A DNA stretch of 64,000 nucleotides. Origin: Fidelibacterota bacterium. Its GTDB lineage: Bacteria > Fidelibacterota > Fidelibacteria > Fidelibacterales > DSDE01. Location: NCBI GenBank assembly GCA_046735395.1, contig JBJKQR010000012.1, positions 21,394 through 85,393 on the forward strand, read 5' to 3'. The notes beneath the pieces were generated by a model. That model did no database searches and was not told where the DNA came from. It saw only the letters and a program-made list of their open reading frames with translations. The position numbers and the translations under genes are program-made. Numbering within the stretch: position 1 is the stretch's first letter; the number at the start of each line of letters is the position of its first letter. Below are positions 1 through 64,000 of this stretch, in pieces.

Positions 1-1
1 C

Positions 2-757
2 GATGCCGTCGATTCCACCTATGAAAATGTCCAGACGGATCTGGAGTATGTGCTGCGTCTGACCAGCCGGCTGATCAGCAAATTGTCGGAAGAGATCGGA
101 GTCGTCCTGTCGCCGCTTCTGTTCAACGGAGTCCTGGAGGATATTGAACTGGTGGAGCTGGCCGGAAACCGCTTTCTGCTCATTTTGCAGATTGACGGCG
201 GGATCGTGAAGACGCTGATGGTGGAGTCCGATTCCGAAATCGAGAAACGGCGACTGCCGGTCGTCCGGGATCTGCTCCGGGAACGGCTGAGGGGACTGTC
301 CCTGGCGGATGTCCAGTCACGGCTGCTCCGCAGCTTCAGTGACCTGCCGGAGAAAGATTATCATCTCGTCCAGAAAATATTTCATCGCATTGAAAATTCC
401 GTCACACCGGAATTGCATAACGGTTCCAATTTTGAATTTCTTGAGCAGCCGGAATTTCTCTCCGCTCCCTCCAGTCATTCGGTAATCTCTCTGCTCAGGA
501 CGGATAATTGGCTTCTGAAGCTCCGTCGTCATGTATCCTTTCGGGAACGCAATGTACAGACCCTGTTCGGACATGAGATTAATTTCATAGAAGGTGACAA
601 CTGCGGTGTCGTGATGCGGAATTTTCAGATCAAGCAGCTCGAAGGCCTGCTGGCGGTGGTTGGCCCGGCGCGCATGCCCTATCACCACATTATTCCGCTT
701 CTGGATTTGATTTCGGAAAAGATCAATGAAAAAGTGCTCGAAAGGAGTGAGTATTAA
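2..757 (+). CDS. hrcA: Heat-inducible transcription repressor HrcA, C-terminal part (5' end upstream of window)
   Basis: The frame is open from base 2, so the ORF-track start at 50 is only the first in-frame GTG. The translated C-terminal region looks like HrcA and the gene sits directly upstream of grpE-dnaJ, the classic synteny. Confidence 0.8.
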   Translation, partial: DAVDSTYENVQTDLEYVLRLTSRLISKLSEEIGVVLSPLLFNGVLEDIELVELAGNRFLLILQIDGGIVKTLMVESDSEIEKRRLPVVRDLLRERLRGLSLADVQSRLLRSFSDLPEKDYHLVQKIFHRIENSVTPELHNGSNFEFLEQPEFLSAPSSHSVISLLRTDNWLLKLRRHVSFRERNVQTLFGHEINFIEGDNCGVVMRNFQIKQLEGLLAVVGPARMPYHHIIPLLDLISEKINEKVLERSEY

Positions 758-759
758 GA

Positions 760-1404
760 ATGCCTGATTTGAAGTCAGACAAGGAAAAGGATGTAGATAC
801 AGACGCAGCGGCAGCTGCTGATGAAGTGCAGACGAATGAAGCGGTTCAGACTGATGAACCCAAAAAGAAAAACGGCAGGAAGGAAAAGGCTAAGGCCAAA
901 CCGGTCCGGAAGGATGAGACGGTATCCAAAAAGGATTTTGACAAGCTGTCCGGAGAACTTGCCGATGCGCTCAGTGACAATCTGGATCTGAGGGACAGAT
1001 ATATGCGGACTCTGGCGGAATTTGAAAATTTTAAAAAACGCAGTCTAAGGGACCTGAGCCGGTCGCTGGAACTGGAAACCGAGAAGATACTGCTGAATTT
1101 TCTACCGGTGGCTGATGATCTGGACCGTGCCCTGAACCACGCCCGGACTGAAAAGGATCCGGAAAAACTGCCGGACGGTATTGAACGGGTAAAAAATAAA
1201 TTTATCCAGGTGCTGAAGGGCTTCGATGTGGAACCCTTTGAGTCCGCCGGAGAACATTTTGATCCGGAGCGGCATGATGCCCTCATGACGCGGGTCGAAG
1301 CCGACAAAGATGAAGATATGGTGCTGGAAGAATTTGAAAAGGGCTTTGTCCGGGGTGACCGGGTCATTCGCCACGCAAAAGTGATAGTGAGCAAGAAAGA
1401 CTGA
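760..1404 (+). CDS. grpE: Nucleotide exchange factor GrpE
   Basis: 214 aa with a charged N-terminus followed by the GrpE signature region ([10 protein letters not shown]). It starts 2 nt after the hrcA stop. Confidence 0.95.
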
Positions 1405-2528
1405 TGGCAAGAGATTATTATGAAATACTGGGTGTCAACCGGGGCGATTCGGCTGACGAGATAAAGAAGGCTTACCGTAAGATCGCTGTGAAATACCATC
1501 CCGACAAGAATCCGGGAAACAAGGAAGCGGAAGAGAAATTCAAGGAAGCGGCCGAGGCCTATTCGGTGCTTTCGGATGAGCAGAAACGGGCCCGCTATGA
1601 TCAGTTCGGAGCGGACGGCCTGAAAAATAACGGTTTCAGCAGTGCCGGATTCCACGATTTCGATATTTCCGACGCGCTGCGGACCTTCATGGAAAACCTG
1701 GGCGGCTTCGGCGGTTTCGGAGATATTTTCGGAGGTGGAGGATCCAGCCGCGGCGGCCGCAATAATCGGGGTACAGACCTTCGCATCACCATGAACCTCA
1801 CGCTTGAGGAAATTTACAGCGGAGTCCAGAAACAGGTTAAAATCAAGCGATTTGAACCCTGTGATTCCTGTCAGGGCAATGGAGGCAGCGGTGTGCAGAG
1901 CTGTCCCGCCTGTCATGGAACGGGAGAAGTCCGCGAACGGATGTCCTCCTTTCTGGGGCAGATGGTAAATATCCGTCCCTGTTCCCATTGCCATGGTGAG
2001 GGCGTTGTCGTACAGAATAAATGCCGGCGCTGTGGCGGTGACGGCCGGATCAAAGCGGAAAAGCTTGTGGATATCACCATTCCTGCCGGCGTATCGGCGG
2101 GTCACTATATGACGCTGCAGAATGAAGGAAATTCCGGTGTCCGGGGCGGACGCAAGGGATCTCTGATTGTTGTGTTTGATGAGATTGACCATTCCACCTT
2201 CGCGCGGCATGCTGATGATATTTATGTAAGTGTCGTTGTAAGCTGGCCTCAGGTGGTAATGGGCGATGAAATAACGGTTCCCACACTGGACGGATTGGTG
2301 TCCCTGAAAATTGCTCCCGGGTTCCAGAGCGGAAAGATTCTACGCCTGAGAGGAAAGGGGATGCCTGTACTCAGAGGGGGATCCCGAGGCGACCAGTTCG
2401 TGAAAATTCAGGTGGAAACACCTCAGAATGTAAAGGGTGAGGAAGAGGATTTTATCAGAAAATTGTTTAATCTCTATGCAAAAGACGCAAAAGATAAGTA
2501 TATTCGTCTCGAAAAATTTAAACCGTAG
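1404..2528 (+). CDS. dnaJ: Molecular chaperone DnaJ
   Basis: J domain with HPD (KYHPDKNPG), a G/F-rich linker and four CxxCxG zinc-finger repeats ([32 protein letters not shown]). The start overlaps the grpE stop by 1 nt. Confidence 0.97.
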
Positions 2529-2537
2529 AGGTGAGCT

Positions 2538-2921
2538 ATGATATTCACTAAACAGGAACGGAATATCATTCTTTTTGTAGTACTGGCTCTTCTTGCCGGC
2601 TTTGTCTGGTTACTTGTGAAGAAATTAATACTTCAGCAGCCCGTGGATGATGATCTGCTGAGACGGACTGAAACCGTTCTGGAAAAGGAAGCGGAAGCGA
2701 TGGATTCCGAGATGAATATCGCTGAAGCTGTATCCGTGCACATCAATACGGCGACGGTGGGAGAGATTGCTGCGTTGCCCTATATCGGGGAGGCGAAGGC
2801 CAAGGCAATCGTGAAGTACCGGAAGGAAAACGGCCCCTTCAAATCCGTTGATGATCTCGTTCTGGTCAGCGGTATTGGTGAAAAACTGCTGGATAAAGTC
2901 AGAAAATATATCGAATTATAG
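2538..2921 (+). CDS. comEA: ComEA-like helix-hairpin-helix DNA-binding protein with N-terminal membrane anchor
   Basis: N-terminal TM helix followed by a C-terminal HhH region (INTATVGEIAALPYIGEAKAKAIVKYR...LVSGIGEKLLDKV), typical of the ComEA family. Confidence 0.85.
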   Translation: MIFTKQERNIILFVVLALLAGFVWLLVKKLILQQPVDDDLLRRTETVLEKEAEAMDSEMNIAEAVSVHINTATVGEIAALPYIGEAKAKAIVKYRKENGPFKSVDDLVLVSGIGEKLLDKVRKYIEL

Positions 2922-2936
2922 TATTTAGGAGGAATT

Positions 2937-3692
2937 GTGAGCGACGCAAGTTATTCCGGGACCCTGTCCTTTATCGTAAAATGGATTACGGTCCTGTTGA
3001 TTGTTGTCATGTTATTTGTGATTTACGTACCCAAGGCTGTGTGGAAAAGTGAAGACCAGTATCGGAATCTGGCTCACTGGAAGATGCTGCAGCTCTGGGA
3101 TGCTGAAGAAGCTTATCATAGCCTGACAGGTGATTATAATACAAATCTGATGGACGTCATGAATTTTATTTCTCAGGTTCGCGACTCCGTTCTTGCCGAT
3201 TCCATGTATGCAGGTGATCAGTATATTAAATTTAAAAATGAACGCCATCGTATCACGATTCCGGATTTCTGGGCTGAAGCGTTTGATACAATGTTTGCCT
3301 TTCCCTACATGGGGAAGGATTCGTCGCTCGAGACTATCTATACGGCCGTGGTTCCCAATGAAAACACCGGTATAAATGATACGACCTATTATAACAAAAC
3401 GAAGGATCGGTTTATTTATGCGGACTCGCTCTGGACAGGCTGGATCATTGACACGACGACAGAAATGCGCTATGAAAATGTTCAGAAATATAAACGTTTC
3501 AACCTTGTCGATTCCATGATGATCTGCCCGCTAACACGGAAACCCTACACCGTCAAGGACCTGCCTGACGGAAAAATATCCATTGTCAGCCCGACCAAAG
3601 GTGGACTGAATTTTTCTGTTCATACGTTCTGGACCTTTGTGGACACCGGCCACGGGTCCATCATCGATGGTGTGCCAACCTGGAAAAAATAA
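2937..3692 (+). CDS. Hypothetical membrane-anchored protein (remotely pilin/pseudopilin-like architecture)
   Basis: GTG start 5 nt after AGGAGG. A single N-terminal hydrophobic helix (WITVLLIVVMLFVIYV) is followed by a soluble domain. I recognise no family. There is no canonical prepilin G/FTLIE cleavage motif. Confidence 0.6.
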   Translation: MSDASYSGTLSFIVKWITVLLIVVMLFVIYVPKAVWKSEDQYRNLAHWKMLQLWDAEEAYHSLTGDYNTNLMDVMNFISQVRDSVLADSMYAGDQYIKFKNERHRITIPDFWAEAFDTMFAFPYMGKDSSLETIYTAVVPNENTGINDTTYYNKTKDRFIYADSLWTGWIIDTTTEMRYENVQKYKRFNLVDSMMICPLTRKPYTVKDLPDGKISIVSPTKGGLNFSVHTFWTFVDTGHGSIIDGVPTWKK

Positions 3693-3704
3693 GGACGACA
3701 TCCC

Positions 3705-4646
3705 ATGCTGGGTATCAGTCTCCATGAAAAGTATCTGAGTTTTGCTGCCGTCACGGAAGACGGAGAATCAAAGGTCATCGACCAGACGGGAATTGTCGAA
3801 TATCCTTTCCGCATGACGAAAAAGGAACTGCTGTCAGGGAATTCGGTGCAGGATCTGATCGGTATTTTCAAGGATCTCCGGAATGTTCTGGAGTTTCCGC
3901 AGAATACGAGCAGCCTGTCACTTCCGCCTGAATTCGTCACTATCCGGACTTCTGCAGCAGCTGCCGGTGCCGATGAGGAGGATCTGAAGGATTTTCAGCG
4001 TTGGGACACCTCCGTAAAAATCGGCCAGGATTCCTACGGCCTGCTCAAGAGACAGCAGATTATCTCCTCGGATGAAAATGGACTGACTGCCATCGGGGTT
4101 TTCTTCTTTCCGAAAATTCTGGATCATATTCTGGAGGCCGCGGATTTTGCCCGGCTTGGTATCCGCCATATTGATATCGCCCCTTTTGCGGCTTATGAAA
4201 CCGTTCGCAGAAATTATGACACCTCAAATTATCAGCGGTTCAGCCTCATTCATTTTCAGAAAAATCATATGATTACGCTGACGATCTACGATCGGGAACG
4301 GCTTCTGAATTTCTGCCGTTTCCGGCTGACAGCAGGCGGCCCGGTCTTCTATACTGCCTATGACCCCTTTCTCCTTGAAATAGCTCAGCTACTTCAGGAA
4401 CCGGAATATTCAGTCAAACTGTTTGAACGGCTCGGCCCCGTCTTTGCTTACGCAGACACGGCCAGTATTCTGGAAATCTGGGAAAAAGTGGATAAAGCCT
4501 ACTATATGGAATTGGTTAATCCCTTTGTTAATTATTCGATTTTCAAGAAGACAAAAGTGATTGAACACGATAATGAGGCTCTGAACGATAATATCTTCGT
4601 GGAAGTAGCCGGAACTCTCTTCAGGGGGATGGAGAACAATGATTAA
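3705..4646 (+). CDS. Hypothetical protein, PilM-like (actin-like ATPase fold suspected)
   Basis: 313 aa. The N-terminus (MLGISLHEKYLSFAAV) and the mid-region GIRHIDIAPFAAYETV resemble PilM-family patterns. Its stop overlaps the next gene. The assignment rests on pattern recognition only. Confidence 0.5.
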   Translation: MLGISLHEKYLSFAAVTEDGESKVIDQTGIVEYPFRMTKKELLSGNSVQDLIGIFKDLRNVLEFPQNTSSLSLPPEFVTIRTSAAAAGADEEDLKDFQRWDTSVKIGQDSYGLLKRQQIISSDENGLTAIGVFFFPKILDHILEAADFARLGIRHIDIAPFAAYETVRRNYDTSNYQRFSLIHFQKNHMITLTIYDRERLLNFCRFRLTAGGPVFYTAYDPFLLEIAQLLQEPEYSVKLFERLGPVFAYADTASILEIWEKVDKAYYMELVNPFVNYSIFKKTKVIEHDNEALNDNIFVEVAGTLFRGMENND

Positions 4647-5928
4647 ATTCAATCTGCTGCATCCTGATGATGACTTTCCCGAAAATCTCGAAAAAGATGA
4701 ACTTGATACGATCGATGAGCAACCGGAGCCGGAAGTCCGAGATTATCCCGAACCTGTTTCCCGGGAGGACGGTCTGGATGAGACGGTACTGTCTGAACTG
4801 GACGAGTACAAGCAGAGCGGCCCGGATATTGAAACATTCGAGGATGAGGACTACGAGGAGGATGATGAGGATGAGGATTACGAATCATCTCATCATTGGG
4901 CGCTAATCTCAGGCCTCTCCGTCGTTGTCCTGATTGCTGCGGTCTGGATTGCCTTTATTCTCGGAGTTCTGCCTTCTCCTCTGGATCGGACTGTTCAGAG
5001 TATCAAAGATAAAATTGTCGTGATGGTCAGCGGGGAAAAACTTCCTGAAGCAGCTATCAGCGAAGAACGTATTTTTGAAGAGACCACTCCCGAGCCGGCT
5101 GCGATGGAAGAGACGGCCGGAGTGAAAATTTCGGAGACACCGTCTGAAGCTGTGTCGAAATTTGTTCCCGAATCCATTGTCAAGACTGTTCCTGAACCGG
5201 AACCTGAACCTGAACCCGTAGCCGAGCCGGATACGGTACAGGAGTCTGTCGCCACACAGGCCGCAATACTTCCTCCACCCATCAGTCCCGGTCCCGAAAT
5301 GCCCGATCTGTCCAGATCTGAGTATGAGCAGCTTACGATGGCTTCTGCCCGGTCCCAGGCTTTTCTCGAAAACAGTATAGCCTTCATCCGGCTTTTCCCC
5401 AAGGGGCTTTTCATCTCAACCCTCAGCTGCTCACCCAACGAATTGGTATTGGAGGCCAAAGCCCCGAATTCTGATATTTTCAAGGTGTTCACACAGGAAA
5501 TGAAACAGTCAGGGCTCTTTTCACACTTTGTCTATACCCCGGATAATTCAGCGGATGACACTACGCCGATGGCTCTTTTCCGGGGGGATTTCAAACTTGA
5601 ATATGACAATTCGGACAATGACCTCTATAATCTGGATTCGAAACGGTTCATCAATTATGTATCGGACATTGCCGGACGTGAGAATATGGAGCTCAATGAT
5701 CAGAGATCCTTTACGGTGAACAGCGATCTGCAGAAAGTAAAGACCACCATGCATGAACTCGGATACTACGCCGATGTGGACAGGATCCAGAATTTCCTCA
5801 GCGATCTTCTGTCCATTCCGGGCACCTTTTCCGTGGAAAAAATATATCTCAGCCGAAAATCTACCGATTCGTTTCCCGATCCCATCAAACTTATGCTGTA
5901 TGTCAGTCTGAACGAAAGGGGTGAATGA
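4639..5928 (+). CDS. Hypothetical bitopic membrane protein with PilN-like N-terminal motif, acidic insert and PE-repeat linker
   Basis: The N-terminus MIKFNLLHP resembles the PilN INLLP motif that binds PilM. It is followed by an ~80-aa D/E-rich segment, one TM helix (WALISGLSVVVLIAAVWIAFILGVL), a PEPEPEPEP linker (DNA 5191-5217) and a ~200-aa C-terminal domain. Confidence 0.5.
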   Translation: MIKFNLLHPDDDFPENLEKDELDTIDEQPEPEVRDYPEPVSREDGLDETVLSELDEYKQSGPDIETFEDEDYEEDDEDEDYESSHHWALISGLSVVVLIAAVWIAFILGVLPSPLDRTVQSIKDKIVVMVSGEKLPEAAISEERIFEETTPEPAAMEETAGVKISETPSEAVSKFVPESIVKTVPEPEPEPEPVAEPDTVQESVATQAAILPPPISPGPEMPDLSRSEYEQLTMASARSQAFLENSIAFIRLFPKGLFISTLSCSPNELVLEAKAPNSDIFKVFTQEMKQSGLFSHFVYTPDNSADDTTPMALFRGDFKLEYDNSDNDLYNLDSKRFINYVSDIAGRENMELNDQRSFTVNSDLQKVKTTMHELGYYADVDRIQNFLSDLLSIPGTFSVEKIYLSRKSTDSFPDPIKLMLYVSLNERGE

Positions 5929-6455
5929 CTCGGATTATTTCCGGAAAATTCGGAGGTATTCGTCTGGTCTCCCCAAAACATTCCATTCGGCCTACCGCCG
6001 ATAAAGTCAAAGAGTACATTTTCAATGTCTGCCAGAATGGTCTACACGGTGCAGTCGTCGCCGACCTTTTCTCCGGAACCGGTGGATTGGGGCTGGAGGC
6101 TTATTCCCGCGGCGCAGAAACGGTGGATTGTGTGGACTCCAGTTTCAAATCCTGCAGGCTGATCAGAGAAAATCTTGAAAAATTACAGAGTCCTGATACC
6201 GTGCGCATTCATGAACAGAAATCGGAAACCTTTATACGGAATCAATCGGCGCGCTATGATTTTGTCTTTGCTGATCCCCCTTATGATTACGTTTTGCCTG
6301 ATGAATTTTTTCAGCAGGTAAAATCGTCCCTGAAGGAAGGCGGGTGCTTTATCTTTGAATATCACAGCAAATGGATGATTCCGGAACCCTTTCCCATGAG
6401 TATCCGAAAAAGCCGAACTTTCGGAGAGACAGGAGTATGGATTTATGAAATCTGA
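5925..6455 (+). CDS. rsmD: 16S rRNA (guanine966-N2)-methyltransferase RsmD
   Basis: 176 aa with the RIISGKFGG N-terminus, a SAM-binding region (LFSGTGGLGLEA) and the DPPY motif. It is followed by coaD, a common pairing. Confidence 0.9.
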   Translation: MTRIISGKFGGIRLVSPKHSIRPTADKVKEYIFNVCQNGLHGAVVADLFSGTGGLGLEAYSRGAETVDCVDSSFKSCRLIRENLEKLQSPDTVRIHEQKSETFIRNQSARYDFVFADPPYDYVLPDEFFQQVKSSLKEGGCFIFEYHSKWMIPEPFPMSIRKSRTFGETGVWIYEI

Positions 6456-6933
6456 AGAACGTCGTGCCATCTATCCCGGTACCTTTGATCCTGTAACCAA
6501 CGGCCATCTGGATATTATCATCCGCGCATCCCGGCTCTTTGATCATGTGGTGGTTGCTGTCGGGATCAATTCCCGTAAGGAACCGCTCTTTTCGGTGGAG
6601 GAGCGTGTCGCGCTCCTGACTGAAGTGGTGGGAGAGCTGCCCAATGTTTCCGTGGATACCTTTCAGGGGCTTTTAGTGGATTATTGCCGGGAACAGGGAG
6701 CCATGGCCCTGATCCGTGGCCTCCGGGCCGTATCGGATTTTGAAAATGAACTGCAGATGGCGCTGGTGAACCAGAAGATCGGGAAAAATATCGATACGGT
6801 ATTCCTCATGCCCAATGAAAAGAATACTTATCTGAGTTCATCTATAATCAGAGAAATTGCCAGGTATGGCGGGGACGTGTCTCCCTTCGTGCCGGCCTGC
6901 GTGGAAAAAATGTTTGAGGAAAGGAAACGTTAA
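6445..6933 (+). CDS. coaD: Phosphopantetheine adenylyltransferase
   Basis: 162 aa with the GTFDPVTNGHLDII nucleotidyltransferase motif. Confidence 0.95.
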   Translation: MKSEERRAIYPGTFDPVTNGHLDIIIRASRLFDHVVVAVGINSRKEPLFSVEERVALLTEVVGELPNVSVDTFQGLLVDYCREQGAMALIRGLRAVSDFENELQMALVNQKIGKNIDTVFLMPNEKNTYLSSSIIREIARYGGDVSPFVPACVEKMFEERKR

Positions 6934-7922
6934 TGTCAAAGATACTCGAAGCTGTCCGGGAAAATGCCCGGCAGACTACAAATATTAAGCTGGTCCTGCC
7001 GGAAGGGCACGATCCCCGCATTCTCAGTGCCGCGCGCACCATCGTGGATGAAGGGATTGCACGGGTAGCCGTTATGGGCGGACAGGTGGAGCTGCGCAGT
7101 ACAGCCGACCGGGCCGGTGTGAATCTCGACGGGATAGAACTGATTACTCCCGGAAAGGATTCGGATTATGAAGCCTTTGCGGATGAATATTTTCAGCTGA
7201 GACAGGCCAAGGGCATGACACGGGAAAAAGCGCTGGACACTCTGACGGACAGCACCTTTTTCGGTGCCATGATGCTGAGAAAAGGCCGGGCCGACGCCTG
7301 TATCTCCGGTGCTGCCAATGCGACGGCCCACGTGGTTCGGGCGGCCCTGCAGATCGTTCAGACCAAACCGGGGAATTCGGTCCTGTCATCGGATTTTCTC
7401 ATGATTGCTCCGGATGACAGCCGGGCTCTGTCCTACGCGGATTGTGCCGTCATGCCGGATCCTACTTCGGAACAGCTGGCCGACATCGCCTGGGCTACGG
7501 CTCAGACCCATGAGTCGGTTTTTAATACAAAGGCTGTAGTGGCCCTGCTCTCCTTTTCCACAAAAGGATCGGCGTCACACCCTCTTGTGAACAAGGTGAC
7601 GGATGCGCTCCGCATTGCCCGTGAAAAGTACCCGTCCCTCGCCATCGACGGGGAATTGCAGCTGGATGCGGCCCTCATCGAAAACGTAGCGAAAAGCAAA
7701 GCCCCCGGTTCCACCGTGGCAGGCCGGGCCAATGTTCTGGTCTTTCCTGACCTCAATGCAGGCAATATCGGCTATAAACTCACGCAGCGCCTTGCCGGAT
7801 ATGATGCCGTGGGGCCGGTGTTTCAGGGCCTGAACAAGCCCATACACGATCTGTCCAGAGGCTGCAGCGCCACCGATATTGTCAATCTCGCCGCCATTGC
7901 GGCCCTGCAAACCAAGGAGTAG
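6933..7922 (+). CDS. pta: Phosphate acetyltransferase (short PTA_PTB-only form)
   Basis: 329 aa. The Pta-like sequence runs throughout (LVLPEGHDPRIL, SGAANATAHVV, ADCAVMPDP, VLVFPDLNAGNIGYK). Confidence 0.88.
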   Translation: MSKILEAVRENARQTTNIKLVLPEGHDPRILSAARTIVDEGIARVAVMGGQVELRSTADRAGVNLDGIELITPGKDSDYEAFADEYFQLRQAKGMTREKALDTLTDSTFFGAMMLRKGRADACISGAANATAHVVRAALQIVQTKPGNSVLSSDFLMIAPDDSRALSYADCAVMPDPTSEQLADIAWATAQTHESVFNTKAVVALLSFSTKGSASHPLVNKVTDALRIAREKYPSLAIDGELQLDAALIENVAKSKAPGSTVAGRANVLVFPDLNAGNIGYKLTQRLAGYDAVGPVFQGLNKPIHDLSRGCSATDIVNLAAIAALQTKE

Positions 7923-7929
7923 TGTCTTT

Positions 7930-8208
7930 ATGCCCATTTATGAATACAAATGCCTCAGTTGCGGAAAACAGTTTGAACAGCTGCGGTCCATCAGCGATGA
8001 CTCTCCGCTTACCTGTCCCGACTGCGGAGGCAAGACAAAAAAACTGGTTACCTCCGCCGGCCTCCTGTTCAAGGGCTCCGGCTTCTATATAACCGATTAT
8101 GCATCCAAGAACGGCAGCGGATCCGCCGCGTCTCCCAAACCCTCCGCATCCTCATCCGAACCCAAAACGCCGGCCCCTGAAAAGAAAAATAGCGGCTCTG
8201 CTGAATGA
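7930..8208 (+). CDS. FmdB-family zinc-ribbon putative regulatory protein
   Basis: It starts MPIYEYKCLSCG...CPDCGG, the hallmark FmdB/CxxC-CxxC ribbon. The ORF-track start at 7879 is an upstream extension that overlaps pta. Confidence 0.85.
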   Translation: MPIYEYKCLSCGKQFEQLRSISDDSPLTCPDCGGKTKKLVTSAGLLFKGSGFYITDYASKNGSGSAASPKPSASSSEPKTPAPEKKNSGSAE

Positions 8209-8251
8209 GGTCGCGGTCAATCCATGATTTTCGAAGGAAAACGAATACGAT

Positions 8252-9235
8252 ATGAATTTTGTAGATTATACTGATATCACTGTCCGATCCGGACACGGCG
8301 GCCCGGGTGCCGTGTCATTTCACCGTGAAAAATTTATGCCGCGGGGAGGCCCTGACGGCGGAGACGGCGGGAAGGGCGGCGATGTCATCTTCGTGGCCGA
8401 TCCTCAGCTGCATACGCTTCATGATGTCCGCTATCACCGCATTTACAAGGCGGCAAATGGCCAGCCCGGCGGCGGCAACCGACGCAGCGGGAAAAAAGGA
8501 CAGAGTGTGACCATCCGGGTCCCCGTCGGAACCATCATTCAGGCTGAAGATGAAATTTTATGTGATATGACTGAATCTGGGCAGACCTTTATTGCAGCGG
8601 AAGGCGGGATCGGCGGACGCGGCAATCAGCATTTTGCCACGGCTGTGAATCAGATTCCCCGCTATGCCCAGGAAGGAATTCCCGGAAAGGAGCTGCTGCT
8701 CAACCTGGAACTGAAGGTACTCGCGGATGTGGGGCTGGTCGGCTTTCCCAATGCCGGCAAAAGTACACTCCTCTCCGTCGTATCCGATGCGAGGCCGAAA
8801 ATCGCCGACTATCCCTTTACGACACTGGTTCCCAATCTCGGTATCGTCAAGTATAACGAATATCAGTCTTTTGTCATGGCCGATATCCCGGGACTCATCC
8901 GGGGCGCTCACGAAGGCAAGGGACTGGGAGACCAGTTCCTGCGGCATATCGAACGCACCCGCGTGCTGCTCTATCTCATTGATGTGAATTCGGAAGATCC
9001 GATTGCCGACTTCCGGACCCTTCGCAATGAACTGGTTTCCTATAATGCCCAGCTTGAGGAAAAGGACTTTCTGGTATGTCTGACCAAATGCGATACGCGG
9101 GAAGACCTTCCTGATCTGACAGATCCGCTGATTCCACCCACTTCCGTACTGGCGCTGTCTTCCGTGACCCGGAAAAATATTTCCGAACTTATCACTGCAC
9201 TGACGATAAAACTGGCAGATACTTTCAGGAATTGA
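8252..9235 (+). CDS. obg: GTPase Obg/CgtA
   Basis: Glycine-rich Obg fold (GGPDGGDGGKGGDV) and a G1 motif (GFPNAGKST). At 327 aa it has no long C-terminal extension. Confidence 0.95.
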   Translation: MNFVDYTDITVRSGHGGPGAVSFHREKFMPRGGPDGGDGGKGGDVIFVADPQLHTLHDVRYHRIYKAANGQPGGGNRRSGKKGQSVTIRVPVGTIIQAEDEILCDMTESGQTFIAAEGGIGGRGNQHFATAVNQIPRYAQEGIPGKELLLNLELKVLADVGLVGFPNAGKSTLLSVVSDARPKIADYPFTTLVPNLGIVKYNEYQSFVMADIPGLIRGAHEGKGLGDQFLRHIERTRVLLYLIDVNSEDPIADFRTLRNELVSYNAQLEEKDFLVCLTKCDTREDLPDLTDPLIPPTSVLALSSVTRKNISELITALTIKLADTFRN

Positions 9236-9248
9236 AAACGGGAGTGTT

Positions 9249-10103
9249 ATGCTGATTTCTGTTGAGAATCTGAATTATCGTTATCCCGGAGGCGATACGA
9301 ATGCGGTAGAAGCGGTGAATTTCTCCATTGCTGAGGGCGAAATATTCGGTTTTCTGGGACCCAGCGGCGCCGGAAAAAGTACCACTCAGAAGCTGCTGAC
9401 GGGATTATTGAAAGCGGACTCGGGAATGATCCGCATTTTCGGAGAGGATTTCATCCATCCCGGGAGCGCATTTTATGAACGGATCGGGGTATCCTTTGAG
9501 TTTCCCAATCTCTATTCAAAATTTTCAGCACGGGACAATCTGGAGTTTTTTTCCAGGCTCTACACCGGACCCGTCCGTTCTCCCGAATCCCTGCTCCGGG
9601 ATGTGGCCCTAAGTGACTGGGTCGATCGCCGTGTCTCCGAATTCAGCAAGGGAATGAAACAGCGCCTGAATCTTGTTCGTGCCCTCGTTCATAATCCCGA
9701 TCTCATTTTTCTCGATGAGCCGACGGCCGGACTCGATCCGGTGAATATAGAGCTGGTCAGATCTCTCATCTTTCGGGAAAGGGAGCGGGGAGCCACCATC
9801 TGTCTCAATACGCATGACATGCAGCTGGCCGAATCGGTCTGTGACCGTGTCGCCTTCATCGTGGGCGGACATATTGCCGTTATTGATACACCCAGAAATC
9901 TGAAACTCCGCTACGGACAGGCCTCAGTCAAAGTGGAATATGAAGAGGATTCCCGCATAAACGCGGTGTCCTTTCCTCTGGAAGGTCTGGGGAATAATGC
10001 GGATTTTCACCGGCTGCTGCAGTCAGGGACTGTCCGGACCCTTCACAGCCAGGAGGCGGGGCTGGACCAGGTCTTTATTGCCTGTACGGGAGAATCGCTG
10101 TGA
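9249..10103 (+). CDS. ABC transporter ATP-binding protein
   Basis: Walker A (GPSGAGKST), a signature-like FSKGMKQR and Walker B (LIFLDEPTAGLD). Confidence 0.9.
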   Translation: MLISVENLNYRYPGGDTNAVEAVNFSIAEGEIFGFLGPSGAGKSTTQKLLTGLLKADSGMIRIFGEDFIHPGSAFYERIGVSFEFPNLYSKFSARDNLEFFSRLYTGPVRSPESLLRDVALSDWVDRRVSEFSKGMKQRLNLVRALVHNPDLIFLDEPTAGLDPVNIELVRSLIFRERERGATICLNTHDMQLAESVCDRVAFIVGGHIAVIDTPRNLKLRYGQASVKVEYEEDSRINAVSFPLEGLGNNADFHRLLQSGTVRTLHSQEAGLDQVFIACTGESL

Positions 10104-10816
10104 CCCGCTTTTTTTCAGTATTCCACTTTGATATCCGCTTTCAGATCCGTCATGGATTTTATCTCGTCTATTCAATCCTGACCCTCATCTATATTCTGAT
10201 CCTGCATATCGCGGTTCCGGATGCGCAGAAAATGTATGCGCTGCTTTACATTCTCTATACGGATATTGCCGGCCTGGGATTCTTTTTTTCGGTCGCGGTG
10301 GTGCTGCTGGAGAAGGAGCAGAATATCGTTCAGGCTCTGGCCTGTACGCCGCTCAGCGTTCTGGAGTATCTGATTTCAAAAACTCTTTCCCTCCTCGTCA
10401 TCACCTTCGTATTCGCCTTTCTGCTCATCGGGATCTATCATCAGTCCGTTCCTCATCCGCTGCTGCTTCTCGTGGCTCTTTTGTTTAATTCCCTGTTATT
10501 CACGCTTTTCGGGATGGTCCTGTCAGCCCGTGCTGTCAATATCAATCAGTATTTCAGCCGCGGTCTCATCTGGGGACTGCTGCTGCTGTCGACTCTGCCC
10601 CTCGAACTTTTGCCGCAGCGTCCGCTTCTCGTGAGCCTGCTCCCGGCAAATGCAGGCTTCGCGGTTTTTGTTCTGCCCCAACTGGGTCATGGCCACACTG
10701 CAGCGATCGCTTTGGGACTTTTATCCGTGCTGGCCTGGATCGGGGTGCTGCTGCGCCTGTCATGGCTGCGTGTTAACCGATACGTATTCGGGCATATAGA
10801 CGGAGGGGTAAAATGA
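10100..10816 (+). CDS. ABC-2-type transporter permease
   Basis: A polytopic hydrophobic protein whose start overlaps the ATPase stop by 4 nt. Confidence 0.7.
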   Translation: MTRFFSVFHFDIRFQIRHGFYLVYSILTLIYILILHIAVPDAQKMYALLYILYTDIAGLGFFFSVAVVLLEKEQNIVQALACTPLSVLEYLISKTLSLLVITFVFAFLLIGIYHQSVPHPLLLLVALLFNSLLFTLFGMVLSARAVNINQYFSRGLIWGLLLLSTLPLELLPQRPLLVSLLPANAGFAVFVLPQLGHGHTAAIALGLLSVLAWIGVLLRLSWLRVNRYVFGHIDGGVK

Positions 10817-11532
10817 AGAAGTTTCCCGTCCTGAAACTGCTCCTGAACGATCTGAGACAGATCCGCATGGACGGAACACTGCTGCTGATGGCGGGTGCCG
10901 TTCCCGGAATCTATCTCGTTACAGCAAGGGCACTGCCCATTCTCAATGAAATTCTGGCCAGCCATAAGCTGATTCAGCTGACTGGCCATCTCCGGTTTAT
11001 TATAATGACCCTTTACATGGTGATTCCGCTTCTCTCCGGCATGCTGGTCTCTTTTCTGATGGTCGATGAAAAGGATGAAGGTATTTTACAGCAGATCTCT
11101 GTTACACCGATGGGAGTGGGGAGATTTTTTATTTACAAATATTTTTTCGCGTTCTGCCTGGCTTTTCCCTTTCTGCTTCTCATGTTTTACTTTCAGCCTC
11201 TGCTGAATCTGTCATGGATGAATTCTGTGGCATTGGCCTTCATCTATTCACTGGAGTCGCCGCTCATTATTCTGCCGATTGTGAGTTTTGCCCATAATAA
11301 GATCGAAGCCATGGCTCTGGCAAAACTGACCGGAATTACTCTCCTTTTTCCGGTGGCAGCCTATTTCTCTCCCGATTGGGGCGCCTCGATCCTGGCTGTA
11401 TTTCCCTGGTCATGGATAGAAATATTCAGTACATCCACCGGGTTCCTCACGCTGTTTGCAGCCCTGGCCGTTCATCTGCTCTGGCTGCTGCCCGGACAGA
11501 TCCTCTTCGTAAGCCGTTTCCAGCATCGCTGA
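10813..11532 (+). CDS. ABC-2-type transporter permease (second, distinct)
   Basis: A polytopic hydrophobic protein with a 4-nt overlap with the preceding permease. Confidence 0.7.
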   Translation: MKKFPVLKLLLNDLRQIRMDGTLLLMAGAVPGIYLVTARALPILNEILASHKLIQLTGHLRFIIMTLYMVIPLLSGMLVSFLMVDEKDEGILQQISVTPMGVGRFFIYKYFFAFCLAFPFLLLMFYFQPLLNLSWMNSVALAFIYSLESPLIILPIVSFAHNKIEAMALAKLTGITLLFPVAAYFSPDWGASILAVFPWSWIEIFSTSTGFLTLFAALAVHLLWLLPGQILFVSRFQHR

Positions 11533-11608
11533 GACGCTTTAATCACTCCTATTCTTTTCCTTTTTAATAAAAATATTACCTGAATAGTCTGAAAATGCAT
11601 TTCGGGAC

Positions 11609-11659
11609 TTGCTTTCCCATTTTACATTAATTATAATCTTGACGAAAAAGTCAAGATTA
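11609..11659 (+). promoter_or_regulatory. Candidate sigma-70 promoter overlapping a perfect 10-6-10 inverted repeat (operator-like) upstream of the PDH operon
   Basis: TTGCTT (11609-11614), a 17-bp spacer, then TATAAT (11632-11637). The inverted repeat TAATCTTGAC-GAAAAA-GTCAAGATTA spans 11634-11659 and overlaps the -10 element. It lies about 115 bp upstream of the aceE start. Confidence 0.35.
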
Positions 11660-11774
11660 GAAAGATCTTGGCAGGAGTAAAGAAGAACGATGTTGAACTC
11701 ATTGAAAAACAAAGAAATAGAAAATATTCAAAATCACAAATTGCCTGTGAGTTTTGAGTTGGGAAGATGTTGAT

Positions 11775-14432
11775 ATGGAAAACAGACTGAACGATATTGA
11801 AATCCGGGAATGGATTGAATCACTTGAATATGTTCTGGAAAAGGAAGGAAGGGACCGGGGCCGGGTTATCCTGCAGGAACTCCGGAATCATGCCGGATTG
11901 CGGGGCATTGAAGTGCCGCAGGGGACCAATACGCCCTATATCAATACCATCCCTGCCGATGAGCAGCCCGTATATCCGGGTAACCGGGATATGGAGCGGC
12001 GTATAAAAAGCGTGATACGATGGAATGCCATGGCCATGGTGGTAAAAGCTAACCGGATCGAGGACGGAATCGGCGGCCATATTTCCTCCTATGCGTCGGC
12101 GGCCACGCTGTATGAGGTCGGGTTTAATCATTTTTTCAGAGGCCCCTCGGAAGACTTCTCAGGAGACATGGTTTTTTTCCAGGGACATGCATCTCCCGGG
12201 ATCTATGCCAGGGCTTTTCTGGAAGGGCGTCTGTCAATCGAGGACCTGAATAATTTCCGCCATGAGGCGCATGCCAGCGCCGGATTACCGTCCTATCCTC
12301 ATCCCTGGCTGAGGCCGGATTTCTGGCAGTTTGCCACCGTTTCCATGGGACTGGGGCCGCTGATGGCGATATATCTCGCCCGGTACAACCGTTACCTGGA
12401 GGACAGGGGTCTGAAAAGCAGCCGGGGTGAGAAGGTCTGGGCATTTATAGGAGACGGGGAGACGGATGAACCGGAAACACTGGGAGCCATATCTCTCGCA
12501 GCCCGGGAAAAGCTGGACAATTTAATTTTTGTCATCAACGCGAATCTTCAGCGGCTGGACGGGCCGGTACGGGGAAACGGCCGTATCATTCAGGAACTGG
12601 AAACGAATTTTCGGGGAGCCGGCTGGAATGTGATCAAGGTGATCTGGGGGCGGGAATGGGATGATCTGCTGGCCCGGGACCGGAGCGGACTGCTCATCCG
12701 GCGCATGGATGAGCTGGTGGACGGTGAAAGCCAGAATTACAGTGTGCGCGGCGGAGAGTATATCCGGGAACATTTTTTCGGAAAATATCCCGAACTTCTG
12801 ACACTTGTGGAGGTCCTGAGCGATGAGCAGCTGGAAAAACTGTCCTTTGGCGGGCATGATCCGGAAAAGGTCTATGCTGCGTACTCAGCGGCCGTAAAGC
12901 ATGAAGGCGGACCGACGGTCATTATCGCCAGAACGGTGAAGGGATACGGACTGGGAGAGGCGGGGGAAGGAAAGAATTTCACCCATTCCCAGAAGAAACT
13001 GAATGAAAAGCAGCTGCGCTCCTTCCGAAGCCGCTTTGCCATTCCCATTTCCGATGATGAAATTGATTCGGTGCCGTTTTACCGTTTTCCCGAAGAAAGC
13101 CCCGAGCATGATTATCTACATGCCAGGCGGAAAGCTCTGGGTGGCTACCTTCCTCAGAGGCGGACGGTCGGGAAGCCTCTGGAAATGCCCGACAGCAGGA
13201 TCTGGTCAGAATTTGACGAAGGAACGGGTGACAGGCCGGTGTCGACCACCATGGCCTTCGTGAAACTGCTTACACAGCTTCTGAAAGACCGGAATACCGG
13301 CTCTTATATCGTTCCGATTGTGCCGGATGAAGCGCGGACTTTCGGGATGGAATCCCTGTTCCGGCAGGTTGGAATCTATTCCCACGTCGGCCAGCTCTAT
13401 GAACCCGTGGATTCGGATTCACTGCTGTATTACCGGGAAGCCCGTGACGGACAGATTCTGGAGGAGGGTATAACGGAAAGCGGAGCCATGTCCTCATTTA
13501 TAGCGGCCGGCACATCCTGGTCGCTCCATGATGTTCCCACCGTGCCCTTCTATATCTTTTACTCCATGTTCGGACTCCAGAGAGTGGGAGATCTGGCATG
13601 GGCTGCCGGAGATATGCGCGCCCGCGGTTTTCTGGTGGGGGGAACAGCAGGGCGGACCACGCTTGCCGGAGAAGGACTTCAGCATCAGGATGGGAATTCA
13701 CAGCTTCTGGCCTTTGCCTATCCGACACTGAAGGCCTATGATCCGGCCTATGCCTATGAAATAGCTGCGATTATCAGGCAGGGAATGAAGAGTATGTATG
13801 TGGACCAGAACGCGGAATTCTATTATCTGACTCTATGCAATGAAAATTATCCGCAGATGCCACGGCCGGCGCATGACCCTGACCTGGATGAAAAAATCAT
13901 CAGGGGAATGTACAAATTCAGATCATCCGATCTGAAATCAGACCGGAAGGCCATCCTTTTTGGTTCCGGTGCTCTGCTGCCACGTGTTCTGGATGCGGCC
14001 GAAATTCTTGAGAAGGATTACAAGGTTGCGACAGAAATATTCAGTATCACCTCCTATAAGGCTTTGTACATGGATGCGGTGCTGCGGGAAAGAGAGCTTT
14101 TCCTGACCGGTGAGAGCATGAAATCCCATTTGTCTCACGAACTGGAAGGTCTGGATGCGCCCATCGTCGCGGTGTCAGATTATGTGCGGGCTGTGCCCGA
14201 TACCCTCGGCCGCTGGATATCAAATCCCATGATGAGCCTGGGAACAGATGGCTTCGGACGCAGTGACGGACGTGATCATCTCAGGGACTTTTTTGAGGTG
14301 AATACGGCCTATATCGTTTTTGCCGCGCTCACCATGCTTCATCGCCAGGGGCAATTTCCTGCGGATTTACTGGAGCGTGCCGCAGGCAGACTGAAGATTG
14401 ACAGAAGCAAACCCAATCCTATGACGGCATGA
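11775..14432 (+). CDS. aceE: Pyruvate dehydrogenase E1 component, homodimeric type
   Basis: An ~885-aa single-chain E1. The N-terminal DIEIREWIESLEYVLEKEG resembles the E. coli AceE N-terminus, and a ThDP-binding GDGETDEPE motif is present. The ATG at 11775 follows GGGAAG, and an in-frame TTG at 11754 is an alternative start. Confidence 0.93.
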   Translation: MENRLNDIEIREWIESLEYVLEKEGRDRGRVILQELRNHAGLRGIEVPQGTNTPYINTIPADEQPVYPGNRDMERRIKSVIRWNAMAMVVKANRIEDGIGGHISSYASAATLYEVGFNHFFRGPSEDFSGDMVFFQGHASPGIYARAFLEGRLSIEDLNNFRHEAHASAGLPSYPHPWLRPDFWQFATVSMGLGPLMAIYLARYNRYLEDRGLKSSRGEKVWAFIGDGETDEPETLGAISLAAREKLDNLIFVINANLQRLDGPVRGNGRIIQELETNFRGAGWNVIKVIWGREWDDLLARDRSGLLIRRMDELVDGESQNYSVRGGEYIREHFFGKYPELLTLVEVLSDEQLEKLSFGGHDPEKVYAAYSAAVKHEGGPTVIIARTVKGYGLGEAGEGKNFTHSQKKLNEKQLRSFRSRFAIPISDDEIDSVPFYRFPEESPEHDYLHARRKALGGYLPQRRTVGKPLEMPDSRIWSEFDEGTGDRPVSTTMAFVKLLTQLLKDRNTGSYIVPIVPDEARTFGMESLFRQVGIYSHVGQLYEPVDSDSLLYYREARDGQILEEGITESGAMSSFIAAGTSWSLHDVPTVPFYIFYSMFGLQRVGDLAWAAGDMRARGFLVGGTAGRTTLAGEGLQHQDGNSQLLAFAYPTLKAYDPAYAYEIAAIIRQGMKSMYVDQNAEFYYLTLCNENYPQMPRPAHDPDLDEKIIRGMYKFRSSDLKSDRKAILFGSGALLPRVLDAAEILEKDYKVATEIFSITSYKALYMDAVLRERELFLTGESMKSHLSHELEGLDAPIVAVSDYVRAVPDTLGRWISNPMMSLGTDGFGRSDGRDHLRDFFEVNTAYIVFAALTMLHRQGQFPADLLERAAGRLKIDRSKPNPMTA

Positions 14433-14443
14433 GGAGTAGTGAT

Positions 14444-15754
14444 ATGCTGACGGACATAAAAATCCCCGTTCTCGGGGAAAATATAGAATCGGCGGTGCTG
14501 GCTGCGCTGCGAGTTGAGGCCGGACAGTCTGTGAAAAAGGATGATATTCTCATGGAGCTGGAAACGGGAAAGGCTGTGGTCGAAATTCCGGCAGAGACTG
14601 ACGGAATAATTCGAAATATCCGGGTTGAAGAAGGTGCGGAACTTCGCATCGGACAGCTTGTGATGTCCTTAGAAACCTCCGGGACTCAGGTGGAAAGCCA
14701 GGATGATGTTAAGGAAGGCCCGGTACCTGAATCGGAATTGCCTGAATCTGCTGTGATTCAGGAGACAGCGGAGAGGCCGCCTACAGCTGAAGTTCAGCGG
14801 ATTGAGGTACAACCTGAGTCGGATTCTCTGAAAGCGGACGGGACAGACCAACGCGCAAATGAATTTCTGCTGGTGCCGGCGGCTCCTTCCGTACGGCGCT
14901 TTGCCCGGGAAATCGGGATTGATATCCGTCAGGTGACCGGCAGCGGTCCGGGAGGACGGATCAGTATAGATGATGTGAAAACCTTTTCACGACTGGTGAA
15001 TCAGAACGAACAGGGGCGGCCGGCCGGGAAATCGCTGCTTCCGGATTTTGAAAAATGGGGCTCTGTGCAGCGGATTCCCATGTCAGGCATCCGTCTGGAA
15101 ACGGCGAAACACCTGTCGGCAGCCTGGTCCGAAATTCCCATGGTGACTCAGTACGGCAAGGCAGATCTGAGTGAATGGGAACGATTGAAGGACAATCTGG
15201 GAGCCGATGTGGCAGCCCGGGGAGGAAAACTGACTCTGACCGCTCTGCTTGCAGCTGTTGTTGCGAAGGCATTGGTGAAATTTCCCAGTTTCAATTCATC
15301 CATTGATATGGAAAAACGGGAAATCATCACTAAAGAATATATCAATATGGGAATAGCTGTGGATACACCCGGAGGGCTGCTGGTGCCGGTGATCCGGAAT
15401 ATTCAGACGCTGGGACTGATGGACATTGTCCTGGAACTTCAGAATCTGGCTGAGAGAGCCCGGGAACGGAAAATACGCCCTGAAGACCTGCAGGGAGGAA
15501 CCTTTACGATATCAAATCTGGGCGGTATTGCCGGTACGGCCTTCACACCGCTTGTCAATTCACCGGAAGTGGCTATTCTGGGTCTTTCCCGTTCAGCGGT
15601 GGAAGCAGTGTGGAACGGGCGTGAATTTGAGGCGCGGACCATGCTGCCCCTGTCTCTGTCCTATGATCACCGCGTCATTGACGGTGCCGACGGTGCACGA
15701 TTCATGGGATGGATAGAAGAGGCGCTTCGCCAGCCCTGTCGCCTGCTGCTGTAA
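14444..15754 (+). CDS. aceF: Dihydrolipoamide acetyltransferase E2
   Basis: One lipoyl domain (ELETGKAVVEIPA), a subunit-binding domain (PSVRRFAREIGIDI) and a catalytic DHRVIDGADGARF. The ATG at 14444 is preceded by AGGAG (14432-14436), and an in-frame ATG at 14429 overlaps the aceE stop. Confidence 0.93.
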   Translation: MLTDIKIPVLGENIESAVLAALRVEAGQSVKKDDILMELETGKAVVEIPAETDGIIRNIRVEEGAELRIGQLVMSLETSGTQVESQDDVKEGPVPESELPESAVIQETAERPPTAEVQRIEVQPESDSLKADGTDQRANEFLLVPAAPSVRRFAREIGIDIRQVTGSGPGGRISIDDVKTFSRLVNQNEQGRPAGKSLLPDFEKWGSVQRIPMSGIRLETAKHLSAAWSEIPMVTQYGKADLSEWERLKDNLGADVAARGGKLTLTALLAAVVAKALVKFPSFNSSIDMEKREIITKEYINMGIAVDTPGGLLVPVIRNIQTLGLMDIVLELQNLAERARERKIRPEDLQGGTFTISNLGGIAGTAFTPLVNSPEVAILGLSRSAVEAVWNGREFEARTMLPLSLSYDHRVIDGADGARFMGWIEEALRQPCRLLL

Positions 15755-15820
15755 GGGCTGACAGGAACCTTGTCACTGTCCTGATTATTCCGTAATTTTC
15801 AGCAAAGAAAAGGAGTGTAC

Positions 15821-17239
15821 ATGTCAGAACCAAATAACGAACTGGTGATTATCGGAGCAGGTCCGGGGGGATATGCCGCCGCCTTTCATGCTGCGGATCA
15901 TGGTCTTCAGGTCACGCTCATCGATCCTGAGGAAAATCCGGGTGGTGTCTGCCTGTACAGAGGGTGTATTCCCTCCAAGGCTCTTCTGCATGCAGCGAAG
16001 CTCATTTATGAAACCCGTGAAAGTTCTGCCTGGGGCCTGTCCTTCAGCGGAATGAAACTGGATACAGATGCACTCAGAAACTGGAAACAGTCTGTTGTCG
16101 ATAAGCTGACGGGCGGCCTGGGGCAGCTGGTCAGACAGAGGAAAATTACCTATATCCGTGGAAAGGCCGCGTTTAAAAGTGACCGGCTGCTTCAGGTGGT
16201 CGGAGAGGATGGCACAGAGCGGGATATTGAATTCGGGAATGTGATCATTGCTGCCGGTAGCCGGCCTGTGGCCATACCCGGAATAAATATGGAAAACCCC
16301 CGTATTCTGGACAGCAGCGGAGCTCTGGCGCTGAATGATGTTCCGAAACGTCTGCTGGTAATCGGCGGCGGATATATCGGCCTGGAAATGGGAACCGCCT
16401 ATGCTGCTTTCGGATCTGCCGTCACCGTCGTGGAGATGCTTCCCAACCTGCTCCCCGCCATGGATAAGGATCTGGTGAGGATCCTGAAGCGAAGCCTGGA
16501 TAAAAAGTTCGAATCCATTCTGCTTTCCACGCGGGTTAAATCTGTTCAGGAAGGGAAGGACGGACTGGCCGTGACCTTTGAACTGCCGGACGGCAGTGAA
16601 AAGACGGATCATTTCGACAAAATTATCGTGTCGGTGGGACGCCGGCCCAATTCGGACAGGATCGGCCTGGAAAATACCTCGGTCAGGGTGGATGAAAGAG
16701 GTTTCGTGCAGGCGGATGACCGCAAGGCCACATCCGTTTCCCATATTTATGCAATCGGTGATATCGTGGGCGGGATGATGCTGGCCCACAAGGCCTCCCA
16801 CGAAGCATTCACGGCGGTGGATAGCATTCTGGGGAAAAATGCGAGTTTCAATCCCCAGGCGATTCCGGCCGTTGTGTTTACCGACCCGGAAGTCGCAGTA
16901 GCCGGACTGGGAGAAGATGACGCGAAATCCCGCGGCCTGGATGTGGATGTGACACGCTTTCCCTGGGCAGCCTCCGGCAGGGCCCTCACGATGGATCGCG
17001 GGGAGGGAATGACGAAAATCATTTTTGATAAATCCAGCGGCCGTGTCCTCGGTGTGGGGATCGTGGGCGCCGGCGCCGGGGAAATGATTGCCGAAGGAAC
17101 ACTGGCGATTGAAATGGCTGCCCTGGCTGCTGATGTGAAGCTGACCATTCATGCCCATCCCACGTTGTCGGAAACATTTATGGAGGCCGGAGAACTGTTT
17201 TTCGGGCCGGCCACCCATGTCTATAAACCCAAACGCTGA
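15821..17239 (+). CDS. lpd: Dihydrolipoyl dehydrogenase E3
   Basis: FAD motif GAGPGGY, a redox-active disulfide (GGVCLYRGCIPSK) and a C-terminal HAHPTLSE. The ATG lies 5 nt after AAGGAG. Confidence 0.95.
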   Translation: MSEPNNELVIIGAGPGGYAAAFHAADHGLQVTLIDPEENPGGVCLYRGCIPSKALLHAAKLIYETRESSAWGLSFSGMKLDTDALRNWKQSVVDKLTGGLGQLVRQRKITYIRGKAAFKSDRLLQVVGEDGTERDIEFGNVIIAAGSRPVAIPGINMENPRILDSSGALALNDVPKRLLVIGGGYIGLEMGTAYAAFGSAVTVVEMLPNLLPAMDKDLVRILKRSLDKKFESILLSTRVKSVQEGKDGLAVTFELPDGSEKTDHFDKIIVSVGRRPNSDRIGLENTSVRVDERGFVQADDRKATSVSHIYAIGDIVGGMMLAHKASHEAFTAVDSILGKNASFNPQAIPAVVFTDPEVAVAGLGEDDAKSRGLDVDVTRFPWAASGRALTMDRGEGMTKIIFDKSSGRVLGVGIVGAGAGEMIAEGTLAIEMAALAADVKLTIHAHPTLSETFMEAGELFFGPATHVYKPKR

Positions 17240-17350
17240 CGGGTAATAACTATCCGAAGCTTGCCCGAAGGGCTGACGGCAGGATTCAGACCTTGCTTAT
17301 CCCTTTTGAATACTGTAATTTTTTCCACAATTTCAGATAAGGGATCAGAA

Positions 17351-17689
17351 ATGGAGGACAGCAGTACAGTGTTATTTGATAAAGCGGAATTATTAGACCG
17401 GGTTGGTGATGACGAAGAACTGATTCAGGAATTGATAGAGCTGTTTATAGACGATTACCCGGGTAAAATCAGTGGAATTGAGGACGGGCTGGCTGCTCAG
17501 GATGCAGAAAAGGTCCGGGATTCAGCCCATGGCCTGAAGGGCGCTTCCGCGAATCTGTCCTTCAACAGTGTCTCCGGGATCGCGAAAACCATCGAGTTTG
17601 CAGCCCGGGATGAAAATCTGGTACTGGTCGCCGAAAATCTCGTTCTCCTGAAATCCGAAATTGCCCGGCTTCTCGAAATCATCAGTTAA
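17351..17689 (+). CDS. Standalone Hpt (histidine phosphotransfer) domain protein
   Basis: An ~112-aa protein with the phosphorylatable-His motif SAHGLKGASANL and an LIELFIDD... helix typical of Hpt. The ORF-track start at 17261 looks like a non-coding extension. Confidence 0.8.
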   Translation: MEDSSTVLFDKAELLDRVGDDEELIQELIELFIDDYPGKISGIEDGLAAQDAEKVRDSAHGLKGASANLSFNSVSGIAKTIEFAARDENLVLVAENLVLLKSEIARLLEIIS

Positions 17690-17719
17690 TCAATAAATAC
17701 ATATCGTAATGCTCATATC

Positions 17720-17744
17720 TTCGCCGTCGGCTGGTGACGGCGAA
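17720..17744. terminator. Hairpin between convergent genes (possible bidirectional terminator)
   Basis: TTCGCCGTC-GGCTGGT-GACGGCGAA forms a perfect 9-bp stem with a 7-nt loop. It lies between the Hpt stop (17689) and the DUF4177 stop (17776). The T-tract on the + side is weak (TCCGTTATTT). Confidence 0.35.
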
Positions 17745-17775
17745 TCCGTTATTTACTGAACTGTCAGGTCGTGGC

Positions 17776-17973
17776 TTATTTAAATTTTATACGGGAAAAA
17801 ATAAGTTCGAAATAGGCGGAGGCGCCGAAACTTTCTGTGGGCGGAGCGAAGATCTGTACGAGCTGCCACCCCTGGGCGGCATGTTCGTCAATGATCTTGT
17901 GATAATCTTCCTTCGGCTTCACGCTATTGATACCGGCCTTCAGATCGATCTTGATATATTTGTATTCGTACAT
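17776..17973 (-). CDS. DUF4177-like small protein
   Basis: 65 aa. MYEYKYIKI...AAQGWQLVQI...FELIFSR fits the DUF4177 pattern. I judge the overlapping + strand ORF 17734-17988 to be spurious. Confidence 0.65.
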   Translation of the reverse strand: MYEYKYIKIDLKAGINSVKPKEDYHKIIDEHAAQGWQLVQIFAPPTESFGASAYFELIFSRIKFK

Positions 17974-18058
17974 GGAACACCTCCCTGAACAATATAAGAA
18001 ATTAGCGGCAAGCGAACAGTAAAAACATTGAATCTACAGGCATTTACAGGAATGTGGC

Positions 18059-19357
18059 TTAGCCGGCGTAGAGGCCGATACCGCGTGCCTCGGTGATTTT
18101 GCGCGTGATGATATCCTTGATCCGGTAATTTTCCGCGGGAAAAATGACACTTCGGTTCGAGCTGGTTCGTCCCATCAGTTCATTCCGGCCTTTTTTACTC
18201 GGGCGCTCAACCAGAATCTCCATGTCCCTGCCGACGCAGGCCAGGTTTCGTTCGTAGGTATGTTCTTTCTGCAGCGCGATCAATTCGTTCAGGCGGGCCC
18301 GTTTTTCCGCTTCCGGGACATCGTCGGTGAGCAGAGCTGCTTTCGTGCCGGGGCGCGGGGAATATTTGAAGGTGAATGCGGAATCAAATTTCACGTCTTT
18401 CATGAGAGCCAGCGTTTCCTGAAAATCCTGCTCACTTTCCCCCGGAAAACCGACAATGATATCGGTGGTAATGCTCATGGACGGGACTGCTTTACGGATT
18501 TTTTCCACCAGCTTCAGATAATGGTCACGGGTATAGGTCCGGTTCATGGCTTTCAGCATCCGGTCGGATCCGGCCTGAAGGGGAAGGTGAATATGGTCCG
18601 CGATGCGGGGAAGAAATTCCGCATGCACGGCCAGCAGGTCATCATCCACATCCTGAGGATGGGGACTGGTATAGCGGATGCGGCGGATCCCCGGAACCTG
18701 GGCAACCGCTCTGAGCAGCTGGGGAAAATGATCCTCTCCGTGCCGGTAACTGTTTACATTCTGTCCCAGAAGCGTGATCTCCACAAAGCCCTGCTCTGCG
18801 ATGAGAGCTGCTTCTTCGGTAATACTGGCGATGGAGCGGCTCCGTTCCCGTCCCCGTGTATAGGGAACGATGCAGTAGGTGCAGAATTTGTCACAGCCCC
18901 GCATGATGCTGATCCAGGCATTAATGCCTTCCCGTCTGGCGGGGAAGAGGCCGTCATAAACCTCATAGCGGCTGAGATGCGTATCGACTTTGCCGCGTCT
19001 CGTCCGTTTTTTAGACAGCATTTCAGGCAGACGCCGGTAGGCATCCGGCCCGGCAACGATCTGAACATGAGTCCGGTTATTGACCAGCTTTTCCTTGAGG
19101 TTCTGGGCCATGCAGCCGACCACGCCCAGCTGCAGGTCCGGATTTTCACTGCGGTATTTCTGCAGCTCGCCGATGCGGCTGTATATCTTGTCCTCGGCAT
19201 GCTCCCGGACCGAGCAGGTATTGAGCAGAATGACGTCTGCATCTTCAGGGCGTTCCACCGCTTCAAAATCCGGCTCACGCTCCAGTATTCCTGCTATCAG
19301 TTCGCTGTCATATACATTCATCTGGCAGCCGTAGGTCTCTATATAGAATTTTTTCAT
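18059..19357 (-). CDS. miaB: tRNA-2-methylthio-N6-dimethylallyladenosine synthase
   Basis: N-terminal UPF0004 domain (YIETYGCQMNVYDSE), radical-SAM CDKFCTYCIVP and a C-terminal TRAM-like region. Confidence 0.95.
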   Translation of the reverse strand: MKKFYIETYGCQMNVYDSELIAGILEREPDFEAVERPEDADVILLNTCSVREHAEDKIYSRIGELQKYRSENPDLQLGVVGCMAQNLKEKLVNNRTHVQIVAGPDAYRRLPEMLSKKRTRRGKVDTHLSRYEVYDGLFPARREGINAWISIMRGCDKFCTYCIVPYTRGRERSRSIASITEEAALIAEQGFVEITLLGQNVNSYRHGEDHFPQLLRAVAQVPGIRRIRYTSPHPQDVDDDLLAVHAEFLPRIADHIHLPLQAGSDRMLKAMNRTYTRDHYLKLVEKIRKAVPSMSITTDIIVGFPGESEQDFQETLALMKDVKFDSAFTFKYSPRPGTKAALLTDDVPEAEKRARLNELIALQKEHTYERNLACVGRDMEILVERPSKKGRNELMGRTSSNRSVIFPAENYRIKDIITRKITEARGIGLYAG

Positions 19358-19530
19358 CGTTCTCCCATTTTCAGGGCCTAAATTACTGAAAAAAAATGTC
19401 CTTGTGAAGAACCCATCTGAAAAATACCCGGGAATGTCTCATTTTATGGATGTTTTTTTACCGTCGGTTCAGATGACTCAGGTAAATTCCGGATTCAGGA
19501 TATGTTCAGTACAAATTCGCTGAATGGATT

Positions 19531-21387
19531 TTACAGTAAATCAGTCATCAAGGTATTGATACGGTCCACCATCCTGCGGGGATCTATTTTCAGGCCGGCG
19601 GTAAAGAAGGCGTTGTCAGTCACCTGTTCCATCAGGAGGCGCGCCTTTGCCTCATTCTCCTCACTTCCGCTGAGGGTGGCGATTTTCTGGATAAGGGGAT
19701 GGGTGGAATTGATTTCCAGTACCTTTTTCCCGGTCTGGTACATTTCATTCCGGGACGCTTCCAGTATTTTCTGCATATTGGTGGTCATGGCATCATCCGG
19801 ATTGACGATCAGCGCGGGACTGTCAACCAACCGGGTGGAAAGACGGACGTCTGAAAGCCGCGGATCCATATCCTTTTTCAGCCAGTCGAGAAGTTTTTCT
19901 GCAGTCTTTTTTGCGCTTTTTGCCTTCTTGTCATCCGAGGCTGTCGAAGTAAGTTTCACATCGGCCTGGTCTGCGGACATGAGCTTCTTTTCTCCGTATT
20001 CGCGAAGGCTGGTCATCACAAAATCATCAATGGGCTCGTAGAGAAAAAGGACATCCACGTCATTGGCCCGGAAGGTTTCCAGATACGGGCTGCTTTCGAT
20101 TTCCTGCCGCGATGAACCGGTCAGGTAATAGATTTCCTTCTGATCTTCACCGGCGTGAGCCACGTAGTCATCGAGCGAAATCTGTTTTCCCGCTTCGGTC
20201 TTTCTGCTTTCAAACCGCAGCAATGACGCGATATCCTTCGCATTTTCCCAGTCGGAATTGGCCCCTTCCTTCAGGTACATGGAAAAGGTCTTGTAAAATT
20301 CCAGATAGCTGTCCTGGTGTTCCTTCGCCTGGGTCTGGAGAAAACTGATAAGCCGCCTGGTCAGGAATTTTTTCAGTTTGCCGATGATCAGATTGTCCTG
20401 CAGTGTTTCGCGGCTGATATTCAGGGGCAGGTCCTCACTGTCCACGATACCCTTGACGAAGCGAAGATATTCGGGCAGGATTTCCTTGACCTGAGCCTGG
20501 ATCAGAACTTTATTGCAGTACAGGCTGACTCCGGGTTCGCTGCGGTTGAAGCCGAATATTTCCATATTTTCCCGGGGGAAATAGAGGAGCGCATTCAGCT
20601 GAATGGGGGCATCCGAACTGGTGTGAAGCTGAAAGAAGGGGTCGGAGGCGGCATTTTCGTGGAATTTGTAGAATTCCTTGTAATCGTTCTCACTCACATC
20701 CTTCGGTGACTGCGTCCAGATCGGTTTGATGGTATTGACCAGCTCGTCATCCACATAAATGGGAGACGGAACGAAATTGCTGTACTGCTTGATGATCTGC
20801 TTGATCGTATCCTTTTCCAGATATTTGTCGTGATCTTCGGAAAGCTCGACGATGATGCGTGTTCCCCGGGTGATCCCTTCCTCGCGTCCGATGCTGTAGT
20901 CATTGATGCCATCGCTGCTCCATTCCCAGCCTTCCGCATCCTTCTGATAGCTGCGGGTGATGACGCGAACCCGTTTCGCGACCATGAAGGCGGAGTAGAA
21001 ACCGACTCCGAACTGGCCGATGAGCTGACTTTTTTCACTGTCGCCCCGGGACTGGAGATTTTCGAAGAATTTTTCGGTGGAGGAGTGGGCGATGGTTCCC
21101 AGATTTTCGATGAGCTCGTCCCGGGTCATCCCCACACCTGTATCGCTGATCGTCAGAGTGTGCGTATCCTTGCTGATGTCAATCCGTATTTCAAAGGGCA
21201 GATCCTGGTCAGCACCGTCCGGATCTGTCAGGGACAGATAGCGGAATTTCTCTATCGCATCCGACGCATTGGAAATCAGTTCACGAATGAAAATATCGCG
21301 GTTTGTATATAACGAATGAATGACGATGTTCAGGAGTTTCTTTGCCTCGGTCTGGTATTCATAGCTTTGAATCGGTGTTTCTTTCAT
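19531..21387 (-). CDS. htpG: Molecular chaperone HtpG (Hsp90)
   Basis: 618 aa with ELISNASDA and GQFGVGFYSAFMVA, the GHKL ATPase signature of Hsp90. Confidence 0.97.
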   Translation of the reverse strand: MKETPIQSYEYQTEAKKLLNIVIHSLYTNRDIFIRELISNASDAIEKFRYLSLTDPDGADQDLPFEIRIDISKDTHTLTISDTGVGMTRDELIENLGTIAHSSTEKFFENLQSRGDSEKSQLIGQFGVGFYSAFMVAKRVRVITRSYQKDAEGWEWSSDGINDYSIGREEGITRGTRIIVELSEDHDKYLEKDTIKQIIKQYSNFVPSPIYVDDELVNTIKPIWTQSPKDVSENDYKEFYKFHENAASDPFFQLHTSSDAPIQLNALLYFPRENMEIFGFNRSEPGVSLYCNKVLIQAQVKEILPEYLRFVKGIVDSEDLPLNISRETLQDNLIIGKLKKFLTRRLISFLQTQAKEHQDSYLEFYKTFSMYLKEGANSDWENAKDIASLLRFESRKTEAGKQISLDDYVAHAGEDQKEIYYLTGSSRQEIESSPYLETFRANDVDVLFLYEPIDDFVMTSLREYGEKKLMSADQADVKLTSTASDDKKAKSAKKTAEKLLDWLKKDMDPRLSDVRLSTRLVDSPALIVNPDDAMTTNMQKILEASRNEMYQTGKKVLEINSTHPLIQKIATLSGSEENEAKARLLMEQVTDNAFFTAGLKIDPRRMVDRINTLMTDLL

Positions 21388-21503
21388 CTTCTATCCTCTT
21401 TTTTTTAATCCTTTACCACTGGCCACCACGGATGGGCCGATGCGGGTTTCAATTCTATCCTTTGATTCACTTTTCCATGAAAAGTTTCATCACAAAAACG
21501 GTT

Positions 21504-24170
21504 TTATTCTGATTTTTTCTTATCCAGATATTTTCGTATCAGCCGGTTGAGGTCGCTCAGGACGATGGGTTTTGAGATAAATTCGACGGCGCCGATTTCC
21601 TTGGCTTTTTCAACCGTGAGCGTATCGCTGAAACCAGTACAGATAATGATGGGGACATCCTTTCGAATGGCCAGCATCTTGCGGGTCAGGGCATCTCCCG
21701 TCATTTCGGGCATGGTGAGATCGGTCACGACCAGGTCATAGGCCCGCGGATCCTCCGTAAAGGCCTGCAGGGCATCGGGGCTTTTCGTGAATGAGCTGAC
21801 GCGATATCCGAACAGCGGAAGAGCGCGCTGGGCCAGTTCAACAATTTTGTCCTCATCATCCACATAAAGAATATGTTCCGTACCGCCGGTGGTTTCGGCA
21901 GCTGCCGGTGTCTTGCTCTTGATCCCCGGACTCTGGTCGTAAATCGGCAGATATACCCTGAACAGTGTCCCCTTGTCGGCTTCACTGTACACCGATATAT
22001 GCCCTTTGCAGCTGTTTACGATACCATGAACCACAGCCAGTCCCAGCCCGGTTCCTTCACCGCTTTTTTTCGTCGTGAAATAGGGATCGAAGATATTTTT
22101 AATGATGGATTTCGGGATACCGGGGCCCGTGTCCTTCACATCCAGCAGCACATATTTACCGGGAGCCACAGGCGCGCCGATCACCGGATCATTTTCGGAA
22201 ACTGAAAAGTTGTGCAGTTTCACAACCAGTTTTCCGCCGGTTTCCTTCATCGCCTGGTAGGCATTGGTACAGAGGTTCATGACAATCTGATGGATCTCCA
22301 CCGGATCGGCGAGGATATAACTTTTACTTTCAATGATTTCCTCAATGTCGATGGTGCGGGGAATACTGGAGCGGACCAGCTGCAGCGCCTCTCCCACGAT
22401 ATGAGAAAATTTGACCGGAACGATTTCCTTGTCTTTTTTCCGGCTGAAGGTGAGGATCTGATTCACCAGATCCCGGGCTCTCTGGGAAGCCATGGATATC
22501 TCCTGCAGCTCGTTATCCAGCTGAAGATTCTCCGCGACTTTCATGAGGGCCAGATCATTGTACCCGATGATGGCCGTCAGAATATTATTGAAATCATGCG
22601 CAATACCGCCGGCCAGGGTGCCCAGGGATTCGAGCTTCTGGCTCTGTCTCAGCTGTTCCTCAAGGCGGATGCTTTCGGTAATATTATGAAGGATGGCCAT
22701 ATACCCGGCAATATGCCCGCCGGATTCGAAATAGGGGGAAATGGTCGTTTCATAGGTCATGAGATGTCCGTCCCGGATGCGGTTGCGGACGATACCCGAC
22801 CACATTTTCCCTTTTCGGACAGTGTGCCAGATATCATTGAAAATTTCGTCCTCCGCGAAGGTTTCCCTGAAGATATCCGGACGGTTGCCGAGAATTTCGT
22901 TCCTTTCAAATCCGGTGTTTTTATAAAAGGCCGGATTGACGTAATCTATCACTCCGTCCGGATTTATGAGAAGAATGGATTCTGTGGACTGTTCGATAAC
23001 GGTTTGAAACCGCGCCAGCTCGTTTTCATTCAGTTTGCGGTTGCTGATATCGCGGACAGTTACCACAATATGGTCTCTGTCTTCGATGATGGTGCGGCGA
23101 AAGGCAAGCTCTGCCCAGAAGTGACTTCCGTCCTTGCGTGTGACTTCCTTTTCCAGATGTCCGTCGTGGCGGGTGAGAAGCGTATGCTGAAATTCCTCCC
23201 GGAGCAGCCGGCCACGAACCGTCGTATCCGGTGCAAATTCCGCTGAAAATTTTCCGATCACCTCCTCTTCACTGTCATAACGGTAGATGTCAAGCATGGC
23301 CTGATTCACTTCGAGAATCCGGGTTGTCAGGGCATCATGGATGATAATAGCATCCGAAGGAGAGTTGAAGATCTCCCGATATTTCTTTTCGCCGGATTTC
23401 AGAGCTTCAATTGCGCTGTTTCGCTCATTCAGCTGCGTTTTTATCCGCATCATCATCGTATTGAAACTGCGGTATAAGGTTCCGATTTCGTCCTTTTTAT
23501 CGTAATTGGCCTTAATATCCTCCCGATTTTCGGGTGAAATATTTTCGGCGATGGCCGCCAGTTTCAGAATGGGACCGGAGATGATGTCCTGCAGAATATA
23601 GGCTGCGACAAAAGCCAGAATTCCGGTGAGAAGCGAGACAAAGATCAGAAACATGATATACTGCCGGATCCGCTGGGACAACTGATCCGTATCGGCGAGA
23701 ATACTGACGCTTCCCAGCTGCTCACCATGATATACAACGGGATGGAAAACCAGCAGTTTTTCACCCTGATAGAGGATCTTTTCTTCCTTCACATACTGCA
23801 TTGTCCCCGGATCGGGTGTTCCGCCCTGCCGGGAATAGACCGCAAACAGGTGTCCTTCATTATCAAGAATGACGGCCTGGCTGATGGAGGGCATATTGCC
23901 GATTTTTGATACAATACTGCGGGCCTCTTCCTTATAGCTGTACAGAAGCGGCCTGACACAGGATTCTGAAATGAACTGAGCGCTGACCTGTGTATCCCGG
24001 ATCAGTTCCTTCTTAAGATTTGAAAACTGAAAATAGGAAATAGTGGCATAGGCGGCCAGCAGGCTCAGCAGAGAGACGAACAGGATAATGGCAATGAGCT
24101 TGCCCCGGATGGAAAACTGATCGGACAGGGTTCGGCGTAACCGTTTCAGGTCGTCTCTGTACTGACTCAT
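21504..24170 (-). CDS. Hybrid sensor histidine kinase/response regulator (TM-sensor-TM, HAMP, PAS x2, HisKA, HATPase, REC)
   Basis: Two TM segments flank an ~150-aa extracytoplasmic region. H-box GIAHDFNNILTAI, ATPase GTGLGLAVV and a C-terminal receiver (LVVTDLTMPEMTG) are present. Confidence 0.9.
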   Translation of the reverse strand: MSQYRDDLKRLRRTLSDQFSIRGKLIAIILFVSLLSLLAAYATISYFQFSNLKKELIRDTQVSAQFISESCVRPLLYSYKEEARSIVSKIGNMPSISQAVILDNEGHLFAVYSRQGGTPDPGTMQYVKEEKILYQGEKLLVFHPVVYHGEQLGSVSILADTDQLSQRIRQYIMFLIFVSLLTGILAFVAAYILQDIISGPILKLAAIAENISPENREDIKANYDKKDEIGTLYRSFNTMMMRIKTQLNERNSAIEALKSGEKKYREIFNSPSDAIIIHDALTTRILEVNQAMLDIYRYDSEEEVIGKFSAEFAPDTTVRGRLLREEFQHTLLTRHDGHLEKEVTRKDGSHFWAELAFRRTIIEDRDHIVVTVRDISNRKLNENELARFQTVIEQSTESILLINPDGVIDYVNPAFYKNTGFERNEILGNRPDIFRETFAEDEIFNDIWHTVRKGKMWSGIVRNRIRDGHLMTYETTISPYFESGGHIAGYMAILHNITESIRLEEQLRQSQKLESLGTLAGGIAHDFNNILTAIIGYNDLALMKVAENLQLDNELQEISMASQRARDLVNQILTFSRKKDKEIVPVKFSHIVGEALQLVRSSIPRTIDIEEIIESKSYILADPVEIHQIVMNLCTNAYQAMKETGGKLVVKLHNFSVSENDPVIGAPVAPGKYVLLDVKDTGPGIPKSIIKNIFDPYFTTKKSGEGTGLGLAVVHGIVNSCKGHISVYSEADKGTLFRVYLPIYDQSPGIKSKTPAAAETTGGTEHILYVDDEDKIVELAQRALPLFGYRVSSFTKSPDALQAFTEDPRAYDLVVTDLTMPEMTGDALTRKMLAIRKDVPIIICTGFSDTLTVEKAKEIGAVEFISKPIVLSDLNRLIRKYLDKKKSE

Positions 24171-24222
24171 CCGTCTATCCTGACATCGCAGAAAGCGACA
24201 TGACCATTTTGATTAGCTGATC

Positions 24223-25416
24223 TCATCGAGGGTCTCCTGCAGGGGATTCCATTGCCATGGATTGCTCAAGAATGCCCAGAATATAGGAGAGCTTGGACCG
24301 GTCCGTTTCGTTCAGAGAGCCGTGTGTGGCAATCGTTTCAGATGCCTGGCGCAGGGCCGTGCCGGCCTGTTCTGCGTCTCCGTTTCCGAGGCATTGCGTA
24401 ATGCGCAGCAGGGTATCGACCGTAGCTTTATCATCCTGTCCTCTGTCATCATAGTCAAACAGAGATGTGGGGGCCTCATTGAGATCATCGAGAAAGGCTG
24501 CCAGATGCCCGGCCGTATGTATAAGTTTTGGGTAATCCAGTTTTTCCGCACTGTCATTGGTACTGTGATAATAGCGTGAACGTCCCTCGGTTAAAAAGAG
24601 GAAAGCTTTATGTCTGGATTTGAAGGCCAGATAATTTCCGGAGGGGGGGATGGCATGGATTCCGAGACGGTGAAAACGAAAATCACCGGAATTGCTGCGC
24701 TGATCGAGAATGCTGCCGATCCGGCTTTTTTCCGCGCCGGCCGCATAGATTCCCTTCTTCAGGGCAGCACAGTCAATGGACGGATGTCCCAGCAGATCCA
24801 GAAACAATCCCAGACGGATGGTATCCAGCGGGACAACCGGATTTTCGCAGAATCGTTCGGCCCCCATGTCGGGTGAATTGAAGAAGGGGGGCTCCTCCGC
24901 GTCAAAAAAGGCAATCATGAGGGATCGGGCTTCATCCCGGTTGCATATGAGATTCTGGTACTGTTCCGCTGCATGCAGAATAACAGCCACCGCAGCAGCA
25001 TTGTCATTGGCTCCTGGGAAATAGCTGTCATGATCCGGATCGGCTCCGAGGTGATCATAGTGTGCTTCCAGCAGGATGATTTCCGATGCGGCCTTTCCTT
25101 TTCCGGGCAGGATGCCGGAAATATTGACAGCATACGCTTCAGATACTGATTGATACAGTGGAGTCTCATAACTATTTCCATCCGGTGCCGCCGCACCGAT
25201 GCTGTTCAGCAGCCCGCAGAGAAAGGCTCTGGCTCTCGCGGACCCCTCAGTACCGCTTCTCCGTCCCAGACATTCGGGGGAACTCAGAAAATGGACAATG
25301 TCCATAATGCTTTCCATTGGGCATAATTTGACGGGTTTATTCTCAAATAACAATATTTTATTCAAAGACTGTGATTCATCAGACATGGATAATAAGGAAA
25401 AGCAGAAGCCTGTCAC
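24223..25416 (-). CDS. M28-family metallopeptidase-like protein (start uncertain)
   Basis: Metal-ligand-like motifs are present (EAHYDHLG, GANDNAAAVAV, FFDAEEPPFF). There is no obvious signal peptide. Internal ATGs at 25386 and 25320 are alternative starts. Confidence 0.65.
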   Translation of the reverse strand: MTGFCFSLLSMSDESQSLNKILLFENKPVKLCPMESIMDIVHFLSSPECLGRRSGTEGSARARAFLCGLLNSIGAAAPDGNSYETPLYQSVSEAYAVNISGILPGKGKAASEIILLEAHYDHLGADPDHDSYFPGANDNAAAVAVILHAAEQYQNLICNRDEARSLMIAFFDAEEPPFFNSPDMGAERFCENPVVPLDTIRLGLFLDLLGHPSIDCAALKKGIYAAGAEKSRIGSILDQRSNSGDFRFHRLGIHAIPPSGNYLAFKSRHKAFLFLTEGRSRYYHSTNDSAEKLDYPKLIHTAGHLAAFLDDLNEAPTSLFDYDDRGQDDKATVDTLLRITQCLGNGDAEQAGTALRQASETIATHGSLNETDRSKLSYILGILEQSMAMESPAGDPR

Positions 25417-25563
25417 TCCGGAATACGTTCTGTGTGTATTCTATCCGTAACATGTCCGAAAATTCCTGATATTTTTTCTGTATATTACATCTGTCTTTAT
25501 CTAAATTTCCTCAGGACGGAATTTGAGAAATGGGACTGAATAGCGAATGATTATCCGGGGAAA

Positions 25564-26760
25564 ATGATGATGGCATTTACAGATGGTACTGATCTCAGCC
25601 AATTAATACATGTATTTCATGAGTCCTGTCACTCCTACGGGGACCTGTGCCGGCAGACCTATTCACTGATCGGCAGAAATTCCGAAGCCGGATTGATTCT
25701 CGTGTCACAGCAGCTGAATACTGAAAATCTGGATATCCTGGATGCTTTCGGATGGATGGCGGGGCTGTCATCCCCTGACCTGATCCGGCTGCTGACCGCC
25801 AGCAACAGATCGGAAGAGTTCACAGAGAAGGTGTGGATAAAAAAGCTGGAAAATGAACAGGCCGCTTCCGGTGCCGCGGTGACGCTTCTGTGCTGGAAGG
25901 ATGGCCGGAACAAATATTTGCTGGCTATGGATGAAGGCGGCGAAACCGCGGACGGCATACAGACCGCAGAGCTCACGGCTTTGCTGGCCATGAAGATAGA
26001 AGCGCTGAAATCCCGGGCTCAGCGACAGCCGGATGAAGAGAAGAGTGAATTCCGGAACGGGCGGCTGCATAATGTTGGGGTTCTGGCTGCGGGCGTGGCT
26101 CATGAGGTCAATAACCCGCTGACGGGAATGATCAATTTTGCCCAGATGATCCAGGATCATTCAGACAGCGACAGAATCAGGAGGTACGCGGATTCAGTTA
26201 TCCGTGAGGGAAACCGTATCGCCCGAATTGTCCGGAATCTGCTTTCCTACAGTGCATTCCGGGAAGAAGGACCGGTGCTGGTGAATCCCGCAGATGTGCT
26301 GAATGATGCCATCTCTCTCCTGCGGTCAACCCTTACATCCGAATCCATCAGCGTGGATTTTGCGGAATCCGTTCAGCTTCCGGCCGCGTCCCTGAACAGC
26401 CAGCAACTGGAACAGGTTTTCATTAATGTTCTGCTGAATGCCCGGGATTCACTGAACCGGAAATTTCCAGGACAGCACGCCGATAAAAAAATACATATTG
26501 ATCTGGCCTCTCGTGGCGATGCACCGAACCAATGGGCTGTATTTCGCCTTCGGGACAACGGGGAAGGTGTTCCGGAAGAATATCTGAAAAAGATATTTGA
26601 TGAAGGTTTCTCCACGGGTGACGGATCCCGAAACAGCGGCCTGGGACTCCCCATTTCCCGCCGGATTATTCAGAGCAGCGGAGGTAAGCTCAGCCTGGAA
26701 TCCGAATGGGGAAAAGGGGCGATGGTAACCATCGAGATTCCGATCACCGGAGCAAAATGA
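25564..26760 (+). CDS. Cytoplasmic sensor histidine kinase (unknown N-terminal domain + HisKA + HATPase)
   Basis: H-box VAHEVNNPLTGM, N-box NVLLNARDS and G2 box GLGLPISRRI. No TM helix is evident. Confidence 0.85.
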   Translation: MMMAFTDGTDLSQLIHVFHESCHSYGDLCRQTYSLIGRNSEAGLILVSQQLNTENLDILDAFGWMAGLSSPDLIRLLTASNRSEEFTEKVWIKKLENEQAASGAAVTLLCWKDGRNKYLLAMDEGGETADGIQTAELTALLAMKIEALKSRAQRQPDEEKSEFRNGRLHNVGVLAAGVAHEVNNPLTGMINFAQMIQDHSDSDRIRRYADSVIREGNRIARIVRNLLSYSAFREEGPVLVNPADVLNDAISLLRSTLTSESISVDFAESVQLPAASLNSQQLEQVFINVLLNARDSLNRKFPGQHADKKIHIDLASRGDAPNQWAVFRLRDNGEGVPEEYLKKIFDEGFSTGDGSRNSGLGLPISRRIIQSSGGKLSLESEWGKGAMVTIEIPITGAK

Positions 26761-26943
26761 GTCCCATCGGTGCGAACAGACTCAATCAATCATAGGATTT
26801 GCATGCAAAATGAGATATATTTCAGCTGATAAGAGAGGAATAAAACCGGACCGAACGGCAGCAAAGCAGGGCCGTATTGGTTTCAGTGGAAATAGCCAGT
26901 TTGTTGGAAATTAGAAAAAATTCTACAGGAACCCGGACAAACG

Positions 26944-29517
26944 ATGAGTAAAATAGCTGAGTTGCTTGAAAAAATTGCGGAGGCAATGGTCTTCATGGAT
27001 ACGGAAAATGTCCAGGACATTGCCGGAATGCACAGTAATTTTGAGGAGCTGAGCAGCGGACTGAAAAAGGAAGGGAACGAGGCATTCTACAGCTGCAGCT
27101 GCGGGATCGAAGACCTGCTGAAGGATCTGCTCATGGAGGAAGTGGCAGATAAGGATGCTGCCCTTGCATATATCAATGCCTGTATCGTTGCTTTTCAGGA
27201 GGTGTACCGGGATGGACGCGATGCGGGTTCAGTGACTCTGCCCGATGTATCCGGCAACGGGGCCGGCGGCGCGGCCGATTCGGGCTTTCGCCTCCCTGAC
27301 AATGTGGATGAATCCATATTTACAGAATTCATCAGTCGACAAGCTCCGGAGCTTCTTGAGTTTGAAGCACAGATCATGGCCCTGGATTCGGCGGATCGCG
27401 AGACGCAGATGCCGGCCATGAAGAGATATATTCATACGCTGAAAGGCGAGAGCGCACTGATGGGCCTGTCAGAAGCCGAGGAAGTCTGTCATCGGGCTGA
27501 AGATATTATTGAAATAGGGTATTCGCCGGAACTTACCGATCAGCTGCTGCATGTGAAAGACTGGCTGATGACCTATTTTTCCTATTTTACCGGCGCCTAT
27601 GACAAAAAACCGGACAAGCATGATATTCTCGAGGAACTGAGAAGTTTTTCATCCGGTGAAAAGGCGGCAAAGGTCACGGGCACTTCTCCGGCACCGAAGG
27701 CTGTGGAGGAGGACGAAGAGGATAAGGAAGAGGTTATCAAAAGCCTCACCGAAAAATTCAACAAGTCCTCCAATCCGCTTCAGGGTGACTTGGACCTGCT
27801 GGGAGATTTTATTCTGGAAACGGGCGAACATCTGGAGAATGCGGATACTCACCTGATTGTCCTGGAGAATGATCCGCAGAATGACGAATCGGTGAATGCC
27901 GTTTTCCGCGCCTTTCATACCATAAAGGGCGTTGCCGGTTTTCTGGATCTTACCATGATCGGAACCCTGGCGCATGAAGCGGAAAATCTTCTGGACCGGG
28001 CCCGAAAGCATGAAATCCGTTTTGCAGGATTTGTGAGTGAAGTAGCCTTTAAGAGCCTGGACAAGCTGCGTCAGCTCGTCGGTGACCTGCAGCAGAGCAT
28101 GGCGTCCGGAGACTATCATTTTTGTGATCCGGGCGTTCCTGAACTTATTTATGCCATCCGGCAGGTTCTGGCCGGGAAAATCGACGAGTCCGAATATGAC
28201 ATTTCGATTCCGGACGTTGAAGAGGTGGTGGCCGAGAAAGAAGTTGCCGGCGCTGAAGCAATTCATGAAGTGGATACGGCCGGACGTGCCGCAGGCCAGC
28301 AGGGTGTGAAGATCAAGGAATTCGTGAAAGTGGATTCGGAACGTCTTGATAAACTGGTGAATACAATCGGGGAAATGGTCATCGTGGAGACGATGGTCGC
28401 TCAGCTCATGGCTGATGTGAACAGCGATGAAGGCGGCCAGATCAACGCGCGTCTCAGCCAGATGAATAAAATTACCCGGGAACTTCAGGAAATGGGAACC
28501 TCTCTTCGCATGGTTCCCGTCAAACCTGTTTTTCAGAAAATGGCCAGGCTGGTTCGCGATCTGTCCAAAAAAATGCGTAAACCGGTGAATTTCGTCATGA
28601 CCGGTGAAGATACGGAACTGGATAAAACGGTTGTTGATATGATCGGTGATCCTCTGGTGCATCTGGTACGAAATTCCATGGACCATGGTATTGAATCCAG
28701 CGTGGAGGAACGGAGAAAAAAAGGAAAACCGGATATGGGCCGTGTGGAACTGCGATCCTTTAACGCCGGTGGAAATATTTACCTCGAGATTGAAGACGAC
28801 GGCAAGGGGCTGGACAAGGAAGCCATCCTGGCCAAGGCAATCAAGCAGGGACTCGTTAAGGAAACGGATAAACTCAGTGATCGGGATATATATAATCTGA
28901 TCTTTGAAGCCGGTTTTTCCACAGCAGCCCAGGTGACGGATGTGAGCGGGCGAGGTGTGGGAATGGATGTGGTACGAAAAAATATCGCATCCCTGAGAGG
29001 CCGGGTCGAAATTGCATCCGAAACCGGAAAGGGATCCACGATTTCCATCGTGCTGCCGCTGACCCTCGCCATCATCGAGGGAATGATCATTCAGGTCGGT
29101 ACCGAAAAATACATCATTCCCACCTTGAGTATCATCACCTCAATCCGTCCGGATGACAAAATGATCAATACGGTGATGAAAAAGGGTGAAATGCTGGATC
29201 TACAGGGCGAACTGATCCCCATGTTCCGCTTGGAACGGCTGTTTAACGTCACGGGTGCCATCACGGATCCGACGGAAGGGCTTATCGTGGTGGTTGAATA
29301 CGATGGCATGAAGGCCGGGTTGCTTACGGACCGCCTGCTCGGACAGAGTCAGATTGTGATCAAGAGTCTGGGCGAATCCATGCAGGGAATTGATGGAATC
29401 AGCGGGGGCGCAATTTTGCCGGATGGCAAGGTGGGCTTGATTCTGGATATGGGCGGTATCATAAAAATTGCCCATAACAACGCGGGTCTGCTGACCGAAC
29501 AAACCGTGACAAAGTAG
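26944..29517 (+). CDS. cheA: Chemotaxis histidine kinase CheA with two Hpt domains
   Basis: Two Hpt motifs are present: HTLKGES (His codon 27433-27435, residue 164) and HTIKGVAG (His codon 27916-27918, residue 325). These are followed by the dimerisation region, HATPase (GRGVGMDVVRKNI) and a C-terminal CheW-like domain. Confidence 0.93.
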   Translation: MSKIAELLEKIAEAMVFMDTENVQDIAGMHSNFEELSSGLKKEGNEAFYSCSCGIEDLLKDLLMEEVADKDAALAYINACIVAFQEVYRDGRDAGSVTLPDVSGNGAGGAADSGFRLPDNVDESIFTEFISRQAPELLEFEAQIMALDSADRETQMPAMKRYIHTLKGESALMGLSEAEEVCHRAEDIIEIGYSPELTDQLLHVKDWLMTYFSYFTGAYDKKPDKHDILEELRSFSSGEKAAKVTGTSPAPKAVEEDEEDKEEVIKSLTEKFNKSSNPLQGDLDLLGDFILETGEHLENADTHLIVLENDPQNDESVNAVFRAFHTIKGVAGFLDLTMIGTLAHEAENLLDRARKHEIRFAGFVSEVAFKSLDKLRQLVGDLQQSMASGDYHFCDPGVPELIYAIRQVLAGKIDESEYDISIPDVEEVVAEKEVAGAEAIHEVDTAGRAAGQQGVKIKEFVKVDSERLDKLVNTIGEMVIVETMVAQLMADVNSDEGGQINARLSQMNKITRELQEMGTSLRMVPVKPVFQKMARLVRDLSKKMRKPVNFVMTGEDTELDKTVVDMIGDPLVHLVRNSMDHGIESSVEERRKKGKPDMGRVELRSFNAGGNIYLEIEDDGKGLDKEAILAKAIKQGLVKETDKLSDRDIYNLIFEAGFSTAAQVTDVSGRGVGMDVVRKNIASLRGRVEIASETGKGSTISIVLPLTLAIIEGMIIQVGTEKYIIPTLSIITSIRPDDKMINTVMKKGEMLDLQGELIPMFRLERLFNVTGAITDPTEGLIVVVEYDGMKAGLLTDRLLGQSQIVIKSLGESMQGIDGISGGAILPDGKVGLILDMGGIIKIAHNNAGLLTEQTVTK

Positions 29518-29532
29518 CAGGATATATCAGGT

Positions 29533-30339
29533 ATGGATGCAAAAACCTTTACTACCTTTCGACAAATCATCAAGGAACAGTCCGGGATTGAGCTGACACA
29601 GAATAAGGAAGCTCTGCTGACCGGAAGAGTCGGAAAGCGGATGCGGAAGCTTGGAATCGCTGATTACAAGGAATATCTGAAATTTCTTCTGGCTGACCAG
29701 AGCGGCAGGGAAATGATTTCCCTGCTGGACGCCATTTCCACCAATGTGACCTCCTTTTATCGTGAGGCCGTTCATTTTGATTATCTGAAGGATTTGCTGA
29801 CAACCTGGTCCAATGAAGGACAGGATAAGTTCCGGATCTGGTGCGCTGCAGCCTCCAGCGGCGAGGAGCCCTATACCATCGCTATTACGGTCAGGGAAGC
29901 GCTGAATTCTAAAAGCAATAATGTGAAGATTCTGGGTACCGATATCAGTACAGCTGTTCTCGAACAGTGTCTGAATGGCGTCTATGAAGCAAAAAAGACG
30001 GATCCCATTCCGGCGACCTTGAAGAATAAGTATTTCATCCGTCACAAGGACGCGGAGGAGGATCTGTACGAAGTCAAACCCGAACTGCGGTCCATGATGA
30101 TGTTCAAACGGCTGAACCTGACAGTGCAGCCCTATCCCATGAAAGGCCCGCTGGATATTATTTTCTGCCGGAATGTCATGATTTATTTCAATGGCGAGAC
30201 ACGGCAGAAAATCATTTCGGAAATGTACCGGCTGCTCAAACCCGGCGGTTTTCTGATGGTGGGCCATTCCGAAAGTCTCACCGGGCTGGATACCCGATTC
30301 AAGATTGTCAAACCTTCCATTTATGTGAAACCGGAATAA
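29533..30339 (+). CDS. cheR: Chemotaxis protein methyltransferase CheR
   Basis: FYREAVHFDYL, IWCAAASSGEEPYTIAI and DIIFCRNVMIYF. Confidence 0.95.
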   Translation: MDAKTFTTFRQIIKEQSGIELTQNKEALLTGRVGKRMRKLGIADYKEYLKFLLADQSGREMISLLDAISTNVTSFYREAVHFDYLKDLLTTWSNEGQDKFRIWCAAASSGEEPYTIAITVREALNSKSNNVKILGTDISTAVLEQCLNGVYEAKKTDPIPATLKNKYFIRHKDAEEDLYEVKPELRSMMMFKRLNLTVQPYPMKGPLDIIFCRNVMIYFNGETRQKIISEMYRLLKPGGFLMVGHSESLTGLDTRFKIVKPSIYVKPE

Positions 30340-30356
30340 TTCACCTACGGGGTATT

Positions 30357-30854
30357 ATGATTTCTCGTTTTGAAAAAGCTCCTACCAGTATCGGAATCGG
30401 TGATATGAAGACCAGCTGTGATGAACAGGAAATTCTTATTACCTATTCCCTGGGAAGCTGTATTGGACTGACATTGTATGATCCGGTTGCAAAGGTTGGC
30501 GGTATGGTGCATACGATGCTGCCCCTGTCCAAGCAGGATCCGGAAAAGGCCCGGAAAAATCCCCATATGTATACTGACACGGGAGTACAGTCTCTCATTC
30601 AGGAACTTTTCAATATGGGGGCGACCCGACGGAATCTCATTGCCAAGGTTGCCGGCGGGGCTCAGCTTCTCGATGAAAAGGGACTCTTCCGAATTGGTGA
30701 ACGGAATTATACCGTATTGAGAAAAGTATTGTGGAAAAACGATATTCTCATCAATTCCGAGGAAGTCGGCGCAAACAAGAGCCGGACCATGATTTTGCAT
30801 ATGAGCACCGGCAAAACCTATATCCGGTCCGGCGGCGTTGAGGTGGAACTATGA
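30357..30854 (+). CDS. cheD: Chemoreceptor glutamine deamidase CheD
   Basis: 165 aa with the catalytic-region pattern LGSCIGLTLYD...GGMVHTMLP. Confidence 0.9.
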   Translation: MISRFEKAPTSIGIGDMKTSCDEQEILITYSLGSCIGLTLYDPVAKVGGMVHTMLPLSKQDPEKARKNPHMYTDTGVQSLIQELFNMGATRRNLIAKVAGGAQLLDEKGLFRIGERNYTVLRKVLWKNDILINSEEVGANKSRTMILHMSTGKTYIRSGGVEVEL

Positions 30855-31702
30855 CAAAGCGTGATCAGATATTACAGATTATCCGTGATGTCCCGGCTCT
30901 TCCCACCGTGGCGGTTGAGGTTCAGAAATTGCTCAGCGATAAAGATATGGACTTCAGAAAACTGGTGGAAAAAATCAAATATGATCCCGGACTGACGGCG
31001 AATATTCTCAGTCTGGCCAATTCTGCCTACTTCGGTTTCAGCCGTCCGGTCAACAGTCTCAGTGATGCCGTGGTTCTCATGGGAACGAAGCGGATCTATG
31101 AACTGATTATTGCAGAATCCCTCGCTCCGCTGGTCCATAAATCCGTGAAGGGTTACGATCTGCCGGCGGGCAAGCTATGGGAACATTCCGTAGCAGTTGC
31201 GGTGGGATGCGAAGAACTTACGCGCATGCTGCATATCAGTGCTCCGGATTATATTTTCACGGCAGGGCTTCTGCATAATGTGGGCAAGATTGTTCTCGGT
31301 ACTTTTGTGGAGATTGAGGCGGATCCCATTCTGGAGCTGGCCCGAAAATCGGATATGTCCTTTGATGAGGCCGAAAAATCCATTCTGGGTATTGACCATG
31401 CGGAAGCAGGAGCCATTCTGCTGGAAAGCTGGAAGCTTCCTGAACATTTTATCAATGCGGCTCAGTATCATCACCGTCCCGACGAAAATCCCTCGGACGA
31501 TCATCTCATCGTGGATCTGGTTCATACAGCGGATGTTCTCACCATGATGAGCGGTCTCGGGACGGGAACGGATGAATTGAATTACAGAGCGGATCAGAAG
31601 GTGATAGACCGTCTGGGTGTGACACCTAAATTGGCCGAGAAGATCATCGCCAATGTCCTGACCGGCATGGAATCCCTTTCACACTTATTACTCAAACAAT
31701 AA
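30851..31702 (+). CDS. HDOD domain-containing signalling protein
   Basis: HDOD pattern (LPALPTVAVEVQKLLSD...KYDPGLTANILSLANSAYFG...AVVLMG...HNVGKIVL). The ATGA overlap with the cheD stop implies co-translation. Confidence 0.85.
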   Translation: MTKRDQILQIIRDVPALPTVAVEVQKLLSDKDMDFRKLVEKIKYDPGLTANILSLANSAYFGFSRPVNSLSDAVVLMGTKRIYELIIAESLAPLVHKSVKGYDLPAGKLWEHSVAVAVGCEELTRMLHISAPDYIFTAGLLHNVGKIVLGTFVEIEADPILELARKSDMSFDEAEKSILGIDHAEAGAILLESWKLPEHFINAAQYHHRPDENPSDDHLIVDLVHTADVLTMMSGLGTGTDELNYRADQKVIDRLGVTPKLAEKIIANVLTGMESLSHLLLKQ

Positions 31703-31714
31703 CAGGTTGTTCTT

Positions 31715-32094
31715 ATGAAGTTAAATATTTTGATCGTAGATGACTCCGTAACGGTAAGGTCCGTACTCATTAAGACACTGGATCTTGCCCAGATTTCGAG
31801 CGAAAAGATCTACGAAGCGTCCAACGGAAAGGAAGCCCTTGAAATTATTGATAATAACTGGATAGATCTTGTTTTCGCCGATATTAATATGCCGGTTATG
31901 GGAGGAATCGAGATGGTGGAGATCATGGCCCAGAACGGGTTGATGAAATCCATCCCGGTAATTGTCGTGACCACCGAAGGGTCACAGACACGTATTGAAC
32001 AGTTAAAGCAGAAAGGAATCCGTGGGTATATCAGAAAACCCTTTACGCCTGAGTCTGTCCGGAGTGAAGTCAACCGAATCATGGGGGGCGTGTA

Positions 32095-32095
<1 letters not shown>
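31715..32095 (+). CDS. cheY: Chemotaxis response regulator CheY (single receiver domain)
   Basis: 126 aa with ILIVDDS, FADINMPVMGG, VVTTEG and IRKPF. Confidence 0.9.
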
Positions 32096-33601
<1,506 letters not shown>

Positions 33602-33605
33602 TAAA

Positions 33606-33966
33606 CCACGAAAACACACGAATTCTCCATTTAGTCCACCAGGAACACGAATGGACACGAATTATCCAATTTATCCACGAAGGATACGAATGGACACGAA
33701 TTATCCAATTTATCCACGAGGAACACGAATGGACACGAAATTTCTATTTAATCCACGAAGAACATAAAACGCACGAATTGTCTATTCAATCCACGAAGGA
33801 CACGAATGGACACGAATTATCCTACGAAGGATACGAATGGACACGAATTATCTATTTAATCCACGGAGAACACGAAAACACACGAATTGTCTATTCAATC
33901 CACGAGGAACACGAAAACACACGAATTGTCCATTTTATCCATGAAGGACACGAATGAAACCGAATT
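33606..33966. repeat. Tandem array of about ten 38-39-bp direct repeats (minisatellite/iteron-like)
   Basis: Hand-counted unit starts are 33606 (30-bp partial), 33636, 33675, 33714, 33753, 33791 (32 bp), 33823, 33861, 33900 and 33939 (degenerate). An example unit is CCACGAAGGATACGAATGGACACGAATTATCCAATTTAT. Each unit holds three ACGAA cores spaced 9-10 bp apart plus an AT-rich tail. Confidence 0.95.
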
Positions 33967-34072
33967 GGGGAAAAACCTGTTTTCTATATTATTGAATAAA
34001 TCTGTGTAATCCGAGCATAAGCTTCTGCGTGAATTCAGCGTTAAACTGCTGTAGTAAATACGACCTGCCGAA

Positions 34073-35317
34073 TCAGGCGGTCTGATCCGTGGCCTGCTCC
34101 ACAGCCAGGCTGATGATCTTCAGGATAACATCTCTGGCTTTCAGCATGGATTCGAGGGGAATGTATTCATAAATGCCGTGGTAATTGTGGCCGCCGGTAA
34201 AAATATTAGGGCAGGGCAGGCCCATGAATGACAGGCGGGCGCCATCCGTTCCGCCGCGAACAGGAACGCGTAAAGCCTGGATCTCACTGGATGTAATGGC
34301 TTGAACCGCGAGATCAATGACCTGCGGGAACTGGTCAATGATTTCCTTCATGTTGTAGTACTGATCGGTCAGTGTCAGTTTTACGCTCTCACGGCCGTAT
34401 TTTTTATTGATGAAGGCCACTGCGTCATGGATCATCGCTTTTTTGTTTTCAAATCGGGTCCGGTCATGATCCCGGATGATATACACCATCCGGCAGGCGC
34501 TCACAGTTCCTTCCATCGCCAACAGATGAAAAAAACCTTCGTATCCTTCCGTATGTTCCGGCCGTTCCCATTCCGGAAGCATACTGTTCAGCTCCATGCC
34601 CAGAAGAATGGCATTCCGCATCTGGTTCTTGGCTGTTCCCGGATGTACGTTCACTCCCTCTATCAGGATATCCGCACGTCCGGCATTGAAATTTTCACTT
34701 TCCATTTCACCCAGTTCGCCTCCATCCACCGTATACGCGAATTCTGCACCGAAGCGCGCAATATCAAAACGATCCGCACCCCGGCCGATTTCTTCATCGG
34801 GGGTAAAAGCTATGCGGATATCACCGTGCGGAATCCGGGGATTTTCCAGAAGAAATTCCATGGCGGAGATGATGCAGGCGACACCGGCCTTGTCATCTGC
34901 CCCCAACAGGGTCGTTCCGTCGGTCGTTATCAATGTCTGTCCCTTGTAATGCAGAAGTTCGGGAAATTCGGCCGGATTCAGGACGCAGTCCTGTTTACCT
35001 TTCAGCGGGATGAGATTTCCGTCATAATCCGGGATGATCTGAGCCTTCACGTTTTCTCCGCTCGCATCCTCAGCCGTATCCATATGGGCAATGAAACCGA
35101 TGACCGGCGCTGCTGTCTCCGTATTGGCCGGTAACTCAGCCATGACGTAGCCGTTTTCGTCAAGAGAGACCTTCTGCAGTCCGATGGCTTTTAATTCCTC
35201 TGTCAGCACCCGGGCAAGGTTTAACTGTCCGGCAGTGCTGGGGCAGGTTTTTGAGTTTTCATCACTTTGAGTATTGATAGCCGTGTAACGAATAAACCGT
35301 GTGAGCAGATCTTCCAT
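34073..35317 (-). CDS. pepT: Peptidase T (tripeptide aminopeptidase)
   Basis: M20B pattern (MEDLLTRFIRYTAINTQSDE N-terminus, FIAHMDT, GADDKAG, TPDEEIG). The ORF-track start at 35371 adds 18 unlikely residues. Confidence 0.9.
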   Translation of the reverse strand: MEDLLTRFIRYTAINTQSDENSKTCPSTAGQLNLARVLTEELKAIGLQKVSLDENGYVMAELPANTETAAPVIGFIAHMDTAEDASGENVKAQIIPDYDGNLIPLKGKQDCVLNPAEFPELLHYKGQTLITTDGTTLLGADDKAGVACIISAMEFLLENPRIPHGDIRIAFTPDEEIGRGADRFDIARFGAEFAYTVDGGELGEMESENFNAGRADILIEGVNVHPGTAKNQMRNAILLGMELNSMLPEWERPEHTEGYEGFFHLLAMEGTVSACRMVYIIRDHDRTRFENKKAMIHDAVAFINKKYGRESVKLTLTDQYYNMKEIIDQFPQVIDLAVQAITSSEIQALRVPVRGGTDGARLSFMGLPCPNIFTGGHNYHGIYEYIPLESMLKARDVILKIISLAVEQATDQTA

Positions 35318-35454
35318 GTCGGTCACTCCCTTGTTTTCAGTGAATTTAAGGACACCGGGGCAGTCCGGCATCGGATTTTTTATTTCCTGCCGGGATGAGG
35401 GGATCTTTATTGATATTATTCCTCATATCCGATTCCGAATAAAAGTGGATGACA

Positions 35455-36765
35455 TCAGCCTTCTGACCGCGGATCAATGAGAGCGATGATCACGTCGCCC
35501 ACATTCGTGCCCGTGTGTCCGGTTTCAATATGTCCCTGTTTCAGTTTCTTAAAGAAATGAAAGGAATCATTATTCTCAAGAAATTCATCAATGGAGAGCC
35601 CGCTCTCCTGCCAGGCATCCAGTATTTCCGGTGTAAAATAGGCTCCGGCCATGGGAGTCGGGCCGTCAATGCCATCGGTTCCCGCTGAAAGAATGCTGAT
35701 ATTTCGTGAATTTTTCAGTTCAGCCATCGCGCTGAGGACCAGTTCCTGGTTTCTTCCTCCCAGACCTGTCCCCCTTACCTTTACCGTTGTCTCTCCACCG
35801 AAAACCAGGCAGGTCGGCTGATTTGCCGATTCATAGCTTTTTGCCACCTTCGCCACATGATGTCCGTATTCCCGCGCTTCGCCACGAACCTTCTCATCCA
35901 CGATGATACAGGTGTAATTCATTGCCTTGGCTTTACGCACCGCGCCCACGAGAGCCATCTTGTTATGAGCGAGAATGTAGTGAGGATATCCCGTATGAAC
36001 CTGCTTGGGACGTTCCCGTATGAGTTCCGTCAGGATATTTTTCGGCAATTTATCCACCAGCTCGTATTTGAGGATGATCTTTTTAATGGTTTCCATTTCC
36101 GGTTCACTGGGATAAAAGGGCGCTGACCCGATGGTCGCGAAATCATTATCCGGCACATCCGATACGATGAGAACCACGCCGTGTGCCGAGGTCATCCGTC
36201 CCAGATTTCCGCCTTTGATACGGGATAATTTCTTTCTCAGAACATTCAGCTCAAAAATGGACAGGCCTTCCTTCTGCAGCATTTCCGTGACATCATGCCA
36301 CATGTCGTAATTTACGCCGCCATAGGTCATTTCCATGAGCGAGGAAGAGCCGCCGCTCAGCAGGTAGATAAAAAAGTCGTTCATTTCCATGGATTCAAAA
36401 AGGCGGACCATGGCTTTTCCGCAGGCAAAGGATCGGCGTGTGGGATAGGGGTGACCGCCTTCCATGATCTTCAGACGCGTAAATCTCGCCCCGTAATGAT
36501 TGGATACAACCAGATTCCCGGAAAATTTCCCCGGGTACAAAGCAGTCATGGATTTGGCCATATCGATGGCAGCTTTTCCCGAAGCCGCCAGATATATTTT
36601 TTTAAATCGTTTCAGATCGTATTCTTCACCTTCAATGATGAGTTTCCTGTCCTTGAAACGAATACTGCGGGTCATGAAGGAGATGGACCTGACTTCTTCG
36701 ACTGCAGCCTGGAATATATTGAGAATGGGGATATCCTCAAGCTTTTTCTTTTTCACATTAAACAT
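35455..36765 (-). CDS. Glycerate 2-kinase (DUF4147 + MOFRL family)
   Basis: 436 aa with the C-terminal MOFRL-type motif SAGTDGIDGPT and a GGETTV segment. Confidence 0.8.
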   Translation of the reverse strand: MFNVKKKKLEDIPILNIFQAAVEEVRSISFMTRSIRFKDRKLIIEGEEYDLKRFKKIYLAASGKAAIDMAKSMTALYPGKFSGNLVVSNHYGARFTRLKIMEGGHPYPTRRSFACGKAMVRLFESMEMNDFFIYLLSGGSSSLMEMTYGGVNYDMWHDVTEMLQKEGLSIFELNVLRKKLSRIKGGNLGRMTSAHGVVLIVSDVPDNDFATIGSAPFYPSEPEMETIKKIILKYELVDKLPKNILTELIRERPKQVHTGYPHYILAHNKMALVGAVRKAKAMNYTCIIVDEKVRGEAREYGHHVAKVAKSYESANQPTCLVFGGETTVKVRGTGLGGRNQELVLSAMAELKNSRNISILSAGTDGIDGPTPMAGAYFTPEILDAWQESGLSIDEFLENNDSFHFFKKLKQGHIETGHTGTNVGDVIIALIDPRSEG

Positions 36766-37181
36766 GGTTTCTCTCCTGAGGAAGGGGCTGTTTCATTCCT
36801 GAAATGCAGTTGTTTCTGCTGAGATGGAGTTCTGCCGCTGCTTGTACCTGTCATGTTGCCAATATATTAAAAAATGCCGAATTGGGGAACGGAATATGAA
36901 TTCCGTCCCGGGAAAAGAGAGACATGATGGCTCTTGTTCGGTTTTTCGGACCGGCATTAAGGCGTAAATCATCTACTGAACTCCGCCGTGACTCTTGTTC
37001 ATGTCAAGGAATTTTCATAAATTGAAGCAATGAAATCCGGACAGCATGCAAAGATGATTCAAATGTGCCTCATCGGAAGGTGCAATGACCTGTTCCGGGA
37101 TGAAAATGCCGGATATCTAATCAGGAATAATTATAAGCAAATAGCTCTGAAGTCGTTCAGGATAATTCAGGAAAGGGAAAA

Positions 37182-38240
37182 ATGAAAATCGTTGTTGCCA
37201 TAAACCCGGGGTCGATGTCGACAAAAATCGGAGTCTTCAGCGAGAAGACCAAGCTGTTCGAAGTGAATACGCCCTTTTTTATGGGTGAACGGCCCAGGAA
37301 TGTTGCGGATGAATTTCCCAACCGGCTGAAAATAATTGAGGAAACGGTCACCCGTTTCTGCCGGGAAAATGAAGTGATCGCCATTGTGGGGCGTGGCGGA
37401 CCTCTGAAGCCGCTGCCCGGCGGTGTCTACAGAGTGAACGGGGATATGCTGGATGATTTGAAAAATGCCCGATACAGTAACCACGCCAGCAATCTCGGAG
37501 CCATTCTGGCGGATTATTTTGCCCGGCGTTATTCCGTTCCGGCGCTGATCGTTGATCCGGTCACCGTTGATGAATTCGATCCGCTGGCCCGTATTTCGGG
37601 TTTTCCGGGCATCGAACGGCGAAGCCGTTCTCACGCGCTCAGTATTCGTGCCACGGTACGCCGATCCTGTGACCGGCATGGATGGAAAATGGAAAAGAAT
37701 AATTTTGTCGTGGCGCATTTAGGCGGAGGCATATCGGTGGCAGCCGTAAAAAAAGGGCAGATCCGGGACGTCAATGACGGATTGCTGGGCATGGGCCCCT
37801 TTTCTCCCGAACGGGCCGGAGCGCTTCCCATCGGCGCGCTGACCGAACTGGCCGCTTCCAGGAAACAGAGTCTGGAAAAACTTCAGCAGTATCTGAGCCG
37901 GGATGCCGGGCTGAAAGGGTATCTGGGCACGGCGGACGCGGTGGAAGTGGAAACGCGTATCGCCCGAGGGGATGAACAGGCTGAATTGATTTACGAGGCC
38001 ATGCTCTACCAGATAAAAAAAGAGATCGGAGCCATGCTGGCTGTCTGTAATTTCAAGGTCAAGGCCGTCCTCATCACGGGCGGGCTGGCGAATTCAGACA
38101 GGGTCTGCAGATATCTGAAGAAGGGACTCGGCCGCCGGAGAGTGGAATTTTATCCCGGTGAAAATGAACTGGAAGCAATGGCTGACGGAGCCTGGAGAGC
38201 ACTCAAAGGCGAGATCGAAATTCAGGAATACAGCAAATGA
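37182..38240 (+). CDS. buk: Butyrate kinase
   Basis: ASKHA-fold N-terminus (KIVVAINPGSMSTKIGVF), HLGGGISV, and a length of 352 aa typical of Buk. Confidence 0.88.
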   Translation: MKIVVAINPGSMSTKIGVFSEKTKLFEVNTPFFMGERPRNVADEFPNRLKIIEETVTRFCRENEVIAIVGRGGPLKPLPGGVYRVNGDMLDDLKNARYSNHASNLGAILADYFARRYSVPALIVDPVTVDEFDPLARISGFPGIERRSRSHALSIRATVRRSCDRHGWKMEKNNFVVAHLGGGISVAAVKKGQIRDVNDGLLGMGPFSPERAGALPIGALTELAASRKQSLEKLQQYLSRDAGLKGYLGTADAVEVETRIARGDEQAELIYEAMLYQIKKEIGAMLAVCNFKVKAVLITGGLANSDRVCRYLKKGLGRRRVEFYPGENELEAMADGAWRALKGEIEIQEYSK

Positions 38241-39106
38241 GATTCGTCGACCTGTATGAACGGATCAATATTGAGGAGCCCCGGCGTCTCAATGTGGTGA
38301 ATCCCCGGAGTGATTCCGTGCTGGATGCCGTTCGCCAGGCTGCTGAAAAAGGGTATGTTATTCCGGTACTTTTCGGTGACGAGAAGATGATTTCAGAAAA
38401 GCTGGAAAAAAATCCCCTGCCCGGCGCTGAAATAATTCATGCTCAGGATGAAGCAGCGGCAGCTGAACTGGCTGTGAAGGATGTTCGAGCCGGCCATGGG
38501 CACCTGTTGATGAAAGGCGATATTCCCACCGCCTCCTTCATGAAACCGGTGCTGAATCGTGATTACGGACTGCGGACCGGTTCGGTGCTGTCCCATATTG
38601 CCGTCGCAGATACGGATTTTGTCGGCAGGCTGATTTTTATCGCCGATGGAGGGATTACGATCCGGCCGGATCTTGACGTAAAACGGGCCATCGCCGCGAA
38701 CACAGCGGTCTTCGCCGAACAATTGCTGGGGAAGAAACCCGTCATGGCGTTTGCAGCTGCCATTGAGGTCATCAATGAGAAAATGCCCGAGACCGGGGAA
38801 GCCAGGATTCTGGCTGAGGAATATGCAAATCGCGGTTATATTGCAGAAGGACCGGTTGCCTTCGATGTTATTTTTTCACAGACTGCAGCGGCAAAGAAGG
38901 GAATCGAAAGCCGGATCAGCGAAAGGACGGATGTCATCATCATGCCGGATATGACAACGGCCAATTTTATGGTGAAACAGTTGATATTTTTCAGTAAGGC
39001 CGCAGTCGGCGGCATTATTGCAGGCGCTTCAGTGCCGTTGATTCTGCTGAGCCGTTCCGATTCTGCCGAGACAAAACTGAATTCCATTATCCTGGGACTT
39101 CTATAA
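38237..39106 (+). CDS. ptb: Phosphate butyryltransferase
   Basis: A 289-aa PTA_PTB-family protein with a 4-nt overlap with buk. Confidence 0.82.
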   Translation: MRFVDLYERINIEEPRRLNVVNPRSDSVLDAVRQAAEKGYVIPVLFGDEKMISEKLEKNPLPGAEIIHAQDEAAAAELAVKDVRAGHGHLLMKGDIPTASFMKPVLNRDYGLRTGSVLSHIAVADTDFVGRLIFIADGGITIRPDLDVKRAIAANTAVFAEQLLGKKPVMAFAAAIEVINEKMPETGEARILAEEYANRGYIAEGPVAFDVIFSQTAAAKKGIESRISERTDVIIMPDMTTANFMVKQLIFFSKAAVGGIIAGASVPLILLSRSDSAETKLNSIILGLL

Positions 39107-39123
39107 AATATTCATGTAACGAA

Positions 39124-39732
39124 ATGGGTGAAATGCAGACTAACACTGTAAATGAAGACGAGCTCATCGACAAGGCAAAAAAAGGCGATAAAAAAGCGCA
39201 GGCGCAGCTGGTCATGAGATACGAAAACCGAATTTACAATCTGGCGCTGAGAATGATGCGCGACAGAGATGATGCGGAAGATGTTCTTCAGGAAACATTT
39301 TTGACCGCGCTCCGAAAGCTCGACAGTTTTGAGGGCAGATCCCAGTTCTTCACCTGGCTGTACCGCATTGCCATGAATATTTCACTGCAGAAACTACGGG
39401 AAAATAAGAAATACGATACGGGACTCAGTCTATCAGATCCGGATTTTGAGAGTCTTCACGGGCAGCATCTGGCCGAATGGCCGGCCTACAGCAAGAATAT
39501 GCTCAGCAACAAGGATTTCCGTCAGCTGCTGGACAGCGCTATCCGGGCTCTGCCGCCCATCTACCGGTCCGTATTCATACTGAGAGATATTGAAGGATTA
39601 TCAACGGAAGAAGCCCGCACACTTCTGGATCTGAGCGACAGCAATGTGAAGGTCCGGCTGATGAGAGCCCGTTTCTTTCTCAGGGAAAAGCTTGAAGAGT
39701 ATTTCCGGGAATCCGGGAGGCAGGGACTATGA
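39124..39732 (+). CDS. ECF-type RNA polymerase sigma factor
   Basis: Region 2 (DAEDVLQETFLTALRKLDSF...FTWLYRIAMN) and region 4 (LPPIYRSVFILRDIEGLSTEEAR). Confidence 0.9.
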   Translation: MGEMQTNTVNEDELIDKAKKGDKKAQAQLVMRYENRIYNLALRMMRDRDDAEDVLQETFLTALRKLDSFEGRSQFFTWLYRIAMNISLQKLRENKKYDTGLSLSDPDFESLHGQHLAEWPAYSKNMLSNKDFRQLLDSAIRALPPIYRSVFILRDIEGLSTEEARTLLDLSDSNVKVRLMRARFFLREKLEEYFRESGRQGL

Positions 39733-40022
39733 CGCATCATCCGAAACATCCGGCGCCTGAACCTGTGACCATCGAGGTCGGACAGGAGATGAAAACTTTC
39801 GAAAAATTCTGCCAGGAACTGGGCAAGGATATTGACCGGGATTTCTGCCGGGAAATCAAGACTGAAATAGAGAATTGTCCCCAGTGCAAAGTCTATTTTG
39901 ACACCATTCGCCGTACAGTGAAACTCTATCAGTCCTGTGAGGAAAACGCGGCTGTGGATGAAGTCCGGGAGGACCGGCTGTTTAAAGTTCTCAACCTGGA
40001 AAAACCCAAAACCGGCAAATAG
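39729..40022 (+). CDS. Putative soluble Cys-rich anti-sigma factor (ZAS/RsrA-like)
   Basis: ATGA overlap with the sigma gene. The protein is 97 aa with no TM helix and has Cys at residues 28, 40, 50, 53 and 70, including ENCPQC (39876-39887). Confidence 0.6.
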   Translation: MTHHPKHPAPEPVTIEVGQEMKTFEKFCQELGKDIDRDFCREIKTEIENCPQCKVYFDTIRRTVKLYQSCEENAAVDEVREDRLFKVLNLEKPKTGK

Positions 40023-40106
40023 CTTTTAATTGTTTATAAAATTGAAAATATGTAAATTTGGCCCAGGATGGCTTGGGTCAGGACACGGTAAGAAAGAGAG
40101 TGATAA

Positions 40107-40367
40107 ATGACAGAACAGAAGAATGCGCGAAGCCCGAAAGTCATCGTATTTACCACCCCGACCTGCACCTACTGCACACAGGTAAAACGGTATCTGCGGG
40201 AGAAACAGGTGAAATTCAAAGAAGTGGATGTGAGCCGGGATGCGAAAGCCGCGATGGACATGCAGCGAAAAACACATCAGCAGGGTGTTCCCCAGCTCTG
40301 GATTGACAATAAACCCATTGTAGGATTTGACAGGCCAAAAATAGATCAAATGTTAAACTTAAAATGA
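40107..40367 (+). CDS. Glutaredoxin-like protein (YruB/NrdH-like)
   Basis: 86 aa with VIVFTTPTCTYCTQVKRYL (CxxC) and the GVPQLWI...GF thioredoxin-fold pattern. Confidence 0.8.
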   Translation: MTEQKNARSPKVIVFTTPTCTYCTQVKRYLREKQVKFKEVDVSRDAKAAMDMQRKTHQQGVPQLWIDNKPIVGFDRPKIDQMLNLK

Positions 40368-40383
40368 AAAACGGAGGACAGAG

Positions 40384-40653
40384 ATGAAAATAAAGCCCCT
40401 CGATGATCGTATTCTGATCAAAGCTCTGCCGGAAGAAGAAAAGACTGCCGGCGGAATTATCATTCCTGATACTGCAAAAGAAAAACCCCGTGTAGCCGAA
40501 GTTGTGGCCGTCGGGACTGACGAAGATCTGAAAGAGGTTATTTCCGTCGGGATGAAGGTTCTGTTCGGAAAATACTCCGGAGAAGAGATCAAGGTTGATG
40601 GTGAAGAATATACCTTGCTTCAGCGGAGTGATGTTCTCGCTATCGTAGAGTAA
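40384..40653 (+). CDS. groS: Co-chaperonin GroES
   Basis: 89 aa with IKPLDDRILIK and the mobile loop EEKTAGGIIIPDTAKEKP. Confidence 0.95.
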   Translation: MKIKPLDDRILIKALPEEEKTAGGIIIPDTAKEKPRVAEVVAVGTDEDLKEVISVGMKVLFGKYSGEEIKVDGEEYTLLQRSDVLAIVE

Positions 40654-40722
40654 TTTCTGACTATGACGGGGGTGGCCGGGCTGCCCCCGTTTACTTTTCC
40701 TTAAGTATTGCTGGGAGTTCAG

Positions 40723-42078
40723 ATGAGTCAAAGGCTAGTGATTGTAGGTGGCGACGCGGCAGGGATGTCTGCCGCAAGCAAAGCGAAACGCGTCAGTCCT
40801 GACGCTGAAGTCGTTGTGCTTGAAAAAGGCAGATTTATCTCTTATGCTGCCTGCGGTATTCCATACTATATCGGAGGTCTGGTCAGCGATTGGCAGGACC
40901 TGCTCATCCTGAGCCCGAAGGCGGCGCGCGAAGGGCGAAAAATAGATGTGCGGCTTCATCATCTGGTGGAGTCCTTCGACCCCAAGACCCGGATTGTCCG
41001 CGGAAAAAATCTGGAGGATGGCTCGGCCTTCGAACTGAGTTATGATAAACTCATCCTGGCCACAGGCGCCCGTCCGGTCATACCCAAGATCCAGGGCATG
41101 GATCTCCCGGGTGTTTTCACACTGAGAAACATTGACGACGGCCTCGCGATTCGGAAATATATTGACGAAAACAAACCTGCGACGGCAATCGTCGTCGGGG
41201 GCGGCTATATCGGCCTGGAAATGCTGGAAGCCTTTCACCGTCAGGGCATCAAACTGACGATTATTGAACGGCTCGACCGGATCATGGTGACGGTTGATGA
41301 AGAAATCGCCCAGCTGGTTGAAGAGGAAATCCGCCGCCATGGCATTGATATTTTATTGCGGACAACGCTGGTCGGTATCCGGAAGGGACGGGAAAATCTG
41401 GAAGTCCTGCTGGCCGGCGGGCCCGGTAAGATGCAGGCGGATATGGTCCTCGTATCTGCCGGTGTTCAGCCGAATTCCGAGCTGGCGAAGGAAGCCGGCG
41501 CACGACTGGGCCGCAGCAATGCGATCCGCATCAATGAAAAGATGGAAACGACCCTGCCGAATGTCTACGCGGCCGGTGACTGCGTGGAACATAAACATAT
41601 CATCAGCGGCAGAAATACCTATATCCCGCTGGCACCCGCTGCCAATAAGGGTGGACGGGTCGCAGGCGAAAATGCTGTCGGTGGCGAAGTGGATTTTCCC
41701 GGAGTCATCGGGACCAGTATCACCAAAGTCTTTGACCTGGAAGTGGCGCGCACCGGACTGTCCTATCGCGACACGTCCGAGACCATTTATTCCAAAGTGA
41801 AACAGATAACCATCGTGGAGAAGACGAAAGCGCGGTATTTTCCGGGGACGGATAATCTTACCATACGACTGGTCGTGGACAAACGCAGCAACAAGCTTCT
41901 GGGTGCCCAGATTATCGGGAAGGAAGGCGCCGGAAAGCGTATTGATGTCTTTGCCGTAGCCATACAACAAAATATGAAACTTGAAGATATTGCCAATCTG
42001 GATCTGGCTTATGCGCCGCCCTTTTCTCCGGTGTATGATCCCATCCTGATTTCGGCGTATGTGGGATTGCGAAAATGA
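40723..42078 (+). CDS. Pyridine nucleotide-disulfide oxidoreductase, CoA-disulfide reductase/NADH oxidase family
   Basis: FAD motif VIVGGDAAG, a single redox Cys in SYAACGIPYY, NAD motif VVGGGYIGLE and YAAGDC. The ATG at 40723 follows GGGAG. Confidence 0.85.
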   Translation: MSQRLVIVGGDAAGMSAASKAKRVSPDAEVVVLEKGRFISYAACGIPYYIGGLVSDWQDLLILSPKAAREGRKIDVRLHHLVESFDPKTRIVRGKNLEDGSAFELSYDKLILATGARPVIPKIQGMDLPGVFTLRNIDDGLAIRKYIDENKPATAIVVGGGYIGLEMLEAFHRQGIKLTIIERLDRIMVTVDEEIAQLVEEEIRRHGIDILLRTTLVGIRKGRENLEVLLAGGPGKMQADMVLVSAGVQPNSELAKEAGARLGRSNAIRINEKMETTLPNVYAAGDCVEHKHIISGRNTYIPLAPAANKGGRVAGENAVGGEVDFPGVIGTSITKVFDLEVARTGLSYRDTSETIYSKVKQITIVEKTKARYFPGTDNLTIRLVVDKRSNKLLGAQIIGKEGAGKRIDVFAVAIQQNMKLEDIANLDLAYAPPFSPVYDPILISAYVGLRK

Positions 42079-42551
42079 AAAAATATCTCCCGGTGCTCCT
42101 GCTTATCCTGACAGCAGTAACTCTGACGGCCCAGGATCTGAAAAGCGAGCGGCAGATCAATCTGGAAAAACAGCTCATGGCGCCCTGCTGTTACGGCGGC
42201 GCGATTTATGATCATGAGTCCGGAGTCGCCGACCAGATGAAACGCGATATTGCCATCATGATCAAGGATGGCAAGTCAGATGATGAAATACTGGCTCATT
42301 ACGAAGCGGAATACGGGGAAAAAATCCTGGCTACACCCAAGGCGAAAGGGTTTAACCTCGCCGCCTGGTGGGTTCCGGCTGTACTGGGAATCCTGGCCCT
42401 CCTTGGCTATATCCTGTATACGCTGACCATGAAGACCCGAAAGCTCTCCGGTGTAGCAGACGCAGATGTCAGTGCCGACGTTCCGGAGGCATCACTGGAT
42501 ATATCGTCTATAATCGACAGGGAACTGGATGAATTCAAAAAGAACAATTGA
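42075..42551 (+). CDS. CcmH/NrfF-like membrane-anchored protein with non-canonical APCC motif
   Basis: The layout is signal peptide, APCCYGGAIYDHES...KDGKSDDEILAHYEAEYGEKIL, then a C-terminal TM helix. It is collinear with the E. coli CcmH N-domain but with LRCPKC replaced by LMAPCC. ATGA overlap with the upstream reductase. Confidence 0.6.
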   Translation: MKKYLPVLLLILTAVTLTAQDLKSERQINLEKQLMAPCCYGGAIYDHESGVADQMKRDIAIMIKDGKSDDEILAHYEAEYGEKILATPKAKGFNLAAWWVPAVLGILALLGYILYTLTMKTRKLSGVADADVSADVPEASLDISSIIDRELDEFKKNN

Positions 42552-42744
42552 TGAAAATATACTGATTGAAGAGCTGGTGGAGGAATTTCCTCAGCTCGTC
42601 CGGCCGCTGATGGAATACGGTATTGTCTGCCTCGTCTGCGGTGAACCGGCCTGGGGAACACTCCGGGAACAGGCTGAATCTAAAAATATTACCAATCTAC
42701 CTGAAATTCTCGTGAATCTGAATCACCTGATTCAGACGGAATAA
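42529..42744 (+). CDS. DUF1858 / hybrid-cluster-protein-associated redox disulfide domain protein
   Basis: 71 aa with IEELVEEFPQL...GIVCLVCGEPAWGTL (CxxC). It overlaps the upstream gene by 23 nt. Confidence 0.7.
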   Translation: MNSKRTIDENILIEELVEEFPQLVRPLMEYGIVCLVCGEPAWGTLREQAESKNITNLPEILVNLNHLIQTE

Positions 42745-43014
42745 AAAACAGACATGTCAGATTCCCATTTTGGTTTGCGGCGGGCGGATTGTGACCGGCT
42801 GCCTCGGGATTTATTCTGTAAAAATTCAGCGCGTATCTATTTACTCAGCTGCAGTACATCTTATATCTACGCGGGGATATTTTCCTTTCTCAATATTGGC
42901 AAAAATTCGTATATTTGCAATAAGGGGAATTATCAATTTTGAGAATAATGAACTCCGAAGCACAATTATTAAAAGAATCACACGGTAAATCAGGGTGTTG
43001 CAGCCCTGTTGTTT

Positions 43015-43030
43015 TGGCACGCCATTTGAG
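43015..43030 (+). promoter_or_regulatory. Candidate sigma-54 (-24/-12) promoter upstream of the alanine dehydrogenase-like gene
   Basis: TGGCACGCCATTTGAG compared with the consensus TGGCACG-N4-TTGCW: the spacing is correct and the only mismatch is GA for GC at -12. It lies about 38 bp upstream of the GTG at 43067. Confidence 0.35.
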
Positions 43031-43066
43031 AAACATTCAGACAGCCAGACAGGGAAGAGGTGCTTT

Positions 43067-44176
43067 GTGAATGTAGGAATTGTGCATGAAACCCGGAATC
43101 AGGAACATCGTGTTGCCTTGAACCCGGCCGGTGTTGCCCATCTGACGGGGCAGGGTGTGACGGTTTTTGTCCAGAGCGGTGCCGGTGTGGACAGCGGCTG
43201 GGCCGATCATCAGTATTCGGAGGCCGGGGCATCAATTGTATATTCTCCTGAAGAAATCTGGGGACGGTCTGATGTTCTGATGAAGATCAGTCCTCTCGAA
43301 CGGGAGGAAGTGGATCTGATCCGCGATGATCAGACGATTCTCTCCTGGCAGCATCTGATAGTGCGCCATCCCGATGTCATCCGGGCACTGATGGATAAGC
43401 GAAGCACGGTCATCGGCTACGAAATGATTGAACAGAATTCAGGCCTGCGACCGCTGGTTGCGGGAGTTGCGGAAATCGCCGGATATGTGGCTGTCAGTAC
43501 GTCTGTACACTATCTGCAGAATGAGGAGGGCGGCCGGGCAAAGATCATTGCCGGTGTGGCCGGTGTTCCTCAGGGCAGCATCGTCATTCTGGGAGCGGGC
43601 CTTACGGGCCAGGCTGCGGCTGCAGCCGGGGTGGGGAACGGCGCCTACGTGATCGTTATTGACAAGGATGCGGAAAAACTCCGCAATCTCGAAAAAAGAT
43701 TCGGCGGCCGTATCACCACCTACTTTTCCAATGCCGCCAATATTGCCAAGGCGGTGTCCTTTGCGGATGTGGTGATTGCCTGTGCCGCGACACCCGGGGA
43801 TATTGCACCGAAACTGATCAGCGAAGAGATGGTGAAAAGCATGAAGTACCGCGCTATCCTTGCGGACCTGTCCATTGATCAGGGCGGTTGTGCCGAGACC
43901 TCTCATCCCACCAGTCTTGCCAATCCTACATTCATCAAGCATGATGTTGTTCATTACTGTGTTCCGAATATGACGGCAAATGTGTCCCGGACTACAAGTT
44001 CGGTCATCTCAAACGGCCTGCTGCGCTATCTCGACAATATGATTGAAATGGGCGTGGCCAAGGCTGTAAAAACAAGCGCCTGTCTGCGCAGGGGTACTTT
44101 TCTCTACCAGGGTTTATGCGTGAGGGAAAGCATCGCCAGGCATTTTGACCTGAAATGGGAAAGCCTGCCGCTATGA
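43067..44176 (+). CDS. Alanine dehydrogenase family protein (AlaDH/PNT)
   Basis: VNVGIVHETRNQEHRVALNPAGV... is collinear with the Ald N-terminus, and an NAD-binding motif is present (VILGAGLTGQAAA). I prefer the GTG start. The ORF-track extension from 42995 lacks homology-like sequence. Confidence 0.78.
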   Translation: MNVGIVHETRNQEHRVALNPAGVAHLTGQGVTVFVQSGAGVDSGWADHQYSEAGASIVYSPEEIWGRSDVLMKISPLEREEVDLIRDDQTILSWQHLIVRHPDVIRALMDKRSTVIGYEMIEQNSGLRPLVAGVAEIAGYVAVSTSVHYLQNEEGGRAKIIAGVAGVPQGSIVILGAGLTGQAAAAAGVGNGAYVIVIDKDAEKLRNLEKRFGGRITTYFSNAANIAKAVSFADVVIACAATPGDIAPKLISEEMVKSMKYRAILADLSIDQGGCAETSHPTSLANPTFIKHDVVHYCVPNMTANVSRTTSSVISNGLLRYLDNMIEMGVAKAVKTSACLRRGTFLYQGLCVRESIARHFDLKWESLPL

Positions 44177-45480
44177 ACAGGGAATTCAGCTGGGCAAAGA
44201 AATACCAGTCCCGGATTGTGACCGTGGACGAAGCGGTTTCCCATATCCAATCCGGAGATACGGTATATATTCACCCCGGGTCGGCGACGCCGGATATCCT
44301 CATTGAAGGGATGGTCGCCCGAGCTCCCCGGCTCGAAGATGTCAAAGTTGTCCAGATACTGTCATTCGGTAATGCACCCTACGCCGCGCCGGGTATGGAA
44401 AACCATTTCCGGGTCCTGTCCCTGTTTACCGGGCCCAATGTGAGGCAGGCGGTGAATGACGGACGGGCTGAGTTCGTTCCCGTTTTTCTCTCCGAGATTC
44501 CCACGCTGTTTTACAATCGTGAGATTGAAATCGATGTAGCGCTCATTCAGGTGACGCCGCCGGATGAACACGGTTTCTGCAGTTTTGGTGTGGGAGTGGA
44601 TGTGACCATGGCCGCATGCCGCAGCGCGAAAACCATTATTGCTCACGTGAATCCCAGGATGCCCCGGGTGCACGGAGATAATTTTATTCATTTCAGCAAG
44701 CTCCATTATATTGTTGAGGAGGAACGGCCCCTGCAGGAACTTCCGCGTGCCGAACTGTCCGACACCTACATGAATATCGGCCGGAATGTGGCGGAGCTCA
44801 TTGAAGATGAAAGCACGCTGCAGATGGGAATCGGCGGTATTCCGGATGCGGTTCTTACCTTTCTCAAGGATAAACGTGATCTCGGTATTCACACTGAGAT
44901 GTTCAGTGACGGGGTTGTGGAACTCTTTGAAGAGGGGATCATCACCAATGAGAAGAAGACGCTGCATCCCGGGAAAATGGTGGCGGGATTTGTATTGGGA
45001 TCCTCCTATCTCTTTGATTTTATTCATAATAATCCTGTGGTGGAATTTCATCCACAGGAATATATAAATGATCCGTTCATCATCGCTCAGAACCGGAAAA
45101 TGGTGGCCATCAACAGCGCGCTGGAAGTGGACATTACCGGCCAGATCTGTGCTGACAGCATCGGAACCCGAAATTACAGCGGAATCGGCGGACAGGTGGA
45201 TTTTTTCCGCGGTGCGGCGCGCAGCGAAGGCGGAAAACCCATCCTTGCTCTGCCGTCCACAGCCGGAAAGGGAGAGCTGAGCCGCATCGTTCCCATGCTT
45301 AAGCCCGGCGCATCCGTGACAACGAGCAGGGGCGACGTTCATTATGTGGTGACTGAATTCGGCGTTGCCTATCTGCACGGAAAATCACTCAGGGAAAGAG
45401 CGCGCAGACTCATCGCCATAGCCGATCCCCGTTTTCGGGATGGATTGGAACAGGCCGCCCGGGAACGAAACTTGATTTAA
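44173..45480 (+). CDS. Acetyl-CoA hydrolase/transferase family protein (4-hydroxybutyrate/succinyl-CoA:acetate CoA-transferase-like)
   Basis: Family pattern (GIGGIPDAV, IHTEMFSDG, NSALEVDITGQ). The ATG at 44173 forms an ATGA overlap with the upstream stop. Confidence 0.88.
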   Translation: MNREFSWAKKYQSRIVTVDEAVSHIQSGDTVYIHPGSATPDILIEGMVARAPRLEDVKVVQILSFGNAPYAAPGMENHFRVLSLFTGPNVRQAVNDGRAEFVPVFLSEIPTLFYNREIEIDVALIQVTPPDEHGFCSFGVGVDVTMAACRSAKTIIAHVNPRMPRVHGDNFIHFSKLHYIVEEERPLQELPRAELSDTYMNIGRNVAELIEDESTLQMGIGGIPDAVLTFLKDKRDLGIHTEMFSDGVVELFEEGIITNEKKTLHPGKMVAGFVLGSSYLFDFIHNNPVVEFHPQEYINDPFIIAQNRKMVAINSALEVDITGQICADSIGTRNYSGIGGQVDFFRGAARSEGGKPILALPSTAGKGELSRIVPMLKPGASVTTSRGDVHYVVTEFGVAYLHGKSLRERARRLIAIADPRFRDGLEQAARERNLI

Positions 45481-45510
45481 TTCATAGCAAGATAAAACAC
45501 GAGGAAGAAT

Positions 45511-46368
45511 GTGAACAAGATACTTAAAGCTGAATTCGTGGGAAACGATGTCAAACTCTTCGAAATCGAGGCTCCGCGGATTGCTGCCAAACGGCAGGCC
45601 GGACAATTCATCATCCTTCGGGTTCATGAGAACGGGGAACGAATTCCCATCACTCTCGCTGATTCCGATACGGAAAAAGGGTCGATTACCATCATCGTTC
45701 AGGGAATCGGTGCGACAACAAAAAAATTGCTGCAGAAGGAAGCCGGTGATACGATCCATGATCTGGTCGGACCCCTGGGCAAACCGACTCCCATTCATAA
45801 AATCGGGACGGTGGTTATTATGAGCGGAGGCGTGGGAACGGCTGAGGCACTGCCCATCGCCCAGGCCCACAAGGAAGCCGGAAATACGGTATACTCCATC
45901 ATCGGCGCCAGAAACCACGATCTTGTAATCGTTGAAAAGGAAATGGGAGAACGCTGCTCGCGCGTACTGGTTACGACGGATGACGGGTCCTACGGGAAAA
46001 AAGGGCTTGTGACCCATGCGCTGCAGGACCTGCTGGACGAAGGTGTGAAACCGGATGAAGTCATTGCCATCGGCCCCCTTCCCATGATGAAGGCCGTCGC
46101 GGACATGACCCGTCCCCTCGCTATTCCCACCACCGTGAGCCTGAACAGTATCATGATCGACGGAACAGGTATGTGCGGAGGCTGCCGCGCCATCGTCGGC
46201 GGAAAAACGGTTTTCGTCTGCGTGGACGGCCCCGAATTCGATGCCCACGAAGTGGACTTCGATGCTCTGAAGATACGTCAGCGCGCCTATCTGAGCGAGG
46301 AGAAAACCAGTACTGAAGAATTTGAACACAAATGTCGTCTGGAAGCCGCAGCTGCGGACTTGAAATAA
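45511..46368 (+). CDS. nfnA: NADH-dependent reduced ferredoxin:NADP oxidoreductase small subunit (NfnA/SudB, PyrK-like)
   Basis: FAD/NAD-binding ferredoxin-reductase fold with a C-terminal 2Fe-2S Cys cluster (GTGMCGGCR...FVCVDGP). GTG start after GAGGAAG. Confidence 0.82.
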   Translation: MNKILKAEFVGNDVKLFEIEAPRIAAKRQAGQFIILRVHENGERIPITLADSDTEKGSITIIVQGIGATTKKLLQKEAGDTIHDLVGPLGKPTPIHKIGTVVIMSGGVGTAEALPIAQAHKEAGNTVYSIIGARNHDLVIVEKEMGERCSRVLVTTDDGSYGKKGLVTHALQDLLDEGVKPDEVIAIGPLPMMKAVADMTRPLAIPTTVSLNSIMIDGTGMCGGCRAIVGGKTVFVCVDGPEFDAHEVDFDALKIRQRAYLSEEKTSTEEFEHKCRLEAAAADLK

Positions 46369-46379
46369 AGAGGAAGACC

Positions 46380-47801
46380 ATGGCAAATGATATGAAAAAT
46401 AAGGACCGGATGAAAATTCCCCGGCAACCCATGCCTGAACAGGATCCCAATGTTAGGAATAAAAATTTTCTCGAAGTGAACCTCGGTTATACGAAGGAAA
46501 TGGCCATTGAGGAGGCCCAGCGCTGTCTTCAGTGTAAAAATCCCAGCTGTGTCACCGGCTGTCCTGTGAATATTCAGATTCCTGATTTTATTGACCGCAT
46601 CGCCGAAGGGGATTTTGCCGGCGCCGTGGCGAAGATTAAGGAGGATAACAGCCTGCCCGCCGTCTGTGGCCGTGTCTGTCCTCAGGAAGAACAATGTGAA
46701 AAGGAATGTATCCTGGCCGGACGTTTTGAAGCGGTGGCCATAGGCCGGCTCGAACGATTTGTTGCTGATTATGAGCGGGAGTCCGGAAAAATTCAGGTTC
46801 CGGCAGTGAACGAGTCGAAGGGTAAGAAGGTTGCCATCGTGGGTTCCGGCCCCAGCGGCCTTGCCTGTGCCACCGATCTGGCCATCATGGGCTATGACGT
46901 GACGGTGATGGAAGCTCTCCATGAATTCGGCGGCGTTCTTGCCTATGGAATCCCGGAATTCAGACTTCCCAAGGGCATCCTCAAGGTTGAAATCGAAAAC
47001 CTGAAAAACCTGGGAGTCAGCTTCGACAACAATTTCATCGTCGGCAGGACGGCTACGGTGGATGATCTCTTTGAAGAAGGATTCGAGGCCGTCTTTGTCG
47101 GTGTCGGCGCCGGTCTTCCCTGGTTTATGGATATCCCCGGTGAAAATCTCAATGGTGTGTATTCCGCCAACGAATTTCTGACCCGGGTAAATCTCATGCA
47201 CGCCTATGAATTCCCGAACTGGGATACGCCGGTGAAAATCGGAAAGAACGTGATGGTCGTAGGCGGTGGAAACACTGCCATGGATGCGGTGCGGACCGCA
47301 AAGCGCCTGGGTGCTGAGCGGGCCATGATCGTGTATCGCCGCTCGGAAGCCGAGATGCCCGCACGCCGCGAGGAAATTCATCACGCGAAGGATGAAGGCA
47401 TTGAATTTCTGAACCTGGTCAATCCCATTCGTTATGAAGGGGACGAGAACGGCTGGCTGCGCAAAGCCGTCTGTGTCCGGATGGAACTGGGAGAACCGGA
47501 TGCCTCCGGCCGCCGCAGGCCTATCGAGATTCCCGGCAGCGAATTTGAGATCGAAATCGATGAAGTCGTTGTCGCTGTGGGAAACGGAAGCAACCCCATT
47601 ATCGGCCAGACCACTCCGGGCCTGGATCTGAACAAACGGGGAAATATCGTAGCCTCGGACGACAGCGCAAAAACTTCGAAAAAGGGCGTGTTTGCCGGTG
47701 GTGATATCGTGACCGGAGGCGCTACAGTCATTCTTGCGATGGGTGCCGGACGCAAGGCAGCCAAAGCGATTGATGAATATCTGACAAGCGGAGTCTGGTA
47801 A
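46380..47801 (+). CDS. nfnB: NfnB / glutamate synthase small-chain homologue (GltD/SudA)
   Basis: N-terminal Fe-S motifs (CLQCKNPSCVTGCP, CGRVCPQEEQCE) and two dinucleotide folds (VAIVGSGPSGLA, VVGGGNTAMD). Confidence 0.9.
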   Translation: MANDMKNKDRMKIPRQPMPEQDPNVRNKNFLEVNLGYTKEMAIEEAQRCLQCKNPSCVTGCPVNIQIPDFIDRIAEGDFAGAVAKIKEDNSLPAVCGRVCPQEEQCEKECILAGRFEAVAIGRLERFVADYERESGKIQVPAVNESKGKKVAIVGSGPSGLACATDLAIMGYDVTVMEALHEFGGVLAYGIPEFRLPKGILKVEIENLKNLGVSFDNNFIVGRTATVDDLFEEGFEAVFVGVGAGLPWFMDIPGENLNGVYSANEFLTRVNLMHAYEFPNWDTPVKIGKNVMVVGGGNTAMDAVRTAKRLGAERAMIVYRRSEAEMPARREEIHHAKDEGIEFLNLVNPIRYEGDENGWLRKAVCVRMELGEPDASGRRRPIEIPGSEFEIEIDEVVVAVGNGSNPIIGQTTPGLDLNKRGNIVASDDSAKTSKKGVFAGGDIVTGGATVILAMGAGRKAAKAIDEYLTSGVW

Positions 47802-47979
47802 ACAGCCGGTTTTTCGCTTAATTTAAAATAAACAGACGGGGTGCAGCATGATAAACATACACAGAAATTCCGCCATTCCGGGGAAAAGTGCTGTGAGACG
47901 GCAACATGGTGTTCCCCGCGGTTTCAATTATAAAATACTGAGAATAAACGTGCCGCATCAGTGGCAGTAAGGAGCTTTT

Positions 47980-48315
47980 ATGGCAAAAGCGAACGGACAT
48001 GTTGTCATCAGGGAAGACGAATGCAAGGGCTGTGAGCTCTGCGTCTATGCCTGTCCTTTTGATTTACTCAGCCTGTCATCCGGCCTGAACCGCATGGGTT
48101 ACCATCCTGCTTCCTATTCCGGGGAGGAGTGCACAGGGTGCGGTATCTGTTTTTATACCTGTCCCGAACCCGGCGCTCTGACCGTATTCAAGAAATGGGA
48201 TGAAATTACGGAAACCCGGCATTGTGACAAATGCGGAACGGATAGAAAAGTATTTCCGTCATCCCTTGATCCGACAGTCCTGATCTGTTCAACCTGTCTC
48301 GAGAAAGTGGGGTAA
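47980..48315 (+). CDS. 2x[4Fe-4S] ferredoxin, delta-type subunit of 2-oxoacid:ferredoxin oxidoreductase, with C-terminal Cys4 tail
   Basis: [12 protein letters not shown] and [12 protein letters not shown], plus an extra HCDKCG...CSTC zinc-ribbon-like tail. It lies immediately upstream of the alpha subunit. Confidence 0.8.
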
Positions 48316-48318
48316 ATT

Positions 48319-49377
48319 ATGGCAAAAGTTCTGATAAAAGGCAACGAAGCCGTTGTGAGAGGTGCAATTCTGGCGGGTTGCAGAAATTATTTCGGATATC
48401 CCATTACTCCGGCCAGTGAAATTGCCGAAACGGCAGCGACCTACTTTCCCCGCGTGGGCGGAACCTTTCTGCAGGCTGAAAGTGAAATCGGTGCCATCAA
48501 TATGCTCTACGGCGCGTCCAGCAGCGGTATCCGCTCCATGACAGCGTCCTCATCACCGGGGATCAGCCTGAAGCTGGAAGGCATCTCCTATATGGCCGGC
48601 GCTGAACTGCCGGGTGTTATTATCGATATCATGCGGGGTGGCCCGGGACTGGGAAACATCGCTCCCGAACAGAGTGATTACAACCAGATCGTCAAGGGGG
48701 GAGGACACGGAAATTACAAACTCATTGTTCTGGCACCCAATTCGGCACAGGAAATGTGCGATCTGACCATGCTGGCCTTCGAGCTGAGTGACAAGTACCG
48801 CAATCCTGCCGTTGTCCTCGCTGATGGATTCATCGGCCAGATGATGGAACCGGTGGAATTTCCCCGGGCCGTCACAAGCTTTCCTGCAAAGGACTGGGCC
48901 GTGAAGGCGACAGCGGAAAGCCGGGATAATCTGATCACCAGTATTGAACTGGATCCGGACCGGCTGGAAACGCATAACCGCAAGCTGGCTCATAAATACA
49001 AGATTATCGAGGAAAATGAAGTCCGTGCTGAGGAATACCGAACTGAGGATGCGGAAGTCATTCTGTTCGGGTTCGGAATCGTGAGCCGGCTGCTCCAGAC
49101 CGCCATCGACGAACTGCGGCTGGATGGCGTCAAGGTCGGCCTTCTACGTCCCATTACCCTGTTTCCCTTTCCGATCAGGGAAATTGATGCCCTGGCCTCC
49201 AGGGATTCTGTGAAATATTTCCATGTCTTTGAAATGAACAATGGCCAGATGGCCGATGATGTCCGCCTCGTTTCAAATGGGCGGAAACCGGTGCGGTTTT
49301 ACGGCCGCTGCGGAGGAAATGTTCATTCCGTCAAGGAAATCAAAGAAGAAATCATGAAAGAATTGAGGGCCTTATGA
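48319..49377 (+). CDS. korA: 2-oxoacid:ferredoxin oxidoreductase alpha subunit
   Basis: [32 protein letters not shown] is the typical KorA/PorA/VorA N-terminus. Confidence 0.9.
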
Positions 49378-50819
49378 CAGCAACTATTCTGCAGAAAGCA
49401 TCATCCTTTTACAGGGAATTTGAACGGAAAGGTGGTACGGAGACTCAGAGTACTCATTATTGTCCGGGCTGTGGCCATGGAATTCTGCATAAAATGATTG
49501 CCGAAGCCATTGATGATTTTGAAATCCGGGACAGAAGCGTTTTTGTCTCACCGGTGGGCTGCTCGGTCTTTGCCTATTATTATTTCGATATGGGAAATAT
49601 TCAGGCCGCGCATGGCCGTGCTCCGGCCGTCGGAACCGGCTACAAGCGCTCAAATCCTGATTCCATTGTCATCTCCTATCAGGGAGACGGGGACCTGGCT
49701 GCCATCGGTGCCAATGAAATCATTCAGGCAGCCAACCGCGGTGAAGGCATGACCGTTTTTTTCGTCAATAATGCGATTTACGGGATGACCGGCGGACAGA
49801 TGGCTCCCACAACGCTTGTCGGGCAGAAAACGACCACCACGCCACAGGGACGGAATCCTCAGAATGAGGGCTATCCCATCAAGATGTCGGAAATTATCTC
49901 CACACTGGAGGCTCCTGTTTATGTGGAGCGGGTCATGCTCACCGACACCAAGAATATCAATAAAACACGCAAAGCGGTGCGTAAAGCACTGAAGAACCAG
50001 ATCGAGAACAAGGGATTCTCCTTCGTTGAAGTTCTTTCCGGCTGTCCCACCGGGTGGAAATTGTCAGCCCAGGAGAGCAAGGTCTGGATCGAAAATGTTC
50101 TCTGCAAATATTTCCCCCTGGGCGTTTTCAAGGATACTGCCGACGAACGTGATCCCATCGACTATAGCCGCGTACCGGCTCCCTATGAATCCTATCATCA
50201 GGTTCTCGATATCAGCGGCGCCTCGCTTGCTGACAAGGAGAATGTTGTCGCAGTACCTCCCCTGAAGGATGTGGCGGAAGAAGTGAAGATCGCCGGATTC
50301 GGCGGACAGGGGGTCCTCAGCCTGGGCTATGTGATGGCGAATATCGGCATGGGACACAACTACCAGGTCAGCTGGCTGCCCAGCTACGGCCCGGAAATGC
50401 GCGGCGGAACAGCCAACTGCAGCATCAAGGTTTCAAAGAAACGAATCGGCGCACCGGTTGTTGCCAATCCCACGACCCTCATTGCCATGAACAAGCCATC
50501 CATGCACAAATTTGAAGCTGATGTGGCGTCCGACGGTGCAATCATTTATGATTCGTCACTGATAGATGAAGCGCCGACCCGCAAGGATATCAGATCCTTT
50601 GCCGTTCCGGCCACACAGCTTGCCGATAAGATCGGATCGACCAAGGCTGCGAATATGGTCATGCTCGGCGCCTATTCCGTACTCACCGATTATCTCGATT
50701 ATGATTATATCCGGTGGGCCATTCCGAATATCATTAAAAACAAGCGATTTCTCGATATCAATGATGCCGCTTTCACGAAAGGTGTCATTTATATGAAAGA
50801 GTTGATGAAACAGGAATAA
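49374..50819 (+). CDS. korB: 2-oxoacid:ferredoxin oxidoreductase beta subunit fused to gamma domain
   Basis: The N-terminal TPP-binding beta part has YCPGCGHG and [11 protein letters not shown]. The C-terminal ~180 aa (from about 50277) has the gamma pattern [10 protein letters not shown]...GPEMRGG. Confidence 0.88.
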
Positions 50820-50838
50820 TCAGTGTAAAGGAGGAAGT

Positions 50839-51300
50839 ATGCAATTCAAGAAAATTCTGCTGACTACGGATTTTTCCGAGTACTCTCTCTGTGCTGTGCC
50901 CTATGCCGTGGAGTTGGCGCGGAAATTCGGGGCTGAACTGACGATGATTCATGTCATGGAGCCGATTATTGCTCCGGCGGATTTTGCCTGGGGATCCTTC
51001 AATGTGTCCGAGATCGAAAACAAGACACGGGAATATGCCGGCAACAACTTGGACAAGCTGATGCACGAGCATATTCCGGATGATGTGAAATCTTCAGTCC
51101 ATCTCGCCTATGGCAATCCCTTCAAGGAAGTCATTCAGTTTGCCAAGGAAGGAAATTTTGATCTCATTGTCATTTCAACCCATGGACTGACGGGCCTGTC
51201 GCATATTATTTTCGGAAGTACTACCGAAAAAATTGTGCGTAAGTCCCCTATCCCGGTGATGACAGTGAGGGATCCGGAACATACCTTCGAGATGCCCTGA
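50839..51300 (+). CDS. Universal stress protein (UspA family)
   Basis: KKILLTTDFSEYS and VISTHGLTGLSHIIFGSTTEKIVRKSPIPVMTV. Confidence 0.9.
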   Translation: MQFKKILLTTDFSEYSLCAVPYAVELARKFGAELTMIHVMEPIIAPADFAWGSFNVSEIENKTREYAGNNLDKLMHEHIPDDVKSSVHLAYGNPFKEVIQFAKEGNFDLIVISTHGLTGLSHIIFGSTTEKIVRKSPIPVMTVRDPEHTFEMP

Positions 51301-51411
51301 ATCAGCCGGTCGGATTATGTTATTACTGTTGAAACCAGACCGACCCATCTCAACGGAGTGCAGATCGGACTGTCAGAGGGAAACTGAAAACCGTTAAAGG
51401 AGAATTGAATC

Positions 51412-52926
51412 ATGCGAAACCATTTCCTCGCCCTGCTTTCTGTTTGTATTGTATCACTATTTCTGTTCGAACCGGTTCTGAATGCTGCTGACGGGCCTGA
51501 CCCGCTGCGTTTCAGCAAAGAAATTCACAAACTGATTAAAAAATATCCTGATCCCGAACCCGGTTCCAGGGTCATGGTTTGTACCGGATCCTCCAGCATG
51601 AGGGGATGGCACTCCCGACTTGCCGAGGATCTTTCACCAATTCCTGTAATTCAGAGAGGTTTCGGCGGCAGTACCTTTCATGATCTCCGTTTCTGGGCTG
51701 ACAGCCTGATAGTGCCGATTCATCCCGAAGCTGTTCTGATCTATGAAGGGGACAATGACATCGCTGCCGGAATGACTCCGGATTCCGTAGTCGGTGAATT
51801 TACGGCGCTGGCGGCTCATCTGCGTGAATCCCTGCCGGCTCTTCGCTTTTATATCCTGTCGGTGAAACCGTCTCCACTGAGAAAATCCTTCTGGCCTGCC
51901 ATGAAGTTTCTGAATGCGTCCCTTGAACGGATCTGTGCCGGCGATTCTCTCATGACCTATATTGATGTGGCCTCGGCTATGCTGGATGATCAGGAACAGA
52001 TGAGGCCCGAGATTTACCGGAGTGACAAACTGCATCTGAACGACAGCGGTTATGATATCTGGATGAAGACGGTCCGGTCCGTGCTTGTCCGCGAAGAAGC
52101 TCTTTCCCGTGTGGATGGCTGGGTGCCCTTCGGTGAACGGCCTCTCCTGGTGCGGAGAATCACGAGTCCCTATGCGCCTTTTCCGGATGAAAAACGGCGT
52201 GAAGGGCACATGTACAATGATGTCCTGTATACGACCGAAGAGCATTATCAGGACAGCAGCGTGGCCCTCTGTATTCCGTCCGGATTCAATCCTCGGAAGC
52301 CGGTTACATTCGTGGTGTATTTTCACGGCTGGAACGGAAATATTGCCAGATCCCTGACCGAGTTCGATTTGCCCGGCCAGATTGATGCGACGGGACGCAA
52401 TATCGTTTTCGTGCTTCCGGAGGGACCGAAGAATTCTCCGGACAGCTACGGCGGAAAAATTGAAAATAAAGATGTGTTCCGGCACCTGATTGATTCGATC
52501 GCGGATACGCTGCGGGCGGACCATCTTATGGGAAAGGACGGGTGGAAGGATATCGTGATCTGCGGTCACAGCGGCGCCTACGGAGCTATTCACAATATTC
52601 TCGCACGCGGCGGATATCCGAAACGAATTTCTGATGTCTATCTCTTTGATGCGCTCTATGCCGGAAACGAGGATTTTCTGGCCTGGGCAAAATCCGGAAA
52701 AGGAAACTTTATCAATATCATCACGGAGCATGGCGGAACTCTGGAAAATTCGAAGCTGATGGAAGAGCAGTTTAAGAAGGCGGGTCTGAAAGTGAAGGAA
52801 TCGCAGATCGAAAAACCCTCGGATCTGAAGCTCAGACGGAAGGATCGCATCTCTTTCATCTACACGAAGGGGCTCGGTCACAGTGATGTGGTGAATCCTT
52901 TTCTTTATTTATTTCTGACCCGCTGA
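51412..52926 (+). CDS. Secreted two-domain hydrolase: SGNH/GDSL-like esterase + alpha/beta-hydrolase-like domain
   Basis: Signal peptide, then an SGNH block I-like motif (VCTGSSSMRGW), GDNDI and a late D..H-like HLNDSGY. The C-terminal half has FHGWNG and a nucleophile-elbow-like CGHSGAYG. Confidence 0.65.
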   Translation: MRNHFLALLSVCIVSLFLFEPVLNAADGPDPLRFSKEIHKLIKKYPDPEPGSRVMVCTGSSSMRGWHSRLAEDLSPIPVIQRGFGGSTFHDLRFWADSLIVPIHPEAVLIYEGDNDIAAGMTPDSVVGEFTALAAHLRESLPALRFYILSVKPSPLRKSFWPAMKFLNASLERICAGDSLMTYIDVASAMLDDQEQMRPEIYRSDKLHLNDSGYDIWMKTVRSVLVREEALSRVDGWVPFGERPLLVRRITSPYAPFPDEKRREGHMYNDVLYTTEEHYQDSSVALCIPSGFNPRKPVTFVVYFHGWNGNIARSLTEFDLPGQIDATGRNIVFVLPEGPKNSPDSYGGKIENKDVFRHLIDSIADTLRADHLMGKDGWKDIVICGHSGAYGAIHNILARGGYPKRISDVYLFDALYAGNEDFLAWAKSGKGNFINIITEHGGTLENSKLMEEQFKKAGLKVKESQIEKPSDLKLRRKDRISFIYTKGLGHSDVVNPFLYLFLTR

Positions 52927-53031
52927 TTCGTTGTAGGGGCGGGAAGAAAAGCCGGTGTGACCGGATGAGCATTCCGGTAACTCTTTCAAGCCCGTGTGTG
53001 TCTAACCGGGAAAAACAGGTAAGGAGAACTG

Positions 53032-53895
53032 ATGCGGAAGTTATGGATGATATGTCTCGCAGTACCGTTGCTGATGGGTTCCTGTAAGGAAGAAGTTGTC
53101 AGTCAGATGTCTGCAGCGCCCCCGGCCATTGACGGGGATCTGAGTGATTGGGGCGGCGATTTGATCATATATCAGGAGGAAGGTGTCGTCTGCGGACTGA
53201 GCCATGATGAGTCACATCTCTATCTGGCTCTCAGCAGCCGGAAACCGGAAACACTTCGTGCCATCATGCGCTCCGGACTGACGGTCTGGCTGAATGATCA
53301 GGGGAGATCCAAAAAAAGTTTCGGGATTCAGTACCCGCTGCCCATGAACCGGGAAGAATTCCGGGCACTTCGCCGTACGGGTTCAGGCGGCAGATCTCAT
53401 CAGAACGGGGGAAACCGGGATTGGCAGAATCCGGAGAACAGAAACCGGATGATGGCAAAATTATTCGGAGAGTATCTCAGCACACAGACAGATTTTTCGC
53501 TTCTCAGCGGCCCCGGCCATGTCGAATCGCAACAGGCACTGAGCGTCAGTGAGTCCATCAAGGCCGCAGTTACATTCAGGGACGGCCAGTTCAGTTATGA
53601 ATTGTCCATACCCTTTGATGACGCGGAGGACGGAACGATGGCTTTGCATAAGAATCCCAAATCCCGTTATAATATAGGGATAGAAATTCCCGCACCCGAT
53701 TTGACCCGGATGCGTGGAGGACGTCCAATGGGGGATGGAATGTCCGGCGGAATGTCAGGTGGCGGCATGAGCGGCGGATCCTTTGATGGCGGCGGACAAT
53801 TCTCCGGGTCCGGAATGAGGCAGGGAGGAGACCGGTCGCGTTATCCGCAGCAGACAGATGTTGAGCTGTGGCTCAAGGTGCGCTGTACTCCCTGA
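53032..53895 (+). CDS. Hypothetical lipoprotein with Gly/Met-rich repeat tail
   Basis: Signal peptide with a lipobox (LLMGSC), an IDGDLSDWGG motif and a C-terminal GDGMSGGMSGGGMSGGSFDGGG low-complexity segment. Confidence 0.6.
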   Translation: MRKLWMICLAVPLLMGSCKEEVVSQMSAAPPAIDGDLSDWGGDLIIYQEEGVVCGLSHDESHLYLALSSRKPETLRAIMRSGLTVWLNDQGRSKKSFGIQYPLPMNREEFRALRRTGSGGRSHQNGGNRDWQNPENRNRMMAKLFGEYLSTQTDFSLLSGPGHVESQQALSVSESIKAAVTFRDGQFSYELSIPFDDAEDGTMALHKNPKSRYNIGIEIPAPDLTRMRGGRPMGDGMSGGMSGGGMSGGSFDGGGQFSGSGMRQGGDRSRYPQQTDVELWLKVRCTP

Positions 53896-54080
53896 TATAT
53901 TCGTAAAATCGAAGCTGTTTATTTAATAATTCGGTTGCGTCCATAGGTGATCCGCCCCTGGCATTAATCTGTTTTATGCGATTCAGGTCACATTCGGTGA
54001 TATGATTTTGCTTTCAATGGTTTTCAACCTTAATTTTGAAGGTGTGACGCGGAGGAAAAAATAAAAATGATGCGGGTGTG

Positions 54081-55358
54081 ATGGACAGACAATCTCAATA
54101 TCTACTTGTCGAGGGGAATGAAGATCTTGGCGGAAGCCTGAAATCCCGAATGGAAAATGAACTCCAGGCCACCGTGGTATGGACGCAGACCTATCATGAT
54201 ACGCAGACCTTGTTGCAGGAGCCGCGCTTCAGATTTGATGCGGCGGTCATGAATACGGTGCTGCCGGATGCCGAACAGGGAGACACTATTGATCTGCTGG
54301 TGAAAAAGGGGATACCCGCCGTCGTTATTACCACCGATGTCAGTGATGAAGAGCGGCAGCAGATATGGGCACGAAATGTGGCGGACTATTTTCTGGCTGA
54401 GGATCCGAATTGCGAAGATAACGTTCTGGCAGCTCTGGCCCGTTTGGAAAATAACAAATCCATCCCTATTCTTGTGGCTGAAGGTTCAGATGTTTTCCGA
54501 AAGATTGTCAGTGATCTGTTACAGGTTCATCAGTACAGGATATTGAACTGCAGTACGGGAGCCCGAGCCCTCGAGATTCTGGAAGCCCATCCGGAAATCA
54601 AACTTGCGCTCGTGGATTACGACATGGAGGATATGAAGGGTTATGAGCTGACCCGTACCATCCGGAGCCGGCGTCGGACAGATTCTCTGGCCATTATCGG
54701 GATTTCCGCTCAGGGTGATGAGCGGATGGCAGCCATGTTTTTTAAAGCCGGCGCAAATGACTTCATCGTCAGGGAGCGTTTTCTCATCGAGGAATTCTAT
54801 ACCCGCATAAATCAGTGTCTGGATACCTTAAACCTGATTCAGACAGCCCGGGACGCAGCTGTCACGGATTACCTGACCGGTCTGCATAATCAGAAGTATT
54901 TTTTCGAAGTGGGTGAGAAACTGTTTTCATCTGCGCTGAGGGAAAACATTTCACTCGTCTGCGCCATGCTGGATATTGATCAGTTCAAACGCATAAACGA
55001 AATTTATGGCCATGATGACGGAGATGTGATCCTGAAGCAGGTGGCCGCGCGAATCCGCGGACGGATGAGGAAGGCCGATGTGCTGGCTCGTTTCGGTGGT
55101 GATAAATTCTGTATTCTCTCCGTTAATATGGGAGAAGACAAGGCCTTCACCATATTCGATGATATCCGTAAGCTGGTTATGAAATCAGGCGTTGTCCTGA
55201 ATCCGGGCAAGGATCCGGTTACCGTCACGCTGAGTGTGGGTGTGACCCGTATTCTGGGTGACAATCTGAATTCCATGATCCGTCGTGCGGAGGAATTGCT
55301 CTACACCGCAAAACGGACGGGCCGCAACCATGTCCTGACAGATCAGTCATCACGCTGA
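54081..55358 (+). CDS. REC-REC-GGDEF protein with degenerate GGDKF active site and intact RxxD I-site
   Basis: The second receiver has an acceptor Asp (LALVDYDMEDMKG). The GGDEF domain has RKAD-x5-GGDKF (GGDKF at 55095-55109). The first receiver-like domain has Asn at the predicted acceptor position (54252-54254). Confidence 0.85.
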   Translation: MDRQSQYLLVEGNEDLGGSLKSRMENELQATVVWTQTYHDTQTLLQEPRFRFDAAVMNTVLPDAEQGDTIDLLVKKGIPAVVITTDVSDEERQQIWARNVADYFLAEDPNCEDNVLAALARLENNKSIPILVAEGSDVFRKIVSDLLQVHQYRILNCSTGARALEILEAHPEIKLALVDYDMEDMKGYELTRTIRSRRRTDSLAIIGISAQGDERMAAMFFKAGANDFIVRERFLIEEFYTRINQCLDTLNLIQTARDAAVTDYLTGLHNQKYFFEVGEKLFSSALRENISLVCAMLDIDQFKRINEIYGHDDGDVILKQVAARIRGRMRKADVLARFGGDKFCILSVNMGEDKAFTIFDDIRKLVMKSGVVLNPGKDPVTVTLSVGVTRILGDNLNSMIRRAEELLYTAKRTGRNHVLTDQSSR

Positions 55359-55618
55359 ATTATTCTGTTTTTCAGTTTAAATACTTCAGGCCCCGCGAGT
55401 TGGGCCGTCTGTCCGAAACCGGGAATATCCGTGTGCAGGGGAAAATGCCGCGGATACATGGAAAAAGCTAAAAATCGTTTAAAAATAGACATTAAATCGT
55501 TAAATTCCGGCAATATGGCCGATAAGAATTTGTACACCCTCAGTTTTACCAAAATACCCTTTTTCACGGACTATTCAAGGTTCGCGGGCAGGATGTCGGC
55601 AGGGAGGAGAGTCCGGGT

Positions 55619-56752
55619 ATGAATTCATCCCAGAAAAGTCTGATCCGTCAGATATTCGAAGGCGCGCCGGGCGGGAGTATCAACATGGCATTGGGTGAGC
55701 CGGTTTTCAATCGCCCTGCCTGGTTTGACAAACTGCTGACGCCGACAGTTCTGAACCGTTTCAGTTACAGTCCCAACGCCGGATATGCGGAGACGCGGGA
55801 CGCCGTTCTGAATTTGAATGGCTATCCCGGCAAAGTGGAAGATCTGTGCCTGACCTGTGGCGCCGAGGAAGGGCTGTTTGCAACACTCAGCGGCATCCGG
55901 CTCGAACAAGGCAGCAAGGGGGCGATGCTTGCACCGGATCCCTTTTTTCTCACTTATCCCACTATTGCAAGTTTACTCGGAATGCGGTTCGATTCCTATT
56001 CTCTGCCGGCCTGGTCCGGATGTTCGCTATATGATGCTGTCGCCGAAAATATCCGGGAGGATACGCAGGTGGTCATCATCAACTCACCGGGAAATCCGGC
56101 GGGAAATATGGTCGATATTGAGGACTTGCATCGCGTCGAGAATCTCTGCGCGGAAAAGAATATTTTTCTGCTGGTGGATGAGGTGTATCGCTTTTTCGGC
56201 AATGAAACCCGGCCGGTGTCCCACAGCTGGGAGGAGTTGGGCAGTCATACGATCTGCGTCAGTTCAGTCACGAAGATATTCGGACTTCCGGGTCTTCGTC
56301 TGGGCTGGGCCTTTACCCGCCATCCGCTGATGCAGAATATCATTGCAGCTCATCAGAGCATCACGGCCATTTCACCCACGCCGTCCCAGCAGATTGTAGC
56401 TGAATTCCCCGCTTATGATTATTCGAAATGGCTGAAGGAAAACAGGGACAAAACGATCCGTAACCGGAATTCGCTCATGGCAATGCTGGATGATCATGGC
56501 CTGGAATATATTCGCCCGGAAGGCGCTTTCTATCTGCTTCTGAAAGTACCGGAAGCTGTGTTGGCAAACTTTGACGATGTAGAAACTGCATTTGCCCTGA
56601 GGGACGAATTTTCAGTTCTTGTCGTTCCCGGATCCGCCTTCGGCGCCAACGCACGCGGAACGCTGCGTCTGTCCTTCGGCGGTGCGGGCGACGATTTCCC
56701 CGAAGCTGTGCGGCGGATTCATCACGGTTTTGAAAAATTATCTAAAAGTTAA
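55619..56752 (+). CDS. Class I/II PLP-dependent aminotransferase
   Basis: INSPGNPAG and the PLP-lysine region SSVTKIFGLPGLRLGW. I cannot infer the substrate. Confidence 0.88.
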   Translation: MNSSQKSLIRQIFEGAPGGSINMALGEPVFNRPAWFDKLLTPTVLNRFSYSPNAGYAETRDAVLNLNGYPGKVEDLCLTCGAEEGLFATLSGIRLEQGSKGAMLAPDPFFLTYPTIASLLGMRFDSYSLPAWSGCSLYDAVAENIREDTQVVIINSPGNPAGNMVDIEDLHRVENLCAEKNIFLLVDEVYRFFGNETRPVSHSWEELGSHTICVSSVTKIFGLPGLRLGWAFTRHPLMQNIIAAHQSITAISPTPSQQIVAEFPAYDYSKWLKENRDKTIRNRNSLMAMLDDHGLEYIRPEGAFYLLLKVPEAVLANFDDVETAFALRDEFSVLVVPGSAFGANARGTLRLSFGGAGDDFPEAVRRIHHGFEKLSKS

Positions 56753-56760
56753 GGAGTGAT

Positions 56761-58203
56761 ATGACAGCACAAGACAGAGGACATGGACTGGGACAGCAAT
56801 TGTCCACCTTTCCCCGTGCGTTCTGGATGCTGAACATCATGGAGATGCTGGAACGGCTGGCCTATTACGGTGTCCGCGTCGTAATCCCGATCTACATCGC
56901 CCAGGCAGATGAAATCGGCGGTCTCCATTTTACGCAGATTCAGAAAGGTGAAATCTTTATGTGGTGGGCCATTGTGCAATCATTGGTTCCCATGTTCTCC
57001 GGCGGTTTTGCAGATCGTTACGGATATAAGAAAACCATCGCCTTTTCCATCGTTTTCAAAGCAATCGGGTATCTGCTGATGGCGACACAGCGCGCTTTCT
57101 TTCCCTTTCTCATGGGGACGCTGGTGCTTGCCTTCGGGACGGCTGTCTTCAAACCCGGTATTCAGGGATCTCTGGTCCAGACACTGGATGAAAAACACAG
57201 TTCGGTCGGGTGGGGCACCTTCTATATGCTGGTGAATATCGGCGGATTTCTCGGGCCGCCCCTGGCGCATTTCCTCTACGGAATCAGCTGGCCGGCCGTC
57301 TTCTACGGATGTGCAGTCATCGTTTCGCTCAATTTCATCACCCTGCTGACCTATGAAGAAATTCCGGCAGGCGGGGAACAGACCATGAGTCCCATGGATA
57401 TCATGGTGAAAACATTCAGAAATATTATTAAACCCCGTCTCGGACTCTTCATCCTGATCATGTCCGGGTTCTGGCTCATGTTCATGCAACTCTTCGATAT
57501 GCTCCCCAATTTCATCGTTGACTGGGTGGACACGGCCGATATGGTTTCACGCTTTCATCTGCCGTCCTTCATGACGGTGGAAACCCTGCGCGGGACCATG
57601 GTCACTCAGGAATGGCTGATTAACGCCAACGCGGGACTCATTGTCCTGGCGGTTGTCTTCGTTTCATGGATGGTGTCCAGAATGCGGAGAGTGACCTCGA
57701 TTTTTATCGGTATCACTATTTCCGCCATCGGCCTGGTGACGGCCGGATTCACCATGAACGGGTATTTTGTGCTGATGGGAATCCTCATGTTCTCCGTCGG
57801 TGAAATGCTCTCCTCACCCAAAATGAATGAATACCTGGGCGTGATTGCCCCTGCCGGTGAGAAAGGCCTGTATATGGGTTATGCCAACATTCCGCTGGCT
57901 GTGGGCTGGGGCTACGGCTCTCTCATGGGAGGCAAGGTCTATGATCAGATGGGTGACAAGGCAAATCTGGCTATTCGCTACCTCAGGGAAAATCTGAATT
58001 TTACTGATGAGGTTGTGCGGAATAATGCCTTTGCCAAACTCATGGATGTGACGGGCATGTCTGCAGGGGATGCGACGCATCTGCTCTGGAACCAGTATCA
58101 TCCCTACAGACTCTGGTATCAGTTTGCAGCGATCGGTCTCCTGTCTGCAGTCGGCATTTTTATTTATTCCCAGGCTGTAAAAAAATCAGAAGCGGGGATC
58201 TGA
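56761..58203 (+). CDS. MFS transporter, POT/PTR2-like (di/tripeptide permease-like)
   Basis: A polytopic protein whose N-terminal MEMLERLAYYGVR resembles the POT ExxERFxYYG motif. Confidence 0.75.
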   Translation: MTAQDRGHGLGQQLSTFPRAFWMLNIMEMLERLAYYGVRVVIPIYIAQADEIGGLHFTQIQKGEIFMWWAIVQSLVPMFSGGFADRYGYKKTIAFSIVFKAIGYLLMATQRAFFPFLMGTLVLAFGTAVFKPGIQGSLVQTLDEKHSSVGWGTFYMLVNIGGFLGPPLAHFLYGISWPAVFYGCAVIVSLNFITLLTYEEIPAGGEQTMSPMDIMVKTFRNIIKPRLGLFILIMSGFWLMFMQLFDMLPNFIVDWVDTADMVSRFHLPSFMTVETLRGTMVTQEWLINANAGLIVLAVVFVSWMVSRMRRVTSIFIGITISAIGLVTAGFTMNGYFVLMGILMFSVGEMLSSPKMNEYLGVIAPAGEKGLYMGYANIPLAVGWGYGSLMGGKVYDQMGDKANLAIRYLRENLNFTDEVVRNNAFAKLMDVTGMSAGDATHLLWNQYHPYRLWYQFAAIGLLSAVGIFIYSQAVKKSEAGI

Positions 58204-58208
58204 AACAT

Positions 58209-59318
58209 ATGTCGGAAGAAATTATGATCAAAAAAACTCCGTTTTATGACAGGCACGTGGCATTTCATGCCAAAATAGTGGAATTTGCCGGCTTTGAGAT
58301 GCCGGTGAGTTACGAGGGAATCAATGCCGAACATCTGCACGTCCGCCAGGCTCTGGGCGTATTCGACGTTTCGCACATGGGTGAATTCTTCGTGGAGGGG
58401 CCGGGCGCACAGGCCTTTCTCCAGACCATGACTGTCAATGATGTGGAAGCGCTTCGTGACGGCCAGGCTCAGTATTCGGCCATGTGCTATGATGACGCCG
58501 GTATTGTGGATGATCTCATTGTCTATCGTTTCGATGCGTCCAAATATATGCTGGTGGTGAATGCGGCCAATCTGGAGAAGGATTTTTTCTGGCTTCAGCA
58601 GCACCTCAACGGGGACGTGACCCTGACTGATCGCAGCGATGATCTGGCCCTGCTGGCGGTTCAGGGGCCCGATGCCATGAATTGCATACAGAAACTCTGT
58701 GATATAGATGTTTCGGAAATCGAATTCTATCATTTTCGCGAATGCCGCATCGCCGGCGAGGAGGTGCTTCTTTCCAGAACCGGTTACACCGGAGAGAAGG
58801 GGTTTGAAATTTATCACAGCCCGCTTCAGTCCGATACCATCTGGGATGCACTGTTTCAGACCGGGAAAGCCTGGAATATCAAACCTATCGGACTGGGCGC
58901 CCGTGATACACTCCGGCTCGAAATGAAATACTGCCTGTACGGAAATGATATTGATTCCGGTACCAACCCCCTGGAAGCAGGACTGGGATGGATTACGCGT
59001 CTGAATAAAAACGGCGACTTCATCGGAAAGGATGCGTTGCTGAAGATAAAGGAAGCGGGCCTGAAACGAAAATTGGTTGGATTCAAGATGATCGACCGCG
59101 GCATACCCCGTCATGGATATGAGGTGGATGTGGAGGGTCAGATCTCAGGCATTGTGACCTCCGGCACCCAGTCTCCCACGCTTGGGGAAGCCATTGGCCT
59201 TGCCTACGTTGATACAGCTTATGCCAAAGTCGGGAATGAAATCCGTATTCTGATCCGCGGCAAAGCGCTGAGAGCCAAAGTTGTAAAAACCCCTTTCACG
59301 GATTCGAGCCCACTCTGA
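58209..59318 (+). CDS. gcvT: Glycine cleavage system aminomethyltransferase T
   Basis: TPFYDRHVAFHAKIVEFAGFEMPVSY, GYTGEKGFEI and RDTLRLE. Confidence 0.95.
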   Translation: MSEEIMIKKTPFYDRHVAFHAKIVEFAGFEMPVSYEGINAEHLHVRQALGVFDVSHMGEFFVEGPGAQAFLQTMTVNDVEALRDGQAQYSAMCYDDAGIVDDLIVYRFDASKYMLVVNAANLEKDFFWLQQHLNGDVTLTDRSDDLALLAVQGPDAMNCIQKLCDIDVSEIEFYHFRECRIAGEEVLLSRTGYTGEKGFEIYHSPLQSDTIWDALFQTGKAWNIKPIGLGARDTLRLEMKYCLYGNDIDSGTNPLEAGLGWITRLNKNGDFIGKDALLKIKEAGLKRKLVGFKMIDRGIPRHGYEVDVEGQISGIVTSGTQSPTLGEAIGLAYVDTAYAKVGNEIRILIRGKALRAKVVKTPFTDSSPL

Positions 59319-59319
59319 T

Positions 59320-61782
59320 ATGATGCAGAAAAACAAAACAGAAAACCGCCGCCAATCCGAAATCATCGGGATTCTTATTATGACCATCAGTGTTCTGGTG
59401 GCCATCAGTTTTGCATCCTATACACCCCGGGACGAACTCTTGATGGACAGGTATTTTCTGATCGAGAATGCCATGGGCATTATCGGTGTCTTTGTCAGCA
59501 CCTATCTGATCAAGTTCGGATTCGGATATCTCAGCTGGGGTTTGCTGATCATCTCCGGAGCCTGGGGATGGTGGATATTCTCCGGCCGCGACAAGAAGGC
59601 TCTGATACGTTTTTCTGTTTATCTGTTGATGACGATTTATGTCGTTTCGGTTCTCTTCAGTATTCCGGCAGTTCAGCGACGACTTTTTCTGCCGCTGGGG
59701 TACGTGGCCGGTGGAATGATCGGCGGTACGACCGCGGATCTTCTGCAGGACTGGATCGGGAAAATTCCGGCCACCATTTTAATGGCGGTCTTTCTGTTGA
59801 TTCTGCTGTTTTCCTACCTGCGCATATCCATGTTCAGTCCGGTGGAATTCTTGCAGGAAACCTGGCGGGGCCTTCTCTACAGATTTGAATACCGACTGAG
59901 GACCTGGAGACGGAATCACGGGGCGAAAACAGAGGACGAAAAGCCTGAAAAACCGGGGAAGCGGAAACCGCAGGCTGCTGAACCGCAGCCGCTTATGGCT
60001 GTTCCATCCCTGGCCGCTACAGACAGTGAACCGGAGGCGATATCCGATCCGGATCTGCTGAGTTTCGGTTCCGATGAAGAAGACCCGGCTTCTGCAGCGG
60101 ATGAATCCGTTCCCGAATCGGAACTGAGACATGATGAGCCTGACATTCCAGCGGAGACCGCTCCGGACGAAACACATGAGGAAACTCCCGGTGAGTCGGA
60201 GAGCGAAAATTTTGAAGTCTCGGAAAAGCTGACTGATGATGATATCAATTATGATGAGACGAGTCAGATTGAGCAGAGGCCCGAATATAAACTCCCCAGT
60301 GTGGATCTTCTGAATAACCCTGCAGAATCGCAGGAAGTGGATCCGGAAGAATTGGCTGAAAATGCGAAAATTCTCACCCAGACACTGATGGATTTCGGTG
60401 TGAGCGGCAAAGTGACACGCGTTGTACCGGGGCCTGTGGTTACATTGTATGAAGTGGAGCCGGCCACGGGTGTACGGGTAAACCGGATTTCAGTGCTGGC
60501 TGATGATATTGCCCGGGTGATGTCCGCCAAGCGCATCCGAATCATCGCACCCATACCCGGGAAAAATGTGGTCGGCGTGGAAATTCCCAACAAGCGTCCT
60601 GAAATTGTATATTTCAAGTCCATCGTTAATTCGGAAATATTTTCGAAAGGTTCGTCAGTCCTGTCCATAGCTCTCGGGAAAATGGTCAATGGCCAGCCTT
60701 TTATCTTTGATCTGGACCGGATGCCTCACCTGCTCATCGCCGGAACCACCGGATCCGGAAAATCGGTCTGTATCAATACTCTCATCATGTCCATCCTGTA
60801 CCGGGCCAAACCGGATGAAGTAAAATTCATCATGGTGGATCCGAAAAAGCTCGAATTGTCCATTTACAAGGCGCTGGTCAATTATCACCTGATCACCAGT
60901 GAAGATATTGATGAATATGTGATTACATCTCCGTCCAATGCCGTCCTGGCTCTCCGTTCCGCCGAGGTTGAGATGGAACGGCGCTATACGGTTCTGTCCG
61001 AGGCGAAGGTCCGGAACATCGGTGAATACAATCAGAGGGCGGAGCAGTCCGGTGAGTACAGGCCTTTGCCCTATATTGTGGTGATTATCGATGAGCTTGC
61101 CGATCTGATGATCACTGCGAGCCGGGAGATAGAGGAACCCATCGCCAGACTGGCCCAGATGGCCCGTGCCGTCGGTATTCATCTGGTTGTGGCCACACAG
61201 AGGCCCAGTGTGGATGTCATTACCGGTGTCATCCGCTCAAATTTTCCTGCCCGCATCGCCTTCCAGGTTCCGACGAAAATAGACAGCCGTACCATTCTGG
61301 ATACGGGGGGCGCAGAGAAGCTGCTCGGGAAGGGGGACATGCTCTTCCTGTCACCCGGCACCTCCGAACCGGTTCGCGTGCATAATTCCTATGTGGTGCT
61401 GGAAGAAATCGAAGCAGTTCTGGATCATATTTCCGGCCAGAGTTCAGACGCCGAGGAATTTGTTCTGCCATCGTCACAGACAGCTGAGGATAATTCCGAT
61501 TCGGATGATTTCAGCGACAACAGCCAGCGGGATTCGCTTTTTGACGAAGCGCTCCGTCTCGTAGTTCAGCATCAGCAGGGAAGTATATCTCTGGTACAGA
61601 GGCGTCTGCGGGTCGGATACAGCAGAGCCGCCCGCCTCATTGATGAACTGGAACATGCCGGAATCGTGGGCCCCTTTACAGGCTCCAAGGCCCGGGAAGT
61701 ACTGGTGGGTCCTGAATACATTGACCATATAGACAGTTATAACCGACCTGAAATAGGATTGTCCGAAGAGGACGAGGACTGA
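59320..61782 (+). CDS. ftsK: DNA translocase FtsK
   Basis: Four to five N-terminal TM helices, an acidic/Pro-rich linker, a motor domain (Walker A GTTGSGKS, VVIIDELADLM) and a gamma winged helix (SISLVQRRLRVGYSRAARLIDELE). Confidence 0.95.
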   Translation: MMQKNKTENRRQSEIIGILIMTISVLVAISFASYTPRDELLMDRYFLIENAMGIIGVFVSTYLIKFGFGYLSWGLLIISGAWGWWIFSGRDKKALIRFSVYLLMTIYVVSVLFSIPAVQRRLFLPLGYVAGGMIGGTTADLLQDWIGKIPATILMAVFLLILLFSYLRISMFSPVEFLQETWRGLLYRFEYRLRTWRRNHGAKTEDEKPEKPGKRKPQAAEPQPLMAVPSLAATDSEPEAISDPDLLSFGSDEEDPASAADESVPESELRHDEPDIPAETAPDETHEETPGESESENFEVSEKLTDDDINYDETSQIEQRPEYKLPSVDLLNNPAESQEVDPEELAENAKILTQTLMDFGVSGKVTRVVPGPVVTLYEVEPATGVRVNRISVLADDIARVMSAKRIRIIAPIPGKNVVGVEIPNKRPEIVYFKSIVNSEIFSKGSSVLSIALGKMVNGQPFIFDLDRMPHLLIAGTTGSGKSVCINTLIMSILYRAKPDEVKFIMVDPKKLELSIYKALVNYHLITSEDIDEYVITSPSNAVLALRSAEVEMERRYTVLSEAKVRNIGEYNQRAEQSGEYRPLPYIVVIIDELADLMITASREIEEPIARLAQMARAVGIHLVVATQRPSVDVITGVIRSNFPARIAFQVPTKIDSRTILDTGGAEKLLGKGDMLFLSPGTSEPVRVHNSYVVLEEIEAVLDHISGQSSDAEEFVLPSSQTAEDNSDSDDFSDNSQRDSLFDEALRLVVQHQQGSISLVQRRLRVGYSRAARLIDELEHAGIVGPFTGSKAREVLVGPEYIDHIDSYNRPEIGLSEEDED

Positions 61783-61806
61783 TTCCCCACACCGGGACTC
61801 TTCTTC

Positions 61807-64000
61807 ATGATATCGCAGAAGAAAATAATCATTCGATCTCTTGTTTTACTTGCCGCTCTCCTGGCTTCCGGCCTGATCGCGCAGGATATTCCCGGAAATG
61901 CGGATGCCGAGAACGCCAATTCAGCTATTTTTACTCTTTTTAACCAAACAGGAAACAATCTGACGTCCAATTTTATTACGGGAATCTGTGAAGATAGTCT
62001 GGGGCGATTGATTATCGGCACGGGAAAAGGGATGAATTTTTATAACGGCTATGAATTCTATACCGTACCTGTTCCCGGAGACAGTAATAATATCATGACC
62101 ACAACCATTAGCGGAATGGTGATGGATAAAAAGGGTTTCATCTATTTCGGAAGCATGCTCAATGGCCTTTTTCGTTATGATCCGGCCCGGAACTCTCTGA
62201 AGAACATCCATATCTATCATAATCCCAATTTTCATAAAGACGATCTGATGGCGAGATTCAGTCAGCGAATACAATCACTCCTGTATCTGCCGGAAGACAG
62301 AATTATTTTCAGTTATTTTCACCAGAATGGATTTTTCACTCTCGATACAAGAACAGGTCATATCACTGAGTCGGCTGTCGGAAATGAAAGGGTTATCAAT
62401 CGCATTGTTCAGGGGAGCGGAGATGATATTCTGATCATATGTACAGATGGATCCGTATTCCGATACGATTTCACTACAAATGCAATATCGTCGGTTGATT
62501 TACCGGAGCTGTGCAATAACTGCAGGATCAGCACTGCTTTCGTGGATTCCCGGAAAAACATTTGGTTCGCAACTGCAAATAACGGGTTGTTCAAAGTTAA
62601 CGGCAATACGGTGGAATCTTTTCCGATGGACAGTGATAAAAACAGAGATATATACTACAGATCTTTTCTGGAAGATAAATTTCATAATATCTGGATCGGA
62701 ACGAGTGAGGGGCTGTATCGCTACAATTCAGACGAGAGCTGGACACATTTTCAGTATCAGGGGAATACGGGCTTCAGTCTGCCCGTTGAAAATATCTGGT
62801 ACCTCTTTATTGATTCCTCAAATTATCTCTGGATCGGAACGGATCACGGACTGGTAAGAATGATTACAGCGACGAATCTTGCGGGATACAAGGTTTTCCA
62901 TGCAGATAAAACTCATCAGACTGATGTTACCTGCATGACGCAATTGAATACGAACCGATTTCTCCTTGGTACGAATAACAGCGGCCTGCAGATCTTTGAT
63001 AATCGTGATGTATCGATAAAACCGCTAATGTGGGCGAATATGGACAGCGTTCTGAAGACGGGAAATGTGAGGAACTGTGTCCAATCCAATAATTATATTT
63101 ACACAGTTTTCGCACACCATGGCCTGTTTGAAGCGATGTTGAACGATTCCGAAGATCTGACCTTTCATCCCCTGAGTGTTCCCGGTTATAGCGGCGAAAG
63201 TAAATTACCTATGTTCCACAATCTGGGGGTTGACAGCAGGGGAAATGTCTGGATCTCCCTGCTTCGGGAAAACTCTATTCTGTATTTTGACCCGGTACAC
63301 AGACAGTTTCATAATGTTTCTTTTCCGGACAGCATGCGTCAGAAAAATAGTTTTATAGTGCAGAAATTCTTCAACGACCGGGACGGAAACCTGTGGCTGG
63401 GAACCCGAAACGGCCTGTATGAATGGAATGGCCGGGAGATCATCGGACATCACAGTCAGATGGAAGACGGACGAAATTTCATAACTGGAATTCATCAGGA
63501 TTCACACGGAGATATCTGGTATTCCGATCAAATGGAAGGCTTGAATACGATCGGAGATGACGGGGCTGTGAAAACCATTATTGCCAATCATAAAAAGGAA
63601 TGGATTTTTGATTTTGAGCTGGATGAAAATGACAATGTGATCTGGTATACACAGCAGAAACATGGCCTGGGACGCTATGATATGGATCTGGGAACTACTT
63701 CTTTTCTGGGTTTGAATCAGGGATTGGCCGGAAATAATTATTACAGCCTTTTCTTTATTGATCCCTATGAAATCCTTCTTTTTGGAAATCAGGGCCTGAG
63801 TGCATATAACACGCTGACCGATCAGATCCTCAATTATACCAACGATCAGGGTTTCCGATTCTCCATCACGGTGGGGGCCACCTTTGTTAAAAAGAATGAT
63901 AATTTGTTATTTGGTGGTCGGGACAATATTTTTTCCATTTCTCCCGAAGATCTGGTTCCGGAGATTCCTCACAAATCCGTATTATTCAAATCTGTTTTCA
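61807..64000 (+). CDS. Secreted two-component-regulator propeller repeat protein, N-terminal ~730 aa (3' end beyond window)
   Basis: It is not in the ORF track because no stop occurs. I translated frame 1 from the ATG at 61807 to base 63999 and found it open. The protein has a signal peptide (LVLLAALLASGLIAQ) and recurring NIWFAT/NIWIGTSEGLYRY/YLWIGTDHGL/NLWLGTRNGLYEW/DIWYSD beta-propeller repeats. Confidence 0.85.
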   Translation, partial: MISQKKIIIRSLVLLAALLASGLIAQDIPGNADAENANSAIFTLFNQTGNNLTSNFITGICEDSLGRLIIGTGKGMNFYNGYEFYTVPVPGDSNNIMTTTISGMVMDKKGFIYFGSMLNGLFRYDPARNSLKNIHIYHNPNFHKDDLMARFSQRIQSLLYLPEDRIIFSYFHQNGFFTLDTRTGHITESAVGNERVINRIVQGSGDDILIICTDGSVFRYDFTTNAISSVDLPELCNNCRISTAFVDSRKNIWFATANNGLFKVNGNTVESFPMDSDKNRDIYYRSFLEDKFHNIWIGTSEGLYRYNSDESWTHFQYQGNTGFSLPVENIWYLFIDSSNYLWIGTDHGLVRMITATNLAGYKVFHADKTHQTDVTCMTQLNTNRFLLGTNNSGLQIFDNRDVSIKPLMWANMDSVLKTGNVRNCVQSNNYIYTVFAHHGLFEAMLNDSEDLTFHPLSVPGYSGESKLPMFHNLGVDSRGNVWISLLRENSILYFDPVHRQFHNVSFPDSMRQKNSFIVQKFFNDRDGNLWLGTRNGLYEWNGREIIGHHSQMEDGRNFITGIHQDSHGDIWYSDQMEGLNTIGDDGAVKTIIANHKKEWIFDFELDENDNVIWYTQQKHGLGRYDMDLGTTSFLGLNQGLAGNNYYSLFFIDPYEILLFGNQGLSAYNTLTDQILNYTNDQGFRFSITVGATFVKKNDNLLFGGRDNIFSISPEDLVPEIPHKSVLFKSVF

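Follow-up and report, generated by a model that had tools for sequence, protein, structure and literature searches.

A 39-bp tandem array between the convergent cheB and pepT genes of a Fidelibacterota bacterium: probably a lineage-specific, non-coding minisatellite

Among described bacterial sequences, intergenic minisatellites (VNTR loci), which include the mycobacterial MIRU-type tandem repeats, share with the array analysed here head-to-tail units of tens of bp, an intergenic and non-coding position, imperfect subtypes and occurrence in one lineage only. MIRU-type units, however, recur at many loci, whereas the present array is apparently a single-locus sequence, and the 10-bp substructure of its unit is unusually regular for a minisatellite. 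VNTR loci are recognized in practice by polymorphism in copy number. The operators of OmpR/PhoB-type regulators and of MraZ are built from runs of two to four short direct repeats that recur every 10-11 bp, a period shared by the cores of the array, which are 10 bp apart. On the other hand, such operators lie at promoters, contain few repeats and are conserved together with their target gene, whereas the array lies between two 3' ends, comprises approximately 28 cores, is not accompanied by a promoter-like site and lacks conservation. Plasmid iterons (period typically approximately 22 bp) and the parC repeats of ParR/parC centromeres (typically approximately 11 bp) resemble the array as directly repeated sites in one orientation; each of them is found beside a rep or par operon, in contrast to the array, which is surrounded by chromosomal housekeeping genes with no rep or par gene among those annotated. 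The junctions between its units, which read TTATCCACG or T(A/C)AATCCACG in one orientation, recall the DnaA-box clusters of oriC or datA; compared with these clusters, the array has two boxes with one mismatch or fewer, no switch in GC skew, and no dnaA or dnaN among the annotated genes. As its nearest relatives do not have it, the array looks like a minisatellite of the usual bacterial type and not like a new regulatory element.

The window (the whole 64-kb stretch of DNA that was analysed) contains the following features at this locus.

32564-33601, + strand: cheB (NCBIfam NF001965 CheB, 443 bits, residues 2-343 of 345 aligned)
33571-33957, + strand: stop-free frame of 129 codons, with codons in register with 33607, judged not to be a gene
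33606-33968 (363 bp), no strand assigned: tandem array of ten head-to-tail units (TRF, unit parsing and alignment, motif counts against shuffles)
33969-34072 (104 bp), no strand assigned: non-repetitive rest of the gap (sequence)
34073-35317, - strand: pepT (NCBIfam PepT, 619 bits), convergent with cheB

The array takes up most of the 471-bp gap between the two genes. cheB is the final gene of a cheA-cheR-cheD-HDOD-cheY-cheX-cheB operon and ends with the double stop TAATAA (33599-33604), and the array starts 1 bp further on. The pepT product (414 aa) was identical (100%) to the database protein P0001, and the gene was also called in a second assembly (L007, see below); a weak terminator-like hairpin with a 5-pair stem (34063-34078, - strand) overlaps the pepT stop codon. 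The DNA of the window is of an ordinary chromosomal kind, with hrcA-grpE-dnaJ, obg, pyruvate dehydrogenase, htpG, the che operon, pepT, glycerate kinase, buk-ptb, an ECF sigma factor, a 2-oxoacid:ferredoxin oxidoreductase and a GGDEF response regulator. Among the annotated flanking genes (che genes, pepT, glycerate kinase, buk-ptb and the ECF sigma factor), no rep, par or OmpR/PhoB-type (winged-helix) regulator gene was found. The proteins of this genome that were looked up all formed singleton clusters and came from a single NCBI contig of 238.6 kb, the contig was carried by one sample only, and the nearest named homologues were those of Candidatus Marinimicrobia MAGs (81% for CheB and 68% for PepT). 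Going by the names of these homologues, the bacterium is probably an uncultured member of this group. Elsewhere in the window, three consecutive + strand ORFs (251, 313 and 429 aa; 2937-5928) had no Pfam match at E ≤ 1e-5, and a short Glu/Asp-rich repeat, GAGGATGAG, is present in the third (4840-4878). The GC content falls to 0.43 in 62001-64000, compared with approximately 0.50-0.53 in the remainder, and this part has few long ORFs.

The array is a real 39-bp tandem repeat: TRF reported it as 33616-33956 with a period of 39, 9.0 copies, 77% matches and a score of 339, and it was the sole substantial array in the window, all others having scores of 70 or less. The consensus unit is CCACGAAGAACACGAATGGACACGAATTATCCATTTAAT, and each unit consists of three CACGAA cores at 10-bp spacing followed by a 13-bp AT-rich tail, giving approximately 28 cores in the whole array. 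The motif content is likewise confined to the array: an 18-mer, CACGAATGGACACGAATT, occurred 9 times in the 64-kb window with up to 3 mismatches (0.05 expected) and ACACGAAT occurred 11 times (1.9 expected), in both cases exclusively within the array. Our own parsing, in which six of the ten units are exactly 39 bp long, is as follows.

U0, 33606-33635: 30 bp, B type, without the first core
U1, 33636-33674: 39 bp, A type
U2, 33675-33713: 39 bp, A type
U3, 33714-33752: 39 bp, A type
U4, 33753-33790: 38 bp, B type, with a 1-bp deletion
U5, 33791-33820: 30 bp, A type, without the 9-bp tail
U6, 33821-33860: 40 bp, A type, with a 1-bp insertion
U7, 33861-33899: 39 bp, B type
U8, 33900-33938: 39 bp, B type
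U9, 33939-33968: A-like, a degenerate copy decayed at the edge of the array

The two subtypes (..CGAATGGACACGAATTAT.. and ..CGAAAACACACGAATTGT..) are interleaved as B A A A B A A B B, followed by the degenerate A-like unit. The original prediction, made from the sequence, had given the same order, and its example unit was correct in all parts, including the 10-bp spacing of the three cores and the AT-rich tail of 13 bp. Its suggestion of a structured duplication history also agreed with our data: besides 39 bp, TRF found periods of 10, 109 and 147 bp in the array, and the most similar units were not always neighbours (U2-U6 and U1-U2, 0.90; U4-U7 and U7-U8, 0.87). The edge units U0 and U9 were the most divergent. 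Some details required revision. The indels had been given as 1 and 7 bp and are in fact -1 (U4), +1 (U6) and -9 (U5). The bottom-strand motif GTGTCC-N4-GTGTCC is exact in U5 only, while the other units have GTGTCC-N4-GTGTTC or GTATCC. The cores had been placed on one face of the helix, which holds inside each unit but not between units, since the period of 39 bp corresponds to approximately 3.7 turns and successive triplets therefore rotate. That the array is not a CRISPR was confirmed, because the whole 39 bp repeats and no unique spacers separate the units. Core positions deviated from the consensus in 6.9% of cells, compared with 22% elsewhere in the unit, in a count whose cells are not independent, as the units share ancestry; by variable columns, no significant difference was observed between core and non-core positions (Fisher p = 0.11, or 0.33 minus the edge units). 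In addition, the last codons of cheB (33585-33612; ..GAG CGA ATC TTA ATA AAC CAC GAA in the open frame of the array) look like a decayed core plus tail, and, speculatively, the 3' end of cheB may have been part of the sequence from which the array first grew.

No copy of the unit was found elsewhere in the 64-kb window, as originally stated, and phased CACGAA pairs outside the array were not more frequent there than by chance. For the wider search proposed at the same time, we used a 20-base degenerate pattern fitting the units of this array. Its matches in 596 Gb of species-representative genomes were two, both single, evidently due to chance and not part of a related array: one was in a coding region, and the other in TACGAA repeats upstream of a mraZ-like gene on a Parcubacteria contig. 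JGI metagenomes gave four single matches, none of them a related array, and viral contigs gave no match. The collections thus yielded only chance single matches, and blastn of the array against plasmids and phages found nothing. Judging from the 64-kb window and the collections searched, the unit is not part of a widespread dispersed family. A dispersed repeat of the REP, BIME or MITE type was therefore rejected, there being no copies outside the array in 64 kb and chance matches only in the collections. A mobile element or REP palindrome was also rejected: no inverted repeat of at least 10 bp was present in 33450-34150, and similarity to plasmids or phages was absent. As a separate observation, the Parcubacteria MAG contig (L002, JACPHE010000033.1; 3540-3610) has TACGAA/TTCGTA hexamers at intervals of approximately 10 bp, in both orientations, directly upstream of an ORF that we take to be MraZ from its appearance; these hexamers may be a MraZ operator with an unusual repeat.

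Homologues of CheB with 80-83% identity exist, and their contigs have the same operon. The only relative that shares the cheB/pepT arrangement (L013; CheB 80% identical, the same cheA-to-cheB operon and a convergent pepT, 63% identical) has a cheB-pepT gap of 30 bp on a contig without any tandem repeat. In three further relatives (L014, L016 and L019; CheB 73-83% identical), the gap after cheB is 35-113 bp and free of repeats. It measures approximately 35-54 bp in L014, where a gene other than pepT follows, and 103 bp in L016, where it contains a terminator with an A-run, a hairpin and a T-run; the relative whose CheB is 73% identical has a repeat-free gap of 113 bp, followed by cheY and a CheZ-like gene (a faint Pfam match). 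Because the orthologous gaps of these relatives, all from outside the species and genus, are short and repeat-free, both the array (363 bp) and the widening of the gap to 471 bp are lineage-specific and not a conserved feature of the locus. In L014, cheB was called 11 residues short (334 aa; 4690-4730), and the conserved C-terminus KMLKLAQSE, with its stop, is legible in another frame just beyond the called stop codon, which points to a 1-nt indel that is either genuine or due to misassembly.

The shape of the DNA was predicted with a wedge model, which gave the following values, indicative only: the mean local bend of the array was 19 degrees per 30 bp, compared with 14.3 +/- 1.8 for the window, placing it in the top 0.8% of 363-bp windows, and the ratio of end-to-end to contour length was 0.885, with no global planar curve (phased A-tract control: 48 degrees and a ratio of 0.27). 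The curvature prediction proposed earlier therefore gave a modestly raised local bend but no global curve. A replication origin or terminus was rejected because the GC skew keeps its positive sign across the array and its cumulative value climbs almost monotonically over the window. A cluster of DnaA boxes is weakly indicated, with two near-consensus boxes only: the junctions at 33671 and 33710 are one mismatch from the consensus, and the other junctions are two or three positions off. Across the window, 9-mers that differ from the DnaA box TTATCCACA at one position at most numbered 27, compared with 12.7 +/- 3.6 in shuffles, none of which reached 27; they are scattered and not clustered (e.g., 25832-25840, 3040-3048 and 7554-7562).

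Two readings question whether the array is what it appears to be, and neither is attractive. It is improbable that the array, while real, is unreliable in length and unit order through collapse, expansion or mixing of variants in short reads. The Logan assembly of SRR31309758 (L007) is identical to the window over 33852-45203, and its contig starts inside the array, on the final base of 29 nt that recur exactly within it (33824-33852 and 33677-33705); the longest exact internal repeat is 34 nt. However, the units are only approximately 77% identical and exact repeats do not exceed 34 nt, so that, with reads of 100-150 nt, most junctions should be unambiguous, 132 bp of the array are identical in the second assembly, and the neighbouring Logan contig (L012) also ends in non-repetitive cheB (32713), possibly through low coverage or strain variation, showing that the fragmentation is not specific to repeats. 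The rightmost three-and-a-bit units are thus confirmed by L007, and the copy number and order of the left two-thirds rest on one assembly. We consider even less plausible, to the point of setting it aside, that the array encodes a protein of 13-residue His/Glu-rich repeats, either as a separate small gene or as a frameshifted C-terminal extension of CheB. The original prediction had called the array non-coding on the ground that indels break every reading frame; the conclusion was upheld, but the reason was wrong, since the -1 and +1 indels compensate and one + strand frame stays open for 129 codons (33571-33957), the unit being equal to 13 codons. The frame translates as 13-residue His/Glu-rich repeats (..IHEEHEWTRIIQF..). 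On the other hand, 16% of column-permuted arrays, in which the repeat and indel structure was kept, also had a stop-free frame, and the open frame is therefore not significant. There is no ATG, GTG or TTG in this frame before 33778, the differences between units are mostly non-synonymous (alignment read by eye), and Pfam gave no match. phmmer against 1.84 billion representative proteins returned only 3 matches (E = 8.5e-7 to 9e-4), all built of 13-residue repeats, and the two that were traced (L017 and L018) proved to be spurious ORFs over unrelated tandem DNA repeats on eukaryotic-looking contigs, namely a 13-bp CATGAAAGTCATC satellite and a satellite-rich contig, respectively. An extension of CheB by frameshift is uncalled for because the alignment of CheB to the family profile already reaches the stop codon of the gene. 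We conclude that the array is non-coding.

The remaining readings assign it a function in RNA or in DNA. The array might act within the 3' UTR of the che operon mRNA, as a loading zone for Rho or through GGA triplets that bind a CsrA-like protein, which we regard as unlikely. It starts 1 bp past the cheB stop codons with no terminator-like site ahead, and its + strand is A/C-rich, G-poor and weakly structured: the C/G ratio was 1.0-1.67 in 78-nt windows over 33578-33890 (most of the array), compared with 0.72 in the last cheB window tested (33500-33577), a bias that we infer would suit Rho loading. Each strand has 13 GGA triplets (counted by eye), and the + strand fold had a z of -3.4 against shuffles (-0.6 for the - strand). 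However, a low z is expected of any repeat with short self-complementary words; the placement of GGA triplets in hairpin loops is inconsistent, and the hairpins at unit junctions are weak (-1 to -5 kcal/mol at most) and differ from unit to unit. Two terminator-like matches in B-type units (- strand) have 9-pair stems with three G-C pairs only. No Rfam family was matched, either in the window at the gathering score or in 33400-34200 at E up to 5; a separate RNA would have no promoter-like site to start from, and the relatives do with gaps of 30-113 bp. A sponge RNA like CsrB or RsmZ was rejected because of the missing promoter-like site and Rfam match and the weak, inconsistent hairpins. Somewhat less unlikely, but still doubtful, is that the approximately 28 CACGAA cores in 10-bp triplets form a binding platform that recruits or titrates a protein recognizing direct repeats, such as an OmpR/PhoB-type or MraZ-like regulator, a nucleoid-associated or partition-type protein, or DnaA via the TTATCCACG junctions. 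The 10-bp spacing inside each unit, the lower variation of the cores by cell count, the predicted local bend above the window average and, for DnaA, the two junctions at one mismatch from its box favor such a platform. In contrast, conservation of the cores was not significant by columns, DnaA boxes with one mismatch or fewer occur in just 2/10 units while similar boxes are scattered over the window, and the positive GC skew on either side argues against an origin. The more specific claim, made in the original prediction, of half-sites for a winged-helix regulator, of iterons or of a ParR-type centromere was unsupported by all the tests run, because the array lies between two 3' ends, no promoter-like site to be regulated was detected in 33000-34600, no cognate regulator, rep or par gene was among the annotated flanking genes, 64 kb held no additional operator-like pairs, and the array was missing from the orthologous gap of relatives. 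The literature on TTCGTG or CACGAA with direct-repeat binding gave incidental primer or sequence matches only. That the array is a landing pad whose approximately 28 CACGAA sites titrate or position a putative direct-repeat-binding protein is a long shot; if true, it would be a chromosomal sink or organizing site without a described counterpart, in an uncultured Marinimicrobia-like lineage.

We favor, with a probability of roughly 0.6, the reading that the array is a lineage-specific, non-coding minisatellite that arose by stepwise duplication, is probably present in the 3' tail of the che transcript, and is probably neutral. The locus has several properties of a minisatellite: head-to-tail repeats whose 39-bp unit is within the usual range of approximately 10-100 bp, and which are non-coding and absent at the orthologous site of L013. 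In addition, the gap between convergent 3' ends is the least constrained kind of intergenic region. Originally, the 3' ends of cheB and pepT would have been separated by a very short spacer, in which the array then arose. A 10-bp motif containing CACGAA may have multiplied to give the 39-bp unit, which would then comprise three cores and a decayed 9-bp fourth copy. This unit, and later blocks of approximately 109 and 147 bp, would have been duplicated via slipped-strand mispairing or unequal recombination, after which the units probably diverged to about 77% identity, with the greatest decay at the edges. Judged by this identity between units, the array is not recent and would have persisted for some time without being deleted. 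Because no terminator-like site is located between the cheB stop codon and the array, it is probably transcribed with the che operon, as the 3' tail of its mRNA. The array most likely has no sequence-specific function. This persistence counts against the reading, as do two further observations: the cores deviate from the consensus less than the rest of the unit, as constraint on the cores would give, and the predicted local bend is slightly raised.

The array would matter more only with a protein or RNA partner, to which nothing found here points. If it is neutral, as the minisatellite reading implies, it would be useful as a possible strain marker and would represent an assembly hazard at this locus. 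It would also illustrate clearly that stepwise tandem duplication can enlarge a 30-bp spacer between convergent genes more than tenfold.

Follow-up and report, generated by a model that had tools for sequence, protein, structure and literature searches.

Does the ECF sigma factor gene in a 64,000-nt stretch of Fidelibacterota DNA (the window), together with the small Cys-rich protein encoded next to it and the thiol-redox genes that follow, form a self-contained disulfide-stress module of the SigR/RsrA kind, as an earlier note had suggested? The sigma factor and the small protein of 97 aa are a real sigma/anti-sigma gene pair, and the ECF group with its anti-sigma family is uncharacterized but widespread. 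The best explanation overall, which we consider probable, is an ECF sigma factor with its cognate soluble class I anti-sigma protein, belonging to a redox-type family of which the window holds a derived copy. What sets this copy apart is its sensor, in which glutamates take up two of the four positions that normally bind zinc.

The sigma/anti-sigma gene pair

The reading frames and coordinates of the earlier note were borne out on re-checking. The sigma gene (39124-39732, + strand, as are all features below) encodes a group 4 ECF sigma factor of 202 aa with Pfam domains Sigma70_r2 (PF04542, 64 bits) and Sigma70_r4_2 (PF08281, 52.7 bits) and a TIGR02937 match of 98.1 bits against a cutoff of 42.9. 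None of the equivalog models matched at cutoff, the best being PRK11922 (167 versus 204); the SigW model PRK09641 gave 138 bits, under its cutoff of 209. The protein is 79% identical to those of the related loci L083 and L086 and 43 to 54% identical to those of 160 other loci. The small-protein ATG lies on the sigma TGA (ctATGAcg), which confirms the reported ATGA overlap.

Taken alone, the 97-aa sequence (39729-40022) matches no Pfam family, zf-HC2 included, and nothing in the PDB, and it scores 16.8 bits (E 0.0055) with the RsrA model TIGR03988, below the cutoff of 62.5. Its AF2 model has four helices (pLDDT 78) and yielded no structural match in Foldseek. The family to which it belongs is large, with members of ~80 to 100 aa encoded 3′ of related sigma genes: 107 homologues were found at E<1e-3, nearly all of 75 to 120 aa and always after a related sigma gene. 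A profile of 93 homologues matched the solved structures of RsiW (5wuq, E 6.6e-10) and RsrA (5frf, E 1.9e-4), and zf-HC2 (PF13490) is present in relatives, which their sources label as anti-sigma RsiW, YlaD or TIGR02949 family. By this profile match, as well as by the ligand alignment and the AF2 model, the protein is a class I anti-sigma factor of the ZAS (zf-HC2) lineage, a distant relative of RsrA and RsiW. It was rightly described as soluble, as no hydrophobic stretch of TM-helix length can be read from the sequence.

The ECF group is spread over Calditrichota, Marinimicrobia, Ignavibacteria-like, Anaerolineae, Thermodesulfobacteriota and Acidobacteria MAGs. The sigma/small-protein arrangement is not due to chance, the pairing being present in more than 100 loci of several phyla. 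That the ORF is an unrelated Cys-rich protein that came to lie behind a sigma gene by chance is thus highly improbable and effectively refuted by the homologues, the profile and the zf-HC2 domains of relatives, for all that it lacks a Pfam family and a Foldseek match of its own.

RsiW, the best match of the family profile, is the HHCC ZAS partner of SigW in Bacillus subtilis. It is membrane anchored, freed by regulated proteolysis and insensitive to thiol oxidants (PMC3177212, PMC5358783); unlike RsiW, the family proteins have neither a TM segment nor an extracytoplasmic domain.

Ligand residues of the anti-sigma protein

All five cysteines noted previously are present (C28, C40, C50, C53 and C70; spacing C-x11-C-x9-CPQC), and the alignment of homologues agrees that Glu46 occupies the position of the ZAS His in HxxxCxxC. 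In place of H-x3-C-x2-C, the window copy reads E46-x3-C50-x2-C53; this position is His in 74 of the 93 homologues and Glu in 5. The fourth ZAS ligand is a Cys or His 23 to 26 residues before the His (PMC4960319), and the window copy has neither residue from −26 to −23, position −26 being E20. The ligand positions are E20, E46, C50 and C53 here and C/H, H, C and C in relatives. At −26, Cys is present in 126 of 203 family members and His in 54; the census of both variable positions (−26/0) gives C/H in 126, H/H in 54 and E/E in 2.

The proposal that C28 corresponds to RsrA Cys11 is off by eight residues. C28 lies at −18 and RsrA Cys11 at −26, where the window copy has E20; C28 is a distinct, family-specific cysteine, and this additional conserved Cys sets the family apart from RsrA. 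In RsrA the Cys11-equivalent ligand is essential for redox sensing (Rajasekar 2016, PMC4960319), and with Glu20 at this trigger position the residue-level parallel to RsrA fails; unlike RsrA, the window copy carries Glu in place of both Cys11 and His37. Residues flanking the RsrA CxxC that determine its redox behavior are E39, E40, L45 and E46 (Jung 2011, PMC3177212); as read from the sequence, the window copy has E48, N49, K54 and V55, one match in four (E48).

These observations make a canonical RsrA-like zinc-thiolate switch quite unlikely in the window. Its zinc would be held by C28, E46, C50 and C53, and a trigger disulfide between C28 and C53 would drive the metal out and release sigma. 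It is the family that speaks for such a switch, being homologous to RsrA by profile and having, in most members, the RsrA ligand set Cys(−26)/His/Cys/Cys; the remaining window cysteines, C40 (−6) and C70 (+17), also line up by their spacing with RsrA C31 and C61, and the weak TIGR03988 match points the same way. Against it are the place of C28 outside −23 to −26, the Glu at −26, and the failure of zf-HC2 to recognize the window protein. Furthermore, the geometry suggested by the model would place C28, at the end of helix 1, beside C40, where helix 2 starts, and at the far end of the helix hairpin from C50/C53.

Promoter motif and predicted regulon of the family

The family sigma would recognize tGTAAC-N16/17-CATC(T/A)AA, a motif that 49 of 80 loci have 5′ of their sigma gene. 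Motif discovery gave a dyad enrichment of p ~1e-24, with spacers of 16 to 17 nt only, and 149 sites scoring at least 19 were found in 1.37 Mb of related loci, versus 3 to 4 in shuffles. Sites other than the sigma gene's own promoter number 66, with 24 before thioredoxin, 10 before glutaredoxin and at least 4 before PDO-like genes; further sites in relatives lie ahead of OsmC, of a Pyr_redox_2 enzyme gene and of ORFs with CxxC zinc ribbons. In Anaerolineae the anti-sigma gene is followed by grx and often by DUF1858, the same two families as in the window. These grx homologues (47 to 61% identity) lie directly 3′ of the anti-sigma gene and have an ECF motif of their own.

The genes that these sites precede, OsmC and the thioredoxin, glutaredoxin and PDO-like ones among them, support the disulfide-stress reading for the family. 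Like SigR/RsrA, the family seems to activate genes of the thioredoxin and glutaredoxin types, judging by these predicted promoters. The thiol-redox tie proposed in the earlier note appears to hold for the family, by motif prediction in relatives; in the window itself no motif precedes grx or the CoA-disulfide reductase (CoADR) gene. A literature search found no experiment on any member of the sigma/anti-sigma family, and regulon and signal are accordingly predictions.

SigR/RsrA of Streptomyces coelicolor and SigH/RshA of mycobacteria combine an ECF12 sigma factor with a soluble CHCC ZAS anti-sigma factor. Like SigR/RsrA, the family has an ECF sigma gene followed by a gene for a small, soluble, single-domain anti-sigma protein of ZAS lineage, and, as for SigR, its predicted regulon comprises thioredoxin-fold genes and the sigma factor's own operon. 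It differs in its phyla, in the lack of a mycothiol context and in its promoter, tGTAAC-N16/17-CATC, the SigR motif being GGAAT-N18-GTT. With an anti-sigma protein that would usually be of the RsrA type (Cys/His/Cys/Cys) or a His/His/Cys/Cys ZAS protein, and with peroxide-defense genes also among the predicted targets, the group would, by comparative genomics, be a functional counterpart of the disulfide-stress switch SigR/RsrA of actinobacteria.

Transcription signals in the window

The downstream genes of the earlier note, grx (CTYC), groES, the CoADR-family gene, a CcmH-like gene and a CxxC DUF1858-like gene, are all present on the same strand; the view that they form a self-contained regulon with the sigma gene is not upheld by the signals between them. 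A search for a shared ECF motif in the 84-nt gap between the anti-sigma gene and grx (40023-40106) and upstream of sigma returned nothing before grx and only a degenerate copy at sigma. No ECF-type motif precedes CoADR either, and no match in the window to the position weight matrix exceeds the shuffle range.

The degenerate copy of the autoregulatory promoter, TGTAAC-N19-CTAA (39115-39143), was recognized by motif match and lineage alignment and overlaps the start of the sigma ORF as annotated. The pattern TG[TCA]AAC-N19-20-CTAA has a single match in the window, counting both strands (0.61 expected), and the TGTAAC and CTAA half-sites are invariant over three lineages, with a variable spacer. 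Transcription is predicted to start at ~39150, past the ATG at 39124 and a second in-frame ATG at 39133, which makes sigma autoregulation doubtful in the window. A GTA at 39148 in the sigma ORF is aligned to the ATG start of L083 and to a TTG in L086. Upstream are a butyrate-kinase-like gene (buk, 37182-38240; Pfam Acetate_kinase) and a phosphate butyryltransferase-like gene (ptb, 38237-39106; Pfam PTA_PTB), an order that with sigma is also present in L082, L083 and L086. Between the ptb stop and the sigma ATG are 17 nt, in which a terminator scan revealed no terminator-like site; read-through from buk-ptb is thus the likely source of full-length sigma mRNA.

Three-way alignment of the region 40021-40060 shows a conserved block, AGCTTTTAATTG, and a putative housekeeping-type promoter, TTGTTT (40030-40035) and TAAATT (40053-40058), with both hexamers and the exact 17-nt spacing kept and the spacer sequence variable; the region can also be read as TAAATTTG. 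From this conservation we infer that these elements are the grx-groES promoter. A hairpin (UUGGCCCAGG/CUUGGGUCAG, 40058-40081; −15.2 kcal/mol, z −2.9) is predicted in the grx leader, with a compensatory version in L086 and none in L083. The grx product (40107-40367) is a YruB-type glutaredoxin-like protein with a CTYC active site (PF00462, 70.7 bits; TIGR02196, YruB family, 88.1 versus a cutoff of 88.55). It is followed by groES (Cpn10, 40384-40653; PF00166, 100.8 bits; NF001531, 116.9 versus a cutoff of 96), without an adjacent groEL. An intrinsic terminator (40665-40701; 12-bp GC-rich stem and U-rich tract, −21.4 kcal/mol, z −3.1) closes the sigma-anti-sigma-grx-groES unit and separates groES from the CoADR genes. 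At the corresponding place, L083 (−16.2) and L086 (−28.8) have hairpins that differ in sequence.

Control of the sigma factor in the window

Among the three lineages the anti-sigma proteins are 48 to 54% identical in multiple alignment (51 to 65% in tblastn segments), versus 79% for sigma and 83 to 94% for grx, groES and CoADR. Faster evolution than that of its neighbors would suit a redox-blind, metal-free anti-sigma protein: the clade would have lost the zinc site, sigma would be controlled by proteolysis, a partner protein or the level of buk-ptb read-through, and the thiol genes would be inherited context, served mainly by their own housekeeping promoter. We regard this as a possible but rather doubtful reading. 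Two of four ligands are indeed gone, and loss of the His is accompanied by loss of the −26 ligand in 17 of 19 family cases; the degenerate, badly placed ECF promoter and the housekeeping-type promoter at grx agree with it as well. Moreover, class I anti-sigma groups mixing zinc and non-zinc members are known, and the motif there may be structural only (Casas-Pastor et al. 2020, PMC7406223). It accords poorly with the strict conservation of all five Cys and both Glu in the three lineages, with the replacement of both lost ligands by the same residue rather than arbitrary ones, and with half-sites that stay invariant despite a diverged spacer. In addition, the anti-sigma gene is still followed by a thioredoxin-fold gene, the order of the wider family. 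Like AS27 and AS19-1 (PMC7406223), the family has Hx3Cx2C in most members and has lost it in a minority; unlike in those groups, both lost ligands are Glu here and clade-conserved, with CxxC kept, a pattern not described in PMC7406223.

In the preferred explanation, a derived copy of a redox-type pair, the anti-sigma protein would keep sigma inactive until oxidation of its conserved cysteines, the candidates being C50/C53 pairing with C40 or C28, frees it. Transcription would then proceed through sigma, anti-sigma, grx and groES up to the terminator, and grx could re-reduce the sensor. The copy would be derived in having Glu at both non-CxxC ligand positions, a degenerate ECF promoter, with full-length sigma mRNA probably supplied by buk-ptb read-through, and an additional, putative housekeeping-type promoter for grx-groES.

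Genes beyond the terminator

Located behind the terminator and without a recognizable promoter, the CoADR, CcmH-like and DUF1858-like genes are read-through partners at most. They overlap as described before, CoADR and CcmH by 4 nt and CcmH and DUF1858 by 23 nt. The whole seven-gene order was seen again only in two close relatives, where the entire neighborhood is syntenic, and it therefore adds little as independent evidence.

CoADR (40723-42078, 451 aa) is a flavoprotein of the CoA-disulfide reductase/NADH oxidase family (PF07992, 217 bits; TIGR03385, 482 versus a cutoff of 578.8; PRK09564, 428.5 versus 458), and its start is most likely the ATG at 40723, not the TTG at 40708. Described earlier as a single-Cys enzyme, it in fact contains two Cys. 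One belongs to the active-site motif SYAACGIPY, a CoADR being expected to have a single active-site Cys near residue 43; the sequence is compatible with a CoADR, an NADH oxidase or a peroxidase. The CcmH-like protein (42075-42551; PF03918, 70.4 bits) is exported or membrane anchored rather than cytoplasmic, as its N-terminal signal-like segment and C-terminal hydrophobic segment indicate. In alignment to 2hl7 and 2kw0 it has APCC (MAPCC) where CcmH has CPKC, so that the periplasmic CXXC of the CcmH/NrfF active site (LRCPKC) is lost, with Ala for the first Cys and a vicinal Cys pair. The small DUF1858-like protein (42529-42744) scores below the cutoffs of PF08984 (24.3 versus 32.2 bits) and TIGR03980 (26.2 versus 44.95) and contains CLVC; its homologues come after grx in the Anaerolineae loci.

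Organization of the locus

The ECF sigma gene (39124 to 39732; Sigma70_r2 and Sigma70_r4_2 matches) is followed by an open reading frame (ORF) of 97 aa (39729 to 40022), whose ATG overlaps the TGA stop of the sigma gene (ctATGAcg). After a gap of 84 nt come the genes for a YruB-type CTYC glutaredoxin (grx; 40107 to 40367) and GroES (40384 to 40653), and then an overlapping trio encoding a CoA-disulfide-reductase/NADH-oxidase family flavoprotein (CoADR; start most likely ATG 40723), a CcmH-like protein (42075 to 42551), and a DUF1858-like CLVC protein (42529 to 42744). Upstream, butyrate-kinase-like (buk) and phosphate-butyryltransferase-like (ptb) genes end 17 nt ahead of the sigma ATG. Our ORF map agrees with the description of these ORFs in the earlier note. 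An Rfam scan of the window found no RNA family.

The gene order from buk to an acetyl-CoA hydrolase gene is the same in two related lineages, one comprising loci L082 to L085 (the L083 group) and the other locus L086 (sigma 79% identity). Because the entire neighborhood is collinear in these loci, including buk, ptb, AlaDH, and acetyl-CoA hydrolase, their synteny was dropped as evidence of functional linkage; the collinearity informs little on function, yet it permits footprinting. The closest sigma relatives outside these syntenic loci occur in metagenome-assembled genomes of Calditrichota and other FCB-group bacteria (50 to 54% identity).

The CcmH-like protein reads M-A-P-C-C, versus R-C-P-K-C in Pseudomonas aeruginosa and Escherichia coli CcmH; the CXXC has lost its first Cys, and the remaining Cys pair is vicinal. 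L086 also has APCC.

An anti-sigma protein of the ZAS lineage with Glu at two ligand positions

The sigma factor and the 97-aa protein are a sigma/anti-sigma pair of the ZAS lineage. Queried singly, the 97-aa sequence belongs to no Pfam family, matches the RsrA model TIGR03988 weakly (16.8 bits, E 0.0055), finds only itself in a word-indexed homologue search, and yields chance matches only in the PDB. An exhaustive HMMER search with the same query recovered 107 homologues, nearly all of 75 to 120 aa, and across 160 fetched loci the ORF that lies 3′ of the related sigma gene belongs to this anti-sigma family. A profile of 93 members matched the cytoplasmic domain of RsiW (5wuq; E 6.6e-10) and RsrA (5frf; E 1.9e-4). 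Pfam zf-HC2 is present in most relatives, which carry source names of the anti-sigma RsiW, YlaD, or TIGR02949 family. With the family alignment, AlphaFold2 predicted four helices (residues 21 to 30, 38 to 49, 51 to 72, and 78 to 87; mean pLDDT 78). A Foldseek search of the PDB with this model gave no match, a result that is uninformative for small helical domains; since small helical anti-sigma domains alter shape when bound, it was not counted against homology.

Residues were numbered from the His of HxxxCxxC (position 0), and the pair at −26/0 was counted over 203 family members. Cys/His, the "CHCC" type of RsrA, accounts for 126 members, His/His ("HHCC") for 54, and another residue paired with His for 12. 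Glu/Glu is found in 2 of the 203, the window protein and family member P0002, and L086 encodes a third such protein. The earlier note had placed E46 at the His position, which the family alignment confirmed; its equation of C28 with the RsrA ligand Cys11 did not hold, as C28 lies at −18 and E20 occupies −26. C28 is a family-specific cysteine (66 of 93 members), while C40 (−6), kept in 89 of 93, is the counterpart of RsrA C31. Rajasekar et al. 2016 (PMC4960319) showed that redox sensing by RsrA depends on Cys11. Of four "redox determinant" residues beside the CxxC (Jung et al. 2011, PMC3177212), the window protein shares one. Given this single match and the Glu at the Cys11 position, the canonical RsrA mechanism cannot, judging from sequence, operate as such in the window protein.

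In the family, the N-terminal ligand is also missing in 17 of the 19 cases in which the His is lost. The five Cys and the two Glu residues are each identical in the window, the L083 group, and L086, where anti-sigma identity is 48 to 54% by multiple alignment (51 to 65% in tblastn segments) and the neighbors are more similar (sigma, 79%; Grx, 84%; GroES, 94%; CoADR, 83 to 84%). Such conservation amid low overall identity counts against simple decay. The Glu/Glu swap may mean that the metal site was rebuilt with carboxylate ligands, or that it was lost and the CxxC was kept for another reason; were the site simply nonfunctional, the locus would be an ordinary decayed sigma/anti-sigma pair.

A family promoter motif ahead of thioredoxin-fold genes

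In the relatives, a family promoter motif stands ahead of genes for thioredoxin-fold proteins. A dyad-enrichment search over the regions upstream of the sigma homologues gave a single strongly enriched bipartite motif, tGTAAC(yTTT)-N16/17-CATC(T/A)AA, which occurs in 49 of 80 genome loci with a spacer of 16 or 17 nt, save one 18-nt case; a Calditrichota trx promoter has the consensus form tGTAAC-N16-TGCATCAAA. A position weight matrix (PWM) built from the sites had 149 matches scoring ≥19 in 1.37 Mb of related loci, versus 3 to 4 in shuffled loci. Setting aside the sigma's own promoter, 66 of these sites lie no more than 150 nt from an ORF. Downstream of these are thioredoxin (WCAPC/WCGPC; 24 sites), usually directly after the anti-sigma gene in Calditrichota or directly before the sigma gene in Marinimicrobia, small CPKC...CxxC zinc-ribbon ORFs (12 sites), YruB-type glutaredoxin in Anaerolineae (10 sites), and PDO-like double-thioredoxin-fold proteins (at least 4 sites); the remaining sites include OsmC, a Pyr_redox_2 flavoprotein, an ArsM-like methyltransferase, and YgaP-like proteins. 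These predicted targets provide independent, cross-phylum support for a putative thiol-redox regulon, with a logic like that of SigR/RsrA. DUF1858 follows grx in several Anaerolineae loci.

In Anaerolineae, the ECF motif's commonest second predicted target is the zinc-ribbon-like CPKC...CxxC ORF, 63 to 70 aa long and with no solid Pfam family (L043, L047, L057, L061, L062, L070, L152 to L154, L159, and L161).

Predicted promoters and transcription units in the window

Scanned with the family PWM, the 64-kb window gave no match exceeding the shuffle range and none upstream of grx or CoADR. A clade-specific relaxed pattern was therefore checked. Near the sigma start, TGTAAC and CTAA are invariant in the three lineages and exactly 19 nt apart, while the spacer sequence has diverged; TGTAAC-N19-CTAA is the family motif without the "CAT" of CATCTAA. 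The pattern TG[TCA]AAC-N19-20-CTAA has a sole match across the two strands of the window (0.61 expected). With TGTAAC at 39115 to 39120, transcription is predicted to start at ~39150, downstream of both in-frame ATGs (39124 and 39133); the L083 ATG start aligns with GTA 39148 in the window and TTG in L086. Since the predicted start lies beyond both ATGs, full-length sigma mRNA in the window probably arises by read-through from buk-ptb, and no terminator was predicted in the ptb-sigma interval. A putative ECF promoter retained within the sigma 5′ end raises the unusual possibility of induced transcripts for the anti-sigma, Grx, and GroES without full-length sigma, which, if true, would be a built-in negative feedback. 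The ptb-sigma gap is ~10 to 17 nt in the window and L086 versus ~280 nt in L083 (1790 to 2066), where tandem aaggagcaaggcaaaagg-type repeats flank a run of N.

Ahead of grx, an invariant AGCTTTTAATTG block directly follows the anti-sigma stop in the three lineages (40021 to 40060 region). They also have in common TTG(A/T)TT-N17-TAAATT with a variable spacer (window TTGTTT, 40030 to 40035; TAAATT, 40053 to 40058), and the TAAATT element also reads TAAATTTG, which fits the Bacteroidetes-type sigma-A "−7" consensus TAnnTTTG. We infer a housekeeping-type promoter here, with a predicted transcript 5′ end at ~40065. Conserved TGTAAA/GTTAAA...GGGTCA blocks, also ahead of grx, were rejected as an ECF promoter; their spacing exceeds the expected one by 2 to 3 nt and the C is absent in L083. 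A hairpin in the grx leader (40058 to 40081; −15.2 kcal/mol) is absent from L083 and shows a compensatory change in L086 (CCCA/TGGG to CCCG/CGGG); as it has no U-tract, it is not a terminator.

A GC-rich hairpin with a U-tract follows groES in all three lineages (40665 to 40701 in the window), with differing stem sequences, energies of −21.4, −16.2, and −28.8 kcal/mol, and z-scores of −3.1 to −5.6. The promoter-like blocks and this terminator are thus conserved in the window's clade. Between the terminator and CoADR, where only ~20 to 25 nt separate the U-tract from the ribosome-binding site, no recognizable promoter was found. The genes would fall into two transcription units: (buk-ptb-)sigma-antisigma-grx-groES, which has a putative internal promoter ahead of grx, and CoADR-CcmH-DUF1858, reached only via terminator read-through or an unrecognized promoter.

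groES is predicted to be cotranscribed with the glutaredoxin gene and is followed by the terminator. No groEL adjoins it, and other Cpn60-sized ORFs in the window (around 500 to 550 aa) have no Cpn60 match in Pfam.

The best PWM match in the window, gaTGAAACttttcatggaaaagTGAATCAAAg (21462 to 21491, minus strand), is intergenic and ~74 nt upstream of htpG (Hsp90; 19531 to 21387); its score of 15.7 lies within the shuffle range, making this possible chaperone target a lead only. A GTAAC-N20-CTAA at 52977 to 53005, of a relaxed type with about 3 matches expected by chance in the window, is intergenic and 27 nt upstream of an uncharacterized 287-aa ORF (53032 to 53895) with no Pfam family and a signal-like N-terminus.

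Proposed mechanism and relation to known systems

We lean toward the view that the locus is a derived form of a thiol-redox ECF module belonging to a new group. The anti-sigma would sequester the sigma factor and, on oxidation of its cysteines, would release it, with candidate disulfides between C50/C53 and C40 or C28. Another candidate is a C28-C40 disulfide, as these two are expected, from the secondary structure of the model, to be adjacent at the loop end of the hairpin that helices 1 and 2 form. Released sigma would then induce the sigma operon, grx and groES included, and the sensor may be reset by Grx.

A redox-blind anti-sigma, whose neighbors are mostly expressed from housekeeping promoters, appears less likely; the putative promoter ahead of grx could serve such an arrangement. 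We think it rather improbable that the clade has rebuilt the ZAS metal site as Glu2Cys2 (E20 and E46 with the CxxC), with a different metal or oxidant chemistry. Such a site could for example be Fe(II)- or O2/H2O2-reactive in an anaerobe and, if real, would mean that a class I anti-sigma domain can sense in a new way. We also regard as unlikely a zinc switch that follows RsrA literally and uses C28, a frequent family cysteine located away from the ligand position.

The earlier proposal of a SigR/RsrA-like module is supported for the logic of the family, with its motif before Trx/Grx genes; its residue-by-residue likeness to RsrA is not supported for the window protein. Likeness to SigR/RsrA is at the family level (a soluble CHCC anti-sigma, Trx/Grx targets), whereas the window pair is not a member: its anti-sigma departs from RsrA in model score, Cys11 equivalent, His, and redox-determinant residues, and the family promoter motif also differs. 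To our knowledge, thiol-sensing ZAS anti-sigmas have been characterized almost only in Actinobacteria. RsiW is the best sequence match, but it is membrane bound and redox insensitive (PMC3177212, PMC5358783). Class I anti-sigma groups mixing zinc and nonzinc domains have already been described (PMC7406223), and losing only the His is therefore nothing new; that account does not include the concerted, conserved replacement of Cys/His by Glu at both positions. A literature search found no paper on an ECF group with such a context, which is not proof of absence.

The comparisons suggest that this ECF group, widely distributed in FCB-group bacteria, Chloroflexota, and others, is a separate one, with a defined promoter motif that is directly testable. 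In this group, the clade to which the window belongs offers a natural "ligand-swap" variant (Glu, Glu, Cys, Cys) that could separate the ZAS features needed for metal binding from those needed for redox sensing. In Anaerolineae sigmas of the group (L040, L047, L054, L056, and L060), the sigma-2/sigma-4 linker has two vicinal cysteines (DWCCLPE or DFCCLPE), where the window sigma reads AEWPAYS.
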